In this document: one piece after another, positions 1 through 64,000 of the stretch
Numbering within the stretch: the stretch's first letter is position 1
Layout of the letters: every line of letters begins with the position of its first letter
DNA from: Clostridiaceae bacterium
GTDB lineage: Bacteria > Bacillota > Clostridia > Peptostreptococcales > T1SED10-28
Length of the DNA stretch: 64,000 bases
Direction: 5' to 3'
Assembly (NCBI GenBank): GCA_003554105.1
Contig: PWFQ01000006.1
Span: 3,036-67,035, forward strand
The notes under the pieces: model-generated
What the model saw: the letters and a program-made list of their open reading frames with translations, nothing else
Databases searched by the model: none
What the model was told of the DNA's origin: nothing
Position numbers and translations under genes: made by a program

Positions 1-1392
1 ATTGAGGAACTGGGTAAAGAGCAAAATGATGTCTTCCCGACGTTCTCTCAAGGGAGGCAGGTCCAACTGAACGACATTCAGTCGATAGAACAAGTCCTCC
101 CGGAAGAGACCCTCTTTGATCATTTCATCAAGATCCTTGTTCGTTGCGGCGATAATTCTTGAATCCACTTCAATCGTATTACTTGATCCGATCCTTGTAA
201 CTTTGCCCTCTTGCAGCACGCGCAGAAGTTTTCCCTGATGCTCAAGGGGGAGATCCCCAATTTCGTCTAAAAAGAGAGTTCCGTTATTGGCCAGTTCATA
301 ATATCCGACCTTTCCGTTTTTCAAAGCTCCTGTAAAGGCTCCCCCTGCATAACCGAAAAACTCACTTTCAAAAAGAGTGTCGGGTATTGCACTACAGTTT
401 ACCGGGACAAAGTGCCCTTTTCGAGCACTGCTTTGATGAATGGATTTTGCAAAGACCTCTTTCCCTGTACCGCTTTCTCCAGTGATGAGAATATTTGCAT
501 CGGTGCGAGACGATTTTTTAGCCACTTGAATGAGGTTTTGCATAATGGGGTTTTTACCCTGGACATGTCCGAGGGAAAAGAAATCCTTGGTCATTTTATC
601 AATTTCCTCTTTTAGAAGATCCAGTTGGCTACTGGCACTATCCAGTTGATTTACCAGGTTTGTATATTCGGTGACATTTTTTTCGGTTGCCACAACTCCA
701 AGAAACTCTCCTTCGATAAAGACCGGGAGGGCACTGATAATGATATGATAACCGGGTTTCGGTGAATGATATGCATTTTTGATGGCTACTTTTTCCTCAA
801 GAACAGAAAGAATCAATGCACCGGGGAAAAAGTCGCTCAAAGGCTTGTAGAGAATTTTATCTGCAGGGATTCCATAAAGCTCTTCGGCATTCCTATTCCA
901 GAAAATCACATTGCCTTCCCGATCGGTGACTGTAATTGCTTCGTGCATGCTATCCATAATATGAACGTACTGATTATTTATGACCCGCATGGTAAGAAGA
1001 TGATGACTGATAATATCATCAAACCGAATGATTCCAACAACCTCATGATCCTCGTAAATCGGAAGACGGCCAATATTGTATTTGATAAGAAGTTCTTTTG
1101 CAGTGGTAATTGCTTGGGATGAATCAATGGTAATCACATGAGGGTTCATGTACGAGGAGATTGGAAGATCTAAATCTTTTCGCTGTTTTTTTAAGTTCGA
1201 TACGTCGGTGAGGGTCAAAATCCCCAACAACCGTTCGCGGTTATGGTGATGATCCACCACCAGGACTTCCTGAAAATTCTCGAAAAGCATTGTTTCAATG
1301 ACTTCAATAGTGACGGTTTCCGGGGAGACCTTTAAATAGTTTTCTGAAGCAGCTTCTTTTACTGTATACTTCAATAATTGATTTTCAAACAA
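1..1392 (-). CDS. sigma-54-dependent transcriptional activator (CBS-like + PAS-like sensor, AAA+ core); C-terminus lies beyond the window edge
   Basis: Absent from the ORF track because it is truncated. My minus-strand translation from TTG 1392 (AGGAG 9 nt upstream) stays open to base 1. It shows ILITGESGTGKE (Walker A), ESEFFGYAGGAFTGA (GAFTGA sigma-54 contact loop), TLFLDEIGDL (Walker B) and FREDLFYRLNV. The N-terminal part is CBS-like and PAS-like (ITVTDREGNVIFWN). Confidence 0.85.
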   Translation of the reverse strand, partial: MFENQLLKYTVKEAASENYLKVSPETVTIEVIETMLFENFQEVLVVDHHHNRERLLGILTLTDVSNLKKQRKDLDLPISSYMNPHVITIDSSQAITTAKELLIKYNIGRLPIYEDHEVVGIIRFDDIISHHLLTMRVINNQYVHIMDSMHEAITVTDREGNVIFWNRNAEELYGIPADKILYKPLSDFFPGALILSVLEEKVAIKNAYHSPKPGYHIIISALPVFIEGEFLGVVATEKNVTEYTNLVNQLDSASSQLDLLKEEIDKMTKDFFSLGHVQGKNPIMQNLIQVAKKSSRTDANILITGESGTGKEVFAKSIHQSSARKGHFVPVNCSAIPDTLFESEFFGYAGGAFTGALKNGKVGYYELANNGTLFLDEIGDLPLEHQGKLLRVLQEGKVTRIGSSNTIEVDSRIIAATNKDLDEMIKEGLFREDLFYRLNVVQLDLPPLRERREDIILLFTQFLN

Positions 1393-1497
1393 AAGTATCA
1401 CTCCTAAGGGACCAAGTTACTGAGTTGCCTGCAAGCTATCAGAAATATTTGTAAAAAAAAGATACTTTATTAGTATATATCGATTATCATAAAAAAT

Positions 1498-1565
1498 CAA
1501 TGACTCAACAAAAAGAAAAACAGGCAATGACTAAAAGTTGACAGATGACGAAAAATTGACGCATG
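1498..1565. promoter_or_regulatory. candidate enhancer (UAS) for the sigma-54 activator: cluster of TGAC-containing repeats
   Basis: CAATGACT occurs at 1498-1505 and 1525-1532. Near-identical 14-mers AAAGTTGACAGATG (1534-1547) and AAAATTGACGCATG (1552-1565) start 18 bp apart. The cluster lies about 190-250 bp upstream of the -24/-12 element. Confidence 0.3.
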
Positions 1566-1751
1566 TTCGAAGAGCAGACTTAGCAATATACATAGGATTG
1601 CAGAAAATGAAGAGGGAATTAATGTCGATATACTGACTTCTCTGAACAGGTTTTGAGACGGAGGAAATGAAAGATTAAGGCGCGTAAGCTGCATTTTAGA
1701 ACAGAGAATTACAGACATTAAATCGTCAGAATCCTTTGAAATAATAGAAAC

Positions 1752-1767
1752 TGGCATTATCCTTGCT
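1752..1767 (+). promoter_or_regulatory. sigma-54 (-24/-12) promoter
   Basis: TGGCAT-TATCC-TTGCT matches the consensus TGGCAC-N5-TTGC with correct GG/GC spacing. It sits 57 nt upstream of ATG 1824 and faces away from the divergent sigma-54 activator gene. Confidence 0.75.
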
Positions 1768-1823
1768 TATAATAAGGGTAGACAATGGTTTTAAGAATTA
1801 AACTTTGAATAGGAGGAGAACAC

Positions 1824-2972
1824 ATGGTAAAAACTGCGGAAGTGGTCATAATAGGAGGAGGGATATCAGGATGTGCCATCGCTTACAACCTTGCGAAAAA
1901 GGGTGTGAAGGATGTGGTGGTCATCGAGAAAGGTTATCTGGCCTCCGGTGCAACCGGAAGCTGCGGGGCAGGTATTCGTCAACAGTGGGGAACGGAGATG
2001 AACTGTAAAATTGCAAAAATGTCCTGTGAATTTTTTGAAACTGCCAATGAAGAACTGCAATATGACGGTGATATTGAATTTAAGCAGGGCGGCTACTTAT
2101 TGTTGGCCAGTACTGATAAAGAACATGAACAGTTTAAGAAGAATGTGGAATTGCAAAACTCTTTAGGAATTCATTCAAGAATGCTTAATCTTGATGAGGC
2201 AAAAAAGATTGTCCCCCATTTAAACACTGAGGGTCTTGTCAGTACTGCATTTTATGAAAAAGACGGACATTTAAATCCGTTTCATGCTACAGAGGCTTAC
2301 GGTAAAGCCGCGGAGCGCTTAGGCGCAAAAATTTATAAGTATACTGAAGTAACGGGTATAGAAGTGGAAAACGGCAGAGTGAAAAAAGTCAAGACAGACA
2401 AAGGGGATATTGAGACGAAGGTTGTCGTAAATGCCGCAGGTGGTCATTCCCAAGTTATAGCTGAAATGGCCGGTGTAGATATTCCTGTTTATTCTGAAAG
2501 ACACCAGATTTTAGTCACAGAACCACTTGAACCATTACTTGAGCCAATGTTAATGTCATTTTCGTTAAATATCTACTGTCAGCAGGTACCCCATGGAGGT
2601 TTTATTATGGGACGGGGAGATGATACCGAACCGAGAGATTTAAGAGTCACATCAAGTTGGCAATTTCTCGATGAGATGATTAAAACCGCAACCAGGGTTT
2701 TGCCTCCTCTTAAAAAAGCAAGACTTCTTCGGCAATGGGCAGGACTTTATAATATGACTCCCGACCGGCAACCGATTTACGGGAAGGTCGATGAAGTGGA
2801 AGGATTTTATCTTGCGGTCGGATTCAGCGGACACGGCTTCATGTTCGGACCGGCAACCGGGCTTTTGATGGCAGAATATATTCTTGGAGAAGAGCCGACA
2901 ATCAACATTGACATGTTAGGTCTGAAACGATTTGAATCGGGAGATCTGATTCTGGAACCGTCAGTCGTTTAA
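1824..2972 (+). CDS. FAD-dependent oxidoreductase, DAO family (sarcosine oxidase beta / HcnC / proline dehydrogenase beta-like subunit)
   Basis: 382 aa with an AGGAGG SD. N-terminal VVIIGGGISGCAIAYNLAKKG dinucleotide fold; overall DAO-like layout. Confidence 0.85.
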   Translation: MVKTAEVVIIGGGISGCAIAYNLAKKGVKDVVVIEKGYLASGATGSCGAGIRQQWGTEMNCKIAKMSCEFFETANEELQYDGDIEFKQGGYLLLASTDKEHEQFKKNVELQNSLGIHSRMLNLDEAKKIVPHLNTEGLVSTAFYEKDGHLNPFHATEAYGKAAERLGAKIYKYTEVTGIEVENGRVKKVKTDKGDIETKVVVNAAGGHSQVIAEMAGVDIPVYSERHQILVTEPLEPLLEPMLMSFSLNIYCQQVPHGGFIMGRGDDTEPRDLRVTSSWQFLDEMIKTATRVLPPLKKARLLRQWAGLYNMTPDRQPIYGKVDEVEGFYLAVGFSGHGFMFGPATGLLMAEYILGEEPTINIDMLGLKRFESGDLILEPSVV

Positions 2973-3013
2973 TACATCATCGATCGATAAAATTCAGGTA
3001 AGGAGTGAAAAAC

Positions 3014-3316
3014 ATGAGAATTGAAGACCATCCCGTTTTAGAGTTCAAGCGAGGAAAAAAAATATCTTTCACTTATAATGGCGAGAAGGTGGAGGGTTAT
3101 GAGGGAGAAACGATCGCAGCAGCATTGCATGCAGCGGGAGTACAAGTATTAAGCTACAGTGATCGGCATCGCCCCCGGGGATTCTACTGTGCTATCGGAA
3201 ACTGTTCCTCCTGTTTTATGGAGGTTAACGGAGAAAGCAACGTGAAAGTATGCATTGAACCCCTACAGGAAGGAATGGACGTTAAAACCCAAAAAGGAAA
3301 GGGTGAAATCGTATGA
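3014..3316 (+). CDS. (2Fe-2S)-binding small subunit (HcnA / SoxA N-terminal-like)
   Basis: ATG 3014 lies 8 nt after AAGGAG; the track start at 3005 is a GTG inside the SD. Motif RGFYCAIGNCSSCFMEVNGESNVKVC. The stop overlaps the next start (ATGA). Confidence 0.8.
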   Translation: MRIEDHPVLEFKRGKKISFTYNGEKVEGYEGETIAAALHAAGVQVLSYSDRHRPRGFYCAIGNCSSCFMEVNGESNVKVCIEPLQEGMDVKTQKGKGEIV

Positions 3317-4422
3317 AGAACGTAGAATTATTGGTGATCGGTGGAGGACCGGCAGGTCTGTGCGCAGCAATCAGTGCTGCTGAAGCTGGGGTAGATGTTT
3401 TATTGGCGGAAAGAGACGAATGGCTGGGAGGCCAACTGGTAAAACAGACTCATATGTTTTTCGGATCGGAAAAACAGCACGCCTCCGTCCGTGGAGTGGA
3501 TATCGGAAAATTGTTGGTCAAAAAAGTGGAAGAGTATAAAAACGTTGAAGTAATGAAAAACGCTACGGTTTTAGGACTTTATGAAGATCGGGTGGTTACC
3601 ATTCAACAGGACGGAAACTACGTAAAAGTAAATCCGAAGTCAGTGATTATCACAACCGGTGCAAGTGAAAAAACCCTTGTCTTCCCCAACAATGATCTGC
3701 CGGGAGTCTACGGTGCAGGGGCAGTTCAAACTCTTATGAATGTTTACGGAGTGAAGCCCGGAAACAAAGTACTTATGGTAGGGGCAGGAAATATCGGACT
3801 GATTGTAAGTTATCAACTAATGCAGGCAGGAGTCGACGTTGAAGCAATCGTGGATGCATCACCGAATATAGGAGGCTACCTGGTGCATGCGTCGAAAATT
3901 CGACGGATGGGAGTTCCGATTTTAACCCGTCACACTGTAAAAGAAGCCATCGGAAAAGAAGCTTTGGAAGCTGCGGTAATATGGGAACTGGATGACAAAT
4001 GGCAACCGATCCCCGGAAGCGAACAAAAACTGGATGTTGACGTTATGTGTATCTCGGTGGGACTTACCCCCCTTTCCGAACTGTTATGGCAAATCGGCTG
4101 TAAAATGGAATTTGTTGGTGAGCTTGGAGGCTTTGTACCGACACGAAGTGATAAACTGCAAACTTCCCTGGACGGAATTTTTGTAGCAGGAGATGTTGCA
4201 GGGGTTGAAGAAGCAAGTAGTGCCATGGTGGAAGGGAGCTTGGCGGGACTCTCCGCATCTTCATATTTAGGATATAAAATTGATGTGGTGAAAGAGCTGG
4301 AAAGAGACTATCTGAATCAGTTAAATGACTTACGATCCGGTCCGGTAGGAGAAAAAATCCGGCAGGGACTTGCAAAAGCTTTAATCAGCGAACAAGCTGC
4401 TAATCCGGGTCAAGGCTCATAA
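3313..4422 (+). CDS. NAD(P)/FAD-dependent oxidoreductase (HcnB / alpha-subunit-like, pyridine nucleotide-disulfide type)
   Basis: 369 aa with two Rossmann motifs: LLVIGGGPAGLCAAISAAEAG and VLMVGAGNIGLIVSYQLMQAG. Translationally coupled to the upstream gene. Confidence 0.85.
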   Translation: MKNVELLVIGGGPAGLCAAISAAEAGVDVLLAERDEWLGGQLVKQTHMFFGSEKQHASVRGVDIGKLLVKKVEEYKNVEVMKNATVLGLYEDRVVTIQQDGNYVKVNPKSVIITTGASEKTLVFPNNDLPGVYGAGAVQTLMNVYGVKPGNKVLMVGAGNIGLIVSYQLMQAGVDVEAIVDASPNIGGYLVHASKIRRMGVPILTRHTVKEAIGKEALEAAVIWELDDKWQPIPGSEQKLDVDVMCISVGLTPLSELLWQIGCKMEFVGELGGFVPTRSDKLQTSLDGIFVAGDVAGVEEASSAMVEGSLAGLSASSYLGYKIDVVKELERDYLNQLNDLRSGPVGEKIRQGLAKALISEQAANPGQGS

Positions 4423-4435
4423 AGGAGGAGAAAAG

Positions 4436-5221
4436 ATGTTAGAAAAAACAGGAGTACCTACAAAAGAACAAATTGATAGTGCCTTTCCGTCAGAGGAACG
4501 AATGAAAAAAGGACCGTTTGTGGTTGTGGAATGTTTCCAGAAGATCCCCTGCAACCCATGTTTTACAGCATGTAATCGTGACGGGATCAAAGCCTTTGAA
4601 GATATAAACGATCTGCCCGATGTCGATCATGACAACTGTAACGGATGCACTCTTTGTGTCAGTAAGTGTCCGGGTCTTGCCATTTTTGTTGTGGACATGA
4701 CTTATTCAGAAGATAAGGCGTTATTGAAAATCCCATACGAATTTTTACCGTTGCCCCAGGAAGGGGACCGGGTGATGGGACTCAGTCACGGGGGAGAAGA
4801 AGTGGAAAAGGTGGAAGTGATAAAAGTGCAAAATCCCAAAGGATTTGATAAAACTCCGGTGATTTCCCTTGCCGTCAGCAAAGACAAAGTTAAGGTAATA
4901 AGATCCATCAAAGTGCCAAAGGAGCGAGACCGATCGGAAGATGAAATCGTCTGCCGATGTTCCGATGTGACCCTTGAAGAGGTTAGAGAACTGATCCGTA
5001 CAGGGCACACCACCTTTGATGAAATCAAAAAGATCAGTCGTATCGGTATGGGTCCCTGTCAGGGAAGAACCTGCAGTCAACTGGTCATCAGGGAAATTGC
5101 AAGTATTACAGGCCAAGACCCGTCGAGCTTGTTACCGGGGACCTACAGACAGATCGTAAAATCCCTTGAAATGGGAAAAGTCATCGAAGCCCTTGAAAAG
5201 GAAGAACAGGAGAATAAGTAA
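4436..5221 (+). CDS. iron-sulfur subunit: N-terminal 4Fe-4S ferredoxin-type + C-terminal BFD-like [2Fe-2S] domain
   Basis: 261 aa with an AAAGGAGG SD. Motifs CNPCFTAC, CNGCTLCVSKCP and CRCSDVTLEEV...GMGPCQGRTC. Confidence 0.75.
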   Translation: MLEKTGVPTKEQIDSAFPSEERMKKGPFVVVECFQKIPCNPCFTACNRDGIKAFEDINDLPDVDHDNCNGCTLCVSKCPGLAIFVVDMTYSEDKALLKIPYEFLPLPQEGDRVMGLSHGGEEVEKVEVIKVQNPKGFDKTPVISLAVSKDKVKVIRSIKVPKERDRSEDEIVCRCSDVTLEEVRELIRTGHTTFDEIKKISRIGMGPCQGRTCSQLVIREIASITGQDPSSLLPGTYRQIVKSLEMGKVIEALEKEEQENK

Positions 5222-5353
5222 AAATCAGTTCATAATGCTGAAAAATGAAAGAATCTTTGTTATACTGTAAACAAGATGAATTTTATTATGCTCAGGGGTT
5301 TCAGGGTACCTCTGGGCATCATCATGAGACTATAATAAAAAAAGAGGTGAAGG

Positions 5354-5752
5354 ATGAACATGAAAAAACTGGAAAAGTATGAAGAGAAGTGTATTGAATG
5401 TCATGCCTGTGAAGATGTTTGTGCAAAAACTTACTTCAAATCAGAAGACCGGGGAAAGTCCAGAATTGTCATCAACGAAGAGCTTGATGAAAAAGGTCAG
5501 AAAATTAACGTCTGCAATCAATGCGGAGAATGTATGGAAGTCTGTCCCGAGCTGGCCCTGACCAGAGACAAAAAAGGAGTAGTGCGGCTAGACAAAGACA
5601 AATGCGTTGAATGTCTGATCTGTGTCGGATTTTGTCCGTATCTTTCAATGAGAGTGCATAAAGATCTCCTCGAACCTTTCAAATGTATTGCCTGTGGACT
5701 CTGTGCCAAAGAATGTCCCACTGAGGCCATTGAAATCGTAGAGACTGTTTAG
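5354..5752 (+). CDS. ferredoxin with four [4Fe-4S] binding motifs (AorA-like electron-transfer subunit)
   Basis: 132 aa with four CxxCxxCxxxC(P) motifs: CIECHACEDVC, CNQCGECMEVCP, CVECLICVGFCP and CIACGLCAKECP. ATG 5360 is an alternative start. Confidence 0.85.
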   Translation: MNMKKLEKYEEKCIECHACEDVCAKTYFKSEDRGKSRIVINEELDEKGQKINVCNQCGECMEVCPELALTRDKKGVVRLDKDKCVECLICVGFCPYLSMRVHKDLLEPFKCIACGLCAKECPTEAIEIVETV

Positions 5753-5790
5753 GATAAATCGTAATTCAATAGAATGGAAAAGGAGATGAG

Positions 5791-7983
5791 ATGATGTCAG
5801 TTGTAATCGCAAAAGAACGAGTGGAAGAGATGAAGAATAACCGTAAGGTGTTAAAAGCCTTGGAATATACTCCGACGAAGGTGAATAGAGGGTATACCGA
5901 CAAGACTTTATATATTAACTTAACTGACAACCAGGTGGAGTTTAGGGATATTCCTGAAATGGTGAAAGAGAAATTTATTGGGGGAAAAGGGTATGGTCTG
6001 TGGCATCTATGGAATGGAATTAAAGATGACACGAAGTGGAATGATCCCGAGAATGAAATTGTGATTTCTCCGGGACCGATTGCTGGAATTACCCAGTACC
6101 CCGGAGCAGGAAAATCCTTAGTTGTGAGCATCTCCCCAATCACAGGAACGGTTATTGACAGTAATGTGGGCGGACACTTTGGTCCTCTTATGAAGTTTTC
6201 AGGATTTGATGCACTGGAAATTCAAGGGAAAGCGGAAAAGGATGTGGTGGTGTTTATCGATGGAAATAAAGGAACGATCTCCATTGAGGAAGCACCGGTG
6301 GAAACCATCGACAGCCATATTCTTGCAGAAGAGTTAACGGAAATGTACGCAGATGATGAAGAAGACAAGCGACATATCTCTGTGGTCTCTTCGGGTCAAG
6401 CTGCAGAGCATAGTTATATCGGATTATTGAACTTCAGTTTTTATGATAAGCGGAAAAAAGCCCAACGGTTAAAACAAGCGGGTCGCGGTGGAATCGGTAC
6501 TGTGTTCAGAGATAAAAAAATCAAAGCCCTGATTGTGAAGTATAAAGGCGTAAAAGGTGACAGCAATCATCCAGCCGATGTTGAAAAAATTAAGCAGGTT
6601 GGGATGAAGCTTCATAAGGAAGTCCATGACTTTGACGATGAGCAATGCCAAATGAGACAGGTGGGAACGGCAAATCTCTTCGAAACTATGAGCGATTATG
6701 ATCTGCTTCCTGTAAACAACTTCCAGTACGGATCTCATAAGGATGCTGCCGCTACTGGCGGACGAGCTGCCCTTAAAAAGGTCTTGCAGCAGAATGAGCC
6801 AGACGGATGTTGGTTCGGATGTTCAATGTCCTGTGCGAAGTCTGCAGTGGAGTACGAGCTTCAAACCGGACCTTATAAAGGACAGAAGGTCGTTGTTGAT
6901 GGACCTGAATATGAGACCATCGCAGGGGTTGGAAGCAACTGTGGAATCTTCGACATCGATTATGTATTGGAATGTAATTTCTACTGTGACACCTATGGAG
7001 TGGACACGATCTCCTTCGGTACATTAACCGCCTTCGCCATGGAATGCTATGAGCGGGGAGTAATCGATAAGGAAGTTACCGGCGGTTTGGAGATGACCTT
7101 CGGAAATAAAGATGCTGCAATGGAGCTCCTGCACCAGATGGCAAGAGGTGAAGGATTTGGTGTGGTTGCTGGCAAAGGTGTGCGGGCAATGAGAGAACTT
7201 TTCGTCAAAGAGTACGGAGCAGATGAAAACCTGCTTTTGGATATCGGAATGGAATCAAAGGGACTTGAGTATTCTCAATATGTTTCAAAGGAATCTTTAG
7301 CACAGCAGGGTGGTTACGCATTAACCAATAAAGGTCCTCAGCATGATGAGGCATGGTTGATTTTTATGGATATGGTGAATAATCAAATTCCGACCTTTGA
7401 TGACAAAGCGGAAGCTCTTCACTACTTCCCAATGTTCAGAACCTGGTTTGGTCTTCAGGGTCTCTGTAAATTGCCATGGAATGACGTTGAGCCCATAAGC
7501 AACAGAGACATCGAAGGACCGGAAGCAGCCAAGGTTCCCGAACATGTACAGAACTATGTTGACCTGTACAATGCGGTGACGGGTAACAATATTGATAAGC
7601 AGGAAATGATTCTTCAATCGGAAAGAGTCTATAACTTCCAAAAGGTTTTTAACATCCGTCTCGGTGTCGTGGGAATTGAAGGAGACCGGGCACCATACCG
7701 TTCCGTCGGGCCGGTAACGAAGGAAGAATATCTATCGCGGGAAGATCGATATGACAAACAAATGAAAGAAAAGATCGGTGTTGATCCTGAAGGAAAAAGC
7801 GTAGAGGAGAAAATGGCGATCACAAGAGAATTCAGAGAGTCACAATTCGCTCAGCTGCGGGATACGGTCTATAAGCGTAGAGGATGGACTGTTGAAGGAA
7901 TTCCTACACTTGAGCATCTTCAAAATATCGGCATGGACCTTCCTGAAGTGATGGAAGTAGTAAAGCCCTACTTGAGCAAGTAA
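5791..7983 (+). CDS. aor: aldehyde:ferredoxin oxidoreductase family (tungstopterin enzyme)
   Basis: 730 aa. AOR hallmarks are KFIGGKGYGLW near the N-terminus, DGPEYETIAGVGSNCGI and a C-terminal YKRRGW...GIPT. Confidence 0.9.
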   Translation: MMSVVIAKERVEEMKNNRKVLKALEYTPTKVNRGYTDKTLYINLTDNQVEFRDIPEMVKEKFIGGKGYGLWHLWNGIKDDTKWNDPENEIVISPGPIAGITQYPGAGKSLVVSISPITGTVIDSNVGGHFGPLMKFSGFDALEIQGKAEKDVVVFIDGNKGTISIEEAPVETIDSHILAEELTEMYADDEEDKRHISVVSSGQAAEHSYIGLLNFSFYDKRKKAQRLKQAGRGGIGTVFRDKKIKALIVKYKGVKGDSNHPADVEKIKQVGMKLHKEVHDFDDEQCQMRQVGTANLFETMSDYDLLPVNNFQYGSHKDAAATGGRAALKKVLQQNEPDGCWFGCSMSCAKSAVEYELQTGPYKGQKVVVDGPEYETIAGVGSNCGIFDIDYVLECNFYCDTYGVDTISFGTLTAFAMECYERGVIDKEVTGGLEMTFGNKDAAMELLHQMARGEGFGVVAGKGVRAMRELFVKEYGADENLLLDIGMESKGLEYSQYVSKESLAQQGGYALTNKGPQHDEAWLIFMDMVNNQIPTFDDKAEALHYFPMFRTWFGLQGLCKLPWNDVEPISNRDIEGPEAAKVPEHVQNYVDLYNAVTGNNIDKQEMILQSERVYNFQKVFNIRLGVVGIEGDRAPYRSVGPVTKEEYLSREDRYDKQMKEKIGVDPEGKSVEEKMAITREFRESQFAQLRDTVYKRRGWTVEGIPTLEHLQNIGMDLPEVMEVVKPYLSK

Positions 7984-8010
7984 AAGCTGTTGATGAAAAC
8001 ATTGGATATT

Positions 8011-8039
8011 GGGGCGGAGTTGAGACTTCGCCCCTTTTC
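8011..8039 (+). terminator. rho-independent terminator after aor
   Basis: GGGGCGGAGT / ACTTCGCCCC stem (one mismatch), TGAG loop, then TTTT. Confidence 0.6.
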
Positions 8040-8083
8040 ATGTTAGAATGGTTTTAGATAGAGGATACAATAGAGGTGATAGA

Positions 8084-8281
8084 ATGATTCAGGTAAACGG
8101 AAGAAATCACGAATGGTATGAAGGAATGACAATTGAAAGCCTTTTAAAAGATCTGAACTACACCTACCCGATTTTGGTGATACGGATCAACGGAACATTA
8201 ATTGATAAAGAAGACTATTCTGCAACCAAAGTACAGAAGGGTGACGATGTGAAAATCATCCATCCTATTGCCGGAGGTTAA
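8084..8281 (+). CDS. ThiS/MoaD-family sulfur-carrier protein (C-terminal Gly-Gly)
   Basis: 65 aa from ATG 8084 (AGAGGTGA SD). Starts MIQVNG, ends DDVKIIHPIAGG-stop, which is the ThiS-like pattern. The track start at 8048 is probably too far upstream. Confidence 0.75.
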   Translation: MIQVNGRNHEWYEGMTIESLLKDLNYTYPILVIRINGTLIDKEDYSATKVQKGDDVKIIHPIAGG

Positions 8282-8293
8282 AGGAGGGTTATT

Positions 8294-8584
8294 GTGAAAA
8301 TCAAAAAAATTTCTGACTGGTTAAGAAACTATGTGGAAAATCATGGAGGTTGTCTGTGGATTGAGGAGCGAAATGTCATTAAAGGATGATGAATGGTTTT
8401 TAAAGGACCATCAGGTTTGGTGGTAAAACCGGAAGGAAATAAGGAATGGATTGAAGCAACCGTTGAAGGAAAAGACTTGAAATTCTTTCTGGACAAGGAA
8501 TTATGGGAAAATGTCAAGGAGAAAAAGGCGATAACCATGCATCTGGAAGGATATGGGCGGTTTGTTCTTGAAATTGAGACTTAG
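8294..8584 (+). CDS. HesB/IscA-like small protein with in-frame TGA-TGA (candidate selenoprotein); alternatively two coupled sORFs, 8294..8392 and 8393..8584
   Basis: GTG 8294 follows a strong AAGGAGGG SD. The frame reads 31 codons, then TGA TGA (8387-8392), then ATG 8393 in the same frame for 63 more codons. The joined 96 aa follow a HesB-like pattern. Confidence 0.45.
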
Positions 8585-8611
8585 AGAGGATCTGCTCTCT
8601 AAGTTTTTTTA
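8581..8611 (+). terminator. rho-independent terminator
   Basis: TTAGAGAG / CTCTCTAA perfect 8-bp stem, 6-nt loop, followed by G + T7. Confidence 0.7.
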
Positions 8612-8678
8612 TTTTATCCCGCAGGAGAATAGGATATAATAAAAATAAGGGAAGAAGGAAGGAAAGGCAGGAGAGAAA

Positions 8679-11600
8679 ATGGCGAAGATTCGACTTCGAC
8701 TTTTTGGTCCACCGGAGATTTATAAAAATGATGAAAAAGTGTTTTTACCCTATCGTAAGGCAGAGGCGCTTTTTTACTATCTAGTGATTCAAAAACAGGC
8801 AACGAGAGAGGAACTCGTAGGCCTTTTTTGGGGTGAAATCCAGGATGAACTGGCGAAGAAAAATCTTCGGAATGCCATGTATAAAATTCGTAAAGCCTTT
8901 GACATGGAGGTGATTCACTCGCCTCAAAAATCCATTGTTCTCTTAAACGATGAAATATCAATTATCTCGGATTACCATCAGATAATGAAGAATCCTTCTG
9001 AAATGACGGATCTTTATCGTGGAGAATTCTTAAAAGGCTTCTCTGTCAAAGATGAAGCAATGTTTTCTCATTGGCTGGAAAATCAAAGGACCCTTTTCGA
9101 AAGCCAATATATTTCAGTGCTTTATAAGGAAGTGGAAAAAGCAACTAAACAAAAAGATTTTCATATGGGCGAAAAAATAAGCAAGGAAATTATCGAGCAG
9201 GATCCCTATGATGAGAGAGCCTATCGTTTATTAATGAATGTGTATGACGAATTTTCCCTTCCAAACAAAGGATTGGAAGTTTTTCAAAACCTTGCCCGTT
9301 TTTTGGAAGAAGAGTTGGGAGTGGAGCCTTCAGAGGATACACGACGTCTCTATAGGCGTATGCAGAAAGAACAACAGCAAAGGAAAGTAGAAGGAACAAA
9401 GAAAAAGAAGTCCTTTTACTTTGGCCGGGAGAGGGAATTAGAACAGATTCGAAGAGGTTTATTTGAGGATGTTAAAGGGGACGGAAAGACCTTTGTATTG
9501 ATTCAGGGAGAAGCGGGGATCGGTAAAACCTCTATTGTTGAACATCTCTTCGAAGAGTTTCAAGAGGAAGGGTTTCTGGTTTTTCAAACGGAATGCTTCG
9601 GTGCAGAGAAGAATTATATACTCAAGCCCTGGAATCCCATCATCTCTCAACTTATTCCCTATATTGAAAAGCAGAAAATAAAAATTCAATCTCCCTGGGG
9701 GAATGTTTTAAAAAGAGCCTTTCCCCAGCTGCAAACCTGGGATCATGAAGGGGGAGGAGAATATATTGATGGAAGTGTAGCCGGCAAGGTTGAGGATCAG
9801 CTCATTGAAGAGGGGATTGTTGAGGTTTTTCGCCACATCCAAGGCTCAGGGAAAGTGTTATTAATTTTTGAGGACTTACAGTGGATTGATGAAAAAAGCC
9901 TTCGACTGCTGACAAATTTGATGCTAAAATATCCAAAGAACCGGTTGAGGGTATTGGCAACATATCGAGGAGGGGATCGTCGGGATGTGGATCTTTTTCT
10001 TTCCCTTGCATATCAAAAGGGGATCCTGGAAAAGCTGGAACTAAAAAGATTTACAAGGGAAGAGACAAAAAATCTTGTAGAAAATTATCTTCTTTATTCC
10101 GAGGATAAAAAGACCTTAAAAGGGTTAAGCGATCTATCGGAGGGTTTTGATCAAATTTATGAGGAAACCGAAGGAAATCCTTTTTTTCTGATGGAGTATT
10201 TGAATCGAATCGGGAAAAGTCAGGGACAGAATACTCATGGACCCAAGGAGGAAGACCTTTTGAGAAGCCGTTTTGTCAACCTTTGTCAACAAGCGGAGGA
10301 AGTGGCGGAATTAACGGCACTCTTTTTTGATAAGGCCGAAATGAAAGAACTGATCAATCTTATGAGTCTTTCTGAATCCACGTTGATTGACCGCTTGGAG
10401 AACTTAATCAATGAGGGAATCCTCAAGGAGGAAGCCTCGGGAGAAAATATCTACTATCGTTTTACCCATCAAAAACTCCGGGAGTACTGTTATGATAAAC
10501 AAAGCAAAGCAAGACGAAGGCATTCTCACCGGAGAATCGGCGAATATATGGAAAACAGGCTGGGAAATAATTGGGAGGACCATATGCTTTTTTCCAAGCT
10601 CATCTACCATTTTGAACGGGCGGGGCATTATAAAAAAGCTCTCAATTACAGCATTCAAAACTTGAAATATTATGTAGACTTTAGTCATGAACTGTTTCCT
10701 GTCTTAGAGGAAAAAGGGAATCAGGATGATCACCCATACTACTTATCGAAGCATCAAATTATCAAAGAACTGGAAGATATGGGGGAGTTGCTGGAAAAAG
10801 CAAAAAGGGGAGTCAACGGAACAGAGGATCTTTACGAGGAGGAAGTATACTTCCGTTACATCAAGGGAAGGTATCTTATTCGTCGTGGAGATTATGACGC
10901 AGGCATGGAAGAAATAAATCGTATTATTTCTTTAGCTGAAAAGCAAAAGGATTACAGAAGCCTGATTAAAGCATATAAACAGAAGGTTTACTATGGGATT
11001 CAAACCTATCAAAGAGACACCATGAAAGAAAACCTCGAGTTGGGATTCAGGAACCTCAAGATGATTGATTATCCTAAAGAAGAAGCGGTATATTATCGGT
11101 TGTTTGGTCTATATCACATGATGATGGAGAACTACGAGCAGGCTGATGAAACCTTGAGATACTCAATCCGTCTTTTTAATCAGATTCCCGGAGATCAAGG
11201 GAAATATAAGCTGAACATTGCTGCCGGCTATAATTATCTTGGTGAAATTCGACGCATTCAAATGAAGTTCTTTGAAAGTCTTAAGTATTACGATCAAGCA
11301 ATTAAAATTTGTGAGGATCAGGAAATTTTTCGGGGGCTGAATGTTTTTTACACAAAAGCAGGGCAAGCAGCATTTGACGGAGGAGACTTTCTGCGGGCGA
11401 AAAACTATTTTGTGAAAGCCTTGAATCTCTATGGAAAAGAAGATGCGCTTTGGGGACGGTCCATTGCGGAAGGATTTATGGCATTGATTCTGTTCCGGGA
11501 GGAGATGTACGAATCATCATTGAAGTGTCTTAAAAACGCTGAGAAATTCAGCATAAAAATGAAAAATCCCTATGAGTTGGGGATTGTTTATCGGATAAAA

Positions 11601-11780
11601 AGCGGAATCAAACGGGAAATGATGAGTAAGCGGGTGATCCCCTCCTTTTATCGTCAAGCTCTTTCAAAGGATTTGTCCTACTATTGCAAGAAGGGAATCG
11701 AGAATCTGAATCAGGTTGATGGAAACTATGAAATTCATATTCTCAGACGATTAGACGCTTTAGCGACGATAAAGAGTTAA
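8679..11780 (+). CDS. SARP/AfsR-type regulator: winged-helix + BTAD domain, P-loop NTPase (STAND-like), C-terminal TPR-like repeats
   Basis: 1033 aa. N-terminus IRLRLFGPPEIYKNDEKVFLPYRKAEALFYYL...; BTAD-like ERAYRLLMNVY...LEEELGVEPSEDTRRLY. Walker A is IQGEAGIGKTS and Walker B is LLIFEDLQWID. The C-terminal half is long and helical-repeat. Confidence 0.8.
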   Translation: MAKIRLRLFGPPEIYKNDEKVFLPYRKAEALFYYLVIQKQATREELVGLFWGEIQDELAKKNLRNAMYKIRKAFDMEVIHSPQKSIVLLNDEISIISDYHQIMKNPSEMTDLYRGEFLKGFSVKDEAMFSHWLENQRTLFESQYISVLYKEVEKATKQKDFHMGEKISKEIIEQDPYDERAYRLLMNVYDEFSLPNKGLEVFQNLARFLEEELGVEPSEDTRRLYRRMQKEQQQRKVEGTKKKKSFYFGRERELEQIRRGLFEDVKGDGKTFVLIQGEAGIGKTSIVEHLFEEFQEEGFLVFQTECFGAEKNYILKPWNPIISQLIPYIEKQKIKIQSPWGNVLKRAFPQLQTWDHEGGGEYIDGSVAGKVEDQLIEEGIVEVFRHIQGSGKVLLIFEDLQWIDEKSLRLLTNLMLKYPKNRLRVLATYRGGDRRDVDLFLSLAYQKGILEKLELKRFTREETKNLVENYLLYSEDKKTLKGLSDLSEGFDQIYEETEGNPFFLMEYLNRIGKSQGQNTHGPKEEDLLRSRFVNLCQQAEEVAELTALFFDKAEMKELINLMSLSESTLIDRLENLINEGILKEEASGENIYYRFTHQKLREYCYDKQSKARRRHSHRRIGEYMENRLGNNWEDHMLFSKLIYHFERAGHYKKALNYSIQNLKYYVDFSHELFPVLEEKGNQDDHPYYLSKHQIIKELEDMGELLEKAKRGVNGTEDLYEEEVYFRYIKGRYLIRRGDYDAGMEEINRIISLAEKQKDYRSLIKAYKQKVYYGIQTYQRDTMKENLELGFRNLKMIDYPKEEAVYYRLFGLYHMMMENYEQADETLRYSIRLFNQIPGDQGKYKLNIAAGYNYLGEIRRIQMKFFESLKYYDQAIKICEDQEIFRGLNVFYTKAGQAAFDGGDFLRAKNYFVKALNLYGKEDALWGRSIAEGFMALILFREEMYESSLKCLKNAEKFSIKMKNPYELGIVYRIKSGIKREMMSKRVIPSFYRQALSKDLSYYCKKGIENLNQVDGNYEIHILRRLDALATIKS

Positions 11781-11838
11781 AATGGGAACAATAAATACAC
11801 CTCGCTTTTTAAAGCAAGGAGGATGAGGAGGATTCTGA

Positions 11839-13359
11839 GTGATAAAAATTGATGGAAATCATTTAAGTTTGGAGCAATTTGCGGACGTGGTCCTGCAAGG
11901 ACAGGAAGTGGCATTGGAAGTTGGAGCCATTGAAAAAGTTCACCGGGCAAGGGATCTTGTTAACCGGTATGTTGAGGAGGAACGGGTTTCCTATGGAATC
12001 ACCACCGGTTTTGGGAAATTCAGTGATGTGGTGATTTCAAAGGAAGAGACGGAGGAGCTGCAGAGGAATCTGATTATCAGCCATGCCTGTGGCATAGGCG
12101 ATCCTTTCTCAGAAGAAGAAACCCGGGGAATTATGCTTCTTCGTGCCAATGCCTTGGCGAAAGGATTCTCAGGAGTTCGTCTGAAGGTGATTGAAACACT
12201 GTTGAAAATGCTCAATAAGCGGGTGCATCCCATCATTCCGGAAAAAGGGTCTTTAGGTGCCAGCGGGGATCTTGCACCTCTTTCCCATATGGTCCTGGTC
12301 ATGATTGGTGAGGGAGAAGCGATCTACAACGGGTCTCTCATGAGCGGAAAAGAAGCCATGGAGAAAGCGGGCATTGAAACAATCGTATTAACTGCCAAAG
12401 AGGGTCTCGGACTGATCAATGGTACTCAGGCGATGACTTCAGTGGGAGCTCTTACCTTATACAGAGGGATACAACTGTCGAAAATTGCAGATATTTCTTC
12501 CGCTCTTACCGTGGAAGCGCTAAATGGAATTATTGATGCCTTTGATCCAAAGGTTCATGAAGTTCGACCCCACAGCGGTCAAATTACAACAGCATCCAAT
12601 TTACTTCGTTTGCTTGATGAGAGTCAATTAACCACCCATCAGGGTGAAATGCGGGTTCAAGATCCCTATACTTTACGATGCTTACCGCAAATCCATGGAG
12701 CAACCAAGGATGCTTTGGCATTTATCAAAGAAAAAGTTGAAATCGAAATGAATGGAGTGACTGACAATCCTCTCATTTTTACAGAGGAGGACCAGGTCAT
12801 TTCCGGAGGGAATTTCCACGGTCAACCTATGGCACTGCCCTTCGATTTTCTAGCCATTGCACTTGCAGAACTTGCAAACGCAGCTGAGCGGAGAATTGAG
12901 CGACTGGTAAATCCTCAGCTCAGCGGTCTTCCTGCTTTTCTAACGGAAAAGGGAGGTCTTCATTCCGGCTTGATGATTGCTCAATACTCTGCAGCGGCCC
13001 TGGTTTCTGAAAACAAGATCCTGGCCCATCCTGCCAGTGTAGATTCAATTCCTTCTTCAGCAAATCAGGAGGATCATGTAAGCATGGGAACCATTGCCGC
13101 AAGGAAAGCGAGAGAGATCGCTTTCAATACTTCGAGGGTTCTGGGAATAGAATTGATGACAGCAGCCCAGGCCATTGAGTTTAAGGAATCAAAGGAGTTG
13201 GGCAAAGGAACCATGATCGCATATAAAACTCTCAGAAAGTCATTAAAACCCCTTAAAGAAGACCGGATTCTCTACCGGGATATCAATATTGCCTCGGAAA
13301 TGATTGATAACAATCAAATTCTCAATGCAGTGGAAGAAACTGTGGGATCCCTGGATTAA
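11839..13359 (+). CDS. hutH: histidine ammonia-lyase
   Basis: 506 aa. GTG start after GAGGAGG. MIO-forming GSLGASGDLAPLSH, YGITTGFGKFSD and NLIISHACG. Confidence 0.9.
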   Translation: MIKIDGNHLSLEQFADVVLQGQEVALEVGAIEKVHRARDLVNRYVEEERVSYGITTGFGKFSDVVISKEETEELQRNLIISHACGIGDPFSEEETRGIMLLRANALAKGFSGVRLKVIETLLKMLNKRVHPIIPEKGSLGASGDLAPLSHMVLVMIGEGEAIYNGSLMSGKEAMEKAGIETIVLTAKEGLGLINGTQAMTSVGALTLYRGIQLSKIADISSALTVEALNGIIDAFDPKVHEVRPHSGQITTASNLLRLLDESQLTTHQGEMRVQDPYTLRCLPQIHGATKDALAFIKEKVEIEMNGVTDNPLIFTEEDQVISGGNFHGQPMALPFDFLAIALAELANAAERRIERLVNPQLSGLPAFLTEKGGLHSGLMIAQYSAAALVSENKILAHPASVDSIPSSANQEDHVSMGTIAARKAREIAFNTSRVLGIELMTAAQAIEFKESKELGKGTMIAYKTLRKSLKPLKEDRILYRDINIASEMIDNNQILNAVEETVGSLD

Positions 13360-13364
13360 GCAAA

Positions 13365-13404
13365 AAACCCTTATCGGCTATTTTTAAAGGATAAGGGTTT
13401 TTTC
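13365..13404 (+). terminator. rho-independent terminator after hutH
   Basis: AAACCCTTATC / GATAAGGGTTT 11-bp stem followed by a T-run. Confidence 0.7.
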
Positions 13405-13484
13405 ATGGAAATTGTTCGGATCAACGGTCTCGGGGAAAAGGGTATGATATAATAAAAAGAACTATACAAAAGAGGTGATTTCCC

Positions 13485-16400
13485 ATGACAAAGGGTAAAT
13501 TTGTCCATCTCCATGTTCATACAGAATACAGTTTGCTTGATGGGTTTACAACCATCGATCGTCTCATGGATGAGGTAAAGGAAAAGGGAATGTATTCCAT
13601 TGCCATCACCGATCACGGATCCATGTTCGGAGTGATCGATTTTTATAAAAAAGCAAAGGAAAAGGGAGTCAAGCCGATTATCGGCTGTGAAGTCTATACT
13701 GCCCGGAGACGACTGACAGATAAAGATCCGGTGAAGGATAAAAACCAAGGGCACTTGGTGCTTCTGGCAAAAAACGAGGCGGGATACAAGAATTTGATCA
13801 AAATTGTATCCAAAGGATTTTTGGAAGGGTTCTATTATAAACCGCGGGTTGACTATGAGACACTGGAAGCGCATTCGGAAGGGCTGATCTGTTTGAGTGC
13901 CTGTCTGGCAGGAGACATTCAACAGAAGATTTTGAACGGAGAAAAGGAAAATGCTGAAAAACTTGCCCTCCGTCTGAAAGGGATTTTCGGAGAAGATAAT
14001 TTCTACCTGGAGCTGCAGGACCACGGGTTAAAGGAGCAGAAGATTGTTAACAGGGAGTTCCTTCAAATGAGTAAAAAATTGGAGATTCCATTGGTTGCAA
14101 CCAATGATCTCCACTATATTCAAAGAGAGGATCATGAACCCCATGATATTCTACTTTGTATCCAAACCGGGAAAACTCAACAGGATCCGGACCGTATGAA
14201 GTTTCCCAATGACGAATTTTACTTAAAATCTCCTGAGGAAATGGAAGAGCTATTTCCTTATGCAGTCCGGGCTTTGGAAAACTCGGTAAAAATCGCGGAA
14301 CGTTGTAACGTGGACTTTGACTTTAATGCCATGCATCTTCCGGATTATGAAGTCCCCCAGGGCTATACTCCCTTTGATTATTTAAAACATCTTTGTACGG
14401 AAGGTCTTTACCGACGTTATAAGGAGCCCGGGGAGGATCTGTTTAAGCGTTTGAATTATGAACTGAATACCATAAAAGGGATGGGCTATACCGAATATTT
14501 TCTCATTGTATGGGACTTTATTCGTTATGCCAGGAATAAGAATATTGCTGTAGGTCCCGGGAGGGGAAGCGCGGCGGGCAGCATCGTTGCCTATACTTTA
14601 GAAATTACAGACATTGATCCGATAAAATACCAATTGATCTTCGAACGATTTTTGAATCCTGAGCGGATTTCAATGCCCGATATTGATATCGATTTTTGCT
14701 ATGAACGTCGTGAAGAAGTGATTGACTACGTGAAAGAGAAGTATGGGTCCGAAAAAGTTGCCCAAATCATTACTTTCGGAACGATGGCTGCAAGGGCTGC
14801 AATACGGGATGTCGGCAGGGTGATTGACATGCCCTACAATCAAGTGGACCGGATTGCCAAGGAAATTCCCTTTGCCATCGGAATGACCATCGATAAAGCA
14901 TTAGTCATGAATCCAAAGCTGAATGAAATCATGGATGAGGATGAGCAGGCAAAGTACCTGATTGAAATGGCAAAAAAGGTTGAAGGGATGCCCCGCCATG
15001 CCTCCACCCATGCAGCCGGTGTCGTGATCGCGAAGAAAGCCGTTGAAGAGTATGTTCCCCTCTATATGCATAACGACAGTGTTTCCACCCAATTCACAAT
15101 GGGAACTCTGGAAGAACTGGGACTATTGAAGATGGACTTTTTGGGATTGAGGACTTTGACAGTGATCCGAAATGCTATGGATAATGTGGAGGCTCAGCAT
15201 GGGATTCAGATTGATTTTTCCGGCGGAGATTATGAAGATCCTAATGTGTATCAACTGATCAGCAAGGGAGAAACATTAGGTGTGTTTCAGCTGGAGAGTA
15301 CAGGAATGATTTCTTTTATGCGGGAACTCAGACCCGATTCCTTTGAAGATGTGGTTGCGGGGGTCTCGCTTTTCAGACCGGGACCCATGGAATCCATTCC
15401 CCGTTATGTAGCATCAAAGAGAGATCCATCGAAGGTGGAATACCTTCATGAATCCTTAAAACCCATATTGGAAGTGACCTATGGATGCATGGTTTATCAG
15501 GAACAGGTCATGCAGGTGGTTAGGGAACTGGCTGGATACAGCTATGGTCGGAGTGATATTGTAAGAAGAGCAATGGGGAAAAAGAAGATGGATGTAATGG
15601 AAAAGGAACGGGAGTATTTCATCCATGGGAAAGAGGATGAGGAAGGAAACGTTGAAATTCAAGGGTGCATCAGAAACGGGATTCCCAAGGATATCGCTAA
15701 CCGCATCTATGACGAAATGATTGACTTCGCCAAATATGCATTTAACAAGTCCCATGCTGCTGCCTATGCAGTACTCGCCTATCAAACCGCTTATTTAAAG
15801 TATTATTATCCTGTGGAATTCATGGCGGCACTCATGACAAGCATTATGGGGGATACCTCTAAGGTTGCCCAATACATTCATGATGCGAGAAAAATGGATA
15901 TAGAGATTCTTTCGCCGAATATTAACCGAAGTTTTTCGAAGTTTACGGTGGAAGAAGGTTGTATACGCTATGGACTAGCTGCTGTAAAAAACGTGGGTGT
16001 TTCTATGATTGACTCGATTGTAAGTATTCGTAAGTCTAAAGGGGATTTTAAGGATTTTATTGATTTTTGTCAGAAAGTTCCTTCAAAGGATCTGAATAAA
16101 CGTGCAATTGAAAGTCTGATTAAGTCCGGGGCGTTTGATGAAATGGGAGCAAATCGGGCTCAACTGATGGCAGTTTATGAGGGGGTACTGGAGAGTGTAT
16201 CGAAAACAAAGAGAAGAAATCTGGATGGCCAGATCGGATTATTTGACCTGGGACAGAATAAGGATTTCGGAATACCTTCCATCACGATACCTAATATAAA
16301 AGAGTTTGACGAAAAACGAAGGTTAAGTATGGAAAAGGAAACGGTAGGTCTTTATGTTACCGGTCATCCTTTGGGTGCCTATGAAGAAATTTTAAAAACC

Positions 16401-16964
16401 TATGTCAGCACCAACAGCTCAGAGTTGAAAGCCGTTGTGGATGAATTGGAGGAAGGCCCCCGTTTTAAAGATAAGCAGACGGTGATAGTGGGGGGAATGG
16501 TGGCTGAAAAATCAACAAAAATGACCCGCAATAATCAGCTGATGGCCTTTATCCGTTTGGAGGATCTTTACGGTGATTTGGAATGTGTAATCTTTCCAAA
16601 TGTTTTTGAGCGCTTTGCTCCGCTGATCCAAGAAGATCAGTTTATCCTTGTAAAGGGAACTCTGGATCTTCGGGAAGAGGAAGAACCGAAAATTCTTGTG
16701 AATTTGATAAAATCCCTGGATCGTTTAAAGGATGAAAAAGTTTGCATAAAACTTGCATCAAAAAATGATCGCAAACAGTTAAAACGAGTGAAAGATCTCC
16801 TTATAAAAGAACAGGGGGACACCCCAGTGATTCTCCTGATAGAGGATAGCGGTGAAAAATTAAAGGCTCCAAGATCCCATTGGATCAACCTGAAGGGAAA
16901 AACCATAAAGGAACTGCAAAAAGAATTGGGAGAGGACTCGGTGAAGGTTTTCGGCACACCATAA
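13485..16964 (+). CDS. dnaE: DNA polymerase III alpha subunit
   Basis: 1159 aa. PHP domain FVHLHVHTEYSLLDG, GPGRGSAAGS and PDIDIDF. Confidence 0.95.
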   Translation: MTKGKFVHLHVHTEYSLLDGFTTIDRLMDEVKEKGMYSIAITDHGSMFGVIDFYKKAKEKGVKPIIGCEVYTARRRLTDKDPVKDKNQGHLVLLAKNEAGYKNLIKIVSKGFLEGFYYKPRVDYETLEAHSEGLICLSACLAGDIQQKILNGEKENAEKLALRLKGIFGEDNFYLELQDHGLKEQKIVNREFLQMSKKLEIPLVATNDLHYIQREDHEPHDILLCIQTGKTQQDPDRMKFPNDEFYLKSPEEMEELFPYAVRALENSVKIAERCNVDFDFNAMHLPDYEVPQGYTPFDYLKHLCTEGLYRRYKEPGEDLFKRLNYELNTIKGMGYTEYFLIVWDFIRYARNKNIAVGPGRGSAAGSIVAYTLEITDIDPIKYQLIFERFLNPERISMPDIDIDFCYERREEVIDYVKEKYGSEKVAQIITFGTMAARAAIRDVGRVIDMPYNQVDRIAKEIPFAIGMTIDKALVMNPKLNEIMDEDEQAKYLIEMAKKVEGMPRHASTHAAGVVIAKKAVEEYVPLYMHNDSVSTQFTMGTLEELGLLKMDFLGLRTLTVIRNAMDNVEAQHGIQIDFSGGDYEDPNVYQLISKGETLGVFQLESTGMISFMRELRPDSFEDVVAGVSLFRPGPMESIPRYVASKRDPSKVEYLHESLKPILEVTYGCMVYQEQVMQVVRELAGYSYGRSDIVRRAMGKKKMDVMEKEREYFIHGKEDEEGNVEIQGCIRNGIPKDIANRIYDEMIDFAKYAFNKSHAAAYAVLAYQTAYLKYYYPVEFMAALMTSIMGDTSKVAQYIHDARKMDIEILSPNINRSFSKFTVEEGCIRYGLAAVKNVGVSMIDSIVSIRKSKGDFKDFIDFCQKVPSKDLNKRAIESLIKSGAFDEMGANRAQLMAVYEGVLESVSKTKRRNLDGQIGLFDLGQNKDFGIPSITIPNIKEFDEKRRLSMEKETVGLYVTGHPLGAYEEILKTYVSTNSSELKAVVDELEEGPRFKDKQTVIVGGMVAEKSTKMTRNNQLMAFIRLEDLYGDLECVIFPNVFERFAPLIQEDQFILVKGTLDLREEEEPKILVNLIKSLDRLKDEKVCIKLASKNDRKQLKRVKDLLIKEQGDTPVILLIEDSGEKLKAPRSHWINLKGKTIKELQKELGEDSVKVFGTP

Positions 16965-17085
16965 CGGGGCTTCTCCCCCTGTTTTTCTCTGATGGAATTG
17001 GCAGGGTTACAAAGAATAACTTTTCGGACTTTTTCAAATCATGATATAATGGTGTACATACTGAAAAATAGTCAGGAGTGATTTT

Positions 17086-18045
17086 ATGCAAACGATTGCA
17101 GTCCTAACCAGTGGAGGAGACTCTCCCGGTATGAACGCAGCCATACGATCTGTTGTTCGCTATGGAATTCATAAGGAGTTAAAAGTACTCGGCGTTAAAC
17201 AGGGATATGAAGGTTTGTTAAATGCGGATATTGAGGAAATGACGCTATCTTCCGTAGCAGATATTATCCATCGGGGAGGCACAAAGCTTTTAAGCGCAAG
17301 GAGTGAACGCTTTAAGACTGAAGAAGGTCAGAGAAAAGCCTTAAACGTTATTAACATTTTTAACATCGACGGAATTGTAGTGATTGGGGGAGACGGTTCT
17401 TTTCGCGGAGCAGAGGCACTATCCAATCACGGGATCCCTACGGTTGGAATTCCAGGGACCATTGATAATGATCTGGATTATACCGAGTACACTATAGGAT
17501 TTGATACTGCGGTGAATACAGCTCTTGATGCCATTAGTAAAATCAGAGATACATCCACATCTCATGGGCGTGCCAACATCATTGAAGTTATGGGAAGAGA
17601 CTGTGGTGATTTAGCACTCTACGCAGGTTTGGCAGGGGGTGCGGAAAGTATTATCGTTCCGGAAGTCCCCTTCGACTTGGACCGGGTCTGCAATAAGTTA
17701 TTGCAGGGAAGAAATCGGGGGAAGCTTCACAGCCTTATTGTTCTCGCCGAAGGTGTGGGAAATGCCATGGAGATCGGAGATCAAATTCAGGAGAAAACGG
17801 GGATTGAAACCCGGGCAACCATTCTCGGGCATATCCAGCGGGGAGGAACTCCTTCGGGAAGAGATCGGATGATGGCCAGTCAAATGGGGGCAAAAGCTGT
17901 TGATCTTCTCATACAAGGAGAAGGAAGCATGGTTGTGGGAATAAAGGGAAAAGAAATTATTGCGGTACCAATTGCAGAGGCATTGAAAACCAAGACGCCC
18001 ATTGACGAGAAAACCTATGAACTGGCAGATATTTTATCGAAATAG
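17086..18045 (+). CDS. pfkA: ATP-dependent 6-phosphofructokinase
   Basis: 319 aa. [31 protein letters not shown] and MGR. Confidence 0.95.
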
Positions 18046-18070
18046 CAAGAGAAACTTTGGAGGTGGAAAA

Positions 18071-19825
18071 ATGAAAAAAACAAAAGTAGTCTGCACGATT
18101 GGCCCAGCAAGTGAAAATTATGACATTCTTATGAAGTTGATTGAGAGTGGGATGAACGTAGCAAGATTGAATTTTTCCCATGGAAATCAAGATGAACATC
18201 GAAGTCGAATTGAAATGATTCAGCAGGCCAGTGAGGACAGCGATATGCCTATTGCAATTATGTTGGATACCAAGGGACCTGAAATACGTACAGGGAAATT
18301 TAAAATGGATGTTGTAGAGCTGATGCAGGGAGATCATTTCACGATTACTACAAGGGATGTGGAAGGAGATCAGAATATCTGTTCCGTTTCTTATTCCGGA
18401 ATTGTGCAGGATGTAAAAGTGGGGGATCGAATTCTTATAGATGACGGGCTGGTTTCTCTAAAAATCATGGAAATTCCCAATGAGACGGATATTCTTTGTC
18501 TTGTGGAAAATCAAGGGGAGATTAAAGACCATAAGGGCGTGAATCTTCCCGGTGTAAAGACGAATTTACCTGCAATCACCGATAAAGATATTAGCGATAT
18601 TCAATTTGGAATTGAGATGGGCGTGGATTTCATTGCGGCATCTTTCGTAAGAAAAGCGGAGGATGTGCTGGAGATTAGAAAAATCCTTGAAGACCATGGG
18701 GCGGATCATATTAAAATTATCCCGAAAATTGAGAACCAGGAAGGTGTGGACAATCTGGATGAAATTATCGAGGTTTCTGATGGGATCATGGTCGCAAGGG
18801 GAGATCTTGGTGTTGAAGTTCCAACAGAAGAAATTGCAATTATACAAAAGGATATGATCCACCGGTGTAACATGGTGGGAAAGCCGGTGATTACTGCGAC
18901 ACAAATGCTGGATTCTATGATTCGAAATCCAAGACCCACAAGAGCTGAAGTTACCGACGTGTCCAATGCCATTTTTGACGGCAGTGATGCTATTATGCTC
19001 TCCGGTGAGACCGCAGCAGGGAAGTATCCTGTTGAAGCTGTTGAAACCATGGCAAGAATTGCAAAACGCACAGAACAAGCCATTGAATATCAAAAAGAGC
19101 TGCATGAACGTTCAACGGGTGCGAATCTTTCAGTTACTGATGCCATTAGCTATTCTACTTGTACAACTGCCATGAGCCTTGGTGCTGCAGCTATAATTAC
19201 AGCAACATCTTCCGGGCACACAGCAAGGATGGTGTCCAAGTTCCGTCCAAGCTCTCAAATTATAGCTGTTACCACCAGTGAAAGAGTGAGAAGACAGTTG
19301 GCTCTAAGCTGGGGAGTATACAGTATTACTATGGATGAAATGGAATCGACGGATGACATTATTAACGTTTCTGTGATGAATGCCTTGAAGGAAAAGTACA
19401 TTGAACCGGGAGATTTGGTTGTGATTACTGCGGGGGTTCCTGTTGGAGTAGCGGGAACGACAAACTTAATTAAGGTTCATGTTGCCAGTGAAATTCTTCT
19501 TTCAGGAAAAGGGATCGGTAAGAAATCGGTCACTGGACGGGCTGTGATCGTGGATGACAAGGAAGATCTTAATGAAGTGAAAGAAGGCGACATTCTTGTG
19601 ACTTATGCCACAGATCGCAGCTTTATGGACGCAATCGAACGGTCAGGAGCAGTGATTGTTGAAGAAGGAGGACTTACAGGCCATGCAGCCATAGTCGGTT
19701 TGAATCTTCATAAAATCACCGTTGTGGGTGTAGATAAAGCCAGAGAAACCCTAAGAACCGGAGATATCGTCACAGTTGACGGTGCAACAGGATTGATTTA
19801 TAGTGGTAAGAGTAAAGTGCTTTAA
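18071..19825 (+). CDS. pyk: pyruvate kinase with C-terminal PEP-utilizer mobile domain
   Basis: ATG 18071 follows GGAGGTGG and gives MKKTKVVCTIGPAS; the track start at 18002 overlaps the pfkA end. C-terminal GGLTGHAAIVG phospho-His-type domain, as in Bacillus-type PK. Confidence 0.95.
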   Translation: MKKTKVVCTIGPASENYDILMKLIESGMNVARLNFSHGNQDEHRSRIEMIQQASEDSDMPIAIMLDTKGPEIRTGKFKMDVVELMQGDHFTITTRDVEGDQNICSVSYSGIVQDVKVGDRILIDDGLVSLKIMEIPNETDILCLVENQGEIKDHKGVNLPGVKTNLPAITDKDISDIQFGIEMGVDFIAASFVRKAEDVLEIRKILEDHGADHIKIIPKIENQEGVDNLDEIIEVSDGIMVARGDLGVEVPTEEIAIIQKDMIHRCNMVGKPVITATQMLDSMIRNPRPTRAEVTDVSNAIFDGSDAIMLSGETAAGKYPVEAVETMARIAKRTEQAIEYQKELHERSTGANLSVTDAISYSTCTTAMSLGAAAIITATSSGHTARMVSKFRPSSQIIAVTTSERVRRQLALSWGVYSITMDEMESTDDIINVSVMNALKEKYIEPGDLVVITAGVPVGVAGTTNLIKVHVASEILLSGKGIGKKSVTGRAVIVDDKEDLNEVKEGDILVTYATDRSFMDAIERSGAVIVEEGGLTGHAAIVGLNLHKITVVGVDKARETLRTGDIVTVDGATGLIYSGKSKVL

Positions 19826-19851
19826 AACTTTTTGAAAGAAGGGACAAAAAA

Positions 19852-20280
19852 ATGAACCGACATGGTGTGAAGATACGGCCAAGATACGGAGAGACGGATC
19901 AGATGGGGATCATCTACCATGGAAATTATTTTCTATGGTATGAAGTGTCAAGAACAACATTTTTAAAGGAGCAGGGTCTCAGCTATCGCTCAATGGAAGA
20001 GATGGGTGTGCTGTTACCAGTGATAGAAGTATCCTGCCAATACAGAAAATCTGCCCTATACGATGATGATTTAGAGGTTTTTTCCAGTATCGATCATCTG
20101 ACTCCAACCAGACTTTCATTCGTTTACGAAATTGTCAGGGATGGAGAAGAAACCATTGCCACGGGAAAAACCCACCATGTTTATCTTGACCCTGAGAAAA
20201 AACGGCCGATGAATCTTAAGAGACATTTTCCGGAGATCTATGAACTGCTAAAAAACCTGAAAGCCGCAAAAGAGGTGTGA
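19852..20280 (+). CDS. acyl-CoA thioesterase, YbgC/4HBT family
   Basis: 142 aa with YGETDQMGIIYHGNYFLWYE (hotdog-fold signature). Confidence 0.8.
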   Translation: MNRHGVKIRPRYGETDQMGIIYHGNYFLWYEVSRTTFLKEQGLSYRSMEEMGVLLPVIEVSCQYRKSALYDDDLEVFSSIDHLTPTRLSFVYEIVRDGEETIATGKTHHVYLDPEKKRPMNLKRHFPEIYELLKNLKAAKEV

Positions 20281-20282
20281 TA

Positions 20283-20783
20283 ATGCTTGGAAAATTGATT
20301 TTTTTATTTACTGTGGTGCCGATTGTGGAACTGTTGATTCTAATTGAAATCGGGGGCGCTATCGGAGTACTCAATACTGTCCTGCTTGTTTTGATTACAG
20401 GGATCGTGGGAGCCGTACTGGCCAAAAGTGAAGGAAGACAGATTATCGCCAACATTCAGCGGGAAACCTCCATGGGGAGAATGCCCGGAGATGAGCTGAT
20501 CAACGGCTTAAGTGTTCTTCTGGGAGGTGCCATGCTGGTGACACCGGGGATCTTTACCGATGTTGTCGGATTTACTTTGGTGATCCCCTTTACCAGAGGT
20601 CTTTTAATCGGCTTCATTAAAAAGCAGGTAAAAGGCATGATTAAAGAGGGAAACGTGAAGGTATACTACAATTCTCCTTTCCAAGGGCAAAGACCCGATG
20701 TGCATAGAGGAGAAAAGGAGGATTTTCAAAAGAATTTTCAAAATGCTGAGGATGTGGACTACGAAGAGGTGGATAAGGAATGA
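20283..20783 (+). CDS. fxsA: FxsA family membrane protein
   Basis: MLGKLIFLFTVVPIVELLILIEIGGAIG is a typical FxsA N-terminus. ATG 20283 is preferred over the track start at 20277. Confidence 0.8.
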   Translation: MLGKLIFLFTVVPIVELLILIEIGGAIGVLNTVLLVLITGIVGAVLAKSEGRQIIANIQRETSMGRMPGDELINGLSVLLGGAMLVTPGIFTDVVGFTLVIPFTRGLLIGFIKKQVKGMIKEGNVKVYYNSPFQGQRPDVHRGEKEDFQKNFQNAEDVDYEEVDKE

Positions 20784-21805
20784 GGAGAATCGAGCAGCGT
20801 TCAATCAGAAGAGGCGGACCAAAGGTCTCCGCGGTAGGTTTCGGCGGCATCCCAATTCAGCGGATTACTGAGGAAGAGGGAGTTCAAATTGTTAAAAGCC
20901 TTCAGGATTCAGGAATCAATTTCATCGATACAGCCAGAGGCTATGGAAAAAGTGAAGAAGTGATCGGGAAAGGTCTGATGAAATCGGATGCGGACTATCC
21001 CTGGTTTCTTGCCACAAAATCCATGGCTCGGGATTATGAAGGGATGAAAAAGGACATAGAGTTGAGTTTAACAAATCTTCAATGTCAATCCATCGATCTT
21101 TATCAACTGCATAATGTTCGTCTTGAACAGGAATATACCAGGATTATGTCCGATCAGGGTGCCTACAGGGCACTATCTGAGGCGAGGGACAAGGGGAGGA
21201 TCCGAATGATCGGCTTTACTTCCCATGATGTGGATATGGCCATGAAAGCTGTTGAGAGCGGACTCTTTGATACGATCCAGTTTCCCTATAATATTGTCGA
21301 GAGTCAAGGAGTCAAAGTGTTTGAAAAAGCCCATGAAAAGGGAGTCGGGGTCATCATAATGAAACCTCTGGCAGGCGGAGCCATTGATAATGGGGAGATT
21401 GCCTTGAAATTCATTCTTAACAACCCTCATGTTACAGTGGCGATTCCCGGGATGGATTCCTTAAAACAAATCCCGGAGAACGCTGGAGTTGCAACCGGTA
21501 ATTATGAATTTACCCGGGAAGAGAAGCAGTACATTGAGCAGATCAGGGATGACCTTGGCAATCGGTTTTGTCGCCGGTGCGGGTACTGTGGACCATGTGC
21601 AGCTGGGATCAACATTCCCGTGCAGTTTTTGATGGAAGGCTACTATTCCCGATATGACCTGAAAGAATGGGCTCATAGTCGATACGATGCCTTGGATAAA
21701 AAAGCATCAGATTGTGAGAAGTGCGGACTCTGTGAAGAAAAATGCCCCTATGATCTTCCGATACGGGATATGCTGGATGAAGTAAGAGCTGTTATGGAAG
21801 AATAA
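20780..21805 (+). CDS. aldo/keto reductase with C-terminal 4Fe-4S domain
   Basis: 341 aa. AKR-like N-terminus (GFGGIPIQR, IDTARGYG). C-terminal CRRCGYCGPC and CEKCGLCEEKCP. ATGA overlap with fxsA. Confidence 0.85.
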   Translation: MRRIEQRSIRRGGPKVSAVGFGGIPIQRITEEEGVQIVKSLQDSGINFIDTARGYGKSEEVIGKGLMKSDADYPWFLATKSMARDYEGMKKDIELSLTNLQCQSIDLYQLHNVRLEQEYTRIMSDQGAYRALSEARDKGRIRMIGFTSHDVDMAMKAVESGLFDTIQFPYNIVESQGVKVFEKAHEKGVGVIIMKPLAGGAIDNGEIALKFILNNPHVTVAIPGMDSLKQIPENAGVATGNYEFTREEKQYIEQIRDDLGNRFCRRCGYCGPCAAGINIPVQFLMEGYYSRYDLKEWAHSRYDALDKKASDCEKCGLCEEKCPYDLPIRDMLDEVRAVMEE

Positions 21806-21817
21806 TAAAGCACCACT

Positions 21818-21858
21818 AAAAAAGCCGGGATTTGACTTTTCTCCAAATTCCGGCTTTT
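21818..21858. terminator. bidirectional rho-independent terminator between convergent genes
   Basis: AAAAGCCGGGATTTG / CAAATTCCGGCTTTT long stem flanked by an A-run and a T-run. Confidence 0.6.
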
Positions 21859-21895
21859 AATGATTTATAAACATCATCCTGTGCATTTTCAAGTT

Positions 21896-23299
21896 TTAAG
21901 GGTTTTCAATGTTGATAAGTACCGGGTCCCTGATCGGACGATCCAGTGGATAATGGAATAGAGAATCCTCACCGTTTCCATTATTCAGACTGATCACGAC
22001 CCCATCAATGTTGGAGAATTGAAGATAGCCTTTTAACAAACCGTCCAACGCCATAAGAATCTTTTCTTCGCTTAAATCTTCAAGAGAGGATTCATCGAAA
22101 TAAAAGTAAACGATATTGTCTTCGATGAAGAGATCACTGGGATAAAAACCCGGTGGAACAATTGGGAATTTAAGGTGATCATAAAAATGAGGACTCCCAC
22201 GAAGCTGGTGCAACTGATAGTACCCCTCGGGATTAAGCAGTTCTCCTTCTTCGGAGAAAAATCCCATGACGGACTCAAAAGAGTCTTCCTCACTTAGAAA
22301 TACCGGTACAAGCAAAGCTCTTTCAGTCTGTGTCGAGTAACCGAAATATAGACGGGGTCCATCGGGGAAACCGACAGGTTCATCCACCTGAACTCCTCCA
22401 AAAGCTTCCTCCCGGATTTCCTGATTAAAATAAAACTGATGATCTGACGCTCTGACTCCGGGAGTCGATAAGAAAGAGTAGGTAAAGGCCCGGAAGATCG
22501 GAGGCCAAAGCTGAGGATCATCGAACCGCTCAAAATCACCATGGATATTGACACTTGTACGTCCCTGCTGAAAGGAGATAAGCCCCCAGGAAGGAAAATC
22601 GTAGTCATCGCCACTTTTTAATCCTAAATTCTCATCGGGTCCTCCGGCCAATGCAAGGGCAACTTGAACCAAACGACGATCCGAGGTGGTGATGAAGCGA
22701 GTAACAGGAACCGAATAGTCAGTCATCTCCGTTGGGAAATAGAGAACAAGCGGAATTCTTCCCTGGGGATTTCTAAGTAAGGATGCAATGTAGTCAAAAT
22801 CCCTATCAAAAATAATTTGGAAAGATTCTTCTTCAACTGCCGCTATTTCTTCCCTGTCGGTTCGTAATATCAGTTCGAATTCACCATCACTTAGTTCCAG
22901 GATTTTCTGATCAATGGAAAAATGAAATTCAACTGTTTCTCCGGTTAATAGATCTCCGGGGGAGTGTTCAGGAGAAACCGATGTGAAATCCAATGTTCGA
23001 ACAGGCTCCTGATCGATTAAAATTTCAAGCACAAAAAGATCCTCTTCATAGGGAACTTCACCATGAAGGATCTGTAGATCGACATATAAATCATATTGAC
23101 CGGCTTCTCCCTGCACAAATCGATAATCAGCCGCAACTTCCACAGGACCGTTTTCATCGACAGGCGGAGTCACGTCGTCATTATCCGTGGCTCTTTCCCA
23201 AAAGGTGTCAGCATCGATTCGGTCGAAATAGAGGGGAGAACCGGTGGCCATTATTACAATCATAAGCAGTAGAATAATTTTACCAAGGCTTCTTAACAT
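21896..23299 (-). CDS. secreted protein, probable GerMN-domain protein
   Basis: Start ATG 23299 after GAGGTG gives MLRSLGKIILLLMIVIMATG (signal/anchor). An internal segment VPVTRFI...VALALAGGPDENLGLKS resembles GerM-type domains. Confidence 0.55.
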   Translation of the reverse strand: MLRSLGKIILLLMIVIMATGSPLYFDRIDADTFWERATDNDDVTPPVDENGPVEVAADYRFVQGEAGQYDLYVDLQILHGEVPYEEDLFVLEILIDQEPVRTLDFTSVSPEHSPGDLLTGETVEFHFSIDQKILELSDGEFELILRTDREEIAAVEEESFQIIFDRDFDYIASLLRNPQGRIPLVLYFPTEMTDYSVPVTRFITTSDRRLVQVALALAGGPDENLGLKSGDDYDFPSWGLISFQQGRTSVNIHGDFERFDDPQLWPPIFRAFTYSFLSTPGVRASDHQFYFNQEIREEAFGGVQVDEPVGFPDGPRLYFGYSTQTERALLVPVFLSEEDSFESVMGFFSEEGELLNPEGYYQLHQLRGSPHFYDHLKFPIVPPGFYPSDLFIEDNIVYFYFDESSLEDLSEEKILMALDGLLKGYLQFSNIDGVVISLNNGNGEDSLFHYPLDRPIRDPVLINIENP

Positions 23300-23453
23300 T
23301 TCGCACCTCACTTTCCTTCTATCTACTATTATAGATTAATCGGAAGCAATTATAAACAGTGATAGGAGAATTAAAGAGAAAATCAATGAATTTTTTTGTT
23401 AGATAGGGTAAGATAAGAGAAGCAACCAGATTCAACTAGAGGAGAGAAGAACA

Positions 23454-24809
23454 TTGATTAGAAAAGGATTTATCTATACAATCACAATTGATGACATAGG
23501 ACATAAAGGTGAAGGGGTCGGAAAAATTAACGGGATCCCTGTCTTTGTTGATGGCGGGATCCCCGGAGATGAGTTGAAAATCCGAACAACAAAGGTAAAA
23601 AAGAACTATGCCTTCGGGGAATTGAAGGAAATCCTGAAGCCATCAAAGGATCGTGTCACACCCCGCTGTCCATTGGCGGATTCATGTGGCGGATGCCAGA
23701 TTATGCAAATGGATTATACAGCCCAGTTGAAAATTAAGAAGAATCGGGTACAGGAAACTCTAAAACGCATCGGAAAAATTCATTCCCCGGTATTCGATGT
23801 GATCGGAATGGAGGAGCCCTATGAATATCGAAACAAAGCACAATTTCCAATTGGTTGGAAGGGGAATCGTCCGGTAATGGGCTTCTATCGGAGCGGAAGT
23901 CACGAGATTGTGGACACAAACCGGTGTTTTATTCAGGATCCTGTCAATAACAAGCTTCTGAGCTTTATGAAAGGGTTTATTCTTGATTATGGACTGTCGG
24001 TTTATGACGAACATACAGGGAAAGGATTGTTGCGTCATTTTATAACAAGGGTCAGTCAATGGAACGGGGATGTTATGGTAATTGTCGTGCTCAATGGCCA
24101 GGAAATCCCTCATCAGGAAACCCTGATCAAAGAAATTCTTCAACTTGAACCAAAAATAAAGACGATTGCAGTTAATCGTAATCTGAAGAAAACCAATGTC
24201 ATTTACGGTGAGGAAACAGAAGTGATCTATGGAGAGGGATATATTGTGGATCGTCTTGGCGAGAGAGAGTTTATGATTTCTCCCCGTTCATTTTTTCAGG
24301 TAAACTCCATACAGACAGAGGTTCTTTATAAGACAGCCTTAGATTATTGCGACCTGACGGGAGAGGAAACAGTAATCGATCTCTATTGTGGAATCGGTAC
24401 GATTTCCCTTTTTCTCACGGAAAAAGCAAAAAAGGTATATGGGATCGAAATCGTCCCGGAAGCCATAGAAGATGCAAAGAGGAACTGCCGGTTAAACGGT
24501 ATTGAGAATGCAGAATTTCTTTTGGGTAAAGCGGAGGAAGAGGCTCCAAAACTATTTGAACAGGGAGTATCAGCAGATGTAGTCGTTGTGGATCCTCCAA
24601 GAAAGGGCTGTGAGGAAAAAGTTCTTGAGACCATAGTGGAGATGGAGCCAAAGAAAATCGTTTATGTTTCCTGTAACCCTTCCACATTGGCAAGGGATCT
24701 GGAAATTCTGGAAGGAAAGGGATATGAAACTAAAAGAGTTCAGCCCGTGGATTTGTTTTGCCATAGCGCTCACATAGAGACGGTAACACTGCTTACAAAA
24801 CGGGGATAA
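23454..24809 (+). CDS. rlmD: 23S rRNA (uracil-C5)-methyltransferase, RumA/RlmD family (TRAM + Fe-S + SAM MTase)
   Basis: 451 aa with a TTG start after GAGGAG. TRAM-like N-terminus, CPLADSCGGCQIMQMDY, DLYCGIGT, DPPRKG and a C-terminal Cys. Confidence 0.85.
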   Translation: MIRKGFIYTITIDDIGHKGEGVGKINGIPVFVDGGIPGDELKIRTTKVKKNYAFGELKEILKPSKDRVTPRCPLADSCGGCQIMQMDYTAQLKIKKNRVQETLKRIGKIHSPVFDVIGMEEPYEYRNKAQFPIGWKGNRPVMGFYRSGSHEIVDTNRCFIQDPVNNKLLSFMKGFILDYGLSVYDEHTGKGLLRHFITRVSQWNGDVMVIVVLNGQEIPHQETLIKEILQLEPKIKTIAVNRNLKKTNVIYGEETEVIYGEGYIVDRLGEREFMISPRSFFQVNSIQTEVLYKTALDYCDLTGEETVIDLYCGIGTISLFLTEKAKKVYGIEIVPEAIEDAKRNCRLNGIENAEFLLGKAEEEAPKLFEQGVSADVVVVDPPRKGCEEKVLETIVEMEPKKIVYVSCNPSTLARDLEILEGKGYETKRVQPVDLFCHSAHIETVTLLTKRG

Positions 24810-24896
24810 TACGGGAGGCAGGCATGGAAATGATAAGTGTCAGGGGAAACGATCTTTCCCGGGAGAGTCCAAAGGACACAACTTACGAGGTGATTT

Positions 24897-26612
24897 ATGA
24901 ATAAGCAGGGCATTATCCATGAAATTCAGTCATCTCATGCTTATGGGATAAGGGGTGACCGGGCAAGATTTGTTTTGAAAGCTCCAAGAAATGAATTGCT
25001 CGATGCGGGTTTTGTATGGGCGGACAAATATCTTTATGAGAGAGGGATTTCAGGGAAAAACCATTTGAACATGAGGATGTTTGCAAAGGACCATTACTAT
25101 GACTACTTTGAAGTGGAAGTGGACTTTACGGTTTTGAATCTTAATTATTATTTCGTGCTGAGAGATGAACGGGAAATCCTTTACATGGGGAAGGATCATT
25201 TCTATGATGAGGAAATCAACGATCCATGGAGGATGTACCATCTGGCCTCCATCTTTCCTGAAGATGAGTTCAAAACCCCATCCTGGGCAGCAGCCGCAAT
25301 TGTTTATCAAATCTTTCCCGATCGGTTCCATCCCGGAGAGGACGATCGGAATTCATCTATATGGAACGGTAAAATTTCCCATAATACTTTTTTGGGAGGA
25401 ACTTTGAAAGGAATAGAGGATAATCTTGAATACATGCAGGATCTGGGAGTGAACACAATCTATCTTACTCCTCTCTTTAAATCCTCATCCAATCATCGCT
25501 ATAATACCACGGATTACTATGAGGTTGATCCCCGGCTGGGGAATAAAGAAGATTTGAGAAGATTAATACAAGAGATGAAGAGACGAAAAATCCGAATCGT
25601 TTTCGACTTTGTGTTTAATCACACCGGGTATGATTTTTTTGCATTCCGGGACATTATGGAAAAAGGGGAAAGTTCAATCTACAAAGACTGGTATTATATT
25701 GACGGATTTCCTTTAAAATCTGAAAGAGGAAAAAAGCCGAATTATAAATCTTTTGGGTATTTCTATGGCATGCCGAAAGTAAATCTTGATCATCCGGAAG
25801 CATCGCAATACTTTTTAGATGTTGCCAAGTATTGGGTGAAAAACTTTGACATCGATGGACTCAGAATGGATGTGGCAGATGAAATGTCCCCGCGGTTTTT
25901 ACGATCTCTCAGAGAAGAAGTCAGGAGCATAAACCCCGAAATTCTCATGATTGGAGAAATCTGGTATGATGCGAAAGCCTGGTTAAAAGGGGATTGCTTT
26001 GATACGGTAATGAATTATGTGTTTTACCATGGAGTTAAAGAATTAATCGGTAAAGGAACCATGAGTCCAGAAGATTTTCTGAATGAAATCGGAGGATTGA
26101 TGGGAAACTACAAAAAAGAAGTGCATCATCTGTTGTGGAATTTGATCGGCAGCCATGATACACCGAGATTTATAAATGAAGCCAAGTACTCCCTCAAAAG
26201 ACAGAAGCTTGCAGTTCTTTTACAAATGACGATGCCCGGGGTACCTATGATTTATTACGGGGATGAGGTCGGTATGAAAGGGGGGAGAGACCCGGATAAC
26301 CGCAGGGGAATGATCTGGGAAGAAGACAAACAAAATTCGGATCTGTTGAAGGAGTATAAAAGACTGATTACTCTACGAAAAAATGAACCTCTTCTTGTAA
26401 GTGGAAGTTTCCTTGTAGTGGATCAGGACCTTGTTGAGGATCTTCTTGTATTTCACCGTGTCTCCAAAAATGAGAGAATTTCCGTCATTGTTAATTCAGG
26501 AAAAAATAAAACGACTGTCCCGGGAATGAAAGGACGGATGGATCTTCTGGAAAATAGGGTTATCGAAGGAGAGCTTGTTGTAAAAGGCCTTTCAGGAGCC
26601 ATCATAAAATAG
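24897..26612 (+). CDS. glycoside hydrolase family 13 (cyclomaltodextrinase/neopullulanase-like)
   Basis: 571 aa. GH13 regions I-IV: DFVFNHTG, GLRMDVADE, MIGEIW and IGSHDTPR. Confidence 0.85.
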   Translation: MNKQGIIHEIQSSHAYGIRGDRARFVLKAPRNELLDAGFVWADKYLYERGISGKNHLNMRMFAKDHYYDYFEVEVDFTVLNLNYYFVLRDEREILYMGKDHFYDEEINDPWRMYHLASIFPEDEFKTPSWAAAAIVYQIFPDRFHPGEDDRNSSIWNGKISHNTFLGGTLKGIEDNLEYMQDLGVNTIYLTPLFKSSSNHRYNTTDYYEVDPRLGNKEDLRRLIQEMKRRKIRIVFDFVFNHTGYDFFAFRDIMEKGESSIYKDWYYIDGFPLKSERGKKPNYKSFGYFYGMPKVNLDHPEASQYFLDVAKYWVKNFDIDGLRMDVADEMSPRFLRSLREEVRSINPEILMIGEIWYDAKAWLKGDCFDTVMNYVFYHGVKELIGKGTMSPEDFLNEIGGLMGNYKKEVHHLLWNLIGSHDTPRFINEAKYSLKRQKLAVLLQMTMPGVPMIYYGDEVGMKGGRDPDNRRGMIWEEDKQNSDLLKEYKRLITLRKNEPLLVSGSFLVVDQDLVEDLLVFHRVSKNERISVIVNSGKNKTTVPGMKGRMDLLENRVIEGELVVKGLSGAIIK

Positions 26613-26633
26613 GAAAATCTTTAAAAGAGGAGA

Positions 26634-27752
26634 TCACGGGGATCTCTTCTTTTTTGCTTCCCGAAATCGATGGAGAACCACATTAACTTCCGCACCAAGG
26701 ACAATAATAATACTGCTAATGTATAGCCAAAGAAGGACAACGACAATGCCTCCCAGACTTCCGTATATCGCAGAATAATTGGAAAAATTATTGATATAGT
26801 AAGAAAATCCCAGGGATGCCACAAGCCAAAAAACAACGGTGAACAAAGCGCCCCAAAAAACATCACGCAAACGTAACTTCTTATTGGGAGCAAATTTATA
26901 AAACACAGTGAAAAAGATGATCATTACTCCGATGGGAACAGGATAGCGGATGGTGTTCCATACACGAATGAAATAGTCGGATAAGCCGAAAAAATTAAAG
27001 ACATAGGTACCGATCACCTCACCGAAGACGATGAAGAAAAAAGCAAAAATAATAACAATGGGGACTCCTAAGGTTGTGAGAAGGGCAATCCCCTTTACTT
27101 TTACAAAGTGGCGGGTTTCTTCCACGTTATAGGCGGAATTCACCCCTTTAATTAAGGCATTGGCACCTTTCAGAGAACTCCATAATGCCGCAACCAGGCC
27201 AAAGGAGAGAAGAGCTCCGCTGCTCTCTGTAAAGACCTCGCTAATTGTACCAAAGATTAATGAATGGGCTTCTTCGGGAAGAAGGTTGGATAATTGCTGT
27301 ATGATTATATCCGCTTCCAAAGGAGTGTATTGTAAGACACTGAGCAGGACGATAAAAAACGGGAACATGGCAAGCAATAAATAATATGTGGTTTGCGCCC
27401 CTAAATCAGGGACCCGGTCCATTTTGATATTATGGAGAAGCGCCTTGAAAAAGGATTTATAATCAGGCGGGGAATCCTCCTGATGAAAGTAACTCTCCTT
27501 CGGCAAATCAATCGGCTCATTCTCTGAAGTAATATTCTCGATGGAAGCATCCTCAAATATTTTTTCGTTTTTCTTTAAAGGTGAAGGAGACTCTTTCTTT
27601 ATAGGTCTTTTCGGTTCTGAGGGATCGAGCTTCAAAAGGTTATTTTGCAAACGCAAATGTTGAGATAGCAACAAGATCGTTGCCACTATTAAACCCAGAA
27701 TTGAAAAAATCAACAGGATGCCCAGAAGGGAGAGGTTTTGAAAAAAGTTCAT
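26634..27752 (-). CDS. YihY/BrkB family membrane protein
   Basis: 372 aa, multi-TM, with a YihY-like core (GAQTTYYLLLAMFPFFIVLLS ... GSLGGIVVVLLWLYISS). Confidence 0.8.
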   Translation of the reverse strand: MNFFQNLSLLGILLIFSILGLIVATILLLSQHLRLQNNLLKLDPSEPKRPIKKESPSPLKKNEKIFEDASIENITSENEPIDLPKESYFHQEDSPPDYKSFFKALLHNIKMDRVPDLGAQTTYYLLLAMFPFFIVLLSVLQYTPLEADIIIQQLSNLLPEEAHSLIFGTISEVFTESSGALLSFGLVAALWSSLKGANALIKGVNSAYNVEETRHFVKVKGIALLTTLGVPIVIIFAFFFIVFGEVIGTYVFNFFGLSDYFIRVWNTIRYPVPIGVMIIFFTVFYKFAPNKKLRLRDVFWGALFTVVFWLVASLGFSYYINNFSNYSAIYGSLGGIVVVLLWLYISSIIIVLGAEVNVVLHRFREAKKKRSP

Positions 27753-27852
27753 TTTATCACACCTTTCTATATAGCACTTGTACCAATTTTAGGAATCATT
27801 TAAACGTTGATTATGATAAAATGGAATCAGATCGGAAAAAAGGAGGAAGGGT

Positions 27853-28263
27853 ATGCTGAAAGAGCAAGCAGTGAGTTACTATCAAAAGGGATATAATTGT
27901 GCAGAAGCCATGATTCTTGGAGGAAATGCATATTATGAGTTAAACCTTCCAAAAGAATCTTTTTTAACCATGGCAGCCTTTGGAGGCGGAGTGAACCGGG
28001 AGGATTTGTGTGGAGCGATTTCCGGGGGAGTGGCTCTTCTCGGTCTGATTTTTGTGAAAAACCGCAGTTGCGAGAGTGAAATAATCAAGGAGATCACACA
28101 AGAATACGTGGATCGCTTTGAGTCCTCGATGGGATCCCTTAACTGTAAAATATTGAAGGACTCTCACAGGAATGAGGTTGAAAAATGCACATCAGTAGTT
28201 GAGACTAGCGGCAGAATCCTTGAAGAAACCGTCGAGAAATATAAAAAACATCGTGTGAAGTAA
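27853..28263 (+). CDS. C_GCAxxG_C_C family redox-type protein
   Basis: 136 aa with GYNCAEAM, CGAISGG and later conserved Cys residues. Confidence 0.7.
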   Translation: MLKEQAVSYYQKGYNCAEAMILGGNAYYELNLPKESFLTMAAFGGGVNREDLCGAISGGVALLGLIFVKNRSCESEIIKEITQEYVDRFESSMGSLNCKILKDSHRNEVEKCTSVVETSGRILEETVEKYKKHRVK

Positions 28264-28268
28264 TTTTG

Positions 28269-28300
28269 GAAAGCGCAGAGTAAAAGTCTGCGCTTTCTCT
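28269..28300 (+). terminator. rho-independent terminator
   Basis: GAAAGCGCAG / CTGCGCTTTC 10-bp stem followed by a T-rich tail. Confidence 0.6.
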
Positions 28301-28438
28301 GGTAACAGGAAAGAGTAAATTCCATTCTATGGGAGAATTTTTGAAAGTCATAAGAAGCTTGGACTTCATCAGTTAACAAGAGGAGCAAATCATGGTAAAC
28401 TGTTTACATAAGATGGAAAGAAAGAGGTGGAGCACTTC

Positions 28439-29029
28439 ATGCGTTTATGGACAAGACAACATGTTTCGGTGTGGGAAGAGATCATGAAGGTAGGTTGCTA
28501 TTTTGCTAAAAAGGAACATATCGAACTGAAAAACGATACGATTTCCGACTATTATCTTGAGTTATATCATTGGTACATCAGAAGAGCGGAGAAAATTGTT
28601 CCAAGGGAGAGAAACGATCAATATCCCATATGGGCATCCACGAGTTATAAAGATCGTTTACAAGTGGTGGAAGATACTTACCTTCTGGAGCTTGAAGTTC
28701 CTGAAGACTGTGTGGTGGTGACAGATTTTGATAAATGGGGATATGTGGTGAATTACTGGTATGTGCCTGAAGACAAAGAGGATGAAAGAAAGCATAACGA
28801 AGAGCTGGAAAAAATGGGAATAGGCGATGAATCCGCCATTGTCATGGGACATAAAGGGAATTTTTACCCACTGCTCCGGGATAAAATTCTAAAGAGCTGG
28901 GATCGGATTTTTGAGATTGAGAAGCATGACAGTGTAATGACTCAGGCAACCCTCTGGGAAATAAAAAAAGAGTGGGTTATCAAGGTGGAGAATTACAAAG
29001 GCGAGGAGGTTTTTCACCATGAAAAATAA
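28439..29029 (+). CDS. DUF3841-like protein (paralogue 1)
   Basis: ATG 28439 lies 8 nt after AGAGGTGG. MRLWTRQ...YPIWAS...LLELEVPEDCV...SWDRIF...QATLWEI; clear paralogy with the next gene. Confidence 0.6.
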   Translation: MRLWTRQHVSVWEEIMKVGCYFAKKEHIELKNDTISDYYLELYHWYIRRAEKIVPRERNDQYPIWASTSYKDRLQVVEDTYLLELEVPEDCVVVTDFDKWGYVVNYWYVPEDKEDERKHNEELEKMGIGDESAIVMGHKGNFYPLLRDKILKSWDRIFEIEKHDSVMTQATLWEIKKEWVIKVENYKGEEVFHHEK

Positions 29030-29597
29030 AAATGAGACGATCACCCTCTATACCGGACAGCGACAAGTTGTTCTGGATACATTGAAAAATGAAGGGATCT
29101 ATCATGTGAAGAAAAACTATGTCAAGGAGAAATACCGGGAGGTGTCGTCGATTTTCCTTGAAGCCTATTCCTGGCTTGTAAAGGAAATGGAAAAGCGGGT
29201 TCATAAACCTGAAGGAGCAGAGTATCCGGTATGGGTATTTACGAAAAAGAGAGATGTTGAAGTTCCAAAGGGCAGCGAGCTTATCATCCTGGAAGTTCCT
29301 GTTGAACATGTTCTTCTCTTTGAACAAAAACACTGGAATCGAGTTCTGAATCTTTCCTACCTTGGAGAGAGTGAAGAAGAAGAAGAGGAATTTCAAGTCG
29401 AACTGGAAAGACAAGGAATTACATCCCAGAGCGACCTTTTTCTCACTGCCTTTTACCCTCATCTGAAAGATCGTGTAAAAAAAAGCTGGGGGAACCTGTT
29501 CCGGAGTTCATTGAACAGGAATGCTTCCATGCAAGGGGCTTTATGGGAAATCAGGGTTGAGTGGATTCAAAACAGAGACGAGCTGGGAATTGAATAA
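29019..29597 (+). CDS. DUF3841-like protein (paralogue 2)
   Basis: 192 aa; overlaps paralogue 1 by 11 nt. ITLYTGQ...YPVWVF...LIILEVPVEHV...SWGNLF...QGALWEI. Confidence 0.6.
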   Translation: MKNKNETITLYTGQRQVVLDTLKNEGIYHVKKNYVKEKYREVSSIFLEAYSWLVKEMEKRVHKPEGAEYPVWVFTKKRDVEVPKGSELIILEVPVEHVLLFEQKHWNRVLNLSYLGESEEEEEEFQVELERQGITSQSDLFLTAFYPHLKDRVKKSWGNLFRSSLNRNASMQGALWEIRVEWIQNRDELGIE

Positions 29598-29695
29598 AGA
29601 TGGAACTTCCTTGTAGAATCATTCGTAGAGAGAGTAAAGAGTTATAGCAATCTATGGCATCATGTTTTGAACTTGAATGGAGGGGGAATTATAGG

Positions 29696-30973
29696 ATGGA
29701 ACAGAATAATAGACAAAATGAATCTTTCCATGCACTCATCGTAGGAGTAAATCGAAATGGACGAACAAATTTTGAAGAGTCCATGGAAGAGCTGAAAAAT
29801 TTGACAGAGGCCTGCGACTATAAGGTGGTTGGAAGGATGGATCAGAATTTAAAGTCCATTCATCCGGCGTACTACATAGGGACAGGAAAAGTGGAGGAAA
29901 TCAAACCCGCCCTGGATAGCCTTGAGGTGGATGTTGTCGTCTTTAATGATGAACTAAGTCCAATGCAATTAAAAAATCTGGAGAAAGCTCTCGATATAAT
30001 TATCCTGGATCGGACATCCCTGATTTTAGAGATTTTTGCCACGAGGGCGAGAACAAGGGAAGCCCGTCTGCAGGTTGATATTGCACAGCTTCAATATCTG
30101 CTTCCCCGTTTAAAAGGAGCCTATGAAGCCTTAGGTCGACAGGGTGGCGGAGCAGGATTGAAGAACCGAGGGGCAGGAGAAAAGAAGATTGAACTGGATC
30201 GAAGACGAATTGAAGACCAAATCACAGAGTTAAGAAAAAAGCTGAAGGAAGTGGAGAAACAACGTCAAATTCAAAGGAAACGAAGGGCGGAGAGCGGTAT
30301 TCCCCATGTTGCACTGGTGGGTTACACAAATGCTGGAAAATCAACTCTTATGAATAAAATCATTGAAAACTATGGGGGAGATGACGAGAAACAGGTATGG
30401 GTAAAGGATATGCTTTTTGCCACCCTGGACACTTCAGTGAGGCGAATCGATCTGCCTGATCAAAAACCGATTCTTTTATCAGATACTGTGGGTTTTGTCA
30501 GCAATCTGCCCCATAATCTGATCAAAGCATTTCACTCAACCCTGGAAGAGGTAAGGGAAGCAGATTTACTGCTTCACGTTGTGGATCTCTCGAATCCCGA
30601 TCATGAAGAGCATAAACGCATTACTGAAGAGACATTAAAGGATATCGGAGCGAACCATGTTGAAGTCGTGGAAGTTTATAATAAAGCAGATTTATCAGAT
30701 TTTGAGTACCCGAAGGTCAATAAGCGCCGAGTGCATCTTTCAGCAGAAAAGGGGATCGGTATCGATTTATTGATGAGTAAAGTTTCAGACTGTGTTTATC
30801 AGGGACTGAGAAAAGCCAAATTTTTCATTCCCTTTCAGCAGGGTGAGATTGTTTCCTATCTGAATCAAGAAACCAAGGTTCTTTCTCAGGAGTATAAGGA
30901 AGAGGGAACCCTCTTGGAAGTCGAATGTAAGGAAAGGGAGTATCAAAGATTTCAGGGATATTTGGTAAACTAA
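29696..30973 (+). CDS. hflX: GTPase HflX
   Basis: ATG 29696 follows GGAGGGGG. HflX N-domain, then VALVGYTNAGKSTLMN (G1), DTVGF (G3) and NKAD (G4). Confidence 0.9.
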   Translation: MEQNNRQNESFHALIVGVNRNGRTNFEESMEELKNLTEACDYKVVGRMDQNLKSIHPAYYIGTGKVEEIKPALDSLEVDVVVFNDELSPMQLKNLEKALDIIILDRTSLILEIFATRARTREARLQVDIAQLQYLLPRLKGAYEALGRQGGGAGLKNRGAGEKKIELDRRRIEDQITELRKKLKEVEKQRQIQRKRRAESGIPHVALVGYTNAGKSTLMNKIIENYGGDDEKQVWVKDMLFATLDTSVRRIDLPDQKPILLSDTVGFVSNLPHNLIKAFHSTLEEVREADLLLHVVDLSNPDHEEHKRITEETLKDIGANHVEVVEVYNKADLSDFEYPKVNKRRVHLSAEKGIGIDLLMSKVSDCVYQGLRKAKFFIPFQQGEIVSYLNQETKVLSQEYKEEGTLLEVECKEREYQRFQGYLVN

Positions 30974-31021
30974 GAGCGTTATAATATTTACTCAGGGTAT
31001 ATAAAGGGAGAAGGTGATCGC

Positions 31022-33106
31022 ATGAAAAACAAAGAAAGAATAAGCGATGAAAATAATAGAAGAAGGCGTAGACCTCCCAGCAAACATTCCTATCCACTAG
31101 GGCTTTTAATCGGTGGTTTAACGATTTGCTTTTTTGCGATGGAGACATTGTTCCGTATTTACACCACCGGAAATTGGATTACACCTGCAGTAATCATCGG
31201 GTTGATCTTTTCCACATCCCTGGCAATAATCATCTATGGTTTGATAGGGATCCTGGACAAGTCAAAGAGAACCTGGTTATTAGGAGGATTATTTCTTCTG
31301 CTTTGGATTCTTTATTCCGGTCAACTTGTCTATTATGATATTTTTGATACCCTCACCACCTCCTACTCCATTCGTCATGGAGGACAGGTTACAGAATTTT
31401 GGAACGATGCACTATTAGGGATTGCAAGGAATGGAATTCCGATCATGTTGATGCTTTGTTCCGTAATTGCCCTTGTATTTCTCGCGAAAAAAGTTGGACC
31501 GGAAAAAGGATTAAATAAACGAGTGCTTGTGATTTCCCTGATCATCGGCCTTCTCATCCATTTGGGTGGAGTGGGCATTGTGAGACTTTACGGACAAGGA
31601 GAAAACTCTCCCTATAATTTGTATTATAATATCCATGAACCACGCTTAAGTGTTGATAATTTAGGATTATTTACTTTTATGCGATTGGATGTATACCGAT
31701 ATTTTTCAGATTGGTCACCAAGCTTTACAGGTGAGCTGCCTCCCTATGATGATGAAAAAGACCCTCCTGAAAATGGACAGGACGAGTACAGAGAAGAACC
31801 AAGAAGCCATGAGCCCGTAGACGATGATATTGTGTATGAACCGGAGCCACCGGTGGAATACAATGTGCTGGACATTGATTTTGAGCGTTTAATTGAAGAG
31901 GAATCAAGGGAGGAAATCATTGAAATGCACGAGTATTTTCAACGTCGGCCACCCTCGGAGAAGAATGAGTATACGGGGAAATATGAGGGTTATAATTTAA
32001 TCGTGCTGACGGCGGAAGCATTTTCACATCTGGCCCTCCATGAGGAAGTGACCCCCACCCTCTATAAAATGGTTCATGAAGGCTATCATTTTAAAAACTT
32101 CTATACCCCGATCTGGGGTGTCAGTACGCTGGACGGAGAATATGTAGCGAATACCGGACTCATCCCCAAGAGCGGAGTGTGGAGTTTCCGGGAATCCAGT
32201 AAAATTGATTTGCCCCTTGTCTTCGGAAATCAGATGAGTGAGCAGGGCTATATCACAAAGGCCTATCATAATCACACCTACAGCTATTATGATCGGCATC
32301 TTTCCCATCCCAATATGGGCTATGAGTATAAAGGAATCGGAAATGGTCTTCAAATGACCGAAACATGGCCTCGGTCCGACCTGGAGATGATGGAAGTGAC
32401 TATTCCCGAATACATTGATCAGGAGCCTTTTCACATTTATTATTTAACGATTAGCGGACACCTCCGCTATACATTTACAGGAAACCAGATGGCACGTAAA
32501 AACCAGAGTGTTGTTGAGCATTTACCCTACTCTTCCAATGTAAGGGCATATTTGGCCACCCAGGTGGAATTGGACCGGGCGATGGAGTATCTTCTGGATG
32601 CGTTAGAAGAAAAAGGAATTGCGGAAAACACATTAATCGTCATGAGTTCCGACCATTATCCTTACGGATTGGAACACCATGAAATAGAGGAATTGGAAGG
32701 AAATTCTGTGGATCGGAATTTTGAACTCTATCGGAACGCCTTGGTGATCTATTCTCCGGGAATGGAAGGAAAAACTTTTGAGGAGCCGGCATCAAGTCTG
32801 GATATAATGCCTACAGTATCAAATCTGATGGGGCTCGATTTTGATTCAAGACTTTTTATGGGACAGGATCTTTTTGCACCGAGGGATCCTCTGGTGATCT
32901 TCCAAAACCGCAGCTTTATCACGGATAAGGGTCGATACAATGCTTCGACGGGTAATTTCACAGCGGATGATGGTGTGGAAGTCGAAGACGGTTACAGGGA
33001 AACCATCAGTAACCGTGTCAGTGCCAAGTTTCATTTTTCAGCAAGAATCCTTGATCATGATTATTACAGCAAGGTCATGGAAGGGTTGGAAGAAAGTGAT
33101 GAATAA
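31022..33106 (+). CDS. LTA synthase family / sulfatase-like membrane protein
   Basis: 694 aa. N-terminal multi-TM region, acidic linker, and an extracellular sulfatase-type domain (LIVLTAEAF ... SSDHYPYG). Confidence 0.75.
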   Translation: MKNKERISDENNRRRRRPPSKHSYPLGLLIGGLTICFFAMETLFRIYTTGNWITPAVIIGLIFSTSLAIIIYGLIGILDKSKRTWLLGGLFLLLWILYSGQLVYYDIFDTLTTSYSIRHGGQVTEFWNDALLGIARNGIPIMLMLCSVIALVFLAKKVGPEKGLNKRVLVISLIIGLLIHLGGVGIVRLYGQGENSPYNLYYNIHEPRLSVDNLGLFTFMRLDVYRYFSDWSPSFTGELPPYDDEKDPPENGQDEYREEPRSHEPVDDDIVYEPEPPVEYNVLDIDFERLIEEESREEIIEMHEYFQRRPPSEKNEYTGKYEGYNLIVLTAEAFSHLALHEEVTPTLYKMVHEGYHFKNFYTPIWGVSTLDGEYVANTGLIPKSGVWSFRESSKIDLPLVFGNQMSEQGYITKAYHNHTYSYYDRHLSHPNMGYEYKGIGNGLQMTETWPRSDLEMMEVTIPEYIDQEPFHIYYLTISGHLRYTFTGNQMARKNQSVVEHLPYSSNVRAYLATQVELDRAMEYLLDALEEKGIAENTLIVMSSDHYPYGLEHHEIEELEGNSVDRNFELYRNALVIYSPGMEGKTFEEPASSLDIMPTVSNLMGLDFDSRLFMGQDLFAPRDPLVIFQNRSFITDKGRYNASTGNFTADDGVEVEDGYRETISNRVSAKFHFSARILDHDYYSKVMEGLEESDE

Positions 33107-33108
33107 GA

Positions 33109-33144
33109 ACACCCGGAAGATCCTTAAATCTTCCGGGTTTTTTA
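33109..33144. terminator. bidirectional terminator between convergent genes
   Basis: ACCCGGAAGAT / ATCTTCCGGGT 11-bp stem followed by T6. Confidence 0.7.
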
Positions 33145-33666
33145 TTAGAGCTTTTTCGGTTCAGGGTATTCCACACCATGGGTTTCAACGGTGACCTTCA
33201 CCATCTTCTGTTCTTCAATGGGGCGGTCCATAGGATTTCTTTCAACATTGACAATTTCTTCCGCATGTCCGTATCCTTCAATCACTTTTCCGAAGCCTGC
33301 ATAGGATCCGTCGAGATGAGGGGAGCGGGATACCATGATAAAAAATTGTGATCCCGCTGAATCAGGATGCTGGGATCTTGCCATGGAAAGCACCCCCGGC
33401 TCATGAGAAAGAGAGTTCTCAAAGCCGTTTCCGGAAAACTCTCCCGGAATGGAATAGCCCGGACCTCCTGTTCCTGATCCTTGAGGATCTCCACCTTGAA
33501 TCATAAAATTTGGAATCACCCGATGAAAAATAAGTCCGTCATAAAAGCCTTTCTCGATCAGAGAGATAAAATTATAGACTGTGTTTGGAGCAATTTCAGG
33601 ATACAGCTCCGCTTTCATTTCTTTTCCTTCCTCAAGCTGGAAGGTTACAATAGGATTTTTATTCAT
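33145..33666 (-). CDS. ppiB: peptidylprolyl isomerase, cyclophilin type
   Basis: 173 aa with FHRVIPNFMIQGGDP and SAGSQFFI. Confidence 0.9.
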   Translation of the reverse strand: MNKNPIVTFQLEEGKEMKAELYPEIAPNTVYNFISLIEKGFYDGLIFHRVIPNFMIQGGDPQGSGTGGPGYSIPGEFSGNGFENSLSHEPGVLSMARSQHPDSAGSQFFIMVSRSPHLDGSYAGFGKVIEGYGHAEEIVNVERNPMDRPIEEQKMVKVTVETHGVEYPEPKKL

Positions 33667-33825
33667 AGGACAACTCCCTTTCTGCCTTCATTTATTTTTA
33701 GTTTTCCGATCTCTTCTATTATAAAAAAGAAATGCCCGAGAGGCAAGGAAATTCATCTTTCAATCTTAATCACATGTGATATACTATTTTACAGAAGATA
33801 GCAGATGGATTGAAGGAGGATGAAT

Positions 33826-34509
33826 ATGAAAAAAGTCTATGAAGGAAAAACGAAAAACGTGTACGAATTGGAAGACGGGACCTTTTTATTGGAGTTTAAA
33901 GATGATATGACCGGGTCCGATGGAGTCTTTGACCCCGGATCTAACGAGATAGGACTGACCGTTGAAGGTGCAGGGCGTGCAGGGCTCTCCCTCACTAAAT
34001 TCTTTTTTGAAGGACTTAATCAAAAGGGGATTAAAACCCATTATCTTAAAGCCGATGTGGAAAAGGGACATATGATTGTTAAACCGGCCATCATCTTCGG
34101 CAAAGGATTGGAGGTCATCTGCCGTTACCGGGCAGCAGGAAGCTTTTATAGGCGGTATGGTGAGTATGTTGAAGAGGGACAGAAACTCGATGGATTTGTT
34201 GAAGTAACCCTCAAAGATGATGAAAGAGGAGATCCACCAATTTCGAAGGATGCATTGGCGATGCTGGGAATTCTGTCCCGGGAGGAATATGAGGTTCTCA
34301 AAAATCTTACACTTAGAATCGGAGATCATGTTAAAGATGAGTTGAGAATAAAAGATCTGGAATTATATGATATTAAGTTTGAGTTTGGTCGGGATCATGA
34401 GACAAAAGAAATCATTCTGATTGATGAGATCTCAGGTGGAAATATGAGAGTTTATAAAGATGGGAATGGAATAGAGCCTCTGGAACTAGAGAAAATCATG
34501 TGCGGTTAA
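33826..34509 (+). CDS. purC: phosphoribosylaminoimidazole-succinocarboxamide (SAICAR) synthase
   Basis: MKKVYEGKTKNVYELEDG..., LIDEISGGNMR. ATG 33826 (6 nt after GAAGGAGG) is preferred to 33820. Confidence 0.85.
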   Translation: MKKVYEGKTKNVYELEDGTFLLEFKDDMTGSDGVFDPGSNEIGLTVEGAGRAGLSLTKFFFEGLNQKGIKTHYLKADVEKGHMIVKPAIIFGKGLEVICRYRAAGSFYRRYGEYVEEGQKLDGFVEVTLKDDERGDPPISKDALAMLGILSREEYEVLKNLTLRIGDHVKDELRIKDLELYDIKFEFGRDHETKEIILIDEISGGNMRVYKDGNGIEPLELEKIMCG

Positions 34510-34693
34510 TCTAAAGAAACTTCTCCTCTGGGAGAGGTTTTTTTCGATACAACCCTTAGGAGCAATACGGATTAATAAATCAATTGAATTATACCGATAC
34601 GATTTAAAAAAATCAAAAAACCATATTGCTCAATCGCTGAAAGAGGATTAGCATAAGAGTACAGAAGAATATACTCTTTAGGAGGAAAGAACA

Positions 34694-35563
34694 ATGAAAA
34701 AAGTTATGGTTATTGCATTATTAATGATCCTGACCATGGGTCTGTTTATAGGATGTGGAGAAAAGGAAGAGGTTTTAGTGATGGGCTTTGTTCCCATGCG
34801 GGACGGTGAACAGCTGATTGAATCGGTAAAACCGCTGGAAGAGATGATTTCAAGAGAAATGGGAGTAAAAGTGGAAGCATTTACAGCTCAAAACTATGTA
34901 GGCGTAGTTGAGGGCTTGGGCTCAGGAGCCGTCGACTTTGGCTTTATCCCACCTTTTGCCTATGTGCTGGCGAACTCAGAGAGTGGTGCAAGGGTTGCAA
35001 TGACAGTGTTGAATGCCATGGGGGAGAGCAGTTACCGATCCCAGTTCCTCGTAGGAGAAACCTCGGGCATCAATTCATTTGAGGATCTTCGAGGTAAAAC
35101 ATTGGCATTTGTGGATCCTTCCTCTACTTCAGGATATCTGTTTCCCGGTGCCCATTTATATAGTCAGGGGATCGATATTGAGCAGGATATCACTTACCTG
35201 TACAGCGGTGGACATGATCAATCCCTCCAGTTGCTTATGAACGGAGATGTGGATGTGGCAGTGACTTTTGTGGATGCCCGGGATCGATATAAAGAGGATT
35301 TTCCCGAGGCAATGGAAAAAACCCGGGTCTTAGGATATACCGAAGAGATTCCCAACATCAGCGTGACCCTTAGTCATTCCATGAATGAAGAAATGGAAGA
35401 GCGTTTAACGACGGCTCTGATGAGGATTTCAGAGACAGAAGAGGGCGCTTCCCTCCTGGCTGAACTGTTTAATATCCATGGGTTCGTGCTGGCTGATGAT
35501 GAGGATTATGAGGTTATTCGTGAAACAGCAAAAAGAATGAATGTGGACCTCTCCGATCAATAA
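34694..35563 (+). CDS. phnD: phosphonate/phosphite ABC transporter substrate-binding lipoprotein
   Basis: 289 aa. Lipobox LFIGC; PhnD-like VMGFVP...AFVDPSSTSGYLFP. Confidence 0.8.
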   Translation: MKKVMVIALLMILTMGLFIGCGEKEEVLVMGFVPMRDGEQLIESVKPLEEMISREMGVKVEAFTAQNYVGVVEGLGSGAVDFGFIPPFAYVLANSESGARVAMTVLNAMGESSYRSQFLVGETSGINSFEDLRGKTLAFVDPSSTSGYLFPGAHLYSQGIDIEQDITYLYSGGHDQSLQLLMNGDVDVAVTFVDARDRYKEDFPEAMEKTRVLGYTEEIPNISVTLSHSMNEEMEERLTTALMRISETEEGASLLAELFNIHGFVLADDEDYEVIRETAKRMNVDLSDQ

Positions 35564-35599
35564 AGGGAAGTTCTGCAGAAAAGAAACGGTGGTGCTCAT

Positions 35600-36331
35600 A
35601 TGATTTCATTGAAGGACATTCATGTGGTATATGATAAAATCACCCCTGCGCTCAGGGGTGTTTCCCTTGATTTTCATGATGGTGAATTTGTAGGAATTAT
35701 CGGATTGAGCGGCAGCGGAAAATCTACTCTGCTCAAAACTATCAATGGACTGGTAAAGCCCATGAAGGGCAAGGTATGTCTTGATGAGTTGGTCTTAGGC
35801 GACCTGAGTGGTAAAAAACTTCGGGAGGTTCGCCGGAATATCGGGTTTGTTTTTCAGGAGTTTAATCTGGTAGAAAGGACTTCGGTATTGGAAAATGTTC
35901 TGATCGGACGGCTGGGGTATCTTTCAACCCTGAAAGGTTTTTTTGGACTTTTTAAGGATTCAGACTACGAAATTGCAGTGGCTGCACTGGACACAGTGGG
36001 TCTGAAAACGAAAATCACCGCCAGAGCAGGTCAGTTGAGTGGTGGCCAAAAGCAGCGGGTGGCAATTGCCAAAACCTTAACACAGGAGCCAAGGGTGATT
36101 CTTGCAGATGAACCGGTTGCAAGTCTGGATCGAACATCCAGCACTGTAGTAATGGATACGTTTGCAAAAATACGACACAAACATAAAATCACCATCATTA
36201 TTAACTTACACGATGTTGAACTGGCTAGGAAATACTGCGACCGTTTAGTAGGACTCAGGGATGGGAAGGTGCTGTTTGATAAGACCACAAAGGAGATTTC
36301 CAATGAAGATATACAAGAGCTCTATTCGTAG
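35600..36331 (+). CDS. phnC: phosphonate ABC transporter ATP-binding protein
   Basis: 243 aa with GLSGSGKSTLL, LSGGQKQRVAIA and ILADEP. Confidence 0.85.
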   Translation: MISLKDIHVVYDKITPALRGVSLDFHDGEFVGIIGLSGSGKSTLLKTINGLVKPMKGKVCLDELVLGDLSGKKLREVRRNIGFVFQEFNLVERTSVLENVLIGRLGYLSTLKGFFGLFKDSDYEIAVAALDTVGLKTKITARAGQLSGGQKQRVAIAKTLTQEPRVILADEPVASLDRTSSTVVMDTFAKIRHKHKITIIINLHDVELARKYCDRLVGLRDGKVLFDKTTKEISNEDIQELYS

Positions 36332-37880
36332 GAAAAGGAAAAGACAGCTATATTATCTGATTCCTGCCATGGTTCTCTGGGGTTTTATATCCTGGCAGAT
36401 CAACTTCAGCTTGATTCGTTTATGGCGTGGTATTCCCCATATGTTTAACTTGATTGGGAGAATGTTGCAGCCGGATTTCTCTTATATCCTGCAGGTGCTT
36501 CCCCGTCTTATGGAAACCATCGAAATGGCAGCTGTTTCCTCAACTCTGGGGGTGATTCTTGGATCTCTCGGAGCATTATTTGTTGCGAGAAATACTGCAA
36601 TTCATCCCATTATCCCATTATTGGGAAATCCCTTTTTTACCTTCTTAAGAACGATTCCGAATCTGATTTGGGCTGCAATCCTTGTGAGTATTTTTAGTGT
36701 TGGGAAATTCCCGGGAATGATAGCACTAACGATTACAGCTACCCTCATTACAGTTAAATTGCTGCGTGAATACATAGAGACAATTCCGGAAAGCGTGATA
36801 AAAGGTGTGGAAAGTGTAGGGGCGACAAAAATACAAACCTTGCGATACGGAGTTTTACCAATGGTTTTTCAACAAATGGCTGCAGTGTTTTTTCTGGTTC
36901 TGGAAGTCAACATTCGGGGTGCAACAATCCTCGGACTTGTGGGGGCGGGAGGAATCGGGCAGATTTTATGGAGAGATCTGAACCATTTACGGTACGATAA
37001 TCTTGCAACACTGATTATCCTTCTTTTTGCAACAATTCTTGTCATCGACTTGGGAAGTCTGTGGCTTCGAAAGGGACTTAAAGATCTTTACATTCCCGCA
37101 AAGACGATTCCCATCTTTCGCTTGCGTCAAAAGGTTAAATGGATCGTGGTATTTCTTTTGTTGATCGTTGGTATGACATGGCTTGTGAACAGCTTAGACA
37201 TTACTGCCGAGCGAATGATTCTGGGATTGGAGTCAGGAGCAAGAATGGTTTTACGTATGGCTCAGTTTGAGTTCAGTTATGCCCCAAGGCTTGTGGAAGG
37301 ACTTATGGAAAGTCTTTTCATTGCTCTTTTCGCAACGGTTACAGGAGGGGTCGGTGCATTATTTTTATCCTATTTAACCGCTTATAACACTTCCCCCTAT
37401 CCTGAAGTTGCTTTGTTTTTCAAGGCGGTGGTCAATCTTTTGAGGACATTTCCTCCGATTGTTGTGGCGATTATCTTTTTCAGGGGAGTGGGACCCGGCC
37501 CTTTAGCAGGGGCGATGGCTCTTAGTATTTACACGTTAGGAGTTATGACAAAACTCTATAGTGAAGTGATAGAGAGTACAGGAGAAAACATTCAACAGGG
37601 AATTTTAATCACCGGTGCGGGAAAAATTTTGAGTTATCGATTCGGAATTGTGCCCCACACCTTTTCAAATTATATAAGTCTTTTACTCTATCGTTTTGAG
37701 TCAAACATGAGGAACTCAACAATTTTAGGTGTGATTGGAGCCGGAGGGATAGGAACAATTCTGGCCAACAATATTGCCTGGAGAAACTGGGAACGTGTAG
37801 GATTGTTGCTGGCTGGTGTGGCGATCCTTATGATGGCTGTTGAGAAACTTAGCGAGAAAATACGGAAAAAACTGGTGTGA
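36303..37880 (+). CDS. phnE: phosphonate ABC transporter permease, tandem-fused PhnE-PhnE
   Basis: ATG 36303 lies 7 nt after AGGAG. Two similar halves each end with NxRxATILGLVGAGGIG / NMRNSTILGVIGAGGIG. Confidence 0.8.
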   Translation: MKIYKSSIRRKRKRQLYYLIPAMVLWGFISWQINFSLIRLWRGIPHMFNLIGRMLQPDFSYILQVLPRLMETIEMAAVSSTLGVILGSLGALFVARNTAIHPIIPLLGNPFFTFLRTIPNLIWAAILVSIFSVGKFPGMIALTITATLITVKLLREYIETIPESVIKGVESVGATKIQTLRYGVLPMVFQQMAAVFFLVLEVNIRGATILGLVGAGGIGQILWRDLNHLRYDNLATLIILLFATILVIDLGSLWLRKGLKDLYIPAKTIPIFRLRQKVKWIVVFLLLIVGMTWLVNSLDITAERMILGLESGARMVLRMAQFEFSYAPRLVEGLMESLFIALFATVTGGVGALFLSYLTAYNTSPYPEVALFFKAVVNLLRTFPPIVVAIIFFRGVGPGPLAGAMALSIYTLGVMTKLYSEVIESTGENIQQGILITGAGKILSYRFGIVPHTFSNYISLLLYRFESNMRNSTILGVIGAGGIGTILANNIAWRNWERVGLLLAGVAILMMAVEKLSEKIRKKLV

Positions 37881-37907
37881 TGAGAAAAAGAGAAACAGAA
37901 GGAAAAG

Positions 37908-37934
37908 ACCCCTCGATCTATATTTTCGAGGGGT
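37908..37934 (-). terminator. rho-independent terminator (T-run on minus strand, serves the AIM24-like gene)
   Basis: ACCCCTCGA / TCGAGGGGT 9-bp stem. The minus-strand continuation is CTTTTCCTTC. Confidence 0.55.
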
Positions 37935-37974
37935 TCTGTGCTATAGAAGCTGTAAGATTTTGATACATCCCTGC

Positions 37975-38670
37975 TTATTTGCTGTCGTTCCTTGTAGGAA
38001 GAAAACGGGAAATTTCCGAGGCCATATTTGCAGCGGGCATGGTTTGAATCCATACTTTTCCGGGGCCTTCAATGGTGGTCAAAAACAACCCTTCTCCGCC
38101 TAAAAACATGTTTTTAAAGCCTTTTACCATCTGTATGCTCATATTCATACCGGCTTCATACATACCCAGAGCACCAGTCTCCATACGGATTTTTTCCCCG
38201 GGCTTGAGTTCTTTCACAACATACTCTCCATCCAGTTCAACCCATGCGGTTCCACGCCCGGACAGTCTTTGCATAATAAACCCTTCTCCACCGAAGAAAC
38301 CGGTACTTAATTTCTTTTGGAACTCAACATCAAAATCCACTCCCTCGGTTGCACAAAGGAATGCTCTCTTCTGGCAAACCATCGGTTTTTGGCTGACATC
38401 CAGCTCGATAATTTTTCCCGGAAAGGAATGACCGAAAGCCACGGTTGCTCCCGGGTTTTCTGCAGTGAAGTGGGCAAGGAAAAGATTTTCACCGGTCACA
38501 CTTCGCTTTAAAGCACCAAACACACCACCACGCATATTGGTTTGCATATCAATATCCTCTGACATCCACTGCATCGCCCCGGTCTGGGCATAAATCAGTT
38601 CACCCCGTTCCAATTGAATTTCAACCATGGGCATTACCGAACCATAAATCTCACTTTTCATTGAGTTCAC
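37975..38670 (-). CDS. TIGR00266 / AIM24 (DUF124) family protein
   Basis: 231 aa with QLERGELIYAQTGAMQWMSEDIDMQT and GGEGFIMQRLSGRGTAWV. Confidence 0.75.
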   Translation of the reverse strand: MNSMKSEIYGSVMPMVEIQLERGELIYAQTGAMQWMSEDIDMQTNMRGGVFGALKRSVTGENLFLAHFTAENPGATVAFGHSFPGKIIELDVSQKPMVCQKRAFLCATEGVDFDVEFQKKLSTGFFGGEGFIMQRLSGRGTAWVELDGEYVVKELKPGEKIRMETGALGMYEAGMNMSIQMVKGFKNMFLGGEGLFLTTIEGPGKVWIQTMPAANMASEISRFLPTRNDSK

Positions 38671-38836
38671 TCCTTTTTATAAATGATTGTATACGTTTGG
38701 AATTTTATAAGATGATTATACCATAAAGGTAAAAAAAGAAGAATTTTTGGAATGTATATTGAAAAAAGTGCGAAATTGTGAAAGAATAGGGATATAAGAA
38801 TCACTTATGGATAAACATGGGAGAGGGATGTTTGCA

Positions 38837-38944
38837 ATGAGGATAACCACTTTGAAAGGAATTATCGTTTTATTAATCCTAATAATAATTTTTGGCGGTT
38901 TCGGATGTACAGAGGCAGGACGTGAAGAAGGACAGAACGGATGA
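38837..38944 (+). CDS. 35-codon signal-peptide-like ORF ending in a TGA that is in frame with the rhodanese ORF
   Basis: MRITTLKGIIVLLILIIIFGGFGCTEAGREEGQNG-TGA, with a GGGAGAGGG SD upstream. Too short to appear in the ORF track. Confidence 0.3.
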   Translation: MRITTLKGIIVLLILIIIFGGFGCTEAGREEGQNG

Positions 38945-38962
38945 GTCGCAGTACCCTTTCAG

Positions 38963-39379
38963 ATGGATTCTGATGAAGAGTGGCCATGTTTTTATTCTGA
39001 TGTGGACGAGGCCCGACCGGATGTCGCTCACTACTTCAATGAGTTATCAAGGAACAATCATTTTGTAACAGCAGAAGACTTGAGTGATGCCCTGCTGGAA
39101 AATCCTGAGGGAATTTTTCTCCTGGATATACGAGAGGAAGAGTACTATGAAAGAGAACATATAGAAGGGGCAGTCCATATCTGGTGGCATGATGTGGGAG
39201 ATCGCCTTGAGGAACTTCCGAAAGACAAACCGATTGTCGTGGTTTGTAATACAGGACAGAGTGCCGCCCAGCTGGTGGGTGTTCTTCAATCACTGGGATA
39301 CAGAATATACTCTTTACTCGGGGGAATGAATAACGGATGGCTCCCCGAAGGATATCCGGTGATCACCATCCAGGAATAA
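38963..39379 (+). CDS. rhodanese-domain sulfurtransferase
   Basis: 138 aa. FLLDIREEEYYEREHIEGAVHI and active-site loop VVVCNTGQSAAQ. No SD precedes ATG 38963. Confidence 0.8.
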   Translation: MDSDEEWPCFYSDVDEARPDVAHYFNELSRNNHFVTAEDLSDALLENPEGIFLLDIREEEYYEREHIEGAVHIWWHDVGDRLEELPKDKPIVVVCNTGQSAAQLVGVLQSLGYRIYSLLGGMNNGWLPEGYPVITIQE

Positions 39380-39390
39380 AAAAGTGTATA

Positions 39391-40596
39391 TTATTTCCGA
39401 GTTTCGACAAAAATAACTTTTAAATAATTTCCTTCAGGATATTCCTTATGTACAGGAAAATCCTTCGGTAATGAGAAACGATGGAGAATGTGATCCTGTA
39501 AGCCTTCCTTTTGGAAGGCTTTTTTTATGAATCCTTCAAAGGTTTTCATCGAAAAAGTGCCGCAATTTGTGGAGGCGATGATCAGTCCCTGATCTCTGGT
39601 AACCTTTAAAGCCTCCTGTAACAGCTTTACATAGTCTTTTTTTGCACTGAATGTTCCATCCTTTGACCGGGAAAAACTGGGAGGATCAAGAATTACCACA
39701 TCATAGGAGGAGTTTTGATTATTTTCTTCCCTGAGAAAATGGAAAACATCATCCACAATTATTCGATGATGATCAGGGGAAAGACCGTTTGCAAGGAACT
39801 GATTTTCAGTCATTGATTTACTGCGTTTAGCTAAATCCACACTGGTGGTTGTTTTCGCTCCCCCCAGTGCAGCAAACACTGAGAAGACCCCTGTGTAAGA
39901 AAAGGTGTTAAGAACCTCTTTTCCTTTGGAAAAGGAATCCATTAATGTTTTACGTACATCCCTCTGGTCAAGGAAATAGCCGATCATGGGACCGTCATTC
40001 AGATCAACCTCAATATGAACATGGTTTTCCTGCACAGTCATGGGAAACTGCCCCGGTGTACCAAGGACGAAATTCTCATCTGCAATATATCCTCCATCAC
40101 GATCAAACCGCTTTTTCTCATAAATTCCCTTCGGCTGAATCAAAGCGTTTAGAGAATCAATGACAAAATCTTTATAGCAATAGATCCCTTTGCTGTACCA
40201 TTGGATTAAAAGGTAATCATTCAAAAGGTCAATGGTTAAGCCTCCGACCCCGTCCCCTTCTCCGTTAAAAATCCGAAATGCGGTGGTGCCCTCTAAAGAA
40301 AAAAAAGGAATCCGCTTATTAAGGGCAGTGGCTATCTTCTTCATAAAAAAAGTACCGTCGATGGACTCCGCTTCCTTATGAGAGAGAATCCATCCCATTC
40401 CCCGGTTTTGAGAACCGATATAGCCCTTCCCGATGAACTCACCAGTTTTGCTGACAAGATGAAATAGCTCTCCTTCCCGGTATTTTCTCGGCAAGGTAAC
40501 AAAGGAAGTTTGGAGCAGAGGATAGCCTTTTTTATAGCGGTGTTCATGGGATTTTTTCACTGTGATTGTCCGATGGCCTTTGAGATTTGGCTTCAT
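39391..40596 (-). CDS. class I SAM-dependent rRNA methyltransferase (RlmI-like, PUA + MTase)
   Basis: Start ATG 40596 follows GAAGGAGA. VLNTFSYTGVFSVFAALGGA and DVVILDPPSFSRSK. Confidence 0.8.
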   Translation of the reverse strand: MKPNLKGHRTITVKKSHEHRYKKGYPLLQTSFVTLPRKYREGELFHLVSKTGEFIGKGYIGSQNRGMGWILSHKEAESIDGTFFMKKIATALNKRIPFFSLEGTTAFRIFNGEGDGVGGLTIDLLNDYLLIQWYSKGIYCYKDFVIDSLNALIQPKGIYEKKRFDRDGGYIADENFVLGTPGQFPMTVQENHVHIEVDLNDGPMIGYFLDQRDVRKTLMDSFSKGKEVLNTFSYTGVFSVFAALGGAKTTTSVDLAKRSKSMTENQFLANGLSPDHHRIIVDDVFHFLREENNQNSSYDVVILDPPSFSRSKDGTFSAKKDYVKLLQEALKVTRDQGLIIASTNCGTFSMKTFEGFIKKAFQKEGLQDHILHRFSLPKDFPVHKEYPEGNYLKVIFVETRK

Positions 40597-40726
40597 ACGA
40601 TAGTCTCCTTCATGGTTTTTCCTCATTATAGCATAGAACGGGAAATTGACGAAGGGATGATGGAATATAGGACAGAGAATGGTTTTCTGGTATAATGGAA
40701 GAAATCATTTAAAGGAGACAGAGTGT

Positions 40727-41974
40727 ATGGGAAATCGAGTTATCGTTGTTGGAGCCGGCCCTGCCGGGATCTTTAGCGGGATCTATGCGGCAAAAGAGGG
40801 GGCGGAGGTCCTGATCCTTGAAAAAAATGAAGAAATCGGTAAAAAACTTCGCATTACCGGAGGAGGACGATGTAATTTCACAAATTCCGGGGATGTAACA
40901 GATCATCGTCGAGCCACGGTACATAACTCGAAATTCATGATTCCTGCGTTAATGCATCTCAGCCCACAAAAGACCATGGATTTTTTCATTGAAAGGGGCC
41001 TTGAAATCATCATCGAGGAAGACGGTTCTGTTTTCCCTAAGACGAACAAAAGTCAGGATGTGATTCGACTTTTGCAAAAAGAATTAATGGAACTGAAGAT
41101 CCCGGTCAGTCTGAATCATGAAGTTGAAGAATTAATGATGGAAGAGAGCCGTGTTGCAGGAGTTCGGTTGAAAGATGGCAGAAATCTGAATGCAGATCGT
41201 GTGATTCTTACGACGGGGGGAGCATCCTATCCCAAAACCGGAAGCGACGGAAAGAGCTTCTTAATGATTGAAAAGGCCGGTCATTCCATTGTATCTCTAA
41301 AACCGGCCCTCACCTCCTTTGAGATAAAGGATCAGTGGATTAGAGGATATCCTGGAGTATCCTTCGGTGATGTTAAGGTAAAGATTGGCAAGGGTAAAAA
41401 AGCTTTTCAGGAAAGAGGAAGCCTTTTGATCACCCATTACGGAATCTCGGGACCACCGATCATTAAACTCAGCAGCAGGATCAATGAAAGAGATTTCCAT
41501 CAAGAGGAACTGACCTTGAGAATTGATTTTTTCCCCGACAAAAGCAACGAGGAGATTCGAACCTGGCTAATCAACCTTGAAGGATCAGGCCGACAGTTAA
41601 AAACCCTTTTAAAGGAATATTGGCCCATTCGGTTTCTTGAAGGGTTTTTAGAAGAACTTAAAATCGATGGTCAGCAACCGATGAATCACTTGAAAAAAGA
41701 AGACAGAAATCGTCTAATTGAAGGATTTAAACAATTGCCACTGTCAATAAAAGGATTAAGACCCTTAAGGGAGAGCATGGTAACCGCAGGGGGAGTAAAC
41801 GTGAAGGAAGTGAACCCCGGAAGGCTGGAGTCGAAGCTCATTAAAAATCTTTATTTTGCCGGAGAAGTACTGGATGTGGACGCTATTACAGGTGGGTATA
41901 ATCTCCAAATTGCCTTTTCCACCGGAGCCTTAGCGGGAAAATCCGCTGGAGAAGGAGGAGATTCCCATGATTAA
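40727..41974 (+). CDS. HI0933/BaiN-like NAD(P)/FAD-dependent oxidoreductase
   Basis: ATG 40727 follows AAAGGAG. VIVVGAGPAGIFSGIYAAKEG and ITGGGRCNFTN. Confidence 0.85.
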   Translation: MGNRVIVVGAGPAGIFSGIYAAKEGAEVLILEKNEEIGKKLRITGGGRCNFTNSGDVTDHRRATVHNSKFMIPALMHLSPQKTMDFFIERGLEIIIEEDGSVFPKTNKSQDVIRLLQKELMELKIPVSLNHEVEELMMEESRVAGVRLKDGRNLNADRVILTTGGASYPKTGSDGKSFLMIEKAGHSIVSLKPALTSFEIKDQWIRGYPGVSFGDVKVKIGKGKKAFQERGSLLITHYGISGPPIIKLSSRINERDFHQEELTLRIDFFPDKSNEEIRTWLINLEGSGRQLKTLLKEYWPIRFLEGFLEELKIDGQQPMNHLKKEDRNRLIEGFKQLPLSIKGLRPLRESMVTAGGVNVKEVNPGRLESKLIKNLYFAGEVLDVDAITGGYNLQIAFSTGALAGKSAGEGGDSHD

Positions 41975-43070
41975 TCCCGTTGATTTTCAACAAAAGCTTC
42001 TTTGCTGGTATCGTGAAAACAGAAGGAAAATGCCATGGAGAGAGATCGAAAATCCTTATTATACATGGATCTCTGAAATTATGTTGCAACAAACCAGAGT
42101 GGATGTTGTAATTCCCTATTTTTATCGATTCATTGAAGCATTTCCCGGGATTGAGGAGCTGGCTAACAGCAGAGAAGAGGAAGTTTTGAAACTATGGGAA
42201 GGTCTGGGCTATTACCAAAGAGGAAAAAACCTTCGCCTAGCCGCAATTCAAATTGTTGAACATTATGGAGGGGAGATTCCCCGAAAAGCGGAAGACTTGA
42301 TTACGTTAAAGGGAATCGGAGATTACACTTCCGGAGCCATTGCGTCCATTGCTTTTGGAGAAAAAGTTGCCGCAGTTGACGGAAATGTGGAAAGAGTCAT
42401 TGCAAGATATCTCTGTGACAAAAAAGATCTTCGCAGCAGCGGAACAAAAAAAAGGATTAAAGAGAAGGTCAATCATTTCCTCCCGGAGGAACATTTAAGT
42501 GAATTCAATCAGGGGCTGATCGAACTTGGTGCACTGATCTGTACCCCGGGGAAAAACCCCAAATGCTTAGAGTGTCCATTAAGGGAAAGTTGTTGTGCTT
42601 ATCGTAAAGGGGATGTTGACAAAATTCCTTACAAAAGCAAAAAGACCAAGCCTAAAAGAGAAAAGAGAACCATCCTGATCATACAAAAGGGTGACTTCTA
42701 TTATATAAAAAAAAGAATGAAGAAGGGACTTTTAGAGGGAATGTGGGAGTTCCCCAATCTGGAAGGTCATTTAAACAGGAAGGAAATTCAACAAGCGGTA
42801 AAAGATGAATTGAGTATCAGCAAAGCTCCCCCTTCAGTTGAGTTTATCGGGAGGGTGGAAGCGATCTTCAGCCATCGGATATGGGAAATGGAAGGATACT
42901 TTATCAAGTTCCCGGAAGACCTGACGACGGTGCTGAAAGAAGAGAGTGAGCAGAAAAAAAGGGCATGGGCCACAAAAGACGATCTTGATAAAAACTATAC
43001 AATTGCCTCAGCCTACAAGCACTTTAAGAAGTACATAGGGAGGAGTGAGAAGGATGAAGTTCAACTTTGA
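41967..43070 (+). CDS. mutY: A/G-specific adenine DNA glycosylase
   Basis: 367 aa. HhH-GPD (LKGIGDYTSGAIASIAF), Fe-S loop CTPGKNPKCLECPLRESCCAY and a NUDIX-like C-terminus. Confidence 0.9.
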   Translation: MINPVDFQQKLLCWYRENRRKMPWREIENPYYTWISEIMLQQTRVDVVIPYFYRFIEAFPGIEELANSREEEVLKLWEGLGYYQRGKNLRLAAIQIVEHYGGEIPRKAEDLITLKGIGDYTSGAIASIAFGEKVAAVDGNVERVIARYLCDKKDLRSSGTKKRIKEKVNHFLPEEHLSEFNQGLIELGALICTPGKNPKCLECPLRESCCAYRKGDVDKIPYKSKKTKPKREKRTILIIQKGDFYYIKKRMKKGLLEGMWEFPNLEGHLNRKEIQQAVKDELSISKAPPSVEFIGRVEAIFSHRIWEMEGYFIKFPEDLTTVLKEESEQKKRAWATKDDLDKNYTIASAYKHFKKYIGRSEKDEVQL

Positions 43071-44244
43071 TCAAAGGATTGAAAGAAGAAAAACAAAATC
43101 CATAAAATGGAGTTCTGAGGTCTTGAAGAATATGTTCGGCGAAGAGGACTTACTTCCTCTTTGGGTTGCAGACATGGATTTTCTCTCTCCTCCCCCGGTA
43201 AGAGAGGCCATGATGCAGGAAGTGGAACATGGAATATTTGGCTATAGTATAAGGTCCGAAGGATACTATCAAAGTGTTGCCAAGTGGATGGAGAAACGAT
43301 TTGACTGGAAAATTCAAAAGGATTGGATCATTTTTATGCCCGGGGTTGTTTCAGCGGTATATTATGTTTTGCAGGGCCTCCTTGAACCCGGAGATGGTGT
43401 GATTATCCAGGAACCGGTTTATTATCCCTTTAAGAGTGCAATCCTCGATACCCGATGCCGAGTGATCAACAACCAGCTGATTGAACATGATGGAAGGTAT
43501 GAGATGGACTTCGAGGATTTGGAAGAGAAGGCCGGTGATCCCCGGACAAAGCTGCTTGTCCTCTGCAGTCCTCATAATCCTGTAGGCAGGGTTTGGTCCC
43601 GGGATGAGCTGAATAAGGTCGCACAAATCTGTACAAAAAACAATGTAGTGATTTTGTCTGATGAAATTCATCACGATCTTGTGTATAAGCCACATCGTCA
43701 CCATGTGTTAGCGAATTTAAAGGAAGAGTACAGAGAGAATATCATCACTGCAACGGCTCCATCAAAAACCTTTAATCTTGCAGGAATGATGAGTGCCCAT
43801 GTGATTTGTGAGAACAGTGAAATGCGGGAGAAGCTTCGAAAGGTTTTAGACAAAAATCATATCGGAATGCAAACCCCGTTAAGCATGGCTGCTGTGGAAG
43901 CGGCCTATAGAGAGGGAGAAGAGTGGCTGGAAGAGCTTTTGGACTACCTTCAGGGAAATGTTCATTTGATCCGGGAAACAGTAAAGAGGGATCTGCCAAA
44001 GGCAAAGTTTTCTCCACCTCAAGCTACCTATCTTGCATGGATTGACTTTAGAGACTACGGAATCGATGGAAAAGTTCTGGAAGAAAAAATGGTCAAAGAA
44101 GGAAAGATCGCCCTGGATGGGGGAACATGGTTCGGAGAAGGAGGAGACGGATTTTTGCGAGTAAACTTCGCCTGCCCAAGAGAAACAGTGAAAGAAGCAT
44201 TGGAGAGAATCGCGGGAGTGCTGAATAAGGAGGAATTGAAATGA
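43054..44244 (+). CDS. PatB/MalY-type PLP-dependent C-S lyase (cystathionine beta-lyase-like aminotransferase)
   Basis: ATG 43054 overlaps the mutY end by 17 nt. LCSPHNPVGRVW and APSKTFNLAG (PLP lysine). Confidence 0.85.
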   Translation: MKFNFDQRIERRKTKSIKWSSEVLKNMFGEEDLLPLWVADMDFLSPPPVREAMMQEVEHGIFGYSIRSEGYYQSVAKWMEKRFDWKIQKDWIIFMPGVVSAVYYVLQGLLEPGDGVIIQEPVYYPFKSAILDTRCRVINNQLIEHDGRYEMDFEDLEEKAGDPRTKLLVLCSPHNPVGRVWSRDELNKVAQICTKNNVVILSDEIHHDLVYKPHRHHVLANLKEEYRENIITATAPSKTFNLAGMMSAHVICENSEMREKLRKVLDKNHIGMQTPLSMAAVEAAYREGEEWLEELLDYLQGNVHLIRETVKRDLPKAKFSPPQATYLAWIDFRDYGIDGKVLEEKMVKEGKIALDGGTWFGEGGDGFLRVNFACPRETVKEALERIAGVLNKEELK

Positions 44245-45035
44245 TCTATTACTTCACTGGGACCGGGAATTCCTTATATGTTGCCAAAGTGCTGGGAATT
44301 AATCTGGAGATGAGTATCCATGATCTCTCGGAAAATTTCCGCCATCCCGATAGGGGAAAGCAGATTGATTTTACTGACGGGGAAATCCTGGGATTTGTTT
44401 TTCCTGTATATGCATGGGGACCTCCGAAATGGGTATTGGACTTTATTAAAGGAATGAAAATCAAAGATGATGTAAAACCGGGTTATATTTTCGCCATTGC
44501 AACTTGTGGAGAAAATATCGGAAACACCATGGGTATCCTTGGAAAGTCGCTAAAGGAAAAGGGATGGGAGCTGGACTACGGATACTCCCTTAAGATGCCG
44601 AACAACTATATGATTTTCGGCACTGACGCCGAGACAGGACTTATTGCGGAGGAGAAAATTCGGAGAGTGGATCTTCTAATGGATCAGATTACTAGGGATC
44701 TCAAGGGCAAGGGTAAAGGATTTTTCCTGGAAACAGGTCCTTTTCCAAAGCTTCTTACCTCTGTGGTGCATCCGCTTTTCTCCAAAGGAGTAACGAAACC
44801 ATCAAAGTTCCGTGCGAATGATCGATGCACATCCTGTGAAACCTGTTGTAAAGTTTGCAATACCCAAACGATACGAATGGTGCAGGGGATCCCCCGTTGG
44901 GGAAAAGAGTGTGTGCAATGTCTGGCATGCATTAACCTGTGTCCGGAAAAAGCCATTGATTATGGTCGGGGCACTAGAAATAAACACCGCTATAAAAATC
45001 CTAGAATTTCATCCTTTGAGTTAGAAAAGAAGTAA
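44241..45035 (+). CDS. EFR1-family ferredoxin (flavodoxin-like N-terminus + 4Fe-4S domain)
   Basis: 264 aa. MIYYFTGTGNSLYVAK; CTSCETCCKVC and CVQCLACINLCP. ATGA overlap with the upstream gene. Confidence 0.7.
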   Translation: MIYYFTGTGNSLYVAKVLGINLEMSIHDLSENFRHPDRGKQIDFTDGEILGFVFPVYAWGPPKWVLDFIKGMKIKDDVKPGYIFAIATCGENIGNTMGILGKSLKEKGWELDYGYSLKMPNNYMIFGTDAETGLIAEEKIRRVDLLMDQITRDLKGKGKGFFLETGPFPKLLTSVVHPLFSKGVTKPSKFRANDRCTSCETCCKVCNTQTIRMVQGIPRWGKECVQCLACINLCPEKAIDYGRGTRNKHRYKNPRISSFELEKK

Positions 45036-45065
45036 TGCATCCGGGATGAAAGAAAAGAGGTCACT

Positions 45066-45689
45066 ATGGATTTCATAAGTAAGATTATACAGGGATTTCA
45101 TCTTTTTACAAATCAGGTCTACATCCCTAAGGAGTTTGATGACCTGGATCGGCCGATTTTGTTACACATGAGTGATACTCCTGAGGAGATTTATCCTTAT
45201 CTTTACAAGGTCATCGAAAAAACCTTGCCGGATTATGTTGTGCATACAGGGGACTTTGCTGATAATCTCAAAATGGAAATGGTTCCCGACCTTCGTCAAA
45301 GATATAAGGAGGCAATGAAGGGTTTTGTCCGGAAGATGGAAAGTTATCCAATAAAAAAAGTGTATTACACCTTGGGGAATCATGATGAGCTATGGGATAT
45401 AATCCATCATTTAAATCGTGGAGATGCCAGGGAATCTTTCACATGGAGACTGGGTGAATATAATTTATATGCAGAACATTATTATCGCAGCGGTTTGAAG
45501 GATGTGGACTTTTATTTTTATGGACACAGTTTTGACCCTCCAAGCCACCAAAAAGAAGGGACACAGTACTTTAACGGATTAGAAGGTCTCCGTTTAATCA
45601 GTTTGAGGGACGGCAAGGTGTTTGAGTTACCCTATCCCTTTGGAACCGACGGTTTCAGAAAAATGGACCGGAACTATCATATTCTATAA
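45066..45689 (+). CDS. metallophosphoesterase
   Basis: 207 aa with LHMSDTP, HTGDFADN and LGNHDE. Confidence 0.7.
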   Translation: MDFISKIIQGFHLFTNQVYIPKEFDDLDRPILLHMSDTPEEIYPYLYKVIEKTLPDYVVHTGDFADNLKMEMVPDLRQRYKEAMKGFVRKMESYPIKKVYYTLGNHDELWDIIHHLNRGDARESFTWRLGEYNLYAEHYYRSGLKDVDFYFYGHSFDPPSHQKEGTQYFNGLEGLRLISLRDGKVFELPYPFGTDGFRKMDRNYHIL

Positions 45690-45715
45690 GAGGAAAAATC
45701 GGAAGGAGGAAGAGT

Positions 45716-46711
45716 ATGATCTTTTTAAGAATGGGACCGAGACTGCTGTTTATACGGACGAAAAATGAATTGGAGATCCGTAACTTTTTTGTAAAGGTAC
45801 AAAAGGGAAAGGAAGGATCTTTTCAGGATGCATTTGAAGAAGCCTCTGAAGACAGCACCCTGGTTTTTATTACGGCGGAAAACCTTAAGAAAACAAGGGT
45901 AGAGGACGCAAAACACATCATATTGATCAACCGGCCGGCATCATTCTGTCTCAGCCGTTTGATCAACAGTCATATATCAGAAATTGTTGAACGTGTTGAT
46001 ATGGGTCCTTCAACATTGATCATGCGCATTCCCGGGGGACAGTCTAAGGTGTCGGAGGAGATTGAGAAAATCTATGAAGGAAAAAATCTCAGTATCCGGG
46101 AAGCCATCGACCAGGGAGAAGACATGGATACCATTCTTTTCCTGACAGATCAGGCTCTTTCAAAATCCGTGGGAAACAAAGCAATTTTAAAGAGCCCCCT
46201 GCTGATTCCAAAGTCAGGTCATGAAATCTATAAAACCCTTCGGAATGAAGGGATACTGCTGATTACAAGGGGTCTTGAAAACAGGAAATGGTATGAGTTG
46301 AGAATTAACATCTATGATTTTGAAGGGAAATACACGATCCACTACGACCGTTTAAGTGAAGCCTTCAAGCAATTGGAAGTTGGAATGGTTTTGGAGGAAG
46401 GATGGACGAAGGATCATGCCTTGGCCCTATTTTCGGTGGTGGCGTATCAGGTTAAACTGTTTACCTTTTTTCCGCCGGAGGATGTTAAAAAAATTCTAAT
46501 CGGTCTTGAATATAGTGAGAGCGGGAGACGAATGGTTGACTTTGATCTCTACTACCGAAATAAAAAGGTTGCCTGGGGTGATATCGAACGGGATCGGAAA
46601 AGAAAATCCAAGGTTGATCAAGGCATACGTATGAGAAAGGAACTGTTTTCAAGGTTAAATTCAGAAGGAATCACAAAGCTTGGAGAACTGGAGGAAAAAC
46701 TTAAAAATTAG
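45716..46711 (+). CDS. hypothetical protein; C-terminal half resembles CitX/MdcG (holo-ACP synthase, phosphoribosyl-dephospho-CoA transferase)
   Basis: 331 aa with a GGAAGGAGG SD. The segment PPEDVKKILIGLEYSESGRRMVDFDLY parallels my recollection of E. coli CitX ([28 protein letters not shown]). I do not recognise the N-terminal ~170 aa. Confidence 0.4.
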   Translation: MIFLRMGPRLLFIRTKNELEIRNFFVKVQKGKEGSFQDAFEEASEDSTLVFITAENLKKTRVEDAKHIILINRPASFCLSRLINSHISEIVERVDMGPSTLIMRIPGGQSKVSEEIEKIYEGKNLSIREAIDQGEDMDTILFLTDQALSKSVGNKAILKSPLLIPKSGHEIYKTLRNEGILLITRGLENRKWYELRINIYDFEGKYTIHYDRLSEAFKQLEVGMVLEEGWTKDHALALFSVVAYQVKLFTFFPPEDVKKILIGLEYSESGRRMVDFDLYYRNKKVAWGDIERDRKRKSKVDQGIRMRKELFSRLNSEGITKLGELEEKLKN

Positions 46712-46754
46712 TCACCGGAGTTGTTTACTTGCTGTAATCTGTATGATGACCGAC

Positions 46755-46794
46755 ATTCCCTTGGGAGAATAACTCCCGAAGGGAATTTTTTTTT
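46755..46794 (+). terminator. rho-independent terminator
   Basis: ATTCCCTTGGGAG / CTCCCGAAGGGAAT stem followed by T8. Confidence 0.75.
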
Positions 46795-46811
46795 AAAAAT
46801 TTAAATTAAGG

Positions 46812-46841
46812 GTTGAATATATATTCTGACAAGTGTATAAT
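46812..46841 (+). promoter_or_regulatory. sigma-A promoter of argGH overlapped by an ARG box (ArgR/AhrC operator)
   Basis: TTGAAT (46813-46818), a 17-nt spacer, then TATAAT (46836-46841). GTTGAATATATATTCTGA (46812-46829) matches the ARG box WNTGAATWWWWATTCANW at 16/18. Confidence 0.55.
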
Positions 46842-47000
46842 TACTTTTATAATTATTATAAAAACAAAAGTGGATAAGGTGGCTGACAACATGATCAATA
46901 AAAAGAAGATGGCATGGAAATATAAAAAAAGGCGTAGACCCTGCTCTATAGATAGCCAGTATAAATATACAAAACATGTATAAATTCGAGGAGGGTTTTT

Positions 47001-48266
47001 ATGAAAATGGAAAAGGATTATCAGAAGAGTGGCAAGGAGAAAGTTGTTTTAGCATATTCAGGGGGTTTAGATACATCGGTCATACTAAAATGGTTGAAAA
47101 ACACCTATGGATATGAAGTAATTGCGGTATGTGTAAACGTTGGTCAAAAAGAAGACTTTACCAAGCTGAAAAAAAAGGCCCTGGAAACAGGTGCAAGTAA
47201 AGTTTATGTGATGAATGTGGAAGAAGAGTTTGCAACGGACTATATTTTCCCGACCCTAAAGGCCGGTGGGATCTATGAAGAGGATTATCTGCTGGGAACT
47301 TGTATGGCCCGTCCACTTATTGCTAAAGAATTGGTGAAGGTTGCCCATAAAGAGGGTGCAGAAGCCATTTCCCACGGGGCAACCGGGAAGGGAAATGATC
47401 AGGTCCGATTTGAAGCTGGAATCAAGGCACTGGATCCGACTCTGAAGATCATCGCTCCTTGGCGGATTTGGGATTTGAAATCCCGTGAGGATTGTATTGA
47501 GTATGCATCGAAAAATAAGATTCCCCTGGAAGTCACGAAGGAAAAGATCTATAGCCGTGATGAAAATCTCTGGCACATCAGCCATGAGGGTGGAGAACTG
47601 GAGGATCCATGGAATGATCACAATGAGGAGATGTATTTATGGTGTAATCCTCTGGAGAAAACCCCTGACCGGGGTGAAGTTATTGAAGTAAGCTTTGAAG
47701 AGGGAGTTCCCACAAAGCTTAATCAGAAGGAGTTTGACCCGGTCACACTTATTAAGAAATTAAACAAAATTGGCGGCACTCACGGAGTGGGGGTCCTCGA
47801 TATGGTTGAAAATCGATTGGTGGGGATGAAGTCCCGGGGAGTCTATGAAACTCCGGGTGGAACAATTCTTTATCAGGCCCATAAATCATTGGAAAAATTG
47901 ATCTTGGATAAAGATACCATGTCCTACAAAACAGAGATTGGTAAAAAATATGGGGAACTCTTATATGACGGACTTTGGTTTACTCCATTAAAAGATGCAT
48001 TGGATGCTTTTGTAAAGGAATGCCAGAAAGAAATCACAGGAACGGTAAAGGTGAAGCTTTATAAAGGAAATTGCAAAGTGACTGGAACGCAATCGGAAAA
48101 CTCCATGTATAGTGAGGATTTCGCCACCTTCGGTGCAGATGATGTGTATAATCAGAAGGACGCGGAAGGATTCATTAATCTGCACTCCCTTCCTATGACC
48201 ATTCGAGGATTAAAAAAAGCGAATAAGGAAAAGAATATGAAGAAGAAGGTTGCCGCATCCTTTTAG
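47001..48266 (+). CDS. argG: argininosuccinate synthase
   Basis: 421 aa with [12 protein letters not shown] and [15 protein letters not shown]. Confidence 0.95.
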
Positions 48267-48288
48267 GGAACGGTTTCGGAGGTGAAGC

Positions 48289-49686
48289 ATGAAAGAAGAT
48301 AAAGCACTTTGGAGCGGCCGTTTTAAAAATGCGCCGGAGGAACTGATGAAAAAGTTCGGGGAGTCAATTTCCGTGGATTGGATCTTCTACAAGGAGGACA
48401 TTGAAGGAAACAAAGCCCATGGTAAGATGCTTAATAAAATCGGAATTCTCAGTGACGAAGAACTGGTCAGCATCATAAAGGCCCTTGAAGAAATACAGGG
48501 GGAAATTGAGACGGGAGAATTTCTACCGAAGGAAAGCCTGGAAGATGTTCATATGAATATTGAACACCGACTGATTGAAAAAATCGGGGATCTGGGAGCA
48601 AAAATCCATACAGGCCGATCGAGGAATGACCAGGTACTGACGGACTATCGCCTCTATCTGAAAAAAGAGGTAAAAGAGCTTAAAATGCTTTGGGCTGCAC
48701 TCATGGAAACTCTCTTGAAGCGAGGGGTCAAGGATGTGGATGTGATCATTCCCGGATTCACTCATTTAATGCATGCACAGCCCATCAGTCTCGGCCATTA
48801 TTGGATGGCATACTTCTGGAAGTTCCAAAGAGATCATCAAAGATTGAAAAATGCCTACATGTCAATTGATGCCAATCCTTTAGGAGCCGGTGCATTGGCG
48901 GGATCCACTTTGCCTCTTGATCGCCAGTATACCATGGAGCTTCTGGGATTCGGAAAGAATACGGAAAACAGTCTGGATACTGTATCAGATCGGGATTTTC
49001 TTCTGGATCTGCAGTATGCATTATCAACCTTTATGATTCATTCCAGCGGATTGGCGGAGGATCTGATTCTGTGGAATACCCAGGAGTTCAATTATATCAA
49101 TCTTCCTGACGGGTTCTGCACCGGGTCCAGCATGATGCCCAATAAGAAAAACCCTGATGCTCTTGAACTCACCCGGGGAAAGACAAGCGGTGTTGTCACA
49201 GGACTGTTCAATTTGATGATGAACTTAAAAGGACTGCCCTTAGGTTATAATCGCGATCTTCAGGAAGACAAAAAACCGGTGCTGGAGAATCTTAAAAACG
49301 TTAAAATGGTTCTCAGCGTTTTAGCCCAGGTCATCGAAGGAATTGAGGTCAATAAGGAAACAGTTCGGCTCCATTTGGAAAAAGGATTTCTCCTTGCAAC
49401 GGATGTTGCTGAATATCTTGTGATGAAGGGTGTTCCTTTCCGAAAAACCCACGGAATCGTGGGGGGTCTGGTTCAGTACGGAGAGGAGACCGGTAAGGAT
49501 TTCAAGGATTTTTCCATGAAGGATTTCAAGAGGTTTTCATCAGCATTTGATGAAGACGTGTATGACCTACTCTCCTTCGAAAATGCGGTAAATCGAAGAA
49601 ACACCCTTGGAGGCACTGCAAAAGAACAGGTTCATTACCAGATTAAAGAAGGCTGGAAAATCTTACAACAGGAGAAGAAGGAATAA
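48289..49686 (+). CDS. argH: argininosuccinate lyase
   Basis: 465 aa with TGRSRNDQV and GSSMMPNKKNPD. Confidence 0.95.
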   Translation: MKEDKALWSGRFKNAPEELMKKFGESISVDWIFYKEDIEGNKAHGKMLNKIGILSDEELVSIIKALEEIQGEIETGEFLPKESLEDVHMNIEHRLIEKIGDLGAKIHTGRSRNDQVLTDYRLYLKKEVKELKMLWAALMETLLKRGVKDVDVIIPGFTHLMHAQPISLGHYWMAYFWKFQRDHQRLKNAYMSIDANPLGAGALAGSTLPLDRQYTMELLGFGKNTENSLDTVSDRDFLLDLQYALSTFMIHSSGLAEDLILWNTQEFNYINLPDGFCTGSSMMPNKKNPDALELTRGKTSGVVTGLFNLMMNLKGLPLGYNRDLQEDKKPVLENLKNVKMVLSVLAQVIEGIEVNKETVRLHLEKGFLLATDVAEYLVMKGVPFRKTHGIVGGLVQYGEETGKDFKDFSMKDFKRFSSAFDEDVYDLLSFENAVNRRNTLGGTAKEQVHYQIKEGWKILQQEKKE

Positions 49687-49722
49687 CAATACGTGCAGGT
49701 TAATCATAATTAGCAACGATTC

Positions 49723-49752
49723 ACCCGGACTTTTAGACAGTCCGGGTTTTTC
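49723..49752 (+). terminator. rho-independent terminator after argH
   Basis: ACCCGGACT / AGTCCGGGT 9-bp stem followed by TTTTT. Confidence 0.75.
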
Positions 49753-49820
49753 TGCTTGGGAAAGTCTGATATAATCAAACTCGAAGAGGATTGAATTTTA
49801 ATAAACAAGGAGGAAATACA

Positions 49821-50567
49821 ATGGATCGATTTGAAAAACAGCGGGAACTGATGAAATCGGGATTCACCGGAGATATGGAGTCGGATCAAATGATGGGGAA
49901 GCCCCAGCCACCTTTGGAAAAATCATTTCCGGAAGACTTAAAAATCATTGAGCTGCCGACGGTCAGTGGAGAAGAGGTAAAAAAGCGGGATATATTTCAG
50001 TGTATTATGAATCGGAAGAGTCATAGAACCTTTCTTAAAGAGGAGATCAGCCTGGAGGACCTTTCTTTTCTGCTCTACACAACCCAGGCGGTAAAAGAAA
50101 TCCGGGGTGAAGGGTATGCAACCATTCGTCCTGTGCCCTCTGCCGGTGCAAGACATCCATTTGAAACCTATGTGGGAGTGACAAGGGTGAAGGGTCTTGC
50201 CCCCGGTCTTTATCACTACTCCGGTATCAAGCATCATCTGGTGTTATTAAAGGAGGATCCTGAAATCGGTTCCAAGATGCGTATGGCAGCAAGAGATCAA
50301 AAGTTTGTGGAGACTGCTGCAGCAACTTTTATCTGGACCGTGATCCCCTACCGGGGAGAATGGAGATATGATCTTCGCTCTCATAAGCCCATGCTGTTGG
50401 ATGCAGGACATCTTTGCCATGGTCTTTACTTATCGGTGGAAGCACTAGGTCTCGGGACTTGTGCAATTGCCGCTTATGAGCAGGATGATATGGATCGATT
50501 GTTAGACATTGACGGAAAGGATGAGTTTGTCGTCTACCTTTCACCTGTGGGGGTTATAAAGGAATAG
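49821..50567 (+). CDS. SagB/ThcOx-type nitroreductase-family dehydrogenase
   Basis: ATG 49821 follows AAGGAGG. RKSHRTF and RPVPSAGARHPFETY. Confidence 0.75.
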   Translation: MDRFEKQRELMKSGFTGDMESDQMMGKPQPPLEKSFPEDLKIIELPTVSGEEVKKRDIFQCIMNRKSHRTFLKEEISLEDLSFLLYTTQAVKEIRGEGYATIRPVPSAGARHPFETYVGVTRVKGLAPGLYHYSGIKHHLVLLKEDPEIGSKMRMAARDQKFVETAAATFIWTVIPYRGEWRYDLRSHKPMLLDAGHLCHGLYLSVEALGLGTCAIAAYEQDDMDRLLDIDGKDEFVVYLSPVGVIKE

Positions 50568-50595
50568 AAGTTGAAATGAATTTCATCGCTCCCCC

Positions 50596-50623
50596 TTGAC
50601 AAATTCCACTGATTTGGTAAATT
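50596..50623 (+). promoter_or_regulatory. sigma-A promoter of htpG
   Basis: TTGACA (50596-50601), a 16-nt spacer, then TAAATT. Confidence 0.5.
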
Positions 50624-50627
50624 ATTA

Positions 50628-50654
50628 TTAGCACTCTTATATTAAGAGTGCTAA
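50628..50654 (+). promoter_or_regulatory. CIRCE element (HrcA operator)
   Basis: TTAGCACTC-TTATATTAA-GAGTGCTAA is a perfect match to TTAGCACTC-N9-GAGTGCTAA. Confidence 0.9.
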
Positions 50655-50697
50655 TATTAAGTGTGAAATAATAGATTTTCAGGAAGGAGAGAAGTCA

Positions 50698-52593
50698 ATG
50701 GAAAAAAAAGAATTTAAAGCGGAATCGAAACGATTACTGGATCTTATGATCAACTCAATCTATACCCATAAAGAGATTTTCCTTCGGGAATTGATCTCCA
50801 ATGCCAGTGATGCCATCGACAAGCGCTATTATCAGGCATTAACCCGTGAGGATCTTCAGTTTAAAAAAGAGGATTTTTATATTGAAGTGATCCCGAATAA
50901 AGAGGAAAGAACTCTGAGAGTAGTAGACACAGGGATCGGAATGACCAGTGAGGAATTGGAAGAGAACCTTGGGACTATTGCTAAAAGCGGGTCTCTTACA
51001 TTTAAAAAGGAGAATGAGATAAAGGATGGAATCGACATTATCGGTCAGTTCGGAATTGGTTTTTACTCCGCCTTTATGGTGTCCGAACGGATTATTGTCA
51101 AGAGTCGAGCCCTTGATGAAGCCAAAGGGTTTCGTTGGGAATCAGACGGTTCAGAAGGATATACCATTGAGGAAACGGAAAAAGCCCAAGTAGGTACGGA
51201 AGTGATTCTGAAGCTTCGGGAGAACACCGAAGAGGAGAACTATGACGAGTTTCTGGAAGAATATCAACTGCGGGAAATCATCAAACGCTATTCCGACTTT
51301 ATCCGCTACCCTATAAAAATGGAGGTCACCTCCCACGAAAAAGTGGAGACTGAGGAGGAAGAGAAGAAGCCGGAATATAAAGAGGTAAAGAAGGTGGAAA
51401 CTGTCAACAGTATGGTTCCCATGTGGAGAAAGAATAAAAGTCAGCTGGAGGAAGAAGATTACATCAACTTCTATCAGGAAAAACGCTATGGTTTTGACAA
51501 ACCATTGAAGTACATCCATATGAAGGCTGACGGATCATTACGGTACAGTTCGATTCTATATATCCCGGAGAAAGCGCCTTATGATTTTTACACAAGGGAA
51601 TACGAGAAAGGCCTCGAGCTCTATTCCAGCGGTGTACTCATTATGGAAAAATGTCCGGATTTATTGCCGGATTACTTCAGTTTCGTAAAAGGAATGGTGG
51701 ATTCCGAAGATTTATCTCTCAATATTTCTCGGGAAATGCTTCAGCACGATCGACAGCTTCAGGTGATTGCGAAGAAAATTAAGGAAAAGATAAAAACCGC
51801 ACTGAAATCCATGTTGGAAAGCGATAGGGAAAAATACGAGGCATTTTTCGATAGTTTCGGAAAACAATTGAAATTCGGAGTATATAGTGATTTCGGACAA
51901 CATAAGGAGACCTTGCAGGATCTGTTACTCTTTTATTCATCAAAGAGGGGAAAACTGATCACTCTTAAGGAATATGTTTCTGAAATGCCGGAGGAACAGC
52001 AGGCAATCTATTACGCCTCGGGTGAATCTGTGGGAAAAATTGACAAGATGCCTCAAACGGAGCTATTAAAGGATAAAGGATATGAGATCCTTTATCTCAC
52101 CGATGAAGTGGATGAGTTTGCGATTAAGATGATGATGAAATATGATGATAAGAACTTTAAATCCGTTTCCAGCAGTGACCTTCAGCTGGATGATGAAAAG
52201 GATGAAAAGAGTGAGGAGAAAAAGGAAGGGCAGGAGGAAATCTTACAAAAAATCAAAGAGATTCTTGGAGATCAGGTGAAAGATGTCCGACCTTCCAAAC
52301 GTTTGAAAAACCATGCAGTGTGCCTTGCAGCGGAGGGAGAGCTTTCCATCGAAATGGAAAAAATCCTGAAGTCCATGCCCGACGGAGGAATGGGAGCAAA
52401 ATCCGAGAAGATTCTTGAAATCAACACAGACCATAAGATGTTTAAGTCTCTGGAAAAGGTGTTTAAAACTGATGAAGAGAAGGTTAAAGCCTATGCCAAT
52501 GTGTTCTATAACCAGGCGCTGTTAATGGAAGGAATTTCTCCCGATGATCCGGTGAAATACACGGAGGATGTATTCCGGCTGATTGAGGAGTAA
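50698..52593 (+). CDS. htpG: molecular chaperone HtpG (Hsp90)
   Basis: 631 aa with [11 protein letters not shown] and [13 protein letters not shown]. Confidence 0.95.
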
Positions 52594-52597
52594 AAGA

Positions 52598-52625
52598 GAA
52601 AGGCCCCTTACTAAAGGGGCTTTTC
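52598..52625 (+). terminator. rho-independent terminator after htpG
   Basis: GCCCCTT / AAGGGGC stem, ACTA loop, then TTTT. Confidence 0.7.
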
Positions 52626-52686
52626 CCATGGAGAACAGTGATTAGGGGAGCAAATTGGGTAAAAGTGATCTATGGAGGTGGAAGGA

Positions 52687-54024
52687 ATGGAAAAATTCAA
52701 CTCGGCCAATTATGGCGAGGCATATATTGAGGATTTGAAGAAGCTGATAAAAATCCCCAGTGTGATCGGAGATGAAGAGCCCGGCGCACCCTTTGGTAAG
52801 GATATTGACAATGCATTGGATATGATGCTTAAAATTGCAGAGGACCTCGGTTTTAAAATCTATAAGGATCCCGATGGATATTACGGATACAGTGAAGTCG
52901 GGGAAGGGGATGAGCTGATCGGTGTTTTAGGACATCTTGACGTTGTCCCGGCAAAGGATGTTGAACAGTGGGAGACACCTCCGTTTGAACCGGAGGTAAG
53001 GGAGGGAAAGCTGTTTGGACGGGGAACCCAGGATGATAAAGGACCCACATTGGCAGTTATGTATGCTATAAAGCAACTACTAGACGAAGGCCATCGGTTC
53101 GAAAAACGGGTACGCATTATTTACGGAACCGACGAAGAGACTTTGTGGAGAGGAATTGAACAATACATGGACAAGGAAGAGGTTCCTTCAGTGGGATTTA
53201 CGCCTGACTCCGTGTTTCCTATGATTCACGGGGAAAAAGGACTTCTTCAGCTGTATCTTCGAACAAGGGGGCAGAAGAATCATGAAATTGAGGGTGGATC
53301 CAGCTTCAATGCACTTGCGGATCATGTGGAGCTTAAATCAAAGATTCCTCTTGAGCCCTTAGGGGAAAAATTAAAAGACAAAGGGCGACAATTTGAGATC
53401 AAAGACAGTGCTCTCATTATCACAGGGAAAAGTGCTCACTCAGCGAAACCGGAAGGTGGTGCCAATGCCATTAATCAATTGGCTGAAGTCTTGGAAGGGG
53501 AAGGGTTTGAAGACGGACTCATGGATTTTATAAGAAATGAGTTGGGAGTCAGTCAGTATGGAGAGAAGATTTTCGGGAAACTGGATGATGTCTCAGGCCC
53601 CATCACCATCAATGTTGGAAAAATAAAGATCGATCAGGACACGTCAGAAGCCGGGGTGGATATCAGAATACCGGTGACAGTGGGAAAAGAAAAAGTTGAG
53701 GAGGCGTTAAAAAAGGCAATTAAGCCCTATGGACTGGAAATGATGGAACATGACTATCTGGACTCCATTTATCTCCCGAAGGATCATTTTCTCATACAAA
53801 TCCTTGGCGAGATATACCATTCAGTTACAGGGGAAAAAGCAGAGCCTCTGACCTCGGGAGGAGCAACCTATGCCCGTTCAATGCCTAATTGCGTGGCCTT
53901 CGGTGCAGTGTTCCCGGGAAGAAGAAAGACGGAGCATCAGCCTAATGAGCACGTGATTTTGGAGGATATATACCGTGCAATGACTATTTACGGGAAGGCA
54001 GTAAAAAAACTCACAGAGAGGTAG
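52687..54024 (+). CDS. pepV: M20-family dipeptidase (PepV/Sapep-like)
   Basis: ATG 52687 follows GGAGGTGGAAGGA. GVLGHLDVVPA and GRGTQDDKGP. Confidence 0.85.
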   Translation: MEKFNSANYGEAYIEDLKKLIKIPSVIGDEEPGAPFGKDIDNALDMMLKIAEDLGFKIYKDPDGYYGYSEVGEGDELIGVLGHLDVVPAKDVEQWETPPFEPEVREGKLFGRGTQDDKGPTLAVMYAIKQLLDEGHRFEKRVRIIYGTDEETLWRGIEQYMDKEEVPSVGFTPDSVFPMIHGEKGLLQLYLRTRGQKNHEIEGGSSFNALADHVELKSKIPLEPLGEKLKDKGRQFEIKDSALIITGKSAHSAKPEGGANAINQLAEVLEGEGFEDGLMDFIRNELGVSQYGEKIFGKLDDVSGPITINVGKIKIDQDTSEAGVDIRIPVTVGKEKVEEALKKAIKPYGLEMMEHDYLDSIYLPKDHFLIQILGEIYHSVTGEKAEPLTSGGATYARSMPNCVAFGAVFPGRRKTEHQPNEHVILEDIYRAMTIYGKAVKKLTER

Positions 54025-54030
54025 GAAAGT

Positions 54031-54705
54031 ATGCGAAGACGAAAATTAAAGGATGGAGTGGAAAGACTTCTTGCCCACCGGCAGTGGTTGATCGAAGCTC
54101 CTGAGACGTTGAAGGGGAAATGGGCAACCACATCCCTGGATCCACCGGTTCATCTGGAAATCGGTATGGGGAAGGGTAAATTCATCACGACTTTAGCCAA
54201 GGAAAACCCTGATCAATATTTTGTGGGGTTGGAAATGAAAGAGGAAGTTCTTCTCAGGGGAGTGGAGAAGGCAATTGAGTTGGAGCTGCACAACATAAAG
54301 TTTATGTGGAAAAATGCCCAGCATCTGAATGAGTACTTTGATTCAGGGGAGATATTCAGGATTTACTTAAATTTTTCCGATCCCTGGCCAAAAAAAAGAT
54401 GGGCAAAACGTCGTCTCACCCATGAGAATTACTTGAAGATCTATAGGAAAATCCTTGGAGTTGATGGCGAGCTGCACCTTCGAACCGATAATCAGGGTTT
54501 CTTTCAAGACTCCATTAACCGCCTCTCAGGTAAGGGATTTCAGTTAAAGAATGTAGATCTGGACCTTTACCGGAATCGCGATGAGTATACTGATCAGGGA
54601 ATCTTTTATGCAACAACGGAGTATGAAGATAAATTCAAGGAACAGGGATTGCCAATATACCGTTTGGAAGCAAAGCCTTACTCCCCAACTTTCTCTTCTC
54701 TATAA
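54031..54705 (+). CDS. trmB: tRNA (guanine46-N7)-methyltransferase
   Basis: 224 aa with LEIGMGKG and NFSDPWPKKRWAKRRL. Confidence 0.9.
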   Translation: MRRRKLKDGVERLLAHRQWLIEAPETLKGKWATTSLDPPVHLEIGMGKGKFITTLAKENPDQYFVGLEMKEEVLLRGVEKAIELELHNIKFMWKNAQHLNEYFDSGEIFRIYLNFSDPWPKKRWAKRRLTHENYLKIYRKILGVDGELHLRTDNQGFFQDSINRLSGKGFQLKNVDLDLYRNRDEYTDQGIFYATTEYEDKFKEQGLPIYRLEAKPYSPTFSSL

Positions 54706-56036
54706 AGGCTGTAAAAAACCAGCGAGATTGTAAAGGATGCGGCTGCAAAAAGTGATGTTGAATAAACCCCGATTTTTTCAACACCATCGGGAGTGGTGGT
54801 AAGACTCTCGAAAAAGGATAACTCTGATCCGAAAACCAATAATAGAGGAAGCACCGAAATGGACAATAGGAAGGCCATTTTCAAGAAGAGGCCCTGAAGA
54901 CCGAAAAACAGTCCCTCGGTGTTTTTTCCTGTTTTTTCGCTGAAGACGGAGCTGATTTCACTCAGCATGGCCGGTGGGAATATAAAGGCAGCTCCTGCAA
55001 CCGGGATGCCGATTAAAGCAAAAATTCCGAAGCCGAAGACCGCAGGAAAAGCTCTTCCAACACCGAAAAGAGCGAAGGACAATATAATTAACAGAACGAG
55101 AGAAATCTGCATCGGTTTCTTGTAACCAATCACTTTGCATATTCGGTTAATCGGATAAAAGCAAAGAGCGGACACACCGAATAAAAGGGCTGAGGCGATA
55201 GTGATATAGAAGGTGGAGTAGCCCATAATATCTTCCACATAATAATTCACGGAGGCTCTTAATGTATTGAAGCCTAAAAAGAAGAAGAGAAACCCGAACA
55301 AATAGCTGACGAATGCACGATCCTGAAGCACCAGTTTCATCGAGGAGATGAAGGGCTCTTTTGAAAGTTTTCCACCTGAGAGTTTTCTCTCAGGGATGGT
55401 AAAGACTGTGATCCATACCCCCAGGAATGCCAGGATCGAGAGAGAAATGACCATCAGACGAATGCCCATGAGATCATCGCCGCCACCGAGAATTTCGATT
55501 AATGCTCCGGGAAGAATCATGGCAATTGCAGTGTAGATCAACCGAAAAACCGACTGCCAGGTGGAAAGGTTTAATCGATCACTTCTGGTTATTGAGATTT
55601 CAGGAATCAATGCGTTGTATGGACCTCCGACGATGGTATAGAAAATGAAGAACAGGGAACCGATCAGAGAAAGATACATGAACGTGGAAAGATTCCCTTC
55701 ACCGGTTACGGGATAAAAAAAGGCAACGGTACTGAGAGATAAAGGAAGGCTTCCCACAAAGAGAAAAGGAATCCGCCGTCCCCATGGAGAGTCGAATCGG
55801 TCAGAGAGATAACCGATGATCGGCTCGAAAATCACATCCACAAATCTGGCGATCAAAAGAGCGAAGGAAATGAGAATCGGAGGTAACAAAGGGACCAGAC
55901 TTGATGTTGAAGGTGGAAGATAAAAATAGAGAACCCACTGGGCAAAAATCTGGTCAACGATGGCATAACTCACCCCGATTCCATAAAGGACTTGCAGCTT
56001 TAACGATAAATGGGCTTTCGGCTTGATTTTTTCCAT
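54678..56036 (-). CDS. MFS transporter, glycoside-pentoside-hexuronide (GPH) type
   Basis: 452 aa, about 12 TM, with SDRFDSPWGRRIPF (GPH loop 2-3 motif). Confidence 0.8.
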   Translation of the reverse strand: MEKIKPKAHLSLKLQVLYGIGVSYAIVDQIFAQWVLYFYLPPSTSSLVPLLPPILISFALLIARFVDVIFEPIIGYLSDRFDSPWGRRIPFLFVGSLPLSLSTVAFFYPVTGEGNLSTFMYLSLIGSLFFIFYTIVGGPYNALIPEISITRSDRLNLSTWQSVFRLIYTAIAMILPGALIEILGGGDDLMGIRLMVISLSILAFLGVWITVFTIPERKLSGGKLSKEPFISSMKLVLQDRAFVSYLFGFLFFFLGFNTLRASVNYYVEDIMGYSTFYITIASALLFGVSALCFYPINRICKVIGYKKPMQISLVLLIILSFALFGVGRAFPAVFGFGIFALIGIPVAGAAFIFPPAMLSEISSVFSEKTGKNTEGLFFGLQGLFLKMAFLLSISVLPLLLVFGSELSFFESLTTTPDGVEKIGVYSTSLFAAASFTISLVFYSLYREEKVGE

Positions 56037-56106
56037 CGTATGCCTCCTAAATAATTTTATCTGATAATCTGCTCTTTTCAGGTTGTTTCATCATGGACTA
56101 AACCGG

Positions 56107-57465
56107 TTAATCGATGACACTTTTAATCCATTTTTTCGAAAGGACTCTGGGGATCCCCACAAGGGCTTTTACAATTTCCTCGATGGCAATCAAGGCGACC
56201 ACATAGTAAACGGGGAATTGAAAATACAAAGCTCCAAGAAATGCCATTGGAACACCCACGAACCATACGGATCCGATCTCCAGGAAAAGTGAGAAGGTGG
56301 TATCTCCGCCGCCTCTGAGGATACCGATAATCAGGGTGACATTAAACATTTTCGCAAAGATTACAAAGGACAGTACTCTTAGTATGTTTTCAGCATAAAG
56401 GGCCACAGTGTCACTGACATTAAAAAACAGGACCAGATAGGGTGCGCTGAAAAACAGAAATGAACCCATAAGGACTCCGATAAGAGGACTGAGAAGCGAA
56501 AAATTGATTGCATAGGAAAAAGCACGCTCCCGTCTCCCGGCTCCGATTTCATTTCCGATCATCACCGAACTGGCGCTTCCCAGACCGAAGGCAACCACCA
56601 TGAAGAGATTTTGTATAGTATTGGAGATCTGAACGGCTGCGATGGCTTCGGTTCCTAACTGTGCGTAAGCATAGGTATAGAGGGTAACACCAAGGGACCA
56701 GAACACCTCATTTAAAATGACAGGAGTTGCAGTTTTGAAAAAACGTCTGAGAAAAAGCTTATCCAGACTTCTGAAATCCTTGAGGCGTGTGGAAAGCTCC
56801 AAGCGATTCCAATAGATCACTCCAACCAATATAAACATTTCAATTATTCTTGCGATGAGTGTAGCGATGGCCGCTCCCTGGATTCCCAGCTCGGGAAAGC
56901 CGAAGGAACCGAAAATCAGAAGATAATTCAAAAGGGTATTGAGCCCCAGGGAAAAGACGCTCACTTTCATGGGGAGAGCGGCTTTACCAATACTTCGGCT
57001 TGCAAAGGCAAAGGAGAAGCTCACCGCGGTGGACAAATAACTCATTGAGAGTATACGAAGATAAGAGGCTCCTAAGGAAACCACTTCAGGATCCTCAATA
57101 AAAATCAGCATGATATTTTCGGGCAAAAGAAAAGCAAAAATTGAAAAAAGGATGCTGATTCCTCCACCCAACATAAGAGTGAGACTGAGTGTTTTGCGAA
57201 TACTTAGGACATCACCCCGTCCCCAATACTGGGCGACAAAAATCGCCCCTCCGCTATTGACACCGAAGAGAAACAGCATTAACAAAAAGAAAAACTGATT
57301 TCCTATGCCTACCGCCGCCAAAGGAGCATCTCCCAAGCTTCCGATCATTAAAACATCCACCATGTTCAAAGAGGATGAAATTAAGTTTTGGATCGTTAGG
57401 GGCAGAGCAATGGAAATTAAGCTTTTAAAAAAGGTTTTGTCGAAACGCTTCTGCAGTTGATTCAA
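56107..57465 (-). CDS. MATE family efflux transporter
   Basis: 452 aa, 12 TM. N-terminus SLISIALPLTIQNLISSSLNMVDVLMIG is typical of MATE. Confidence 0.85.
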   Translation of the reverse strand: MNQLQKRFDKTFFKSLISIALPLTIQNLISSSLNMVDVLMIGSLGDAPLAAVGIGNQFFFLLMLFLFGVNSGGAIFVAQYWGRGDVLSIRKTLSLTLMLGGGISILFSIFAFLLPENIMLIFIEDPEVVSLGASYLRILSMSYLSTAVSFSFAFASRSIGKAALPMKVSVFSLGLNTLLNYLLIFGSFGFPELGIQGAAIATLIARIIEMFILVGVIYWNRLELSTRLKDFRSLDKLFLRRFFKTATPVILNEVFWSLGVTLYTYAYAQLGTEAIAAVQISNTIQNLFMVVAFGLGSASSVMIGNEIGAGRRERAFSYAINFSLLSPLIGVLMGSFLFFSAPYLVLFFNVSDTVALYAENILRVLSFVIFAKMFNVTLIIGILRGGGDTTFSLFLEIGSVWFVGVPMAFLGALYFQFPVYYVVALIAIEEIVKALVGIPRVLSKKWIKSVID

Positions 57466-57642
57466 TAGGCTCTTCCTCTCTCTAATGTCATTCCCGTTTA
57501 TTATATCCCATTCAATGAGAAAAAGGTAGGCGGAGAAAAATAATTAGTATTTCGAAATAATTGGTTGAAATTGTGTATCAGTGCGGGTATGATAGAGTTG
57601 ACGGAAAATTGAAAGAAATAATCATTATGAAGGAGGAATACT

Positions 57643-59427
57643 ATGGAAAAAACATGGAGCTTGGATGCCCTCTATCCATCTTTTGATAGTGAAGAATTCC
57701 AAGGGGACTTCAACAAGCTGGAGTCAAAGATCCAAGAGGTAACGGAGTGGTCCGAAGAAAATTTGAAGGATCAAAATGACCTAACGGGAAAGCTGGAAAA
57801 ATCCATTGAGGAGCAGGAGGAGATCAGCAGGCTTCTCCGAAAGCTCATGTCTTATGCGCACCTTCGGTCAGCGACAAACGCTAAGGATCAAGATGCACTA
57901 CAGTACATGGAAAAGGTCAGTAAGAAGATGACAGCATTAACAAAAGCTTCGGTAATTTTTGAGAAGTGGCTGAAGGATTTATCAGAAAAAGAGCTAAAAA
58001 GTGCCATTGATGACAGCAAAGTATTGCCTGAGTATGAGTATTATCTTATGGAAAAATTCGAGAGAACCAAGTACCTTCTTAGTGAAGAGGAAGAAATTAC
58101 GATAGCGAAAATGCAGGAGACAGGCTCACAAGCCTGGAACAATCTGCAAAACGTTCTCACCTCTACTCTTATGATTGAAGTTGAAATCGGCGGTAAGATT
58201 CAAAAACTTCCTCTGCCTGCAGTAAGGAACCTTGCTTATCATAAGGATTCGAAAGTGCGAAAAGCAGGATATGAGGCTGAGCTGGAAGCTTATGACCGAA
58301 TCGAGGAATCCTCTGCGGCAGCATTGAACGGAATTAAAGGAGAAGTGCTGACCACGACTAAAATGCGGGGATATCAGAGTCCTTTGGAAGAGACGGTCCT
58401 AAAGTCACGAATAGACCGGGAAACCCTCGATGCAATGATTGAAGCCATGAAGGAAAGCCTGCCTAAGTTCAGGGAATACTATCGAAGAAAAGGAGAGCTT
58501 CTGGGACATAAAAATGGTCTGCCGATCTACGATATTTTCGCTCCAATTGGCGAGTCCTCAATGGAATTCTCGTATGAAGAGGCAAAGGACTATATTGTGA
58601 AAAATTTCCGCTCTTTCAATCCCGAGCTGGCTGATTTTACTGCCCACGCCTTTGAAAATCGCTGGATTGATGCGGAACCCAGAGAGGGGAAACGGGGGGG
58701 AGCCTTTTGTGCAAATCTTCATCCCATCGGTGAGAGCAGAATTCTAGCCAACTTTGATGGAAGTTTCAGCAATATGACAACTTTAGCCCATGAACTAGGT
58801 CATGCATACCATGGCTATTGTCTGAGGAATGAGAAACTTCTAAACAGCAGTTATACAATGCCTATTGCGGAAACCGCTTCAATTTTTTGCGAAACCATCG
58901 TTGTGAGTGCTGCATTAAAAGATGCTGACAAAAAGGAGGCCTTCGGTATCCTGGAAGCGGACTTGCAGGGAGCAGGGCAGGTAATCGTCGATATTATGAG
59001 CCGATTCCTGTTTGAAAGCAAAGTGTTCGAGATCAGGGAAGATCATGCCCTTTCCGTAGAGGAATTGAAGGAGACCATGTTATGGGCTCAAAAAGAAGCC
59101 TATGGTGAAGGATTGGACCCCGACTCCTTACATCCCTATATGTGGCTTAATAAACCCCACTATTACTCGGCAGGACTGAGCTTCTACAACTTCCCCTATG
59201 CATTCGGACTTCTCTTTGCAAAGGGAGTGTATAGTGAATATCTTAAGCAGGGTACCGAGTTTGTTTCCCGATATGAGCGCTTATTGGGGGCAACAGGAAA
59301 GAATGAAATTAAGGATGTTGCAAAAATGGTGGGGATTAATGTAACGGATCCGGACTTTTGGAGGAGCTCGTTGAAGCTGATTGAAAAGGATATTGATGAA
59401 TTTATCCGTTTAAGCAAGGAAGTTTAA
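57643..59427 (+). CDS. pepF: oligoendopeptidase F (M3B)
   Basis: 594 aa with the HELGHAYH zinc motif. Confidence 0.9.
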   Translation: MEKTWSLDALYPSFDSEEFQGDFNKLESKIQEVTEWSEENLKDQNDLTGKLEKSIEEQEEISRLLRKLMSYAHLRSATNAKDQDALQYMEKVSKKMTALTKASVIFEKWLKDLSEKELKSAIDDSKVLPEYEYYLMEKFERTKYLLSEEEEITIAKMQETGSQAWNNLQNVLTSTLMIEVEIGGKIQKLPLPAVRNLAYHKDSKVRKAGYEAELEAYDRIEESSAAALNGIKGEVLTTTKMRGYQSPLEETVLKSRIDRETLDAMIEAMKESLPKFREYYRRKGELLGHKNGLPIYDIFAPIGESSMEFSYEEAKDYIVKNFRSFNPELADFTAHAFENRWIDAEPREGKRGGAFCANLHPIGESRILANFDGSFSNMTTLAHELGHAYHGYCLRNEKLLNSSYTMPIAETASIFCETIVVSAALKDADKKEAFGILEADLQGAGQVIVDIMSRFLFESKVFEIREDHALSVEELKETMLWAQKEAYGEGLDPDSLHPYMWLNKPHYYSAGLSFYNFPYAFGLLFAKGVYSEYLKQGTEFVSRYERLLGATGKNEIKDVAKMVGINVTDPDFWRSSLKLIEKDIDEFIRLSKEV

Positions 59428-59563
59428 TGCGTTATCTCTACGATCCGGGGTACGATATTCATAGCAAATATTATGGAATGTTAAAAAAATATCAAAATTT
59501 TATTGACATATCCCGTTTTTCTGAGATATGATGGTTGTGTACTATAATTACGGAGGTGTAGAG

Positions 59564-60013
59564 ATGAAAGGCTATAAGGATATTTTGAAAATGGCAGTGG
59601 AAAACGAAGTGGAGGCCCATGAGTTTTATAAGGATGCAGCATCGAAGGTGAAGGATAAAAATCTAAAAGTAACCTTCGAAGAACTGGCAGAAGAAGAGAC
59701 CAAGCATAAGCTTCTTTTGGAAGGATATTTAAGAAACGATCTGAAGGCTATGAAATTCAAGGAGAACAAAGATCCTCAAATTTCTGAAACTTTGGAAGGG
59801 CAAACCCTCTCCACCAGCATGAGCTTCAAGGATGCAATTGTTCTTGCTATGAAAAAAGAGCAGGAGGCAATGGATATGTATCGGGAGTTTGCCGATGTAA
59901 GTGACGATGATAAGCAAAGAGCAACCTTTGAAGAACTGGTAAAGATGGAGCAGCAGCATAAAAATCGACTGGAAGAGATTTACTCAAATGCAGCATATGC
60001 TGAAGTATGGTGA
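59564..60013 (+). CDS. ferritin-like (rubrerythrin-type diiron domain, no rubredoxin module)
   Basis: ATG 59564 follows GGAGGTG. ENEVEAHEFY, EEETKHK, KKEQEAMDMY and VKMEQQHK (ExxH pairs). Confidence 0.7.
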   Translation: MKGYKDILKMAVENEVEAHEFYKDAASKVKDKNLKVTFEELAEEETKHKLLLEGYLRNDLKAMKFKENKDPQISETLEGQTLSTSMSFKDAIVLAMKKEQEAMDMYREFADVSDDDKQRATFEELVKMEQQHKNRLEEIYSNAAYAEVW

Positions 60014-60036
60014 TCAGATAATTTTGAACAACAGAA

Positions 60037-60077
60037 AAAGAGCCCGACCTTATGTTGATAAGGTTTGGGCTCTTTTA
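60037..60077. terminator. bidirectional terminator (overlaps the last codons of the minus-strand permease gene)
   Basis: AAAGAGCCCGACCTTAT / ATAAGGTTTGGGCTCTTT long stem with T-runs on both strands. Confidence 0.6.
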
Positions 60078-60589
60078 TTAAGGTCTTCCTTATCAGATGC
60101 ATTTAGCAGTTTTTCTGTTAATCCTGCAATCAATAGAATAACAAAAAGATTCACGACAAATCTGGTTAACATGAAGGACCATCCCAGAGCACCGGCTTCA
60201 AAGAGAAGCAAAGGAATCTTTGTGGTGGACCATGCCCCGATGAAGATAAGAACGTTGGAGAGTTTGCTTCCTTTTTTGATTAATAGACCGGCTACAGGGA
60301 ATGCCACGTAGAGGGGACCGGCGGCCATGGATCCCATTAAAAAACCTATAAGCTTTCCGTGAATTCCTGATCTTTCACCCATCAACCTGATCATAGTCTC
60401 CCGGGGGACCCAAACATCCAAGAGTCCCAGGATCATAAAGATCGGTGGTATAATATAAAGCATTTCCATGGTATTATCCCGCGTATGAAGGAAGGACTCT
60501 CTCCCCAATGCCGGATATGCAATGAGAAGCCCGAGGTTTACAAAAAGCATAAGAACTGCAAATTTATAGCGAAAAACCCATTTTTTCAT
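60050..60589 (-). CDS. permease subunit (ArsP/DUF318-like, half-size)
   Basis: 179 aa, multi-TM. ATGA-coupled to the upstream half-size permease gene. Confidence 0.6.
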   Translation of the reverse strand: MKKWVFRYKFAVLMLFVNLGLLIAYPALGRESFLHTRDNTMEMLYIIPPIFMILGLLDVWVPRETMIRLMGERSGIHGKLIGFLMGSMAAGPLYVAFPVAGLLIKKGSKLSNVLIFIGAWSTTKIPLLLFEAGALGWSFMLTRFVVNLFVILLIAGLTEKLLNASDKEDLNKRAQTLST

Positions 60590-61065
60590 TGGATTACACC
60601 TCCGATGATCACAGCAACAAGAAAGGAAAATCCAAAAGCAAGGGAATTTCTGAGAAGGGTTGCTTTCTTCCCGAAATATTGAATTTCCATAGGCATTGTA
60701 ACGATTCCCACCATCATTAAAGTGGAGATAAATACTGCAATCTGCATAATACCTGCACCATTATCGAGAAGTGAGGATGCCATCGGGAAAGCAACAAAGG
60801 CCGGGATCAATGTGACTGCTCCAACAATTGCAGCGAGAAACATACCGGAAAATCCTGATTCTCCTCCGATTAGCCGTGAAATGGTTTCGGGCTTCAAAAG
60901 AGAGAGCATAATCCCTATGATAAAAAGAATTGTGATAAATTGGGGAAGAATGTTTTCAAATGCCTTCCATGCTTTTATCAGTGCCTGTTTTGTCTTTTTG
61001 CGATCATTAAGGTAAGAGGCAATCAGTAAACCCGTTGCAATAATATAGAGAATAACGGTAAACAT
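60586..61065 (-). CDS. permease subunit (ArsP/DUF318-like, half-size)
   Basis: Start ATG 61065 lies 8 nt after AAAGGAG and gives MFTVILYIIATGLL. The 24 extra codons in the track ORF cover the promoter and leader. Confidence 0.6.
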   Translation of the reverse strand: MFTVILYIIATGLLIASYLNDRKKTKQALIKAWKAFENILPQFITILFIIGIMLSLLKPETISRLIGGESGFSGMFLAAIVGAVTLIPAFVAFPMASSLLDNGAGIMQIAVFISTLMMVGIVTMPMEIQYFGKKATLLRNSLAFGFSFLVAVIIGGVIQ

Positions 61066-61108
61066 TAAACCAACTCCTTTCTTAGCCCCCGCATAGGGGG
61101 GCAAGGAC

Positions 61109-61137
61109 AGTATAGTCAATTTCTTAGAGAAAGTCAA
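61109..61137 (-). promoter_or_regulatory. sigma-A promoter of the split-permease operon
   Basis: On the minus strand: TTGACT, a 17-nt spacer, then TATACT. Confidence 0.5.
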
Positions 61138-61310
61138 ATGATAAAAGATTATTTGGTTTCGGTTTAGTTAAAATGGATTGCCAAATTGCTGGCGGAAGAT
61201 TGATCGTGTAGATGAAGTCGCAGTGGGTATGAATTTACTGAAAAGGAAATACGAGAAGCACCTTTCATGTAAAGGCTGTACCAGTGATGAGGATCTAAGG
61301 AGTGATCAGC

Positions 61311-62420
61311 ATGTTGATTAAAGGGAAATACAATCAAGCGAAAGTGTTTGCGGAAGAGTTGGAGGTTCAAACCCAAGAGCAAATCCGAAAACTCTGTGAC
61401 CAGGAATTTTTGAAGGAGGAAAAAATCAGGGTAATGCCTGATGCACATGCGGGAATAGGATCCACAATCGGCACGACCATGACCATCGGAAACCAGGTTG
61501 TCCCCAACTTAGTGGGAGTGGACATTGGTTGCGGTATGTTTACTGTTCCCCTTGGGAAGAGGAATGTTTCTTTTCCAGCACTGGATCTCTACATCAGGCA
61601 GCATATTCCCAGTGGATTTAAAAACCATCGGAATTCTCAAATTGACTATCGAAGGGAAATTGAAAGCCTTAAATCACTGAAATTCCTGGGGAAGTCCTCA
61701 AAGGAATACGAGAAAGCCCTTGGGAGCCTGGGAGGAGGCAACCATTTTATCGAAGTGGATCAGGATGAGGAAGGAAACCTGTATCTTATTTTTCATAGCG
61801 GGAGTCGAAATATGGGGAATCAAGTAGCCCGTTATTACCAAAAACGGGCAGAGAAAAATCATCTGGGAAATCCAGATATTCCAAAGGACTTGGCTTATTT
61901 AGAAGGAAGAGAAAAAGATGAATATCTTCATGATATGGTTCTTGTGCAAAATTATGCAAAAGTTAACCGGGAAGTCATGGCGAGAAAAGTCCTGGAGGAA
62001 TTTCTCAAACTTCCTGATGCAATGGATCAGGGATTTCATACAATCCACAATTATATTGACATGCAAAGAAAGATTCTTCGGAAAGGTGCCATCTCCGCGG
62101 AAAAAGGTGAGAAAGTTCTTATTCCGATGAATATGAAAGATGGCTGCATCCTGGGTGAGGGTCTTGGAAACGAGGAATGGAACTATTCCGCACCCCATGG
62201 AGCCGGTCGATTAATGAGTCGGAGGGAAGCCAGGCGAAGGCTGTCCATGAAAGAATTCAGTGAAATGATGGAATCGATCTACTCCACTTCCGTCAGTAAG
62301 AAAACCATTGATGAAGCTCCTCTTGCGTATAAGCCGATGGAAGAAATTTTGAAATATATTCATCCAACTGTAAGAATCATTAAACATCTCACTCCGATTT
62401 ATAATTTCAAAGCATCATAA
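61311..62420 (+). CDS. rtcB: RNA ligase RtcB (short form)
   Basis: ATG 61311 follows TAAGGAG. MPDAHAG, GGGNHFIE, HSGSR, HNY and PHGAGR. Confidence 0.9.
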   Translation: MLIKGKYNQAKVFAEELEVQTQEQIRKLCDQEFLKEEKIRVMPDAHAGIGSTIGTTMTIGNQVVPNLVGVDIGCGMFTVPLGKRNVSFPALDLYIRQHIPSGFKNHRNSQIDYRREIESLKSLKFLGKSSKEYEKALGSLGGGNHFIEVDQDEEGNLYLIFHSGSRNMGNQVARYYQKRAEKNHLGNPDIPKDLAYLEGREKDEYLHDMVLVQNYAKVNREVMARKVLEEFLKLPDAMDQGFHTIHNYIDMQRKILRKGAISAEKGEKVLIPMNMKDGCILGEGLGNEEWNYSAPHGAGRLMSRREARRRLSMKEFSEMMESIYSTSVSKKTIDEAPLAYKPMEEILKYIHPTVRIIKHLTPIYNFKAS

Positions 62421-62528
62421 ACAATCGTGGTTTTCCCTTGAATCCAACGGGTTTTCTATGTTTTTTCTGGATTTGACCGGGTAATACCGCTATAATGGAA
62501 AAAGAAAACGGATTCCGGAGGAGTGAAC

Positions 62529-63494
62529 ATGGAGATAGCATCTTTTGTATGGTTTATAATCGGCTTAGGTCTCATCATCAAGGGAAGCGACTGGTTTGTT
62601 GAGGGAGCGGTATGGATTGCCAGAGCATTAAAGGTATCGGATATTATGATTGGTGCAACCCTGGTCAGTATTTGTACAACCCTTCCGGAAGCTATGGTTT
62701 CCACTAGTTCCGCATTAAGAGGGAATACAGATATGGCAATGGGAAATGTGCTGGGGTCCATTGCTTTTAACTCAGGAATCATTCTGGGAATCGTCATCCT
62801 TTTCACTGAACCGAGAATCAAAGGAGGAAAGGGGATCAAGACCCATAGTAAGCTTCTTGTGGCTCTTTTGGCGGGACTTTTTATTCTGGGAGTCACTTTG
62901 GGAACCTTATCAAGGATTTCGGGGATCCTTCTTTTGACAGGGTTAGCATTTTATCTCTGGAGAAATGTAAAAGCTGCCAGAGATATTCAAAAAGAGGAAC
63001 GAGAAACATCCTCCATTGAGGAGAGGACACCTGATAAAAAAGAAAAGTTTCGTGCGGTTGTTATTTTTGCTGTCGGATTGATTATGACTGTTTTTGGAGC
63101 AGATCTGTTGGTGGAGCATGGCGAAGTGATTGCAAGAACCATAGGAGTGCCGGATTTAGTGATCGGTCTTACGATGACCTCCGTTGGAACATCTTTGCCG
63201 GAGCTGGTTACTGCAATTTCCGCGATCAGAAAAAAAGCCCAGGATCTCTCCGTGGGCAATATTATCGGGGCCAATCTTCTGAATGTTCTTTTGGTTATCG
63301 GAATCGTCTCCAGCTTGGAACCGGTGAATCTCGCGGGGAATCTGTTATACTTTCATTTTCCCGTTGCAATCTTTATCACCGGCATGACAGCACTTTTCAT
63401 ATCAAGCAGAAAAAAGCAAATGGTGCGTTCAAGGGGATATCTTCTCGTAACTGTTTACACACTGTATTTAGTGGCAATTCTATTGCAAAATTGA
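62529..63494 (+). CDS. Ca2+/Na+ antiporter (CaCA/YrbG family)
   Basis: ATG 62529 follows GGAGGAG. Alpha-repeats GNVLGSIAFN and GNIIGANLLN. Confidence 0.85.
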   Translation: MEIASFVWFIIGLGLIIKGSDWFVEGAVWIARALKVSDIMIGATLVSICTTLPEAMVSTSSALRGNTDMAMGNVLGSIAFNSGIILGIVILFTEPRIKGGKGIKTHSKLLVALLAGLFILGVTLGTLSRISGILLLTGLAFYLWRNVKAARDIQKEERETSSIEERTPDKKEKFRAVVIFAVGLIMTVFGADLLVEHGEVIARTIGVPDLVIGLTMTSVGTSLPELVTAISAIRKKAQDLSVGNIIGANLLNVLLVIGIVSSLEPVNLAGNLLYFHFPVAIFITGMTALFISSRKKQMVRSRGYLLVTVYTLYLVAILLQN

Positions 63495-63498
63495 TGAG

Positions 63499-64000
63499 CT
63501 ATTCACCTGTGTTTAAGAGCTCTTCAATAACTGCATGGGTTTCATATCCTTCTTTAAAGGTAACAAGTTTTGCCGGATTTCCATCCAGGGCATTGGCCAG
63601 TTCATCCACCAGTTTCTCTGTCGGATGATCATCTTCCGGGGGAAGTTGCTTTAGAATCTCATCTTTTTGTGCAATCCAGATGTTTCTCCAATTTCGAAGG
63701 GCAATGACTCCTTTTTCACCGAAAAGGGTCAGGGATAAAAAGTCCTCGCGACCCACATCGCATAAACCGTTAATGAGAACGTTGACTCCATTGGTCAAAC
63801 AACCGGTGGCGATTAACTCCCGCTCGGAAAGCTCCTGATCCCGGGGATATGCAATTTTGGAATTAATATCAAAAATTTTACCATAAAACATTTCAATCAG
63901 CTGAATGTAATGGGTGAAGACTTCCCGGGTGAAACCGCCCTGCTCCCGGGTGTCAATCCAGGGATTATGCTGCCAATGCCGGGGCCACTCAGGAAAATAG
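63499..64000 (-). CDS. Gfo/Idh/MocA-family oxidoreductase, C-terminal part only (N-terminus beyond the window)
   Basis: The frame stays open upstream of the listed Met out to base 64000 (...YFPEWPRHWQHNPWIDTREQGGFTREVFTHYIQLIEMFYGK...). This composition is typical of the C-terminal domain of this family. Confidence 0.55.
   Translation of the reverse strand, partial: YFPEWPRHWQHNPWIDTREQGGFTREVFTHYIQLIEMFYGKIFDINSKIAYPRDQELSERELIATGCLTNGVNVLINGLCDVGREDFLSLTLFGEKGVIALRNWRNIWIAQKDEILKQLPPEDDHPTEKLVDELANALDGNPAKLVTFKEGYETHAVIEELLNTGE

What the first reader, a model, noticed from the sequence alone, without database searches (positions are those of the whole stretch)
1..8611. Sigma-54-controlled island coupling an HcnABC/PDH1-like four-subunit dehydrogenase to a tungsten-type aldehyde:ferredoxin oxidoreductase
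Seen in the sequence: a CBS-PAS-AAA+ enhancer-binding protein (GAFTGA present) is transcribed divergently from a near-consensus -24/-12 promoter at 1752-1767. Eight same-strand genes follow, with overlaps or short gaps. They are a DAO-type flavoprotein (1824), a small 2Fe-2S subunit (3014), a two-Rossmann flavoprotein (3313) and a 4Fe-4S + BFD-like subunit (4436). Then come a four-cluster ferredoxin (5354), a 730-aa AOR (5791), a ThiS-like protein (8084) and a HesB-like ORF (8294). No terminator is visible before 8011. Established knowledge: the first three to four subunits have the composition of heteromeric amino-/imino-acid dehydrogenases. Examples are HCN synthase HcnABC, D-hydroxyproline dehydrogenase, opine dehydrogenases/oxidases and the archaeal alpha-beta-gamma-delta L-proline dehydrogenase that carries a ferredoxin-like subunit. 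Bacterial AOR enzymes use a multi-cluster ferredoxin-like partner subunit. Inference: this is one catabolic module in which a secondary amine or amino acid (proline, hydroxyproline, sarcosine or an opine-like compound) is oxidised. The resulting aldehyde (for example glutamate semialdehyde from P5C, or formaldehyde from N-demethylation) would then be oxidised by the AOR, with electrons passing to ferredoxin. I do not know of a characterised pathway that couples these two enzyme types in one sigma-54 operon. The substrate cannot be read from the sequence.
Basis: partly seen in the sequence, partly recalled or inferred. Interest (0 to 1): 0.65.

Follow-up and report, generated by a model that had tools for sequence, protein, structure and literature searches.

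The report
Tungsten-dependent anaerobic proline oxidation operon
This is very probably a proline-induced operon of a strictly anaerobic Clostridia bacterium in which an iron-sulfur flavoprotein oxidises proline and a tungsten enzyme, replacing the usual NAD-dependent dehydrogenase, oxidises the resulting aldehyde to glutamate; this would give a first physiological role to a large, uncharacterised clade of tungsten enzymes.

Summary
A truncated CBS-PAS-AAA+ activator (GAFTGA) lies divergent from the window's only TGGCAT-N5-TTGCT promoter (1752-1767). Downstream are four dehydrogenase genes, a four-cluster ferredoxin (WorS), a 730-aa AOR-family protein (WorL) and a ThiS-like gene (WorX). Only the 'HesB-like ORF' fails.

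- The flavoprotein is closest to the beta subunit of Pyrococcus horikoshii L-proline dehydrogenase.
- The activator is PrdR-like.
- In relatives, the dehydrogenase genes are followed by this WorSL clade in 44 species genomes. In 8 they are followed by a second WOR clade only about 28% identical, and in 11 by canonical L-glutamate gamma-semialdehyde (P5C) dehydrogenase.
- The same WorL clade also sits next to hydroxyproline dehydratase HypD, ornithine-cyclodeaminase-family genes and P5C dehydrogenase.

Best reading: proline is oxidised to P5C/glutamate semialdehyde, which WorSL oxidises to glutamate with ferredoxin as acceptor. WorSL thus replaces P5C dehydrogenase.

WorL relatives fall in WOR clade 7, which has no characterised member. 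I found no paper describing this coupling. No biochemistry exists; the substrate and electron acceptors are inferred.

The parts
1..1392 (-). PrdR-like sigma-54 enhancer-binding protein. The window holds the N-terminal 464 aa (two CBS domains, PAS, AAA+ with GAFTGA). The C-terminal 130 aa with the HTH_8 domain lie outside the window.
   Evidence: Pfam domains. NCBIfam TF_PrdR scores 593 bits for the fragment. The full-length identical protein scores 737.5 bits against a cutoff of 795. Public gene calls on identical contigs.
1393..1751 (.). Divergent regulatory region with blocks conserved against the 93%-related MAG. Presumed activator binding sites; none was defined.
   Evidence: Pairwise alignment with L081, 84% mean column identity with fully conserved blocks. 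Short repeats were found but not evaluated further.
1752..1767 (+). Sigma-54 (-24/-12) promoter, TGGCATTATCCTTGCT.
   Evidence: Unique in the window, 0.06 expected by chance. Identical in L081. The same motif lies upstream of the homologous operons in most of the 46 hits found in 2.66 Mb of related loci.
1824..2972 (+). Catalytic flavoprotein (DAO family), the beta-like subunit of a heteromeric L-proline dehydrogenase.
   Evidence: Pfam DAO, E 2e-79. Best solved relative is 1Y56_B, P. horikoshii L-proline dehydrogenase beta: 300 bits and 42% identity. Sarcosine oxidase beta gives 174 bits and 34%.
3014..3316 (+). Small 2Fe-2S subunit (Fer2_4) with four Cys.
   Evidence: Pfam E 6e-30. Cys62/67/70/83. 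It matches the N-terminal region of the SoxA-family model.
3313..4422 (+). Two-Rossmann flavoprotein (Pyr_redox_2), the core of the alpha-like subunit. Likely FAD plus an NAD(P)/adenine-nucleotide site.
   Evidence: Pfam. Best solved relatives are sarcosine oxidase alpha and 1Y56_A. Motifs GGGPAG and GAGNIG.
4436..5221 (+). Ferredoxin-like domain (two 4Fe-4S clusters) fused to a BFD-like 2Fe-2S / SoxA_A3 domain. In most relatives these are two separate genes of about 165 and 95 aa.
   Evidence: Pfam. The C-terminal part aligns to residues 395-488 of 1Y56_A. Cys pattern. Split genes in relatives.
5289..5318 (+). 11-bp hairpin without a U-tract in the 132-nt gap between the dehydrogenase genes and worS. 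Function unknown; it is not a canonical terminator.
   Evidence: RNA fold of 5222-5353 gives z = -3.4. No terminator-like site and no sigma-54 motif in the gap. One weak sigma-70-like match at 5238-5266.
5354..5752 (+). WorS, a polyferredoxin with four 4Fe-4S clusters.
   Evidence: Four CxxCxxCxxxC motifs. Pfam Fer4 with four stretches. It precedes WorL in most related loci.
5791..7983 (+). WorL, the tungsto(molybdo)pterin aldehyde oxidoreductase, assigned to WOR clade 7. Proposed glutamate-semialdehyde/P5C:ferredoxin oxidoreductase.
   Evidence: AFOR_N and AFOR_C. Equivalents of PfAOR Thr243, Glu313, Tyr427, His448 and Cys288/291/295/494 are conserved. Relatives 66-68% identical are CladeID 7 in the supplement of PMC13328260. 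Gene neighbourhoods.
8011..8034 (+). Intrinsic-terminator-like hairpin between worL and worX, possibly only partially terminating.
   Evidence: 10-bp stem with 7 G-C pairs followed by UUUUC.
8084..8281 (+). WorX, a ThiS/MoaD-like sulfur carrier ending in GG. Presumed role in pyranopterin cofactor maturation.
   Evidence: NCBIfam thiS, 58.6 bits against a cutoff of 37.5. Homologues found in more than 80 of the fetched loci, mostly WorL-bearing; where positions were checked the gene follows worL. WorX is named and discussed in PMC13328260.
8294..8584 (+). Two small ORFs (31 aa and 63 aa) in one frame, separated by TGA TGA and followed directly by ATG. Unknown function; not HesB-like.
   Evidence: ORF list. 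The same G-stop-stop-M junction, DNA TGATGAATGG, occurs in L090 and L011. No Pfam hit. Only two near-identical 63-aa proteins in 5.8 billion sequences.
8576..8607 (+). Intrinsic terminator ending the unit.
   Evidence: 13-bp stem followed by a T-run.

Best explanation
This is a sigma-54/PrdR-like-controlled operon for the oxidative conversion of proline to glutamate in a strict anaerobe.

Step 1, inferred. The CBS-PAS activator senses proline or a close relative and opens the -24/-12 promoter at 1752-1767.

Step 2, inferred from homology and context. A heteromeric Fe-S flavoprotein of the archaeal L-proline dehydrogenase type oxidises L-proline to pyrroline-5-carboxylate (P5C). It comprises the DAO-family catalytic subunit and an alpha-like subunit split into Fer2_4, Pyr_redox_2 and BFD/A3 pieces. 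A 2x[4Fe-4S] ferredoxin-like domain completes it. Electrons leave through its Fe-S clusters and second flavin to NAD(P)+ and/or ferredoxin.

Step 3, established chemistry. P5C equilibrates non-enzymatically with glutamate gamma-semialdehyde.

Step 4, inferred. WorL oxidises the semialdehyde to glutamate and passes electrons through the four clusters of WorS to ferredoxin. WorL holds a tungsto- or molybdopterin cofactor and one 4Fe-4S cluster, and its catalytic residues are intact. WorSL thereby replaces NAD-dependent P5C dehydrogenase and saves low-potential electrons.

WorX serves cofactor maturation. Just left of the window lie a Na+-dependent transporter and a proline-racemase-family gene, which probably supply the substrate.
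For: Linkage:
- The four dehydrogenase genes lie directly upstream of clade-7 WorS-WorL in 44 species-representative contigs from several orders of Bacillota, plus Calditrichales and Mycoplasmatota. Their order is Fer2_4-PyrR-Fer4-BFD-DAO, which differs from the window's.
- A WOR clade only 27-29% identical sits in the same place in 8 further contigs. All 6 loci recovered when seeding with that clade have the dehydrogenase upstream.

Replacement pattern:
- In 11 loci the gene after DAO is instead L-glutamate gamma-semialdehyde dehydrogenase, TIGR01236 at 794 bits against a cutoff of 614.
- Some of these also have PutP upstream (TIGR02121, 646 bits against 515) and 2-oxoacid:ferredoxin oxidoreductase genes downstream.

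Other P5C sources next to clade-7 WorSL:
- HypD and its activase. The L043 glycyl radical enzyme scores 1108 bits to 6VXC, against 562 for the next-best structure.
- OCD/mu-crystallin-family and proline-racemase-family genes.
- P5C dehydrogenase in Bacteroidota loci.
- Pro_dh, P5C dehydrogenase, and a DAO + OCD + class III aminotransferase set, in the clade-7 rows of the published neighbourhood table.
- Overall, 24 of 52 WorL-seeded loci of at least 15 kb hold at least one such marker.

Homology:
- DAO is 42% identical to P. horikoshii L-proline dehydrogenase beta, against 34% for SoxB.
- The activator scores 737 bits on the PrdR model, cutoff 795.
- A proline-racemase-family gene and an NSS transporter adjoin the activator on identical contigs.

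Regulation: sigma-54 promoters are conserved before the dehydrogenase operon. In several genomes a second one precedes worS.

Enzyme integrity: WorL keeps all catalytic and cluster residues.
Against: - No biochemical or expression data exist for any member. Substrate, metal (W or Mo) and electron acceptors are all inferred.
- The PrdR and proline-racemase matches fall below the curated equivalog cutoffs.
- About 26 dehydrogenase loci with enough downstream sequence have neither WOR nor P5C dehydrogenase nearby. About half of the WorL loci, mostly Bacteroidota, show only cofactor-synthesis genes.
- Grd-type (glycine/sarcosine/betaine reductase) protein B genes adjoin the cluster in the window's lineage and in a Thermoanaerobacterium. 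This could point to N-methyl amino acids instead.
- From my memory, the proline/P5C couple lies near -120 mV. Transfer of those electrons to NAD+ or ferredoxin would then be uphill and needs an explanation.
- The 132-nt structured gap before worS in the window is unexplained.
Confidence: 0.68

Rival explanations
1. One physical super-complex. The dehydrogenase subunits and WorSL form a single multi-subunit enzyme, in effect a new WOR class. Low-potential electrons from semialdehyde oxidation travel along WorS into the Fer4/BFD/Pyr_redox_2 module. There they are combined (confurcated) with the high-potential electrons from proline to reduce NAD+. The substrate is the same as in the best explanation; the wiring differs.
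For: Tight, order-conserved adjacency DAO-WorS-WorL. The dehydrogenase carries a ferredoxin-like domain and an NAD-type Rossmann subunit. WorS-type subunits are known to wire WorL to FAD/NAD modules in Class III and IV WORs. From remembered potentials, the average of the two couples lies near that of NAD+/NADH.
Against: The same five-domain dehydrogenase occurs complete with P5C dehydrogenase and no WOR. WorSL occurs without the dehydrogenase. In three genomes both modules are present but on different contigs. Several genomes put a separate promoter before worS. No interaction data exist.
Confidence: 0.12
2. N-methyl amino acid (sarcosine or dimethylglycine type) demethylation. The Sox-like complex releases formaldehyde, and WorSL works as a formaldehyde:ferredoxin oxidoreductase.
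For: Sarcosine oxidase alpha and beta are the next-best relatives. No folate-binding domain is present, so free formaldehyde would be released. GrdB/F- and GrdG-like reductase genes adjoin the cluster in the window's lineage and in L151.
Against: DAO scores 219 bits on the SoxB model, cutoff 529. There are no SoxD or SoxG genes. The alternative downstream partner is P5C dehydrogenase, not a formaldehyde enzyme. PutP, proline racemase, HypD and OCD contexts all point to the proline/P5C node.
Confidence: 0.07
3. Hydroxyproline or D-imino-acid route. An epimerase/racemase plus a D-hydroxyproline-dehydrogenase-like complex yield, after deamination, alpha-ketoglutarate semialdehyde, which WorSL oxidises.
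For: The HcnABC-like subunit composition resembles heteromeric D-hydroxyproline dehydrogenase (from my memory). The racemase-family gene is below the proline racemase cutoff. HypD neighbours show that hydroxyproline is used by these organisms.
Against: No candidate pyrroline-4-hydroxy-2-carboxylate deaminase was noticed next to the cluster, though I did not search for one specifically. The alternative aldehyde dehydrogenase is the P5C type, 794 bits, against 237 bits for the alpha-KGSA dehydrogenase model. The racemase scores 469 bits as proline racemase, against 306 as hydroxyproline epimerase. The D-proline dehydrogenase model scores only 33 bits.
Confidence: 0.05
4. Unspecific aldehyde detoxification, or the biosynthetic direction. 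Either WorSL is a general aldehyde scavenger that merely neighbours an amino-acid dehydrogenase, or it reduces glutamate to the semialdehyde for proline synthesis.
For: Characterised WORs are broad-range aldehyde oxidisers. proA-proB(-proC) follow worL/worX in Geosporobacter and Anaerosolibacter relatives.
Against: The dehydrogenase has been recruited independently to two WOR clades. WorSL is exchanged with P5C dehydrogenase. Sigma-54 co-regulation. Catabolic-type transporters and regulators accompany the cluster. The proAB synteny is confined to one family of close relatives.
Confidence: 0.05

Closest known systems
Heteromeric dye-linked L-proline dehydrogenases of Thermococcales (P. horikoshii PH1363/PH1364, PDB 1Y56; the alpha-beta-gamma-delta complex of T. 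profundus)
   Same: The DAO-family beta subunit is 42% identical. The alpha subunit corresponds to Fer2_4 + Pyr_redox_2 + BFD/A3. From my memory of the literature, the four-subunit archaeal form has a ferredoxin-like subunit of about 20 kDa and a small subunit of about 8 kDa, matching the Fer4 and Fer2_4 genes here.
   Different: This one is bacterial. The alpha subunit is split into three genes, with the A3/BFD domain fused to the ferredoxin-like subunit in the window. It is under sigma-54 control and coupled to a WOR. No activity has been measured.
Canonical proline utilisation: PutA, or ProDH plus P5C dehydrogenase (L-glutamate gamma-semialdehyde dehydrogenase)
   Same: The same proposed chemistry: proline to P5C/GSA to glutamate. 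In 11 related loci the very same dehydrogenase module is followed by TIGR01236-type P5C dehydrogenase and sometimes preceded by PutP.
   Different: Both enzymes are non-homologous to the canonical ones. The first is a DAO/Sox-type Fe-S flavoprotein rather than a PutA-type TIM-barrel ProDH. The second is a tungstopterin AOR-family enzyme with ferredoxin as presumed acceptor rather than an NAD-dependent ALDH.
Class II tungsten-containing oxidoreductases (WorLS), e.g. C. bescii GOR and P. furiosus ASOR/WOR5; WOR clade 7
   Same: WorL + WorS + WorX composition. Conserved catalytic residues and clusters. Close relatives are listed as clade 7.
   Different: Clade 7 has no characterised member or assigned role. 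The proposed substrate, an amino-acid semialdehyde, and the dedicated pathway context are new. At 730 aa, WorL is about 110-125 aa longer than the solved AORs of 604-623 aa.
Multi-subunit WORs with flavin modules: AorABC of Aromatoleum aromaticum (Class III) and WorABCSL of Acetomicrobium mobile / Eubacterium limosum (Class IV, electron-bifurcating)
   Same: A WorSL unit encoded next to FAD/NAD-binding and Fe-S subunits. Such modules can receive electrons from WorS.
   Different: The flavin module here is neither WorN nor BfuABC. Its relatives are sarcosine oxidase / proline dehydrogenase subunits, it has its own substrate-oxidising DAO subunit, and it occurs without any WOR.
PrdR, the sigma-54 activator of the D-proline reductase operon in Clostridioides difficile and relatives
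   Same: Same domain architecture. The PrdR model is by far the best NCBIfam match at 737-781 bits; the next family scores about 340. PrdR regulons are described in PMC6615313.
   Different: The scores are just below the equivalog cutoff of 795. The controlled genes are oxidative (dehydrogenase + WOR), not prdABDEF. The effector is untested.
HCN synthase HcnABC and opine/octopine oxidases
   Same: The same set of Pfam domains: Fer2_4, Pyr_redox_2 + BFD, DAO. UniProt names for the Thermotalea relatives read HcnA/HcnB.
   Different: The closest solved and modelled relatives are proline dehydrogenase and sarcosine oxidase, not HcnC. There is an extra 2x[4Fe-4S] domain. The context is proline metabolism in strict anaerobes.

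Membership tests
Sigma-54-dependent transcription unit | -24 GG / -12 GC promoter with correct spacing upstream of the operon | tested here: met
   TGGCAT-N5-TTGCT at 1752-1767. It is unique in the window with 0.06 expected and conserved in relatives.
Sigma-54-dependent transcription unit | Adjacent bacterial enhancer-binding protein with an AAA+ domain carrying GAFTGA | tested here: met
   Sigma54_activat, E 2.9e-67. GAFTGA is in the translation.
Sigma-54-dependent transcription unit | rpoN present in the genome and required for expression | not testable with these tools
   Only a 64-kb window and short contigs are available. No expression data.
PrdR (proline-responsive EBP) | Score above the curated equivalog cutoff of NF041552 | tested here: not met
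   737.5 bits for the full-length protein and 600-781 for full-length relatives, against a cutoff of 795. It is therefore PrdR-like, not demonstrably PrdR.
PrdR (proline-responsive EBP) | Activation by proline | not testable with these tools
   Needs reporter or RNA experiments.
Heteromeric L-proline dehydrogenase (archaeal PDH type) | DAO-family FAD subunit closest to PDH beta | tested here: met
   1Y56_B gives E 1.5e-88, 300 bits and 42% identity. It is the best of all PDB chains.
Heteromeric L-proline dehydrogenase (archaeal PDH type) | Alpha subunit with a dinucleotide-binding fold and a C-terminal Cys-rich A3 domain | tested here: met
   Pyr_redox_2 matches 1Y56_A residues 109-273. The BFD/A3 part matches 1Y56_A residues 395-488. 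Here they lie on separate polypeptides.
Heteromeric L-proline dehydrogenase (archaeal PDH type) | L-proline oxidising activity yielding P5C | not testable with these tools
   Supported only by context: PutP, P5C dehydrogenase, proline racemase.
Heterotetrameric sarcosine oxidase SoxABGD | SoxB above the family cutoff; SoxA with a C-terminal folate-binding domain; SoxD and SoxG present | tested here: not met
   soxB model scores 219 bits against a cutoff of 529. soxA model scores 173 bits against 1164 and covers only positions 169-487. No GCV_T-type domain and no further small subunits.
HCN synthase HcnABC | HcnC-type flavoprotein as closest relative; three-subunit composition | tested here: not met
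   No HcnC family appears among the 25 best NCBIfam hits shown for DAO. There is an additional 2x[4Fe-4S] domain. The resemblance is limited to shared Pfam domains.
AOR/WOR family, Class II (WorLS) | WorL with AFOR_N and AFOR_C domains and four Cys for one 4Fe-4S cluster | tested here: met
   Pfam E 6e-49 and 3e-97. Equivalents of Cys288/291/295/494 are present.
AOR/WOR family, Class II (WorLS) | Catalytic residues Thr243, Glu313, Tyr427, His448 (PfAOR numbering; listed in PMC13328260) | tested here: met
   All four align to identical residues in the 1AOR alignment.
AOR/WOR family, Class II (WorLS) | Adjacent WorS with four 4Fe-4S motifs, and a ThiS-like WorX | tested here: met
   Four CxxCxxCxxxC motifs. 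thiS model scores 58.6 bits, above its cutoff.
AOR/WOR family, Class II (WorLS) | Tungsten rather than molybdenum in the cofactor; ferredoxin as acceptor | not testable with these tools
   No tupABC or modABC genes were identified among the window ORFs that I annotated. Metal analysis is needed.
WOR clade 7 (Schut et al. 2021 tree, as used in PMC13328260) | Phylogenetic placement of WorL in clade 7 | tested here: inconclusive
   Thermotalea and Geosporobacter WorL, 66-68% identical to the window's, carry CladeID 7. I did not place the window protein itself in that tree.
Class III WOR (WorLSN) | The FAD/NAD subunit is a dedicated partner of WorSL | tested here: not met
   The Pyr_redox_2 gene always travels with the DAO, Fer2_4 and Fer4 genes. 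It stays with them when WorSL is absent or replaced by P5C dehydrogenase.

The most novel reading that the evidence does not exclude
The proline-dehydrogenase-like Fe-S flavoprotein and the WOR act as one flavin-based electron-confurcating system. Ferredoxin-level electrons from glutamate-semialdehyde oxidation, delivered by WorS or by ferredoxin, drive the otherwise uphill transfer of proline-derived electrons to NAD+. This would let strict anaerobes without quinones oxidise proline to glutamate. It would be a new kind of bifurcating enzyme built on a sarcosine-oxidase/HcnABC-type scaffold. It would also define WOR clade 7 as the P5C-oxidising enzyme of anaerobes, gut Bacteroidales included.
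Probability: 0.15. Interest if true: 0.85.

Novelty: new variant of a known kind. Interest (0 to 1): 0.66.

Why it matters
According to PMC13328260, only five of 92 WOR clades have a defined physiological role. The same paper says clade 7 has no characterised member, yet makes up about 19% of Tup-normalised WORs in human gut genomes.

The gene-neighbourhood pattern found here gives that clade a specific, testable function: oxidation of glutamate gamma-semialdehyde/P5C. It also gives a pathway context, the catabolism of proline, hydroxyproline and ornithine in strict anaerobes.

Three further consequences would follow:
- It would explain how anaerobes that use proline mainly as a Stickland electron acceptor could also use it as a donor. 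The aldehyde-level electrons would be captured on ferredoxin and not lost to NAD+.
- It would make part of anaerobic amino-acid catabolism dependent on tungsten supply.
- It extends the archaeal heteromeric proline dehydrogenase family to many Bacillota and widens the set of pathways governed by PrdR-type sigma-54 activators.

All of this is directly testable in cultured carriers.

Tried and rejected
- My first recollection was that WorABCSL-type bifurcating WORs use these Sox-like subunits. That was wrong: WorABC are BfuABC (HydABC-like) proteins.
- Rfam at gathering thresholds found nothing in the window, so no riboswitch or known leader lies in the gaps.
- A second sigma-54 promoter in the 5222-5353 gap of the window was not found. 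Only a weak sigma-70-like match is there.
- HesB/IscA identity of the last ORF: no Pfam hit for the window's ORFs or their two relatives, joined across the stops, even at E<=10. The protein search returned only two near-identical 63-aa sequences.
- Selenocysteine readthrough of the TGA TGA pair was considered. I judged it unlikely because two consecutive UGA codons are followed directly by ATG. It was not tested.
- The '-' entries for WorX in my first two linkage tables were an artefact of a query translated in the wrong frame. This was corrected.
- Five literature searches for any paper coupling proline dehydrogenase or P5C with AOR/tungsten enzymes, or describing a bifurcating proline dehydrogenase, found nothing relevant. 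The C. sticklandii genome paper was checked and is irrelevant.
- Schut et al. 2021 is not held in the library.
- The upstream GRDB-family gene raised the idea that the activator is flanked by a prd (D-proline reductase) operon. I rejected this: the gene is a GrdB/F/H-type protein B, and the PrdB model scores only 62 bits.
- The rest of the window was sampled for related genes. Only housekeeping functions turned up.

Full report
**What is in the window**

The minus-strand ORF 1-1392 encodes the N-terminal 464 residues of a sigma-54 enhancer-binding protein. It has two CBS domains, a PAS domain and an AAA+ domain (Sigma54_activat, E 2.9e-67). GAFTGA is visible in the translation. The window cuts off its C-terminus. 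On public contigs that encode an identical dehydrogenase, the protein is 594 aa long and ends in HTH_8.

TGGCATTATCCTTGCT at 1752-1767 is the only match to TGGCAY-N5-TTGCW in 64 kb, against 0.06 expected by chance. The genes that follow on the + strand are:
- DAO-family flavoprotein, 1824-2972.
- Fer2_4 protein, 3014-3316.
- Pyr_redox_2 protein, 3313-4422, with two Rossmann motifs.
- A 261-aa protein, 4436-5221, with eight Cys for two 4Fe-4S clusters plus a BFD-like 2Fe-2S / SoxA_A3 domain.
- After a 132-nt gap, a polyferredoxin with four CxxCxxCxxxC motifs, 5354-5752.
- A 730-aa AFOR_N/AFOR_C protein, 5791-7983.
- After a terminator-like hairpin at 8011-8034, a 65-aa ThiS-like protein ending in GG, 8084-8281.

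The last 'gene' of the finding is really two ORFs, 8294-8389 and 8393-8584. They share a frame and are separated by TGA TGA. They have no Pfam match, so 'HesB-like' is not supported. A strong terminator at 8576-8607 ends the unit.

Downstream lie a BTAD-AAA-TPR regulator, hutH, dnaE, pfkA and pyk. G+C content is even. This is ordinary chromosome, not a transferred island.

**Identity of the parts**

- The DAO protein's best solved relative is the beta subunit of Pyrococcus horikoshii L-proline dehydrogenase (1Y56_B): 300 bits and 42% identity. Sarcosine oxidase beta is well behind at 174 bits and 34%.
- The Pyr_redox_2 protein matches the cores of sarcosine oxidase alpha and 1Y56_A. The C-terminal part of the 261-aa protein matches residues 395-488 of 1Y56_A.
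- The Fer2_4, Pyr_redox_2 and BFD/A3 pieces together therefore correspond to a split alpha subunit. The 2x[4Fe-4S] domain is extra.
- In the language of the current WOR literature, the ferredoxin, the AOR protein and the ThiS-like protein are WorS, WorL and WorX.
- WorL keeps the equivalents of PfAOR Thr243, Glu313, Tyr427 and His448, and the four cluster cysteines.
- WorL of Thermotalea metallivorans and Geosporobacter subterraneus, 66-68% identical to the window's, are listed as clade 7 in the supplementary table of PMC13328260. That table shows the same neighbourhood, but the paper's text does not discuss it.
- The paper says clade 7 contains Class I and II enzymes. It names no characterised clade-7 member and reports that the clade makes up about 19% of Tup-normalised gut WORs.

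**Is the linkage conserved?**

I seeded searches of one genome per GTDB species from both sides.

*From WorL* (80 best loci, 62-71% identity): 20 have the four dehydrogenase genes immediately upstream of WorS-WorL. The others have WorS-WorL alone or WorL alone.

*From DAO* (80 loci, 58-93% identity): the four or five dehydrogenase genes are always together, in the order Fer2_4, Pyr_redox_2, Fer4, BFD/A3, DAO. The gene that follows DAO varies:
- Clade-7 WorS-WorL in 27 loci, plus one cut by a contig end.
- A different WorS-WorL pair, only 28-29% identical, in 4 loci.
- An ALDH in 11 loci.

After removing overlaps, 44 distinct contigs show the dehydrogenase followed by clade-7 WorSL.

The window's gene order, with DAO first and the activator divergent, is shared only with its closest relative, L081. 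Linkage has therefore survived rearrangement.

Seeding with the second WOR clade returned six loci. All six have activator, dehydrogenase, WorS' and WorL' in that order. They include Desulforamulus aeronauticus and D. putei. Two WOR lineages this distant sitting at the same position is hard to explain without a functional tie.

Three genomes carry both modules on different contigs: Alkaliphilus transvaalensis, a Tissierella MAG and a Fusibacter MAG.

**What is the aldehyde?**

The ALDH that replaces WorSL is L-glutamate gamma-semialdehyde (P5C) dehydrogenase: TIGR01236 at 794 bits against a cutoff of 614. In two of those loci PutP lies upstream (646 bits against 515). 2-oxoacid:ferredoxin oxidoreductase genes follow in L147 and L153.

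Clade-7 WorSL also neighbours other enzymes that make or use P5C:
- A glycyl radical enzyme and activase in six loci. The Desulfosporosinus copy is trans-4-hydroxy-L-proline dehydratase HypD, 1108 bits to 6VXC against 562 for the next structure. From established knowledge, the product of HypD is P5C.
- Ornithine-cyclodeaminase-family and proline-racemase-family genes with a Liv-type transporter in Syntrophomonadaceae.
- P5C dehydrogenase itself in Bacteroidota loci.
- proA-proB(-proC) in Geosporobacter and Anaerosolibacter relatives.
- M24 prolidase-like peptidases.

The published neighbourhood table independently lists three further clade-7 contexts: Pro_dh, P5C dehydrogenase, and a DAO + OCD + class III aminotransferase set. 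Of 52 WorL-seeded loci of at least 15 kb, 24 contain at least one such marker.

Immediately left of the window, on contigs encoding an identical DAO protein, are an NSS-family Na+ transporter and a proline-racemase-family gene (469 bits as proline racemase, cutoff 556; 306 as hydroxyproline epimerase). The activator's best family by far is PrdR, at 737.5 bits against a cutoff of 795. Activators of related loci behave the same way.

**Regulation**

TGGCAY-N5-TTGCW occurs 46 times in 2.66 Mb of related loci. Most hits lie directly upstream of the transporter/racemase/dehydrogenase operon. In L020, L088, L089, L090 and L092 a second copy sits in the DAO-worS gap. In L017 and L030 a copy precedes a stand-alone worS-worL. 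Anaerovirgula even has a second activator gene between the two modules.

The two modules therefore look like members of one sigma-54 regulon, even where they are separate transcripts. In the window, the 132-nt gap has no sigma-54 motif and no terminator. It does fold into a stable structure (z = -3.4) with an 11-bp hairpin lacking a U-tract, whose role I cannot explain.

**Mechanism proposed**

What is shown:
- The domain content, cofactor motifs and intact catalytic residues.
- The conserved promoter.
- The conserved and twice-evolved linkage.
- The exchange with P5C dehydrogenase.

What is inferred:
- Proline is the inducer and the substrate.
- The DAO subunit oxidises it to P5C.
- P5C opens to glutamate semialdehyde.
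- WorL oxidises the semialdehyde to glutamate, and WorS hands the electrons to ferredoxin.
- WorX helps build the pyranopterin cofactor.

The gain over an NAD-dependent ALDH would be that the very low-potential aldehyde electrons are kept at ferredoxin level. PMC13328260 puts the aldehyde/acid couple near -500 mV under physiological conditions.

One problem stays open. From my memory, the proline/P5C couple lies near -120 mV. The acceptor of the first step in quinone-poor anaerobes is therefore unclear. The dehydrogenase has both a ferredoxin-like domain and an NAD-type Rossmann subunit, which invites the idea of confurcation. This remains speculation.

**Rivals**

- *Single super-complex.* Not excluded. 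But the dehydrogenase is complete without WOR, and WorSL occurs without the dehydrogenase.
- *Sarcosine/formaldehyde.* It gains some support from Grd-type protein B genes next to the cluster in the window's lineage and in a Thermoanaerobacterium. It fails the SoxABGD membership tests and does not explain P5C dehydrogenase, PutP, HypD or the racemase.
- *Hydroxyproline/alpha-KGSA.* No candidate deaminase was noticed next to the cluster, though I did not search for one. The scores also disagree.
- *Unspecific detoxification or proline biosynthesis.* Both are unlikely given the replacement pattern and the catabolic-type regulation.

**Comparison with what is known, and novelty**

Each component belongs to a known family: the archaeal-type heteromeric proline dehydrogenase, Class II WOR, and a PrdR-like activator. 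The overall chemistry is that of the classical proline utilisation pathway.

What appears undescribed is the use of a WOR as the P5C/glutamate-semialdehyde-oxidising enzyme, and hence a role for WOR clade 7. The wide distribution of this dehydrogenase in anaerobic Bacillota also appears undescribed. Full-text searches found no paper making the connection. The sigma-54 regulon survey of Clostridiales mentions only AorR/aor of acetogens and PrdR/prd. The WOR classification paper does not mention proline or sarcosine.

I therefore rate this a new variant of a known kind. It rests on comparative genomics only, at about 0.68 confidence for the proline-to-glutamate reading, and it is directly testable in cultured strains.

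Noticed in passing
window 8294-8584; L090 7432-7707; L011 5502-5765: Downstream of worX, a 31-aa ORF and a 63-aa ORF share one frame. They are separated by two stop codons followed at once by ATG. The junction DNA, TGATGAATGG, and the G-stop-stop-M arrangement are identical in two distant genomes whose proteins are only 31-36% identical. There is no family match. This may be tight translational coupling or a deliberately split protein.
   Followed up: partly
L160 2-1066 (left of the window on contigs encoding an identical DAO protein); L164 180-974; L165 8439-10795; L151 754-3800: A GrdB/F/H-type selenoprotein B gene (in-frame UGA, motif TST-U-GTCTRC) lies upstream of the NSS transporter and racemase gene. 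Relatives 66-86% identical, paired with a GrdG/E-like gene, recur next to the dehydrogenase genes in a Thermoanaerobacterium and near an OCD-family gene in MAG Ch29. Ordinary GrdB proteins are only 51-55% identical. This may be a reductase with a different substrate that acts as the electron-accepting partner of proline oxidation.
   Followed up: partly
window 5222-5353: The gap between the dehydrogenase genes and worS folds much better than shuffled sequence (z = -3.4). It holds an 11-bp G+C-rich hairpin at 5289-5318 without a U-tract. It could be a processing or stability element, or a factor-dependent pause site.
   Followed up: partly
L020 9454, L088 11629, L089 11542, L090 4421, L092 11536, L017 9526, L030 7896: In several relatives a second consensus sigma-54 promoter sits directly upstream of worS. 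Anaerovirgula (L095) has a second, shorter activator gene between DAO and worS. WorSL is therefore sometimes its own sigma-54 unit.
   Followed up: yes
L123, L124/L177, L126/L178, L156, L179-L182: A second WOR clade (about 615-620 aa, 27-29% identical to the window's WorL, with its own WorS and a MoaD-like gene) is found only directly downstream of the same dehydrogenase genes. This holds in every locus recovered, including two cultured Desulforamulus species.
   Followed up: yes
window 8679-13359: A 1033-aa BTAD-AAA_16-TPR (SARP/STAND-type) regulator directly precedes histidine ammonia-lyase hutH (TIGR01225, 689 bits). This is an unusual regulator type to find next to hut genes in Clostridia.
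   Followed up: no
L162 2937-4722 and 12014-15116 (NCBI GCA_001025115.1): In this public assembly of the same organism, both the activator and the BTAD regulator are called as two pieces. They are intact in the window and in the other contigs. Assembly frameshifts are more likely than pseudogenes.
   Followed up: no
L028, L031, L032, L130, L139, L144; L007, L011, L024: M24 peptidases with a creatinase/prolidase N-terminal domain, and CstA peptide transporters, recur beside the WorL or dehydrogenase genes. This hints that proline-containing peptides are the natural feed.
   Followed up: no

What the first reader, a model, noticed from the sequence alone, without database searches (positions are those of the whole stretch)
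8294..8584. Two consecutive in-frame TGA codons inside a HesB-like reading frame: candidate Sec-Sec selenoprotein
Seen in the sequence: GTG 8294, 5 nt after a strong AAGGAGGG SD, reads VKIKKISDWLRNYVENHGGCLWIEERNVIKG. TGA TGA (8387-8392) follows. The same frame then continues from ATG 8393 as MVFKGPSGLVVKPEGNKEWIEATVEGKDLKFFLDKELWENVKEKKAITMHLEGYGRFVLEIET and stops at TAG. The downstream ATG has only a weak AAAGGA SD. The joined 96 aa follow the HesB/IscA (Fe-S biosynthesis-type) layout: an N-terminal helix, a beta strand, then a Gly-rich turn that carries the conserved Cys in IscA-type proteins (...GGGCSG...). The two UGA codons sit exactly in that turn (IKG-U-U-MVFKG). Two hairpins lie 3' of the UGAs. 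The first pairs 8390-8397 with 8407-8413. The second pairs GGTTT (8414-8418) with AAACC (8426-8430) around a G-rich 7-nt loop GGTGGTA, starting about 27 nt after the second UGA. Established knowledge: HesB-like proteins are a recognised bacterial selenoprotein family. Sec normally replaces a redox Cys. Bacterial SECIS elements are hairpins whose apical loop lies roughly 16-37 nt downstream of UGA. Elsewhere in this window TGA is a genuine but minority stop, used by about 11 of 52 genes and often in ATGA overlaps. Inference: this is a single selenoprotein gene. A Sec-Sec dipeptide would be rare for bacteria. The alternative is two translationally coupled micro-ORFs (31 and 63 aa).
Basis: partly seen in the sequence, partly recalled or inferred. 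Interest (0 to 1): 0.75.

Follow-up and report, generated by a model that had tools for sequence, protein, structure and literature searches.

The report
Small protein with two adjacent selenocysteines
The two in-frame TGA codons are real and are kept in every relative found, so this is most likely one 96-residue selenoprotein with two neighbouring selenocysteines, an arrangement missing from the current catalogue of bacterial selenoproteins; it is related to the known "CC/Se motif" family rather than being a recognised HesB protein.

Summary
In detail: GTG 8294, 31 codons, TGA TGA (8387-8392), ATG and 62 more codons, TAG 8584. The TGA-TGA pair is kept in frame in all 12 distinct homologous sequences I recovered. 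These fall into four lineages that are only 27-37% identical in protein sequence to the window. Both flanks evolve as protein. The codon after the pair varies (ATG, GTG or TCT). In the TCT lineage no start codon follows, yet the conserved A-Y-x-x-P-S-G segment continues in frame, which rules out the "two coupled micro-ORFs" alternative there. With Cys in place of Sec, the joined proteins match NCBIfam NF041239 "CC/Se motif family (seleno)protein" across the junction, and the pair sits on the profile's two Cys columns. All scores stay below the curated cut-off. A hairpin with a GG-containing loop lies 24-27 nt downstream in every lineage. On related contigs a catalogued selenoprotein gene lies 1-2 kb away. 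HesB membership is not supported by sequence models; a weak structure model and a weak profile comparison only hint at an IscA-like fold. Sec machinery in the source genome could not be checked. Function is inferred: a diselenol carrier co-transcribed with a ThiS/MoaD-like protein next to a tungsten-type aldehyde oxidoreductase.

The parts
8294..8584 (+). Single reading frame of 96 sense codons: GTG start, 31 codons, UGA-UGA read as Sec-Sec, 63 codons, TAG stop. Candidate tandem-Sec selenoprotein.
   Evidence: sequence. (frame and junction conserved in four lineages). (NF041239 match spans the junction).
8387..8392 (+). The two consecutive in-frame TGA codons (predicted Sec32-Sec33).
   Evidence: Never replaced by TAA, TAG or a sense codon in 12 distinct homologues. 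They align to the two Cys-preferring columns of NF041239: CC 19.5 bits, AC 14.3, CA 16.5, AA 12.0, deletion gives no hit. In lineage C, CC to AA costs 8.3 bits.
8395..8430 (+). SECIS-like hairpin: lower stem 8395-8400/8425-8430, 6-nt 5' internal loop, upper stem 8407-8413/8418-8424, apical loop GGUU 8414-8417 (24-27 nt after the two UGAs).
   Evidence: MFE fold of the window (z -1.65 to -2.07). Same architecture folded independently in L021 and L091. 93.8% of cells paired on 5 sequences and 86.8% on 7, against 29-54% when slid. Two compensatory pairs between lineages A and B. The five central pairs are paired in 7 of 7 sequences and the loop GG is invariant. Synonymous sites are frozen in the core in lineages C and D (0/4 against 19/25 variable, Fisher p=0.009).
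8281..8288 (+). Shine-Dalgarno AAGGAGGG for the GTG 8294 start. It begins at the last two bases of the ThiS-like gene's TAA stop.
   Evidence: The same AAAGGAGGG and start position are found in L001, where the start is ATG.
8576..8607 (+). Intrinsic-terminator-like hairpin and T-run overlapping the TAG stop. It marks the end of the transcription unit.
   Evidence: 13 pairs, followed by TTTATTTTAT.
8048..8281 (+). ThiS/MoaD-family small sulfur-carrier gene ending in Gly-Gly, 12 nt upstream of the selenoprotein start. Other gene callers start it at ATG 8084 (65 aa).
   Evidence: TIGR01683 ThiS 57.8 bits and PF02597. The ThiS-then-X order is conserved in L001, L021 and L091.
8011..8049 (+). Terminator-like hairpin (8011-8034) after the oxidoreductase gene, overlapping a promoter-like site (8020-8049, 10 of 12 matches with TG). 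Suggests ThiS plus the selenoprotein may form their own bicistronic unit.
   Evidence: consensus scans only, not evidence of function.
5791..7983 (+). Aldehyde:ferredoxin oxidoreductase family (tungsten/molybdopterin enzyme) gene, 730 aa.
   Evidence: PF02730/PF01314 on the identical gene in related loci. NF007354 partial hit. 66% identical AOR precedes ThiS-X in L021.
5354..5752 (+). Poly-[4Fe-4S] ferredoxin gene preceding the oxidoreductase.
   Evidence: many Fer4-type NCBIfam hits..

Best explanation
Positions 8294-8584 encode one small protein of 96 residues in which two consecutive UGA codons are read as selenocysteine, giving a G-U-U-M active-site turn (a vicinal diselenol/diselenide). 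Inferred mechanism: SelB carrying Sec-tRNA(Sec) is recruited by the hairpin at 8395-8430, whose GG-containing loop lies 24-27 nt downstream. It must deliver Sec twice in succession from this single element. The protein belongs to a clade of tandem-Sec proteins that is a sister group or outlier of the known CC/Se-motif family (NF041239/PF28096). The motif of that family is G-C-C-G. The clade may have an IscA-like fold, with the first Sec at the position of IscA Cys35. Function is inferred with low confidence. It is probably a carrier or relay that binds a chalcogen or a soft metal(loid) on the two selenols. In most relatives the gene sits in arsenic/metalloid-resistance islands. In this genome and in lineage B it is co-transcribed with a ThiS/MoaD-type sulfur carrier just after a tungsten-type aldehyde oxidoreductase. 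There it most plausibly takes part in sulfur (or selenium) transfer for cofactor maturation, or in handling the metal. What is shown: conservation of the junction, coding on both sides, the family relationship, the conserved hairpin, and Sec use in organisms carrying relatives. What is inferred: actual Sec insertion at both codons in this organism, the double use of one SECIS, the fold, and the function.
For: (1) TGA-TGA is conserved in frame in 12 distinct sequences from four lineages, 27-37% identical to the window protein. A metagenome scan whose pattern allowed TGA, TGC or TGT at both positions returned only TGA-TGA. (2) Both sides are translated. In the N-terminal segment 9 of 13 invariant residues show synonymous codon variation, and the S-P-W-L-x-[ND]-Y motif is conserved. 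(3) The codon after the pair is ATG, GTG or TCT. In L097/L098 (…HG-UGA-UGA-TCT-GCT-TAC-AGA-GCA-CCA-TCT-GGA…) the next ATG lies 10 codons downstream, inside the conserved region. (4) NF041239 is matched collinearly across the junction: window 19.5 bits (E 7.6e-4), lineage B 28.6-30.0, lineage C up to 34.0 (E 2.4e-8). The halves alone give nothing, and both Cys columns contribute. Precomputed PF28096 'CC_Se_fam' hits fall on relatives. (5) The hairpin is conserved in register, with two compensatory pairs, an invariant GG in the loop, and frozen synonymous sites. (6) In L101, L102 and L104 the ArsP_1 permease 1-2 kb away carries an in-frame TGA in TPF-U-SCS; the Cys form TPFCSCS is in L100. This matches the catalogued SO_0444-family selenoprotein motif UxC, so those organisms decode Sec. 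(7) The other genes on the low-GC contigs have no internal TGA, so an alternative genetic code is not supported.
Against: No selA, selB, selC or selD, no tRNA and no other selenoprotein gene was found in the 64-kb window, so Sec competence of this organism is untested. No homologue with real Cys codons at the pair was seen; the Cys correspondence rests on profile probing only. All NF041239 scores are below the curated 40-bit cut-off. With lineage C included, covariation in the hairpin no longer exceeds the shuffle control (152/500), and the lineage C hairpin is weak (z about -1). No Rfam SECIS family matches. In E. coli, by my recollection of the literature rather than any test here, the UGA-to-SECIS spacing is tightly constrained, so two adjacent insertions from one element lack a known precedent. 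In the window itself an ATG with an SD-like AAAGGA follows the pair, so re-initiation cannot be excluded for this particular gene from sequence alone.
Confidence: 0.78

Rival explanations
1. Two separate, translationally coupled micro-ORFs. A 31-residue peptide ends at a genuine double stop, and a 63-residue protein starts at ATG 8393 using the AAAGGA upstream.
For: Every gene caller called only the 61-65-residue downstream ORF. AAAGGA (window) or AGAGG (L021) lies 6-7 nt before the ATG. Two ordinary genes in the window end in TGA-TGA. In L102-L106 a TGA directly followed in frame by the ATG of the next gene (DUF2703) shows that such junctions occur between real genes.
Against: Lineage D has TCT after the pair and no start codon before the conserved A-Y-x-x-P-S-G segment. 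The residue after the pair varies (M, V, S). The two parts stay in the same frame with zero spacing in four lineages. Both stops stay TGA although TAA is the commonest stop here. The joined sequence, but neither half alone, matches a single-chain family, with the pair on its Cys columns.
Confidence: 0.1
2. UGA read-through by something other than Sec: a TGA=Trp or TGA=Gly genetic code, or near-cognate suppression inserting Trp or Cys.
For: Gene callers translated the pair as 'WW' on the Logan contigs (P0016, P0017). The source genome's Sec machinery is unverified.
Against: TGA terminates 9 of 50 genes in the window. On L097-L100 no other gene has an internal TGA, and the ArsR gene ends at a TGA the caller read through. 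Replacing the pair with WW abolishes the NF041239 match, whereas CC supports it. A neighbouring permease has TGA exactly at a conserved Cys. A correctly placed hairpin is conserved.
Confidence: 0.04
3. A disrupted gene or an assembly artefact: a pseudogene, or a sequencing error creating the stops.
For: One assembly (L006) has an extra A in the A-run at the start of the gene, showing that errors occur in this region.
Against: The identical junction occurs in more than 20 independent assemblies from different samples and in four diverged lineages, with purifying selection on both sides.
Confidence: 0.01

Closest known systems
CC/Se motif family (seleno)protein, NCBIfam NF041239 (Moor_selen_rel) / Pfam PF28096 CC_Se_fam. 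First predicted in Moorella thermoacetica and listed in the 2026 review PMC13188914, Table 1.
   Same: Small single-domain protein of about 90 residues. Collinear profile match across nearly the whole length. The two adjacent chalcogen residues fall on the profile's two Cys-preferring columns, preceded by Gly. The family is already known to include selenoproteins. Relatives sit among thiol, metalloid and arsenic genes.
   Different: Scores are 19.5-34 bits against a 40-bit curated cut-off. Both positions are Sec (U-U), whereas the catalogue lists one Sec for the family. The residue after the pair is M, V or S, where the profile strongly prefers Gly (+4.5 bits). The clade has its own conserved motifs (S-P-W-L-x-N-Y, P-S-G-x-x-x-K-P, E-G-Y-G). 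In this genome the neighbours are a ThiS/MoaD carrier and an aldehyde oxidoreductase.
HesB-like selenoprotein (TIGR01911) and A-type Fe-S carriers IscA/SufA/ErpA (PF01521)
   Same: Similar size and order of secondary-structure elements. There is a Gly-flanked Cys/Sec turn after the second strand; hhalign aligns G-C-C-m-a-f with IscA G-C35-S-G-m-a-y. The best PDB fold matches of the model are IscA, SufA and HesB structures. In TIGR01911 the Sec also replaces that first Cys (family description as I recall it, plus motif UxGP in PMC13188914).
   Different: No sequence-model match at E<=10. hhalign probability is 0.9% with P=0.06. Foldseek E>=0.046 and TM<0.5 on a model with pLDDT 60. The C-terminal C-G-C cluster ligands are absent. 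There are two adjacent Sec instead of one.
Vicinal dichalcogenide sites: ArsD metallochaperone Cys12-Cys13, the MerA C-terminal Cys-Cys, and mammalian thioredoxin reductase Gly-Cys-Sec-Gly (all recalled from the literature, not tested here)
   Same: Two adjacent Cys/Sec residues in a Gly-flanked flexible turn that bind As(III) or Hg(II) or shuttle electrons. Relatives of this protein lie next to arsD, arsA, acr3 and arsR.
   Different: No sequence or fold relationship was shown. None of these is known with Sec at both positions.
Multi-Sec prokaryotic selenoproteins catalogued in PMC13188914 (UxxU metal-binding protein NF041115, FmdB-family UxxU, TsoB UxxxxU, MbdU, VhuD)
   Same: More than one Sec in a small metal-binding or redox protein.
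   Different: In all of these the Sec residues are separated by at least two residues or lie in separate motifs. None is listed with adjacent U-U.

Membership tests
HesB-like selenoprotein / HesB-IscA family (TIGR01911, TIGR00049, PF01521) | Match to the family's sequence models | tested here: not met
   No HesB/IscA model is listed at E<=10 for the joined protein (with CC) or for relatives in NCBIfam or Pfam.
HesB-like selenoprotein / HesB-IscA family | Sec/Cys aligned with the first conserved Cys of the HesB domain (IscA Cys35) | tested here: inconclusive
   hhalign of 11 clade sequences against 4 PDB-verified IscA-family sequences aligns G-C-C with G-C35-S-G over 73 collinear columns, but probability is 0.9% and P=0.062.
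HesB-like selenoprotein / HesB-IscA family | C-terminal C-x-C (CGCG) cluster-ligand motif | tested here: not met
   The window protein ends …GYGRFVLEIET with no Cys. Only lineage D ends in a single Cys.
HesB-like selenoprotein / HesB-IscA family | IscA-type fold | tested here: inconclusive
   AlphaFold model of homologue P0016: pLDDT 60, pTM 0.50. Foldseek against PDB: six of the top seven hits are IscA/SufA/HesB structures, but E is 0.046-0.9 and TM 0.38-0.48.
CC/Se motif family (NF041239 / PF28096) | Profile score at or above the curated cut-off (40 bits) | tested here: not met
   Window 19.5 bits, L001 form 21.7, lineage B 28.6-30.0, lineage C 30.7-34.0.
CC/Se motif family (NF041239 / PF28096) | Significant, collinear, near full-length similarity | tested here: met
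   Window residues 5-87 against profile 4-80 of 91, E 7.6e-4. Lineage C residues 6-71 against profile 5-70, E 2.4e-8. It is the only family hit. Precomputed PF28096 (weak) falls on P0016, P0017, P0021, P0026 and others.
CC/Se motif family (NF041239 / PF28096) | Adjacent Cys-Cys (or Cys/Sec) motif at the conserved turn | tested here: met
   The UGA pair occupies the only two Cys-preferring columns. Window: AC -5.2, CA -3.0, AA -7.5 bits; deletion, XX and WW give no hit. Lineage C: -5.1, -3.3, -8.3 bits. Cys at flanking positions gains at most 1.6 bits.
CC/Se motif family (NF041239 / PF28096) | Gly immediately after the pair (G-C-C-G, inferred from the profile) | tested here: not met
   M34G raises the score by 4.5 bits in both backgrounds. 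The clade has M, V or S at this position.
Bacterial selenoprotein (general criteria) | In-frame UGA conserved among homologues, with coding sequence on both sides | tested here: met
   12 distinct sequences in four lineages. Synonymous variation is seen on both sides.
Bacterial selenoprotein (general criteria) | Cys-containing homologues with Cys aligned to the UGA | tested here: inconclusive
   Shown only through the NF041239 profile. No individual Cys-form sequence was retrieved.
   The loop starts 27 and 24 nt after the first bases of the two UGAs. The hairpin is conserved in register in all lineages. Compensatory changes occur between lineages A and B. Synonymous sites are frozen in C and D. 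The covariation statistics are weak.
Bacterial selenoprotein (general criteria) | selA, selB, selC and selD present in the same genome | not testable with these tools
   None in the 64-kb window. The source species is not in the reference-genome collection (best AOR hit 71%). Attempts to reach beyond the window failed. Indirect support: a second selenoprotein gene lies next to relatives in lineage C.

The most novel reading that the evidence does not exclude
This is a natural, family-wide case of two consecutive UGA codons both decoded as selenocysteine in bacteria. It would be served by a single downstream SECIS hairpin and would yield a vicinal diselenol/diselenide active site, which has not been catalogued among prokaryotic selenoproteins. 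In this lineage the protein would have been recruited as partner of a ThiS/MoaD-type carrier beside a tungsten aldehyde oxidoreductase. That would suggest a selenium-based relay in cofactor sulfuration or metal handling.
Probability: 0.45. Interest if true: 0.85.

Novelty: new variant of a known kind. Interest (0 to 1): 0.68.

Why it matters
Bacterial Sec insertion is understood as one SelB delivery per SECIS, at a fixed distance from one UGA. A conserved UGA-UGA pair would require two back-to-back deliveries from the same element, or a tolerance in spacing that has not been characterised. That would give a natural system for testing how SelB reloads and how strict the spacing rule is. Chemically, an adjacent Sec-Sec pair would form an eight-membered diselenide ring with very low redox potential and very high affinity for soft metals and metalloids. 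This fits the arsenic-island neighbourhood of most relatives. It also raises the question of what such a site does next to a sulfur-carrier protein and a tungsten enzyme. On the practical side, every gene caller truncated these genes to the C-terminal 61-65 residues or mistranslated the pair as Trp-Trp. The clade is therefore invisible in protein databases, and the current family model misses it at its curated threshold.

Tried and rejected
1. HesB/IscA sequence membership: no model hit, rejected as a family assignment and kept only as a weak fold-level hint.
2. An exhaustive HMMER search with the C-terminal 63-residue profile found only its own cluster plus spurious repeat proteins.
4. The first metagenome scan with protein-derived patterns confirmed nothing. 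My own DNA pattern then worked.
5. Of 80 AOR neighbourhoods from reference genomes, only one held a homologue, so the protein is not a general AOR accessory.
6. Sec machinery or other selenoproteins in the window: none. The in-frame-TGA scan gave mostly noise, and the two candidates looked at are not selenoproteins.
7. No tRNA-Sec on 13 related loci.
8. No Rfam SECIS match, even locally at E<=10.
9. A TGA=Trp code on the contigs where the pair was called 'WW': rejected.
10. No plasmid homologues with curated annotation.
11. A PDB sequence-profile search found nothing.
12. The local Pfam copy lacks PF28096, so no Pfam score could be computed.
13. Literature: Haft & Tolstoy 2025 is not held. Searches for adjacent or consecutive Sec returned only noise. 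The GOS and ISME papers cited for the family do not describe it in the text.
14. Two look-ups meant to reach beyond the window's 3' end failed.
Full report
**1. Observation**

- AAGGAGGG lies at 8281-8288, and GTG 8294 opens a frame of 31 codons (VKIKKISDWLRNYVENHGGCLWIEERNVIKG).
- TGA 8387-8389 and TGA 8390-8392 follow.
- The same frame continues from ATG 8393 for 63 codons to TAG 8582-8584.
- A terminator-like hairpin and T-run overlap the stop (8576-8607).

In this window TGA ends 9 of 50 long ORFs (TAA 33, TAG 8). Two ordinary genes end in TGA-TGA. A tandem TGA by itself is therefore not remarkable here. The case rests on comparison with relatives.

**2. Relatives**

The first protein search found only two close relatives, and both were called as the 63-residue downstream piece. 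Their DNA shows the same arrangement. In L001/L002 (79% identical) the junction reads ATG, 31 codons, TGA TGA, ATG, in the same ferredoxin-AOR-ThiS context, with synonymous and non-synonymous changes in the upstream part.

I then fetched 80 neighbourhoods of AOR homologues from reference genomes and searched them locally with TGA read through. One distant homologue appeared, in L021 (lineage B, 33% identical). It also lies after ferredoxin-AOR-ThiS and again reads …TIRG-TGA-TGA-ATG…. L091 belongs to the same lineage.

A metagenome scan used a junction pattern that accepted TGA, TGC or TGT at both positions. It returned four loci of a third lineage (C), all with TGA-TGA.

A profile of the three lineages then retrieved 17 more proteins. 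Most are 52-63-residue C-terminal pieces. P0016 and P0017 were called full length with 'WW' at the pair.
- Their DNA has TGA-TGA followed by TCT: …CAT GGG TGA TGA TCT GCT TAC AGA GCA CCA TCT GGA…. This is lineage D.
- The other genes on those contigs have no internal TGA, so the 'WW' is a gene-caller artefact and not an alternative genetic code.

In total, 12 distinct sequences in four lineages, 27-37% identical to the window protein outside its own lineage, keep the pair.

**3. One protein or two?**

The rival reading is a 31-residue peptide plus a re-initiated 63-residue protein. Several results argue against it.
- In lineage D no ATG, GTG or TTG follows the pair until 9-10 codons downstream, inside the conserved region, yet the conserved A-[FY]-x-x-P-S-G segment continues in frame. 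The L097/L098 differences there are synonymous.
- The residue after the pair is M, V or S across the clade.
- Both parts evolve as protein. In the N-terminal part 9 of 13 invariant residues show synonymous codon variation.
- The two stops are never TAA or TAG, although TAA is the usual stop in this genome.
- The joined sequence matches a single-chain family across the junction (section 4).

For the window gene itself, an ATG with an SD-like AAAGGA does follow the pair, so re-initiation cannot be formally excluded from sequence alone. I give the rival about 0.1.

**4. Family**

With Cys substituted for Sec, the joined window protein matches only NCBIfam NF041239, 'CC/Se motif family (seleno)protein' (Moor_selen_rel). 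The score is 19.5 bits, E 7.6e-4, residues 5-87 against profile 4-80 of 91. Neither half matches alone.

Probing the profile gave these scores:

| Variant of the window protein | Score (bits) |
|---|---|
| CC | 19.5 |
| AC | 14.3 |
| CA | 16.5 |
| AA | 12.0 |
| Deletion, XX, WW or a single C | no hit |
| C20A | 21.4 |

- Lineage B scores 28.6-30.0 bits and lineage C up to 34.0 bits (E 2.4e-8), in the same register. There CC to AA costs 8.3 bits.
- Only these two columns prefer Cys.
- Gly is preferred right after them (+4.5 bits in both backgrounds), whereas the clade has M, V or S.
- All scores are below the curated 40 bits.
- Precomputed Pfam hits name PF28096 'CC_Se_fam' on several relatives. 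The local Pfam copy lacks that model.

The 2026 review PMC13188914 lists this family as a predicted selenoprotein family with one Sec. Among its 119 families and subfamilies the multi-Sec motifs are UxxU, UxxxxU, two separate CU and the like. No adjacent U-U is listed.

**5. HesB?**

No HesB/IscA model matches at E<=10, and the C-terminal CxC of A-type carriers is absent. A fold-level hint remains.
- An AlphaFold model of P0016 is poor (pLDDT 60, pTM 0.50; the loop with the pair is below 50).
- Even so, six of its seven best PDB matches are IscA, SufA or HesB structures (E 0.046-0.9, TM 0.38-0.48).
- hhalign of 11 clade sequences against four PDB-verified IscA-family sequences is collinear over 73 columns. 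It aligns G-C-C-m-a-f with G-C35-S-G-m-a-y, but with probability 0.9% and P=0.062.

I treat an IscA-like architecture as plausible and unproven, and HesB family membership as not met.

**6. SECIS**

The window's minimum-energy fold downstream of the pair has three parts (z -1.65 to -2.07):
- a lower stem 8395-8400/8425-8430;
- a 6-nt 5' internal loop;
- a 7-bp upper stem 8407-8413/8418-8424 with apical loop GGUU (8414-8417).

L021 and L091 fold independently into the same architecture at the same alignment columns.

| Alignment | Cells paired | Paired when slid | Shuffles reaching the observed paired % / covariation score |
|---|---|---|---|
| 5 sequences (lineages A and B) | 93.8% | 29-54% | 2/500 and 2/500 |
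| 7 sequences (with lineage C) | 86.8% | 33-53% | 152/500 and 144/500 |

- On five sequences each helix has one compensatory pair (U-A to C-G, and A-U to C-G).
- On seven sequences the five central pairs are paired in 7 of 7 and the loop GG is invariant. The lineage C hairpin is weak on its own.
- In lineages C and D the core codons Pro-Ser-Gly-Leu use one codon each in seven distinct sequences. Elsewhere 19 of 25 invariant residues with degenerate codons vary (Fisher p=0.009).
- No Rfam family matches.

The hairpin has the position and loop expected of a bacterial SECIS. RNA-level constraint is supported; formal covariation is thin.

**7. Sec competence**

The window holds no selA, selB or selD, no tRNA and no other convincing selenoprotein gene. 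The source species is not in the reference-genome set, and I could not reach beyond the window.

There is indirect evidence. On three independent lineage C contigs the ArsP_1 permease gene 1-2 kb away has an in-frame TGA in TPF-U-SCSSIP, where L100 has TPFCSCS. This matches the catalogued SO_0444-family selenoprotein motif UxC. Organisms carrying relatives of this gene therefore decode Sec.

**8. Context and function**

- In lineages A and B the gene follows a ThiS/MoaD-family gene by 12 nt. That gene has a C-terminal Gly-Gly (TIGR01683 57.8 bits).
- The pair lies downstream of a poly-ferredoxin and an AOR-family enzyme. L021 shares the DAO, Pyr_redox and BFD genes as well.
- A terminator-like hairpin and a promoter-like site between AOR and ThiS suggest that ThiS and this gene may form their own unit.
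- MoaD-like genes in bacterial AOR operons are regarded as tungsten-cofactor maturation factors (PMC6365974).
- In lineages C and D the gene sits instead among arsR, arsD, arsA, acr3-type SBF, DUF2703, ArsP_1 permease and Thioredoxin_3 genes.

The common denominator is chemistry of soft metal(loid)s and chalcogens on adjacent selenols. My best guess, at low confidence, is a small carrier or relay protein. Here it would work with the ThiS-like thiocarboxylate carrier, for example by holding and resolving a persulfide or perselenide, or it would handle the metal for the oxidoreductase.

**9. Verdict**

The HesB label is not supported. The protein is a tandem-Sec variant related to the known CC/Se motif family, so I rate it a new variant of a known kind. 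The main gaps are the untested Sec machinery of the source organism, the lack of any individual Cys-form homologue, and the absence of experimental evidence that both codons are decoded.

Noticed in passing
window 38798-39379 (+): An in-frame TGA (about 38942-38944) separates a lipoprotein-type signal peptide (…LLILIIIFGGFGCTEAGREEGQNG) from a rhodanese-like domain (…VVVCNTGQSAAQ…). The mechanical ORF starts only at ATG 38963. It could be a pseudogene, read-through or chance. It is not at a Cys-like site.
   Followed up: no
window 37875-37880 and 63489-63494: Two ordinary genes (an ABC-type permease and a 323-residue ORF) end with tandem TGA-TGA stops, so double TGA is also used as a genuine terminator in this genome.
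   Followed up: partly
L101 12064-13080; L102 10856-11872; L104 10853-11869: The ArsP_1 (PF03773) permease was called in two pieces because of an in-frame TGA in the motif TPF-U-SCSSIP (Cys form TPFCSCS in L100). It fits the catalogued SO_0444-family selenoprotein (NF033936, motif UxC).
   Followed up: yes
L102-L106, end of the tandem-Sec gene (e.g. L102 about 10190-10195): The tandem-Sec gene ends with TGA followed directly, in the same frame, by the ATG of a Cys-rich DUF2703 gene (…EEP-TGA-ATG-AAT…). This is presumably a real stop, but a third recoding event giving a fusion protein was not excluded.
   Followed up: no
L097-L100 (Logan contigs, about 30% GC): The gene caller applied a TGA=Trp code to these contigs. 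It produced 'WW' at the Sec pair and extended the ArsR gene past its TGA stop. This is a database artefact that hides selenoproteins or mistranslates them.
   Followed up: yes
L006 (NCBI GCA_001025115.1, LCWY01000025.1), equivalent of window 8303-8309: The A-run at the start of the gene has 8 A instead of 7, which would shift the frame of the N-terminal part. All other assemblies of this lineage have 7, so a homopolymer assembly error is likely.
   Followed up: partly
window 8387-8413 and the same region in all lineages: The 5' arm of the hairpin (CCAUC) is also complementary to the UGAUG of the tandem UGA codons, giving an alternative hairpin. Whether this competition has a role is unknown.
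   Followed up: partly
window 1824-5221 and L021 1-2660: A cluster of DAO-type FAD oxidoreductase, 2Fe-2S (Fer2_4), Pyr_redox_2 and BFD/SO_alpha_A3 proteins (opine- or sarcosine-oxidase-like) precedes the ferredoxin-AOR genes in both lineage A and lineage B, with a different gene order. This suggests a conserved amine or amino-acid to aldehyde to acid pathway.
   Followed up: no
window 8679-11780 (+): A 1033-residue BTAD / AAA_16 (STAND-type ATPase) / TPR regulator lies immediately downstream of the terminator and is conserved in lineage A loci. A histidine/aromatic ammonia-lyase follows at 11839-13359.
   Followed up: no
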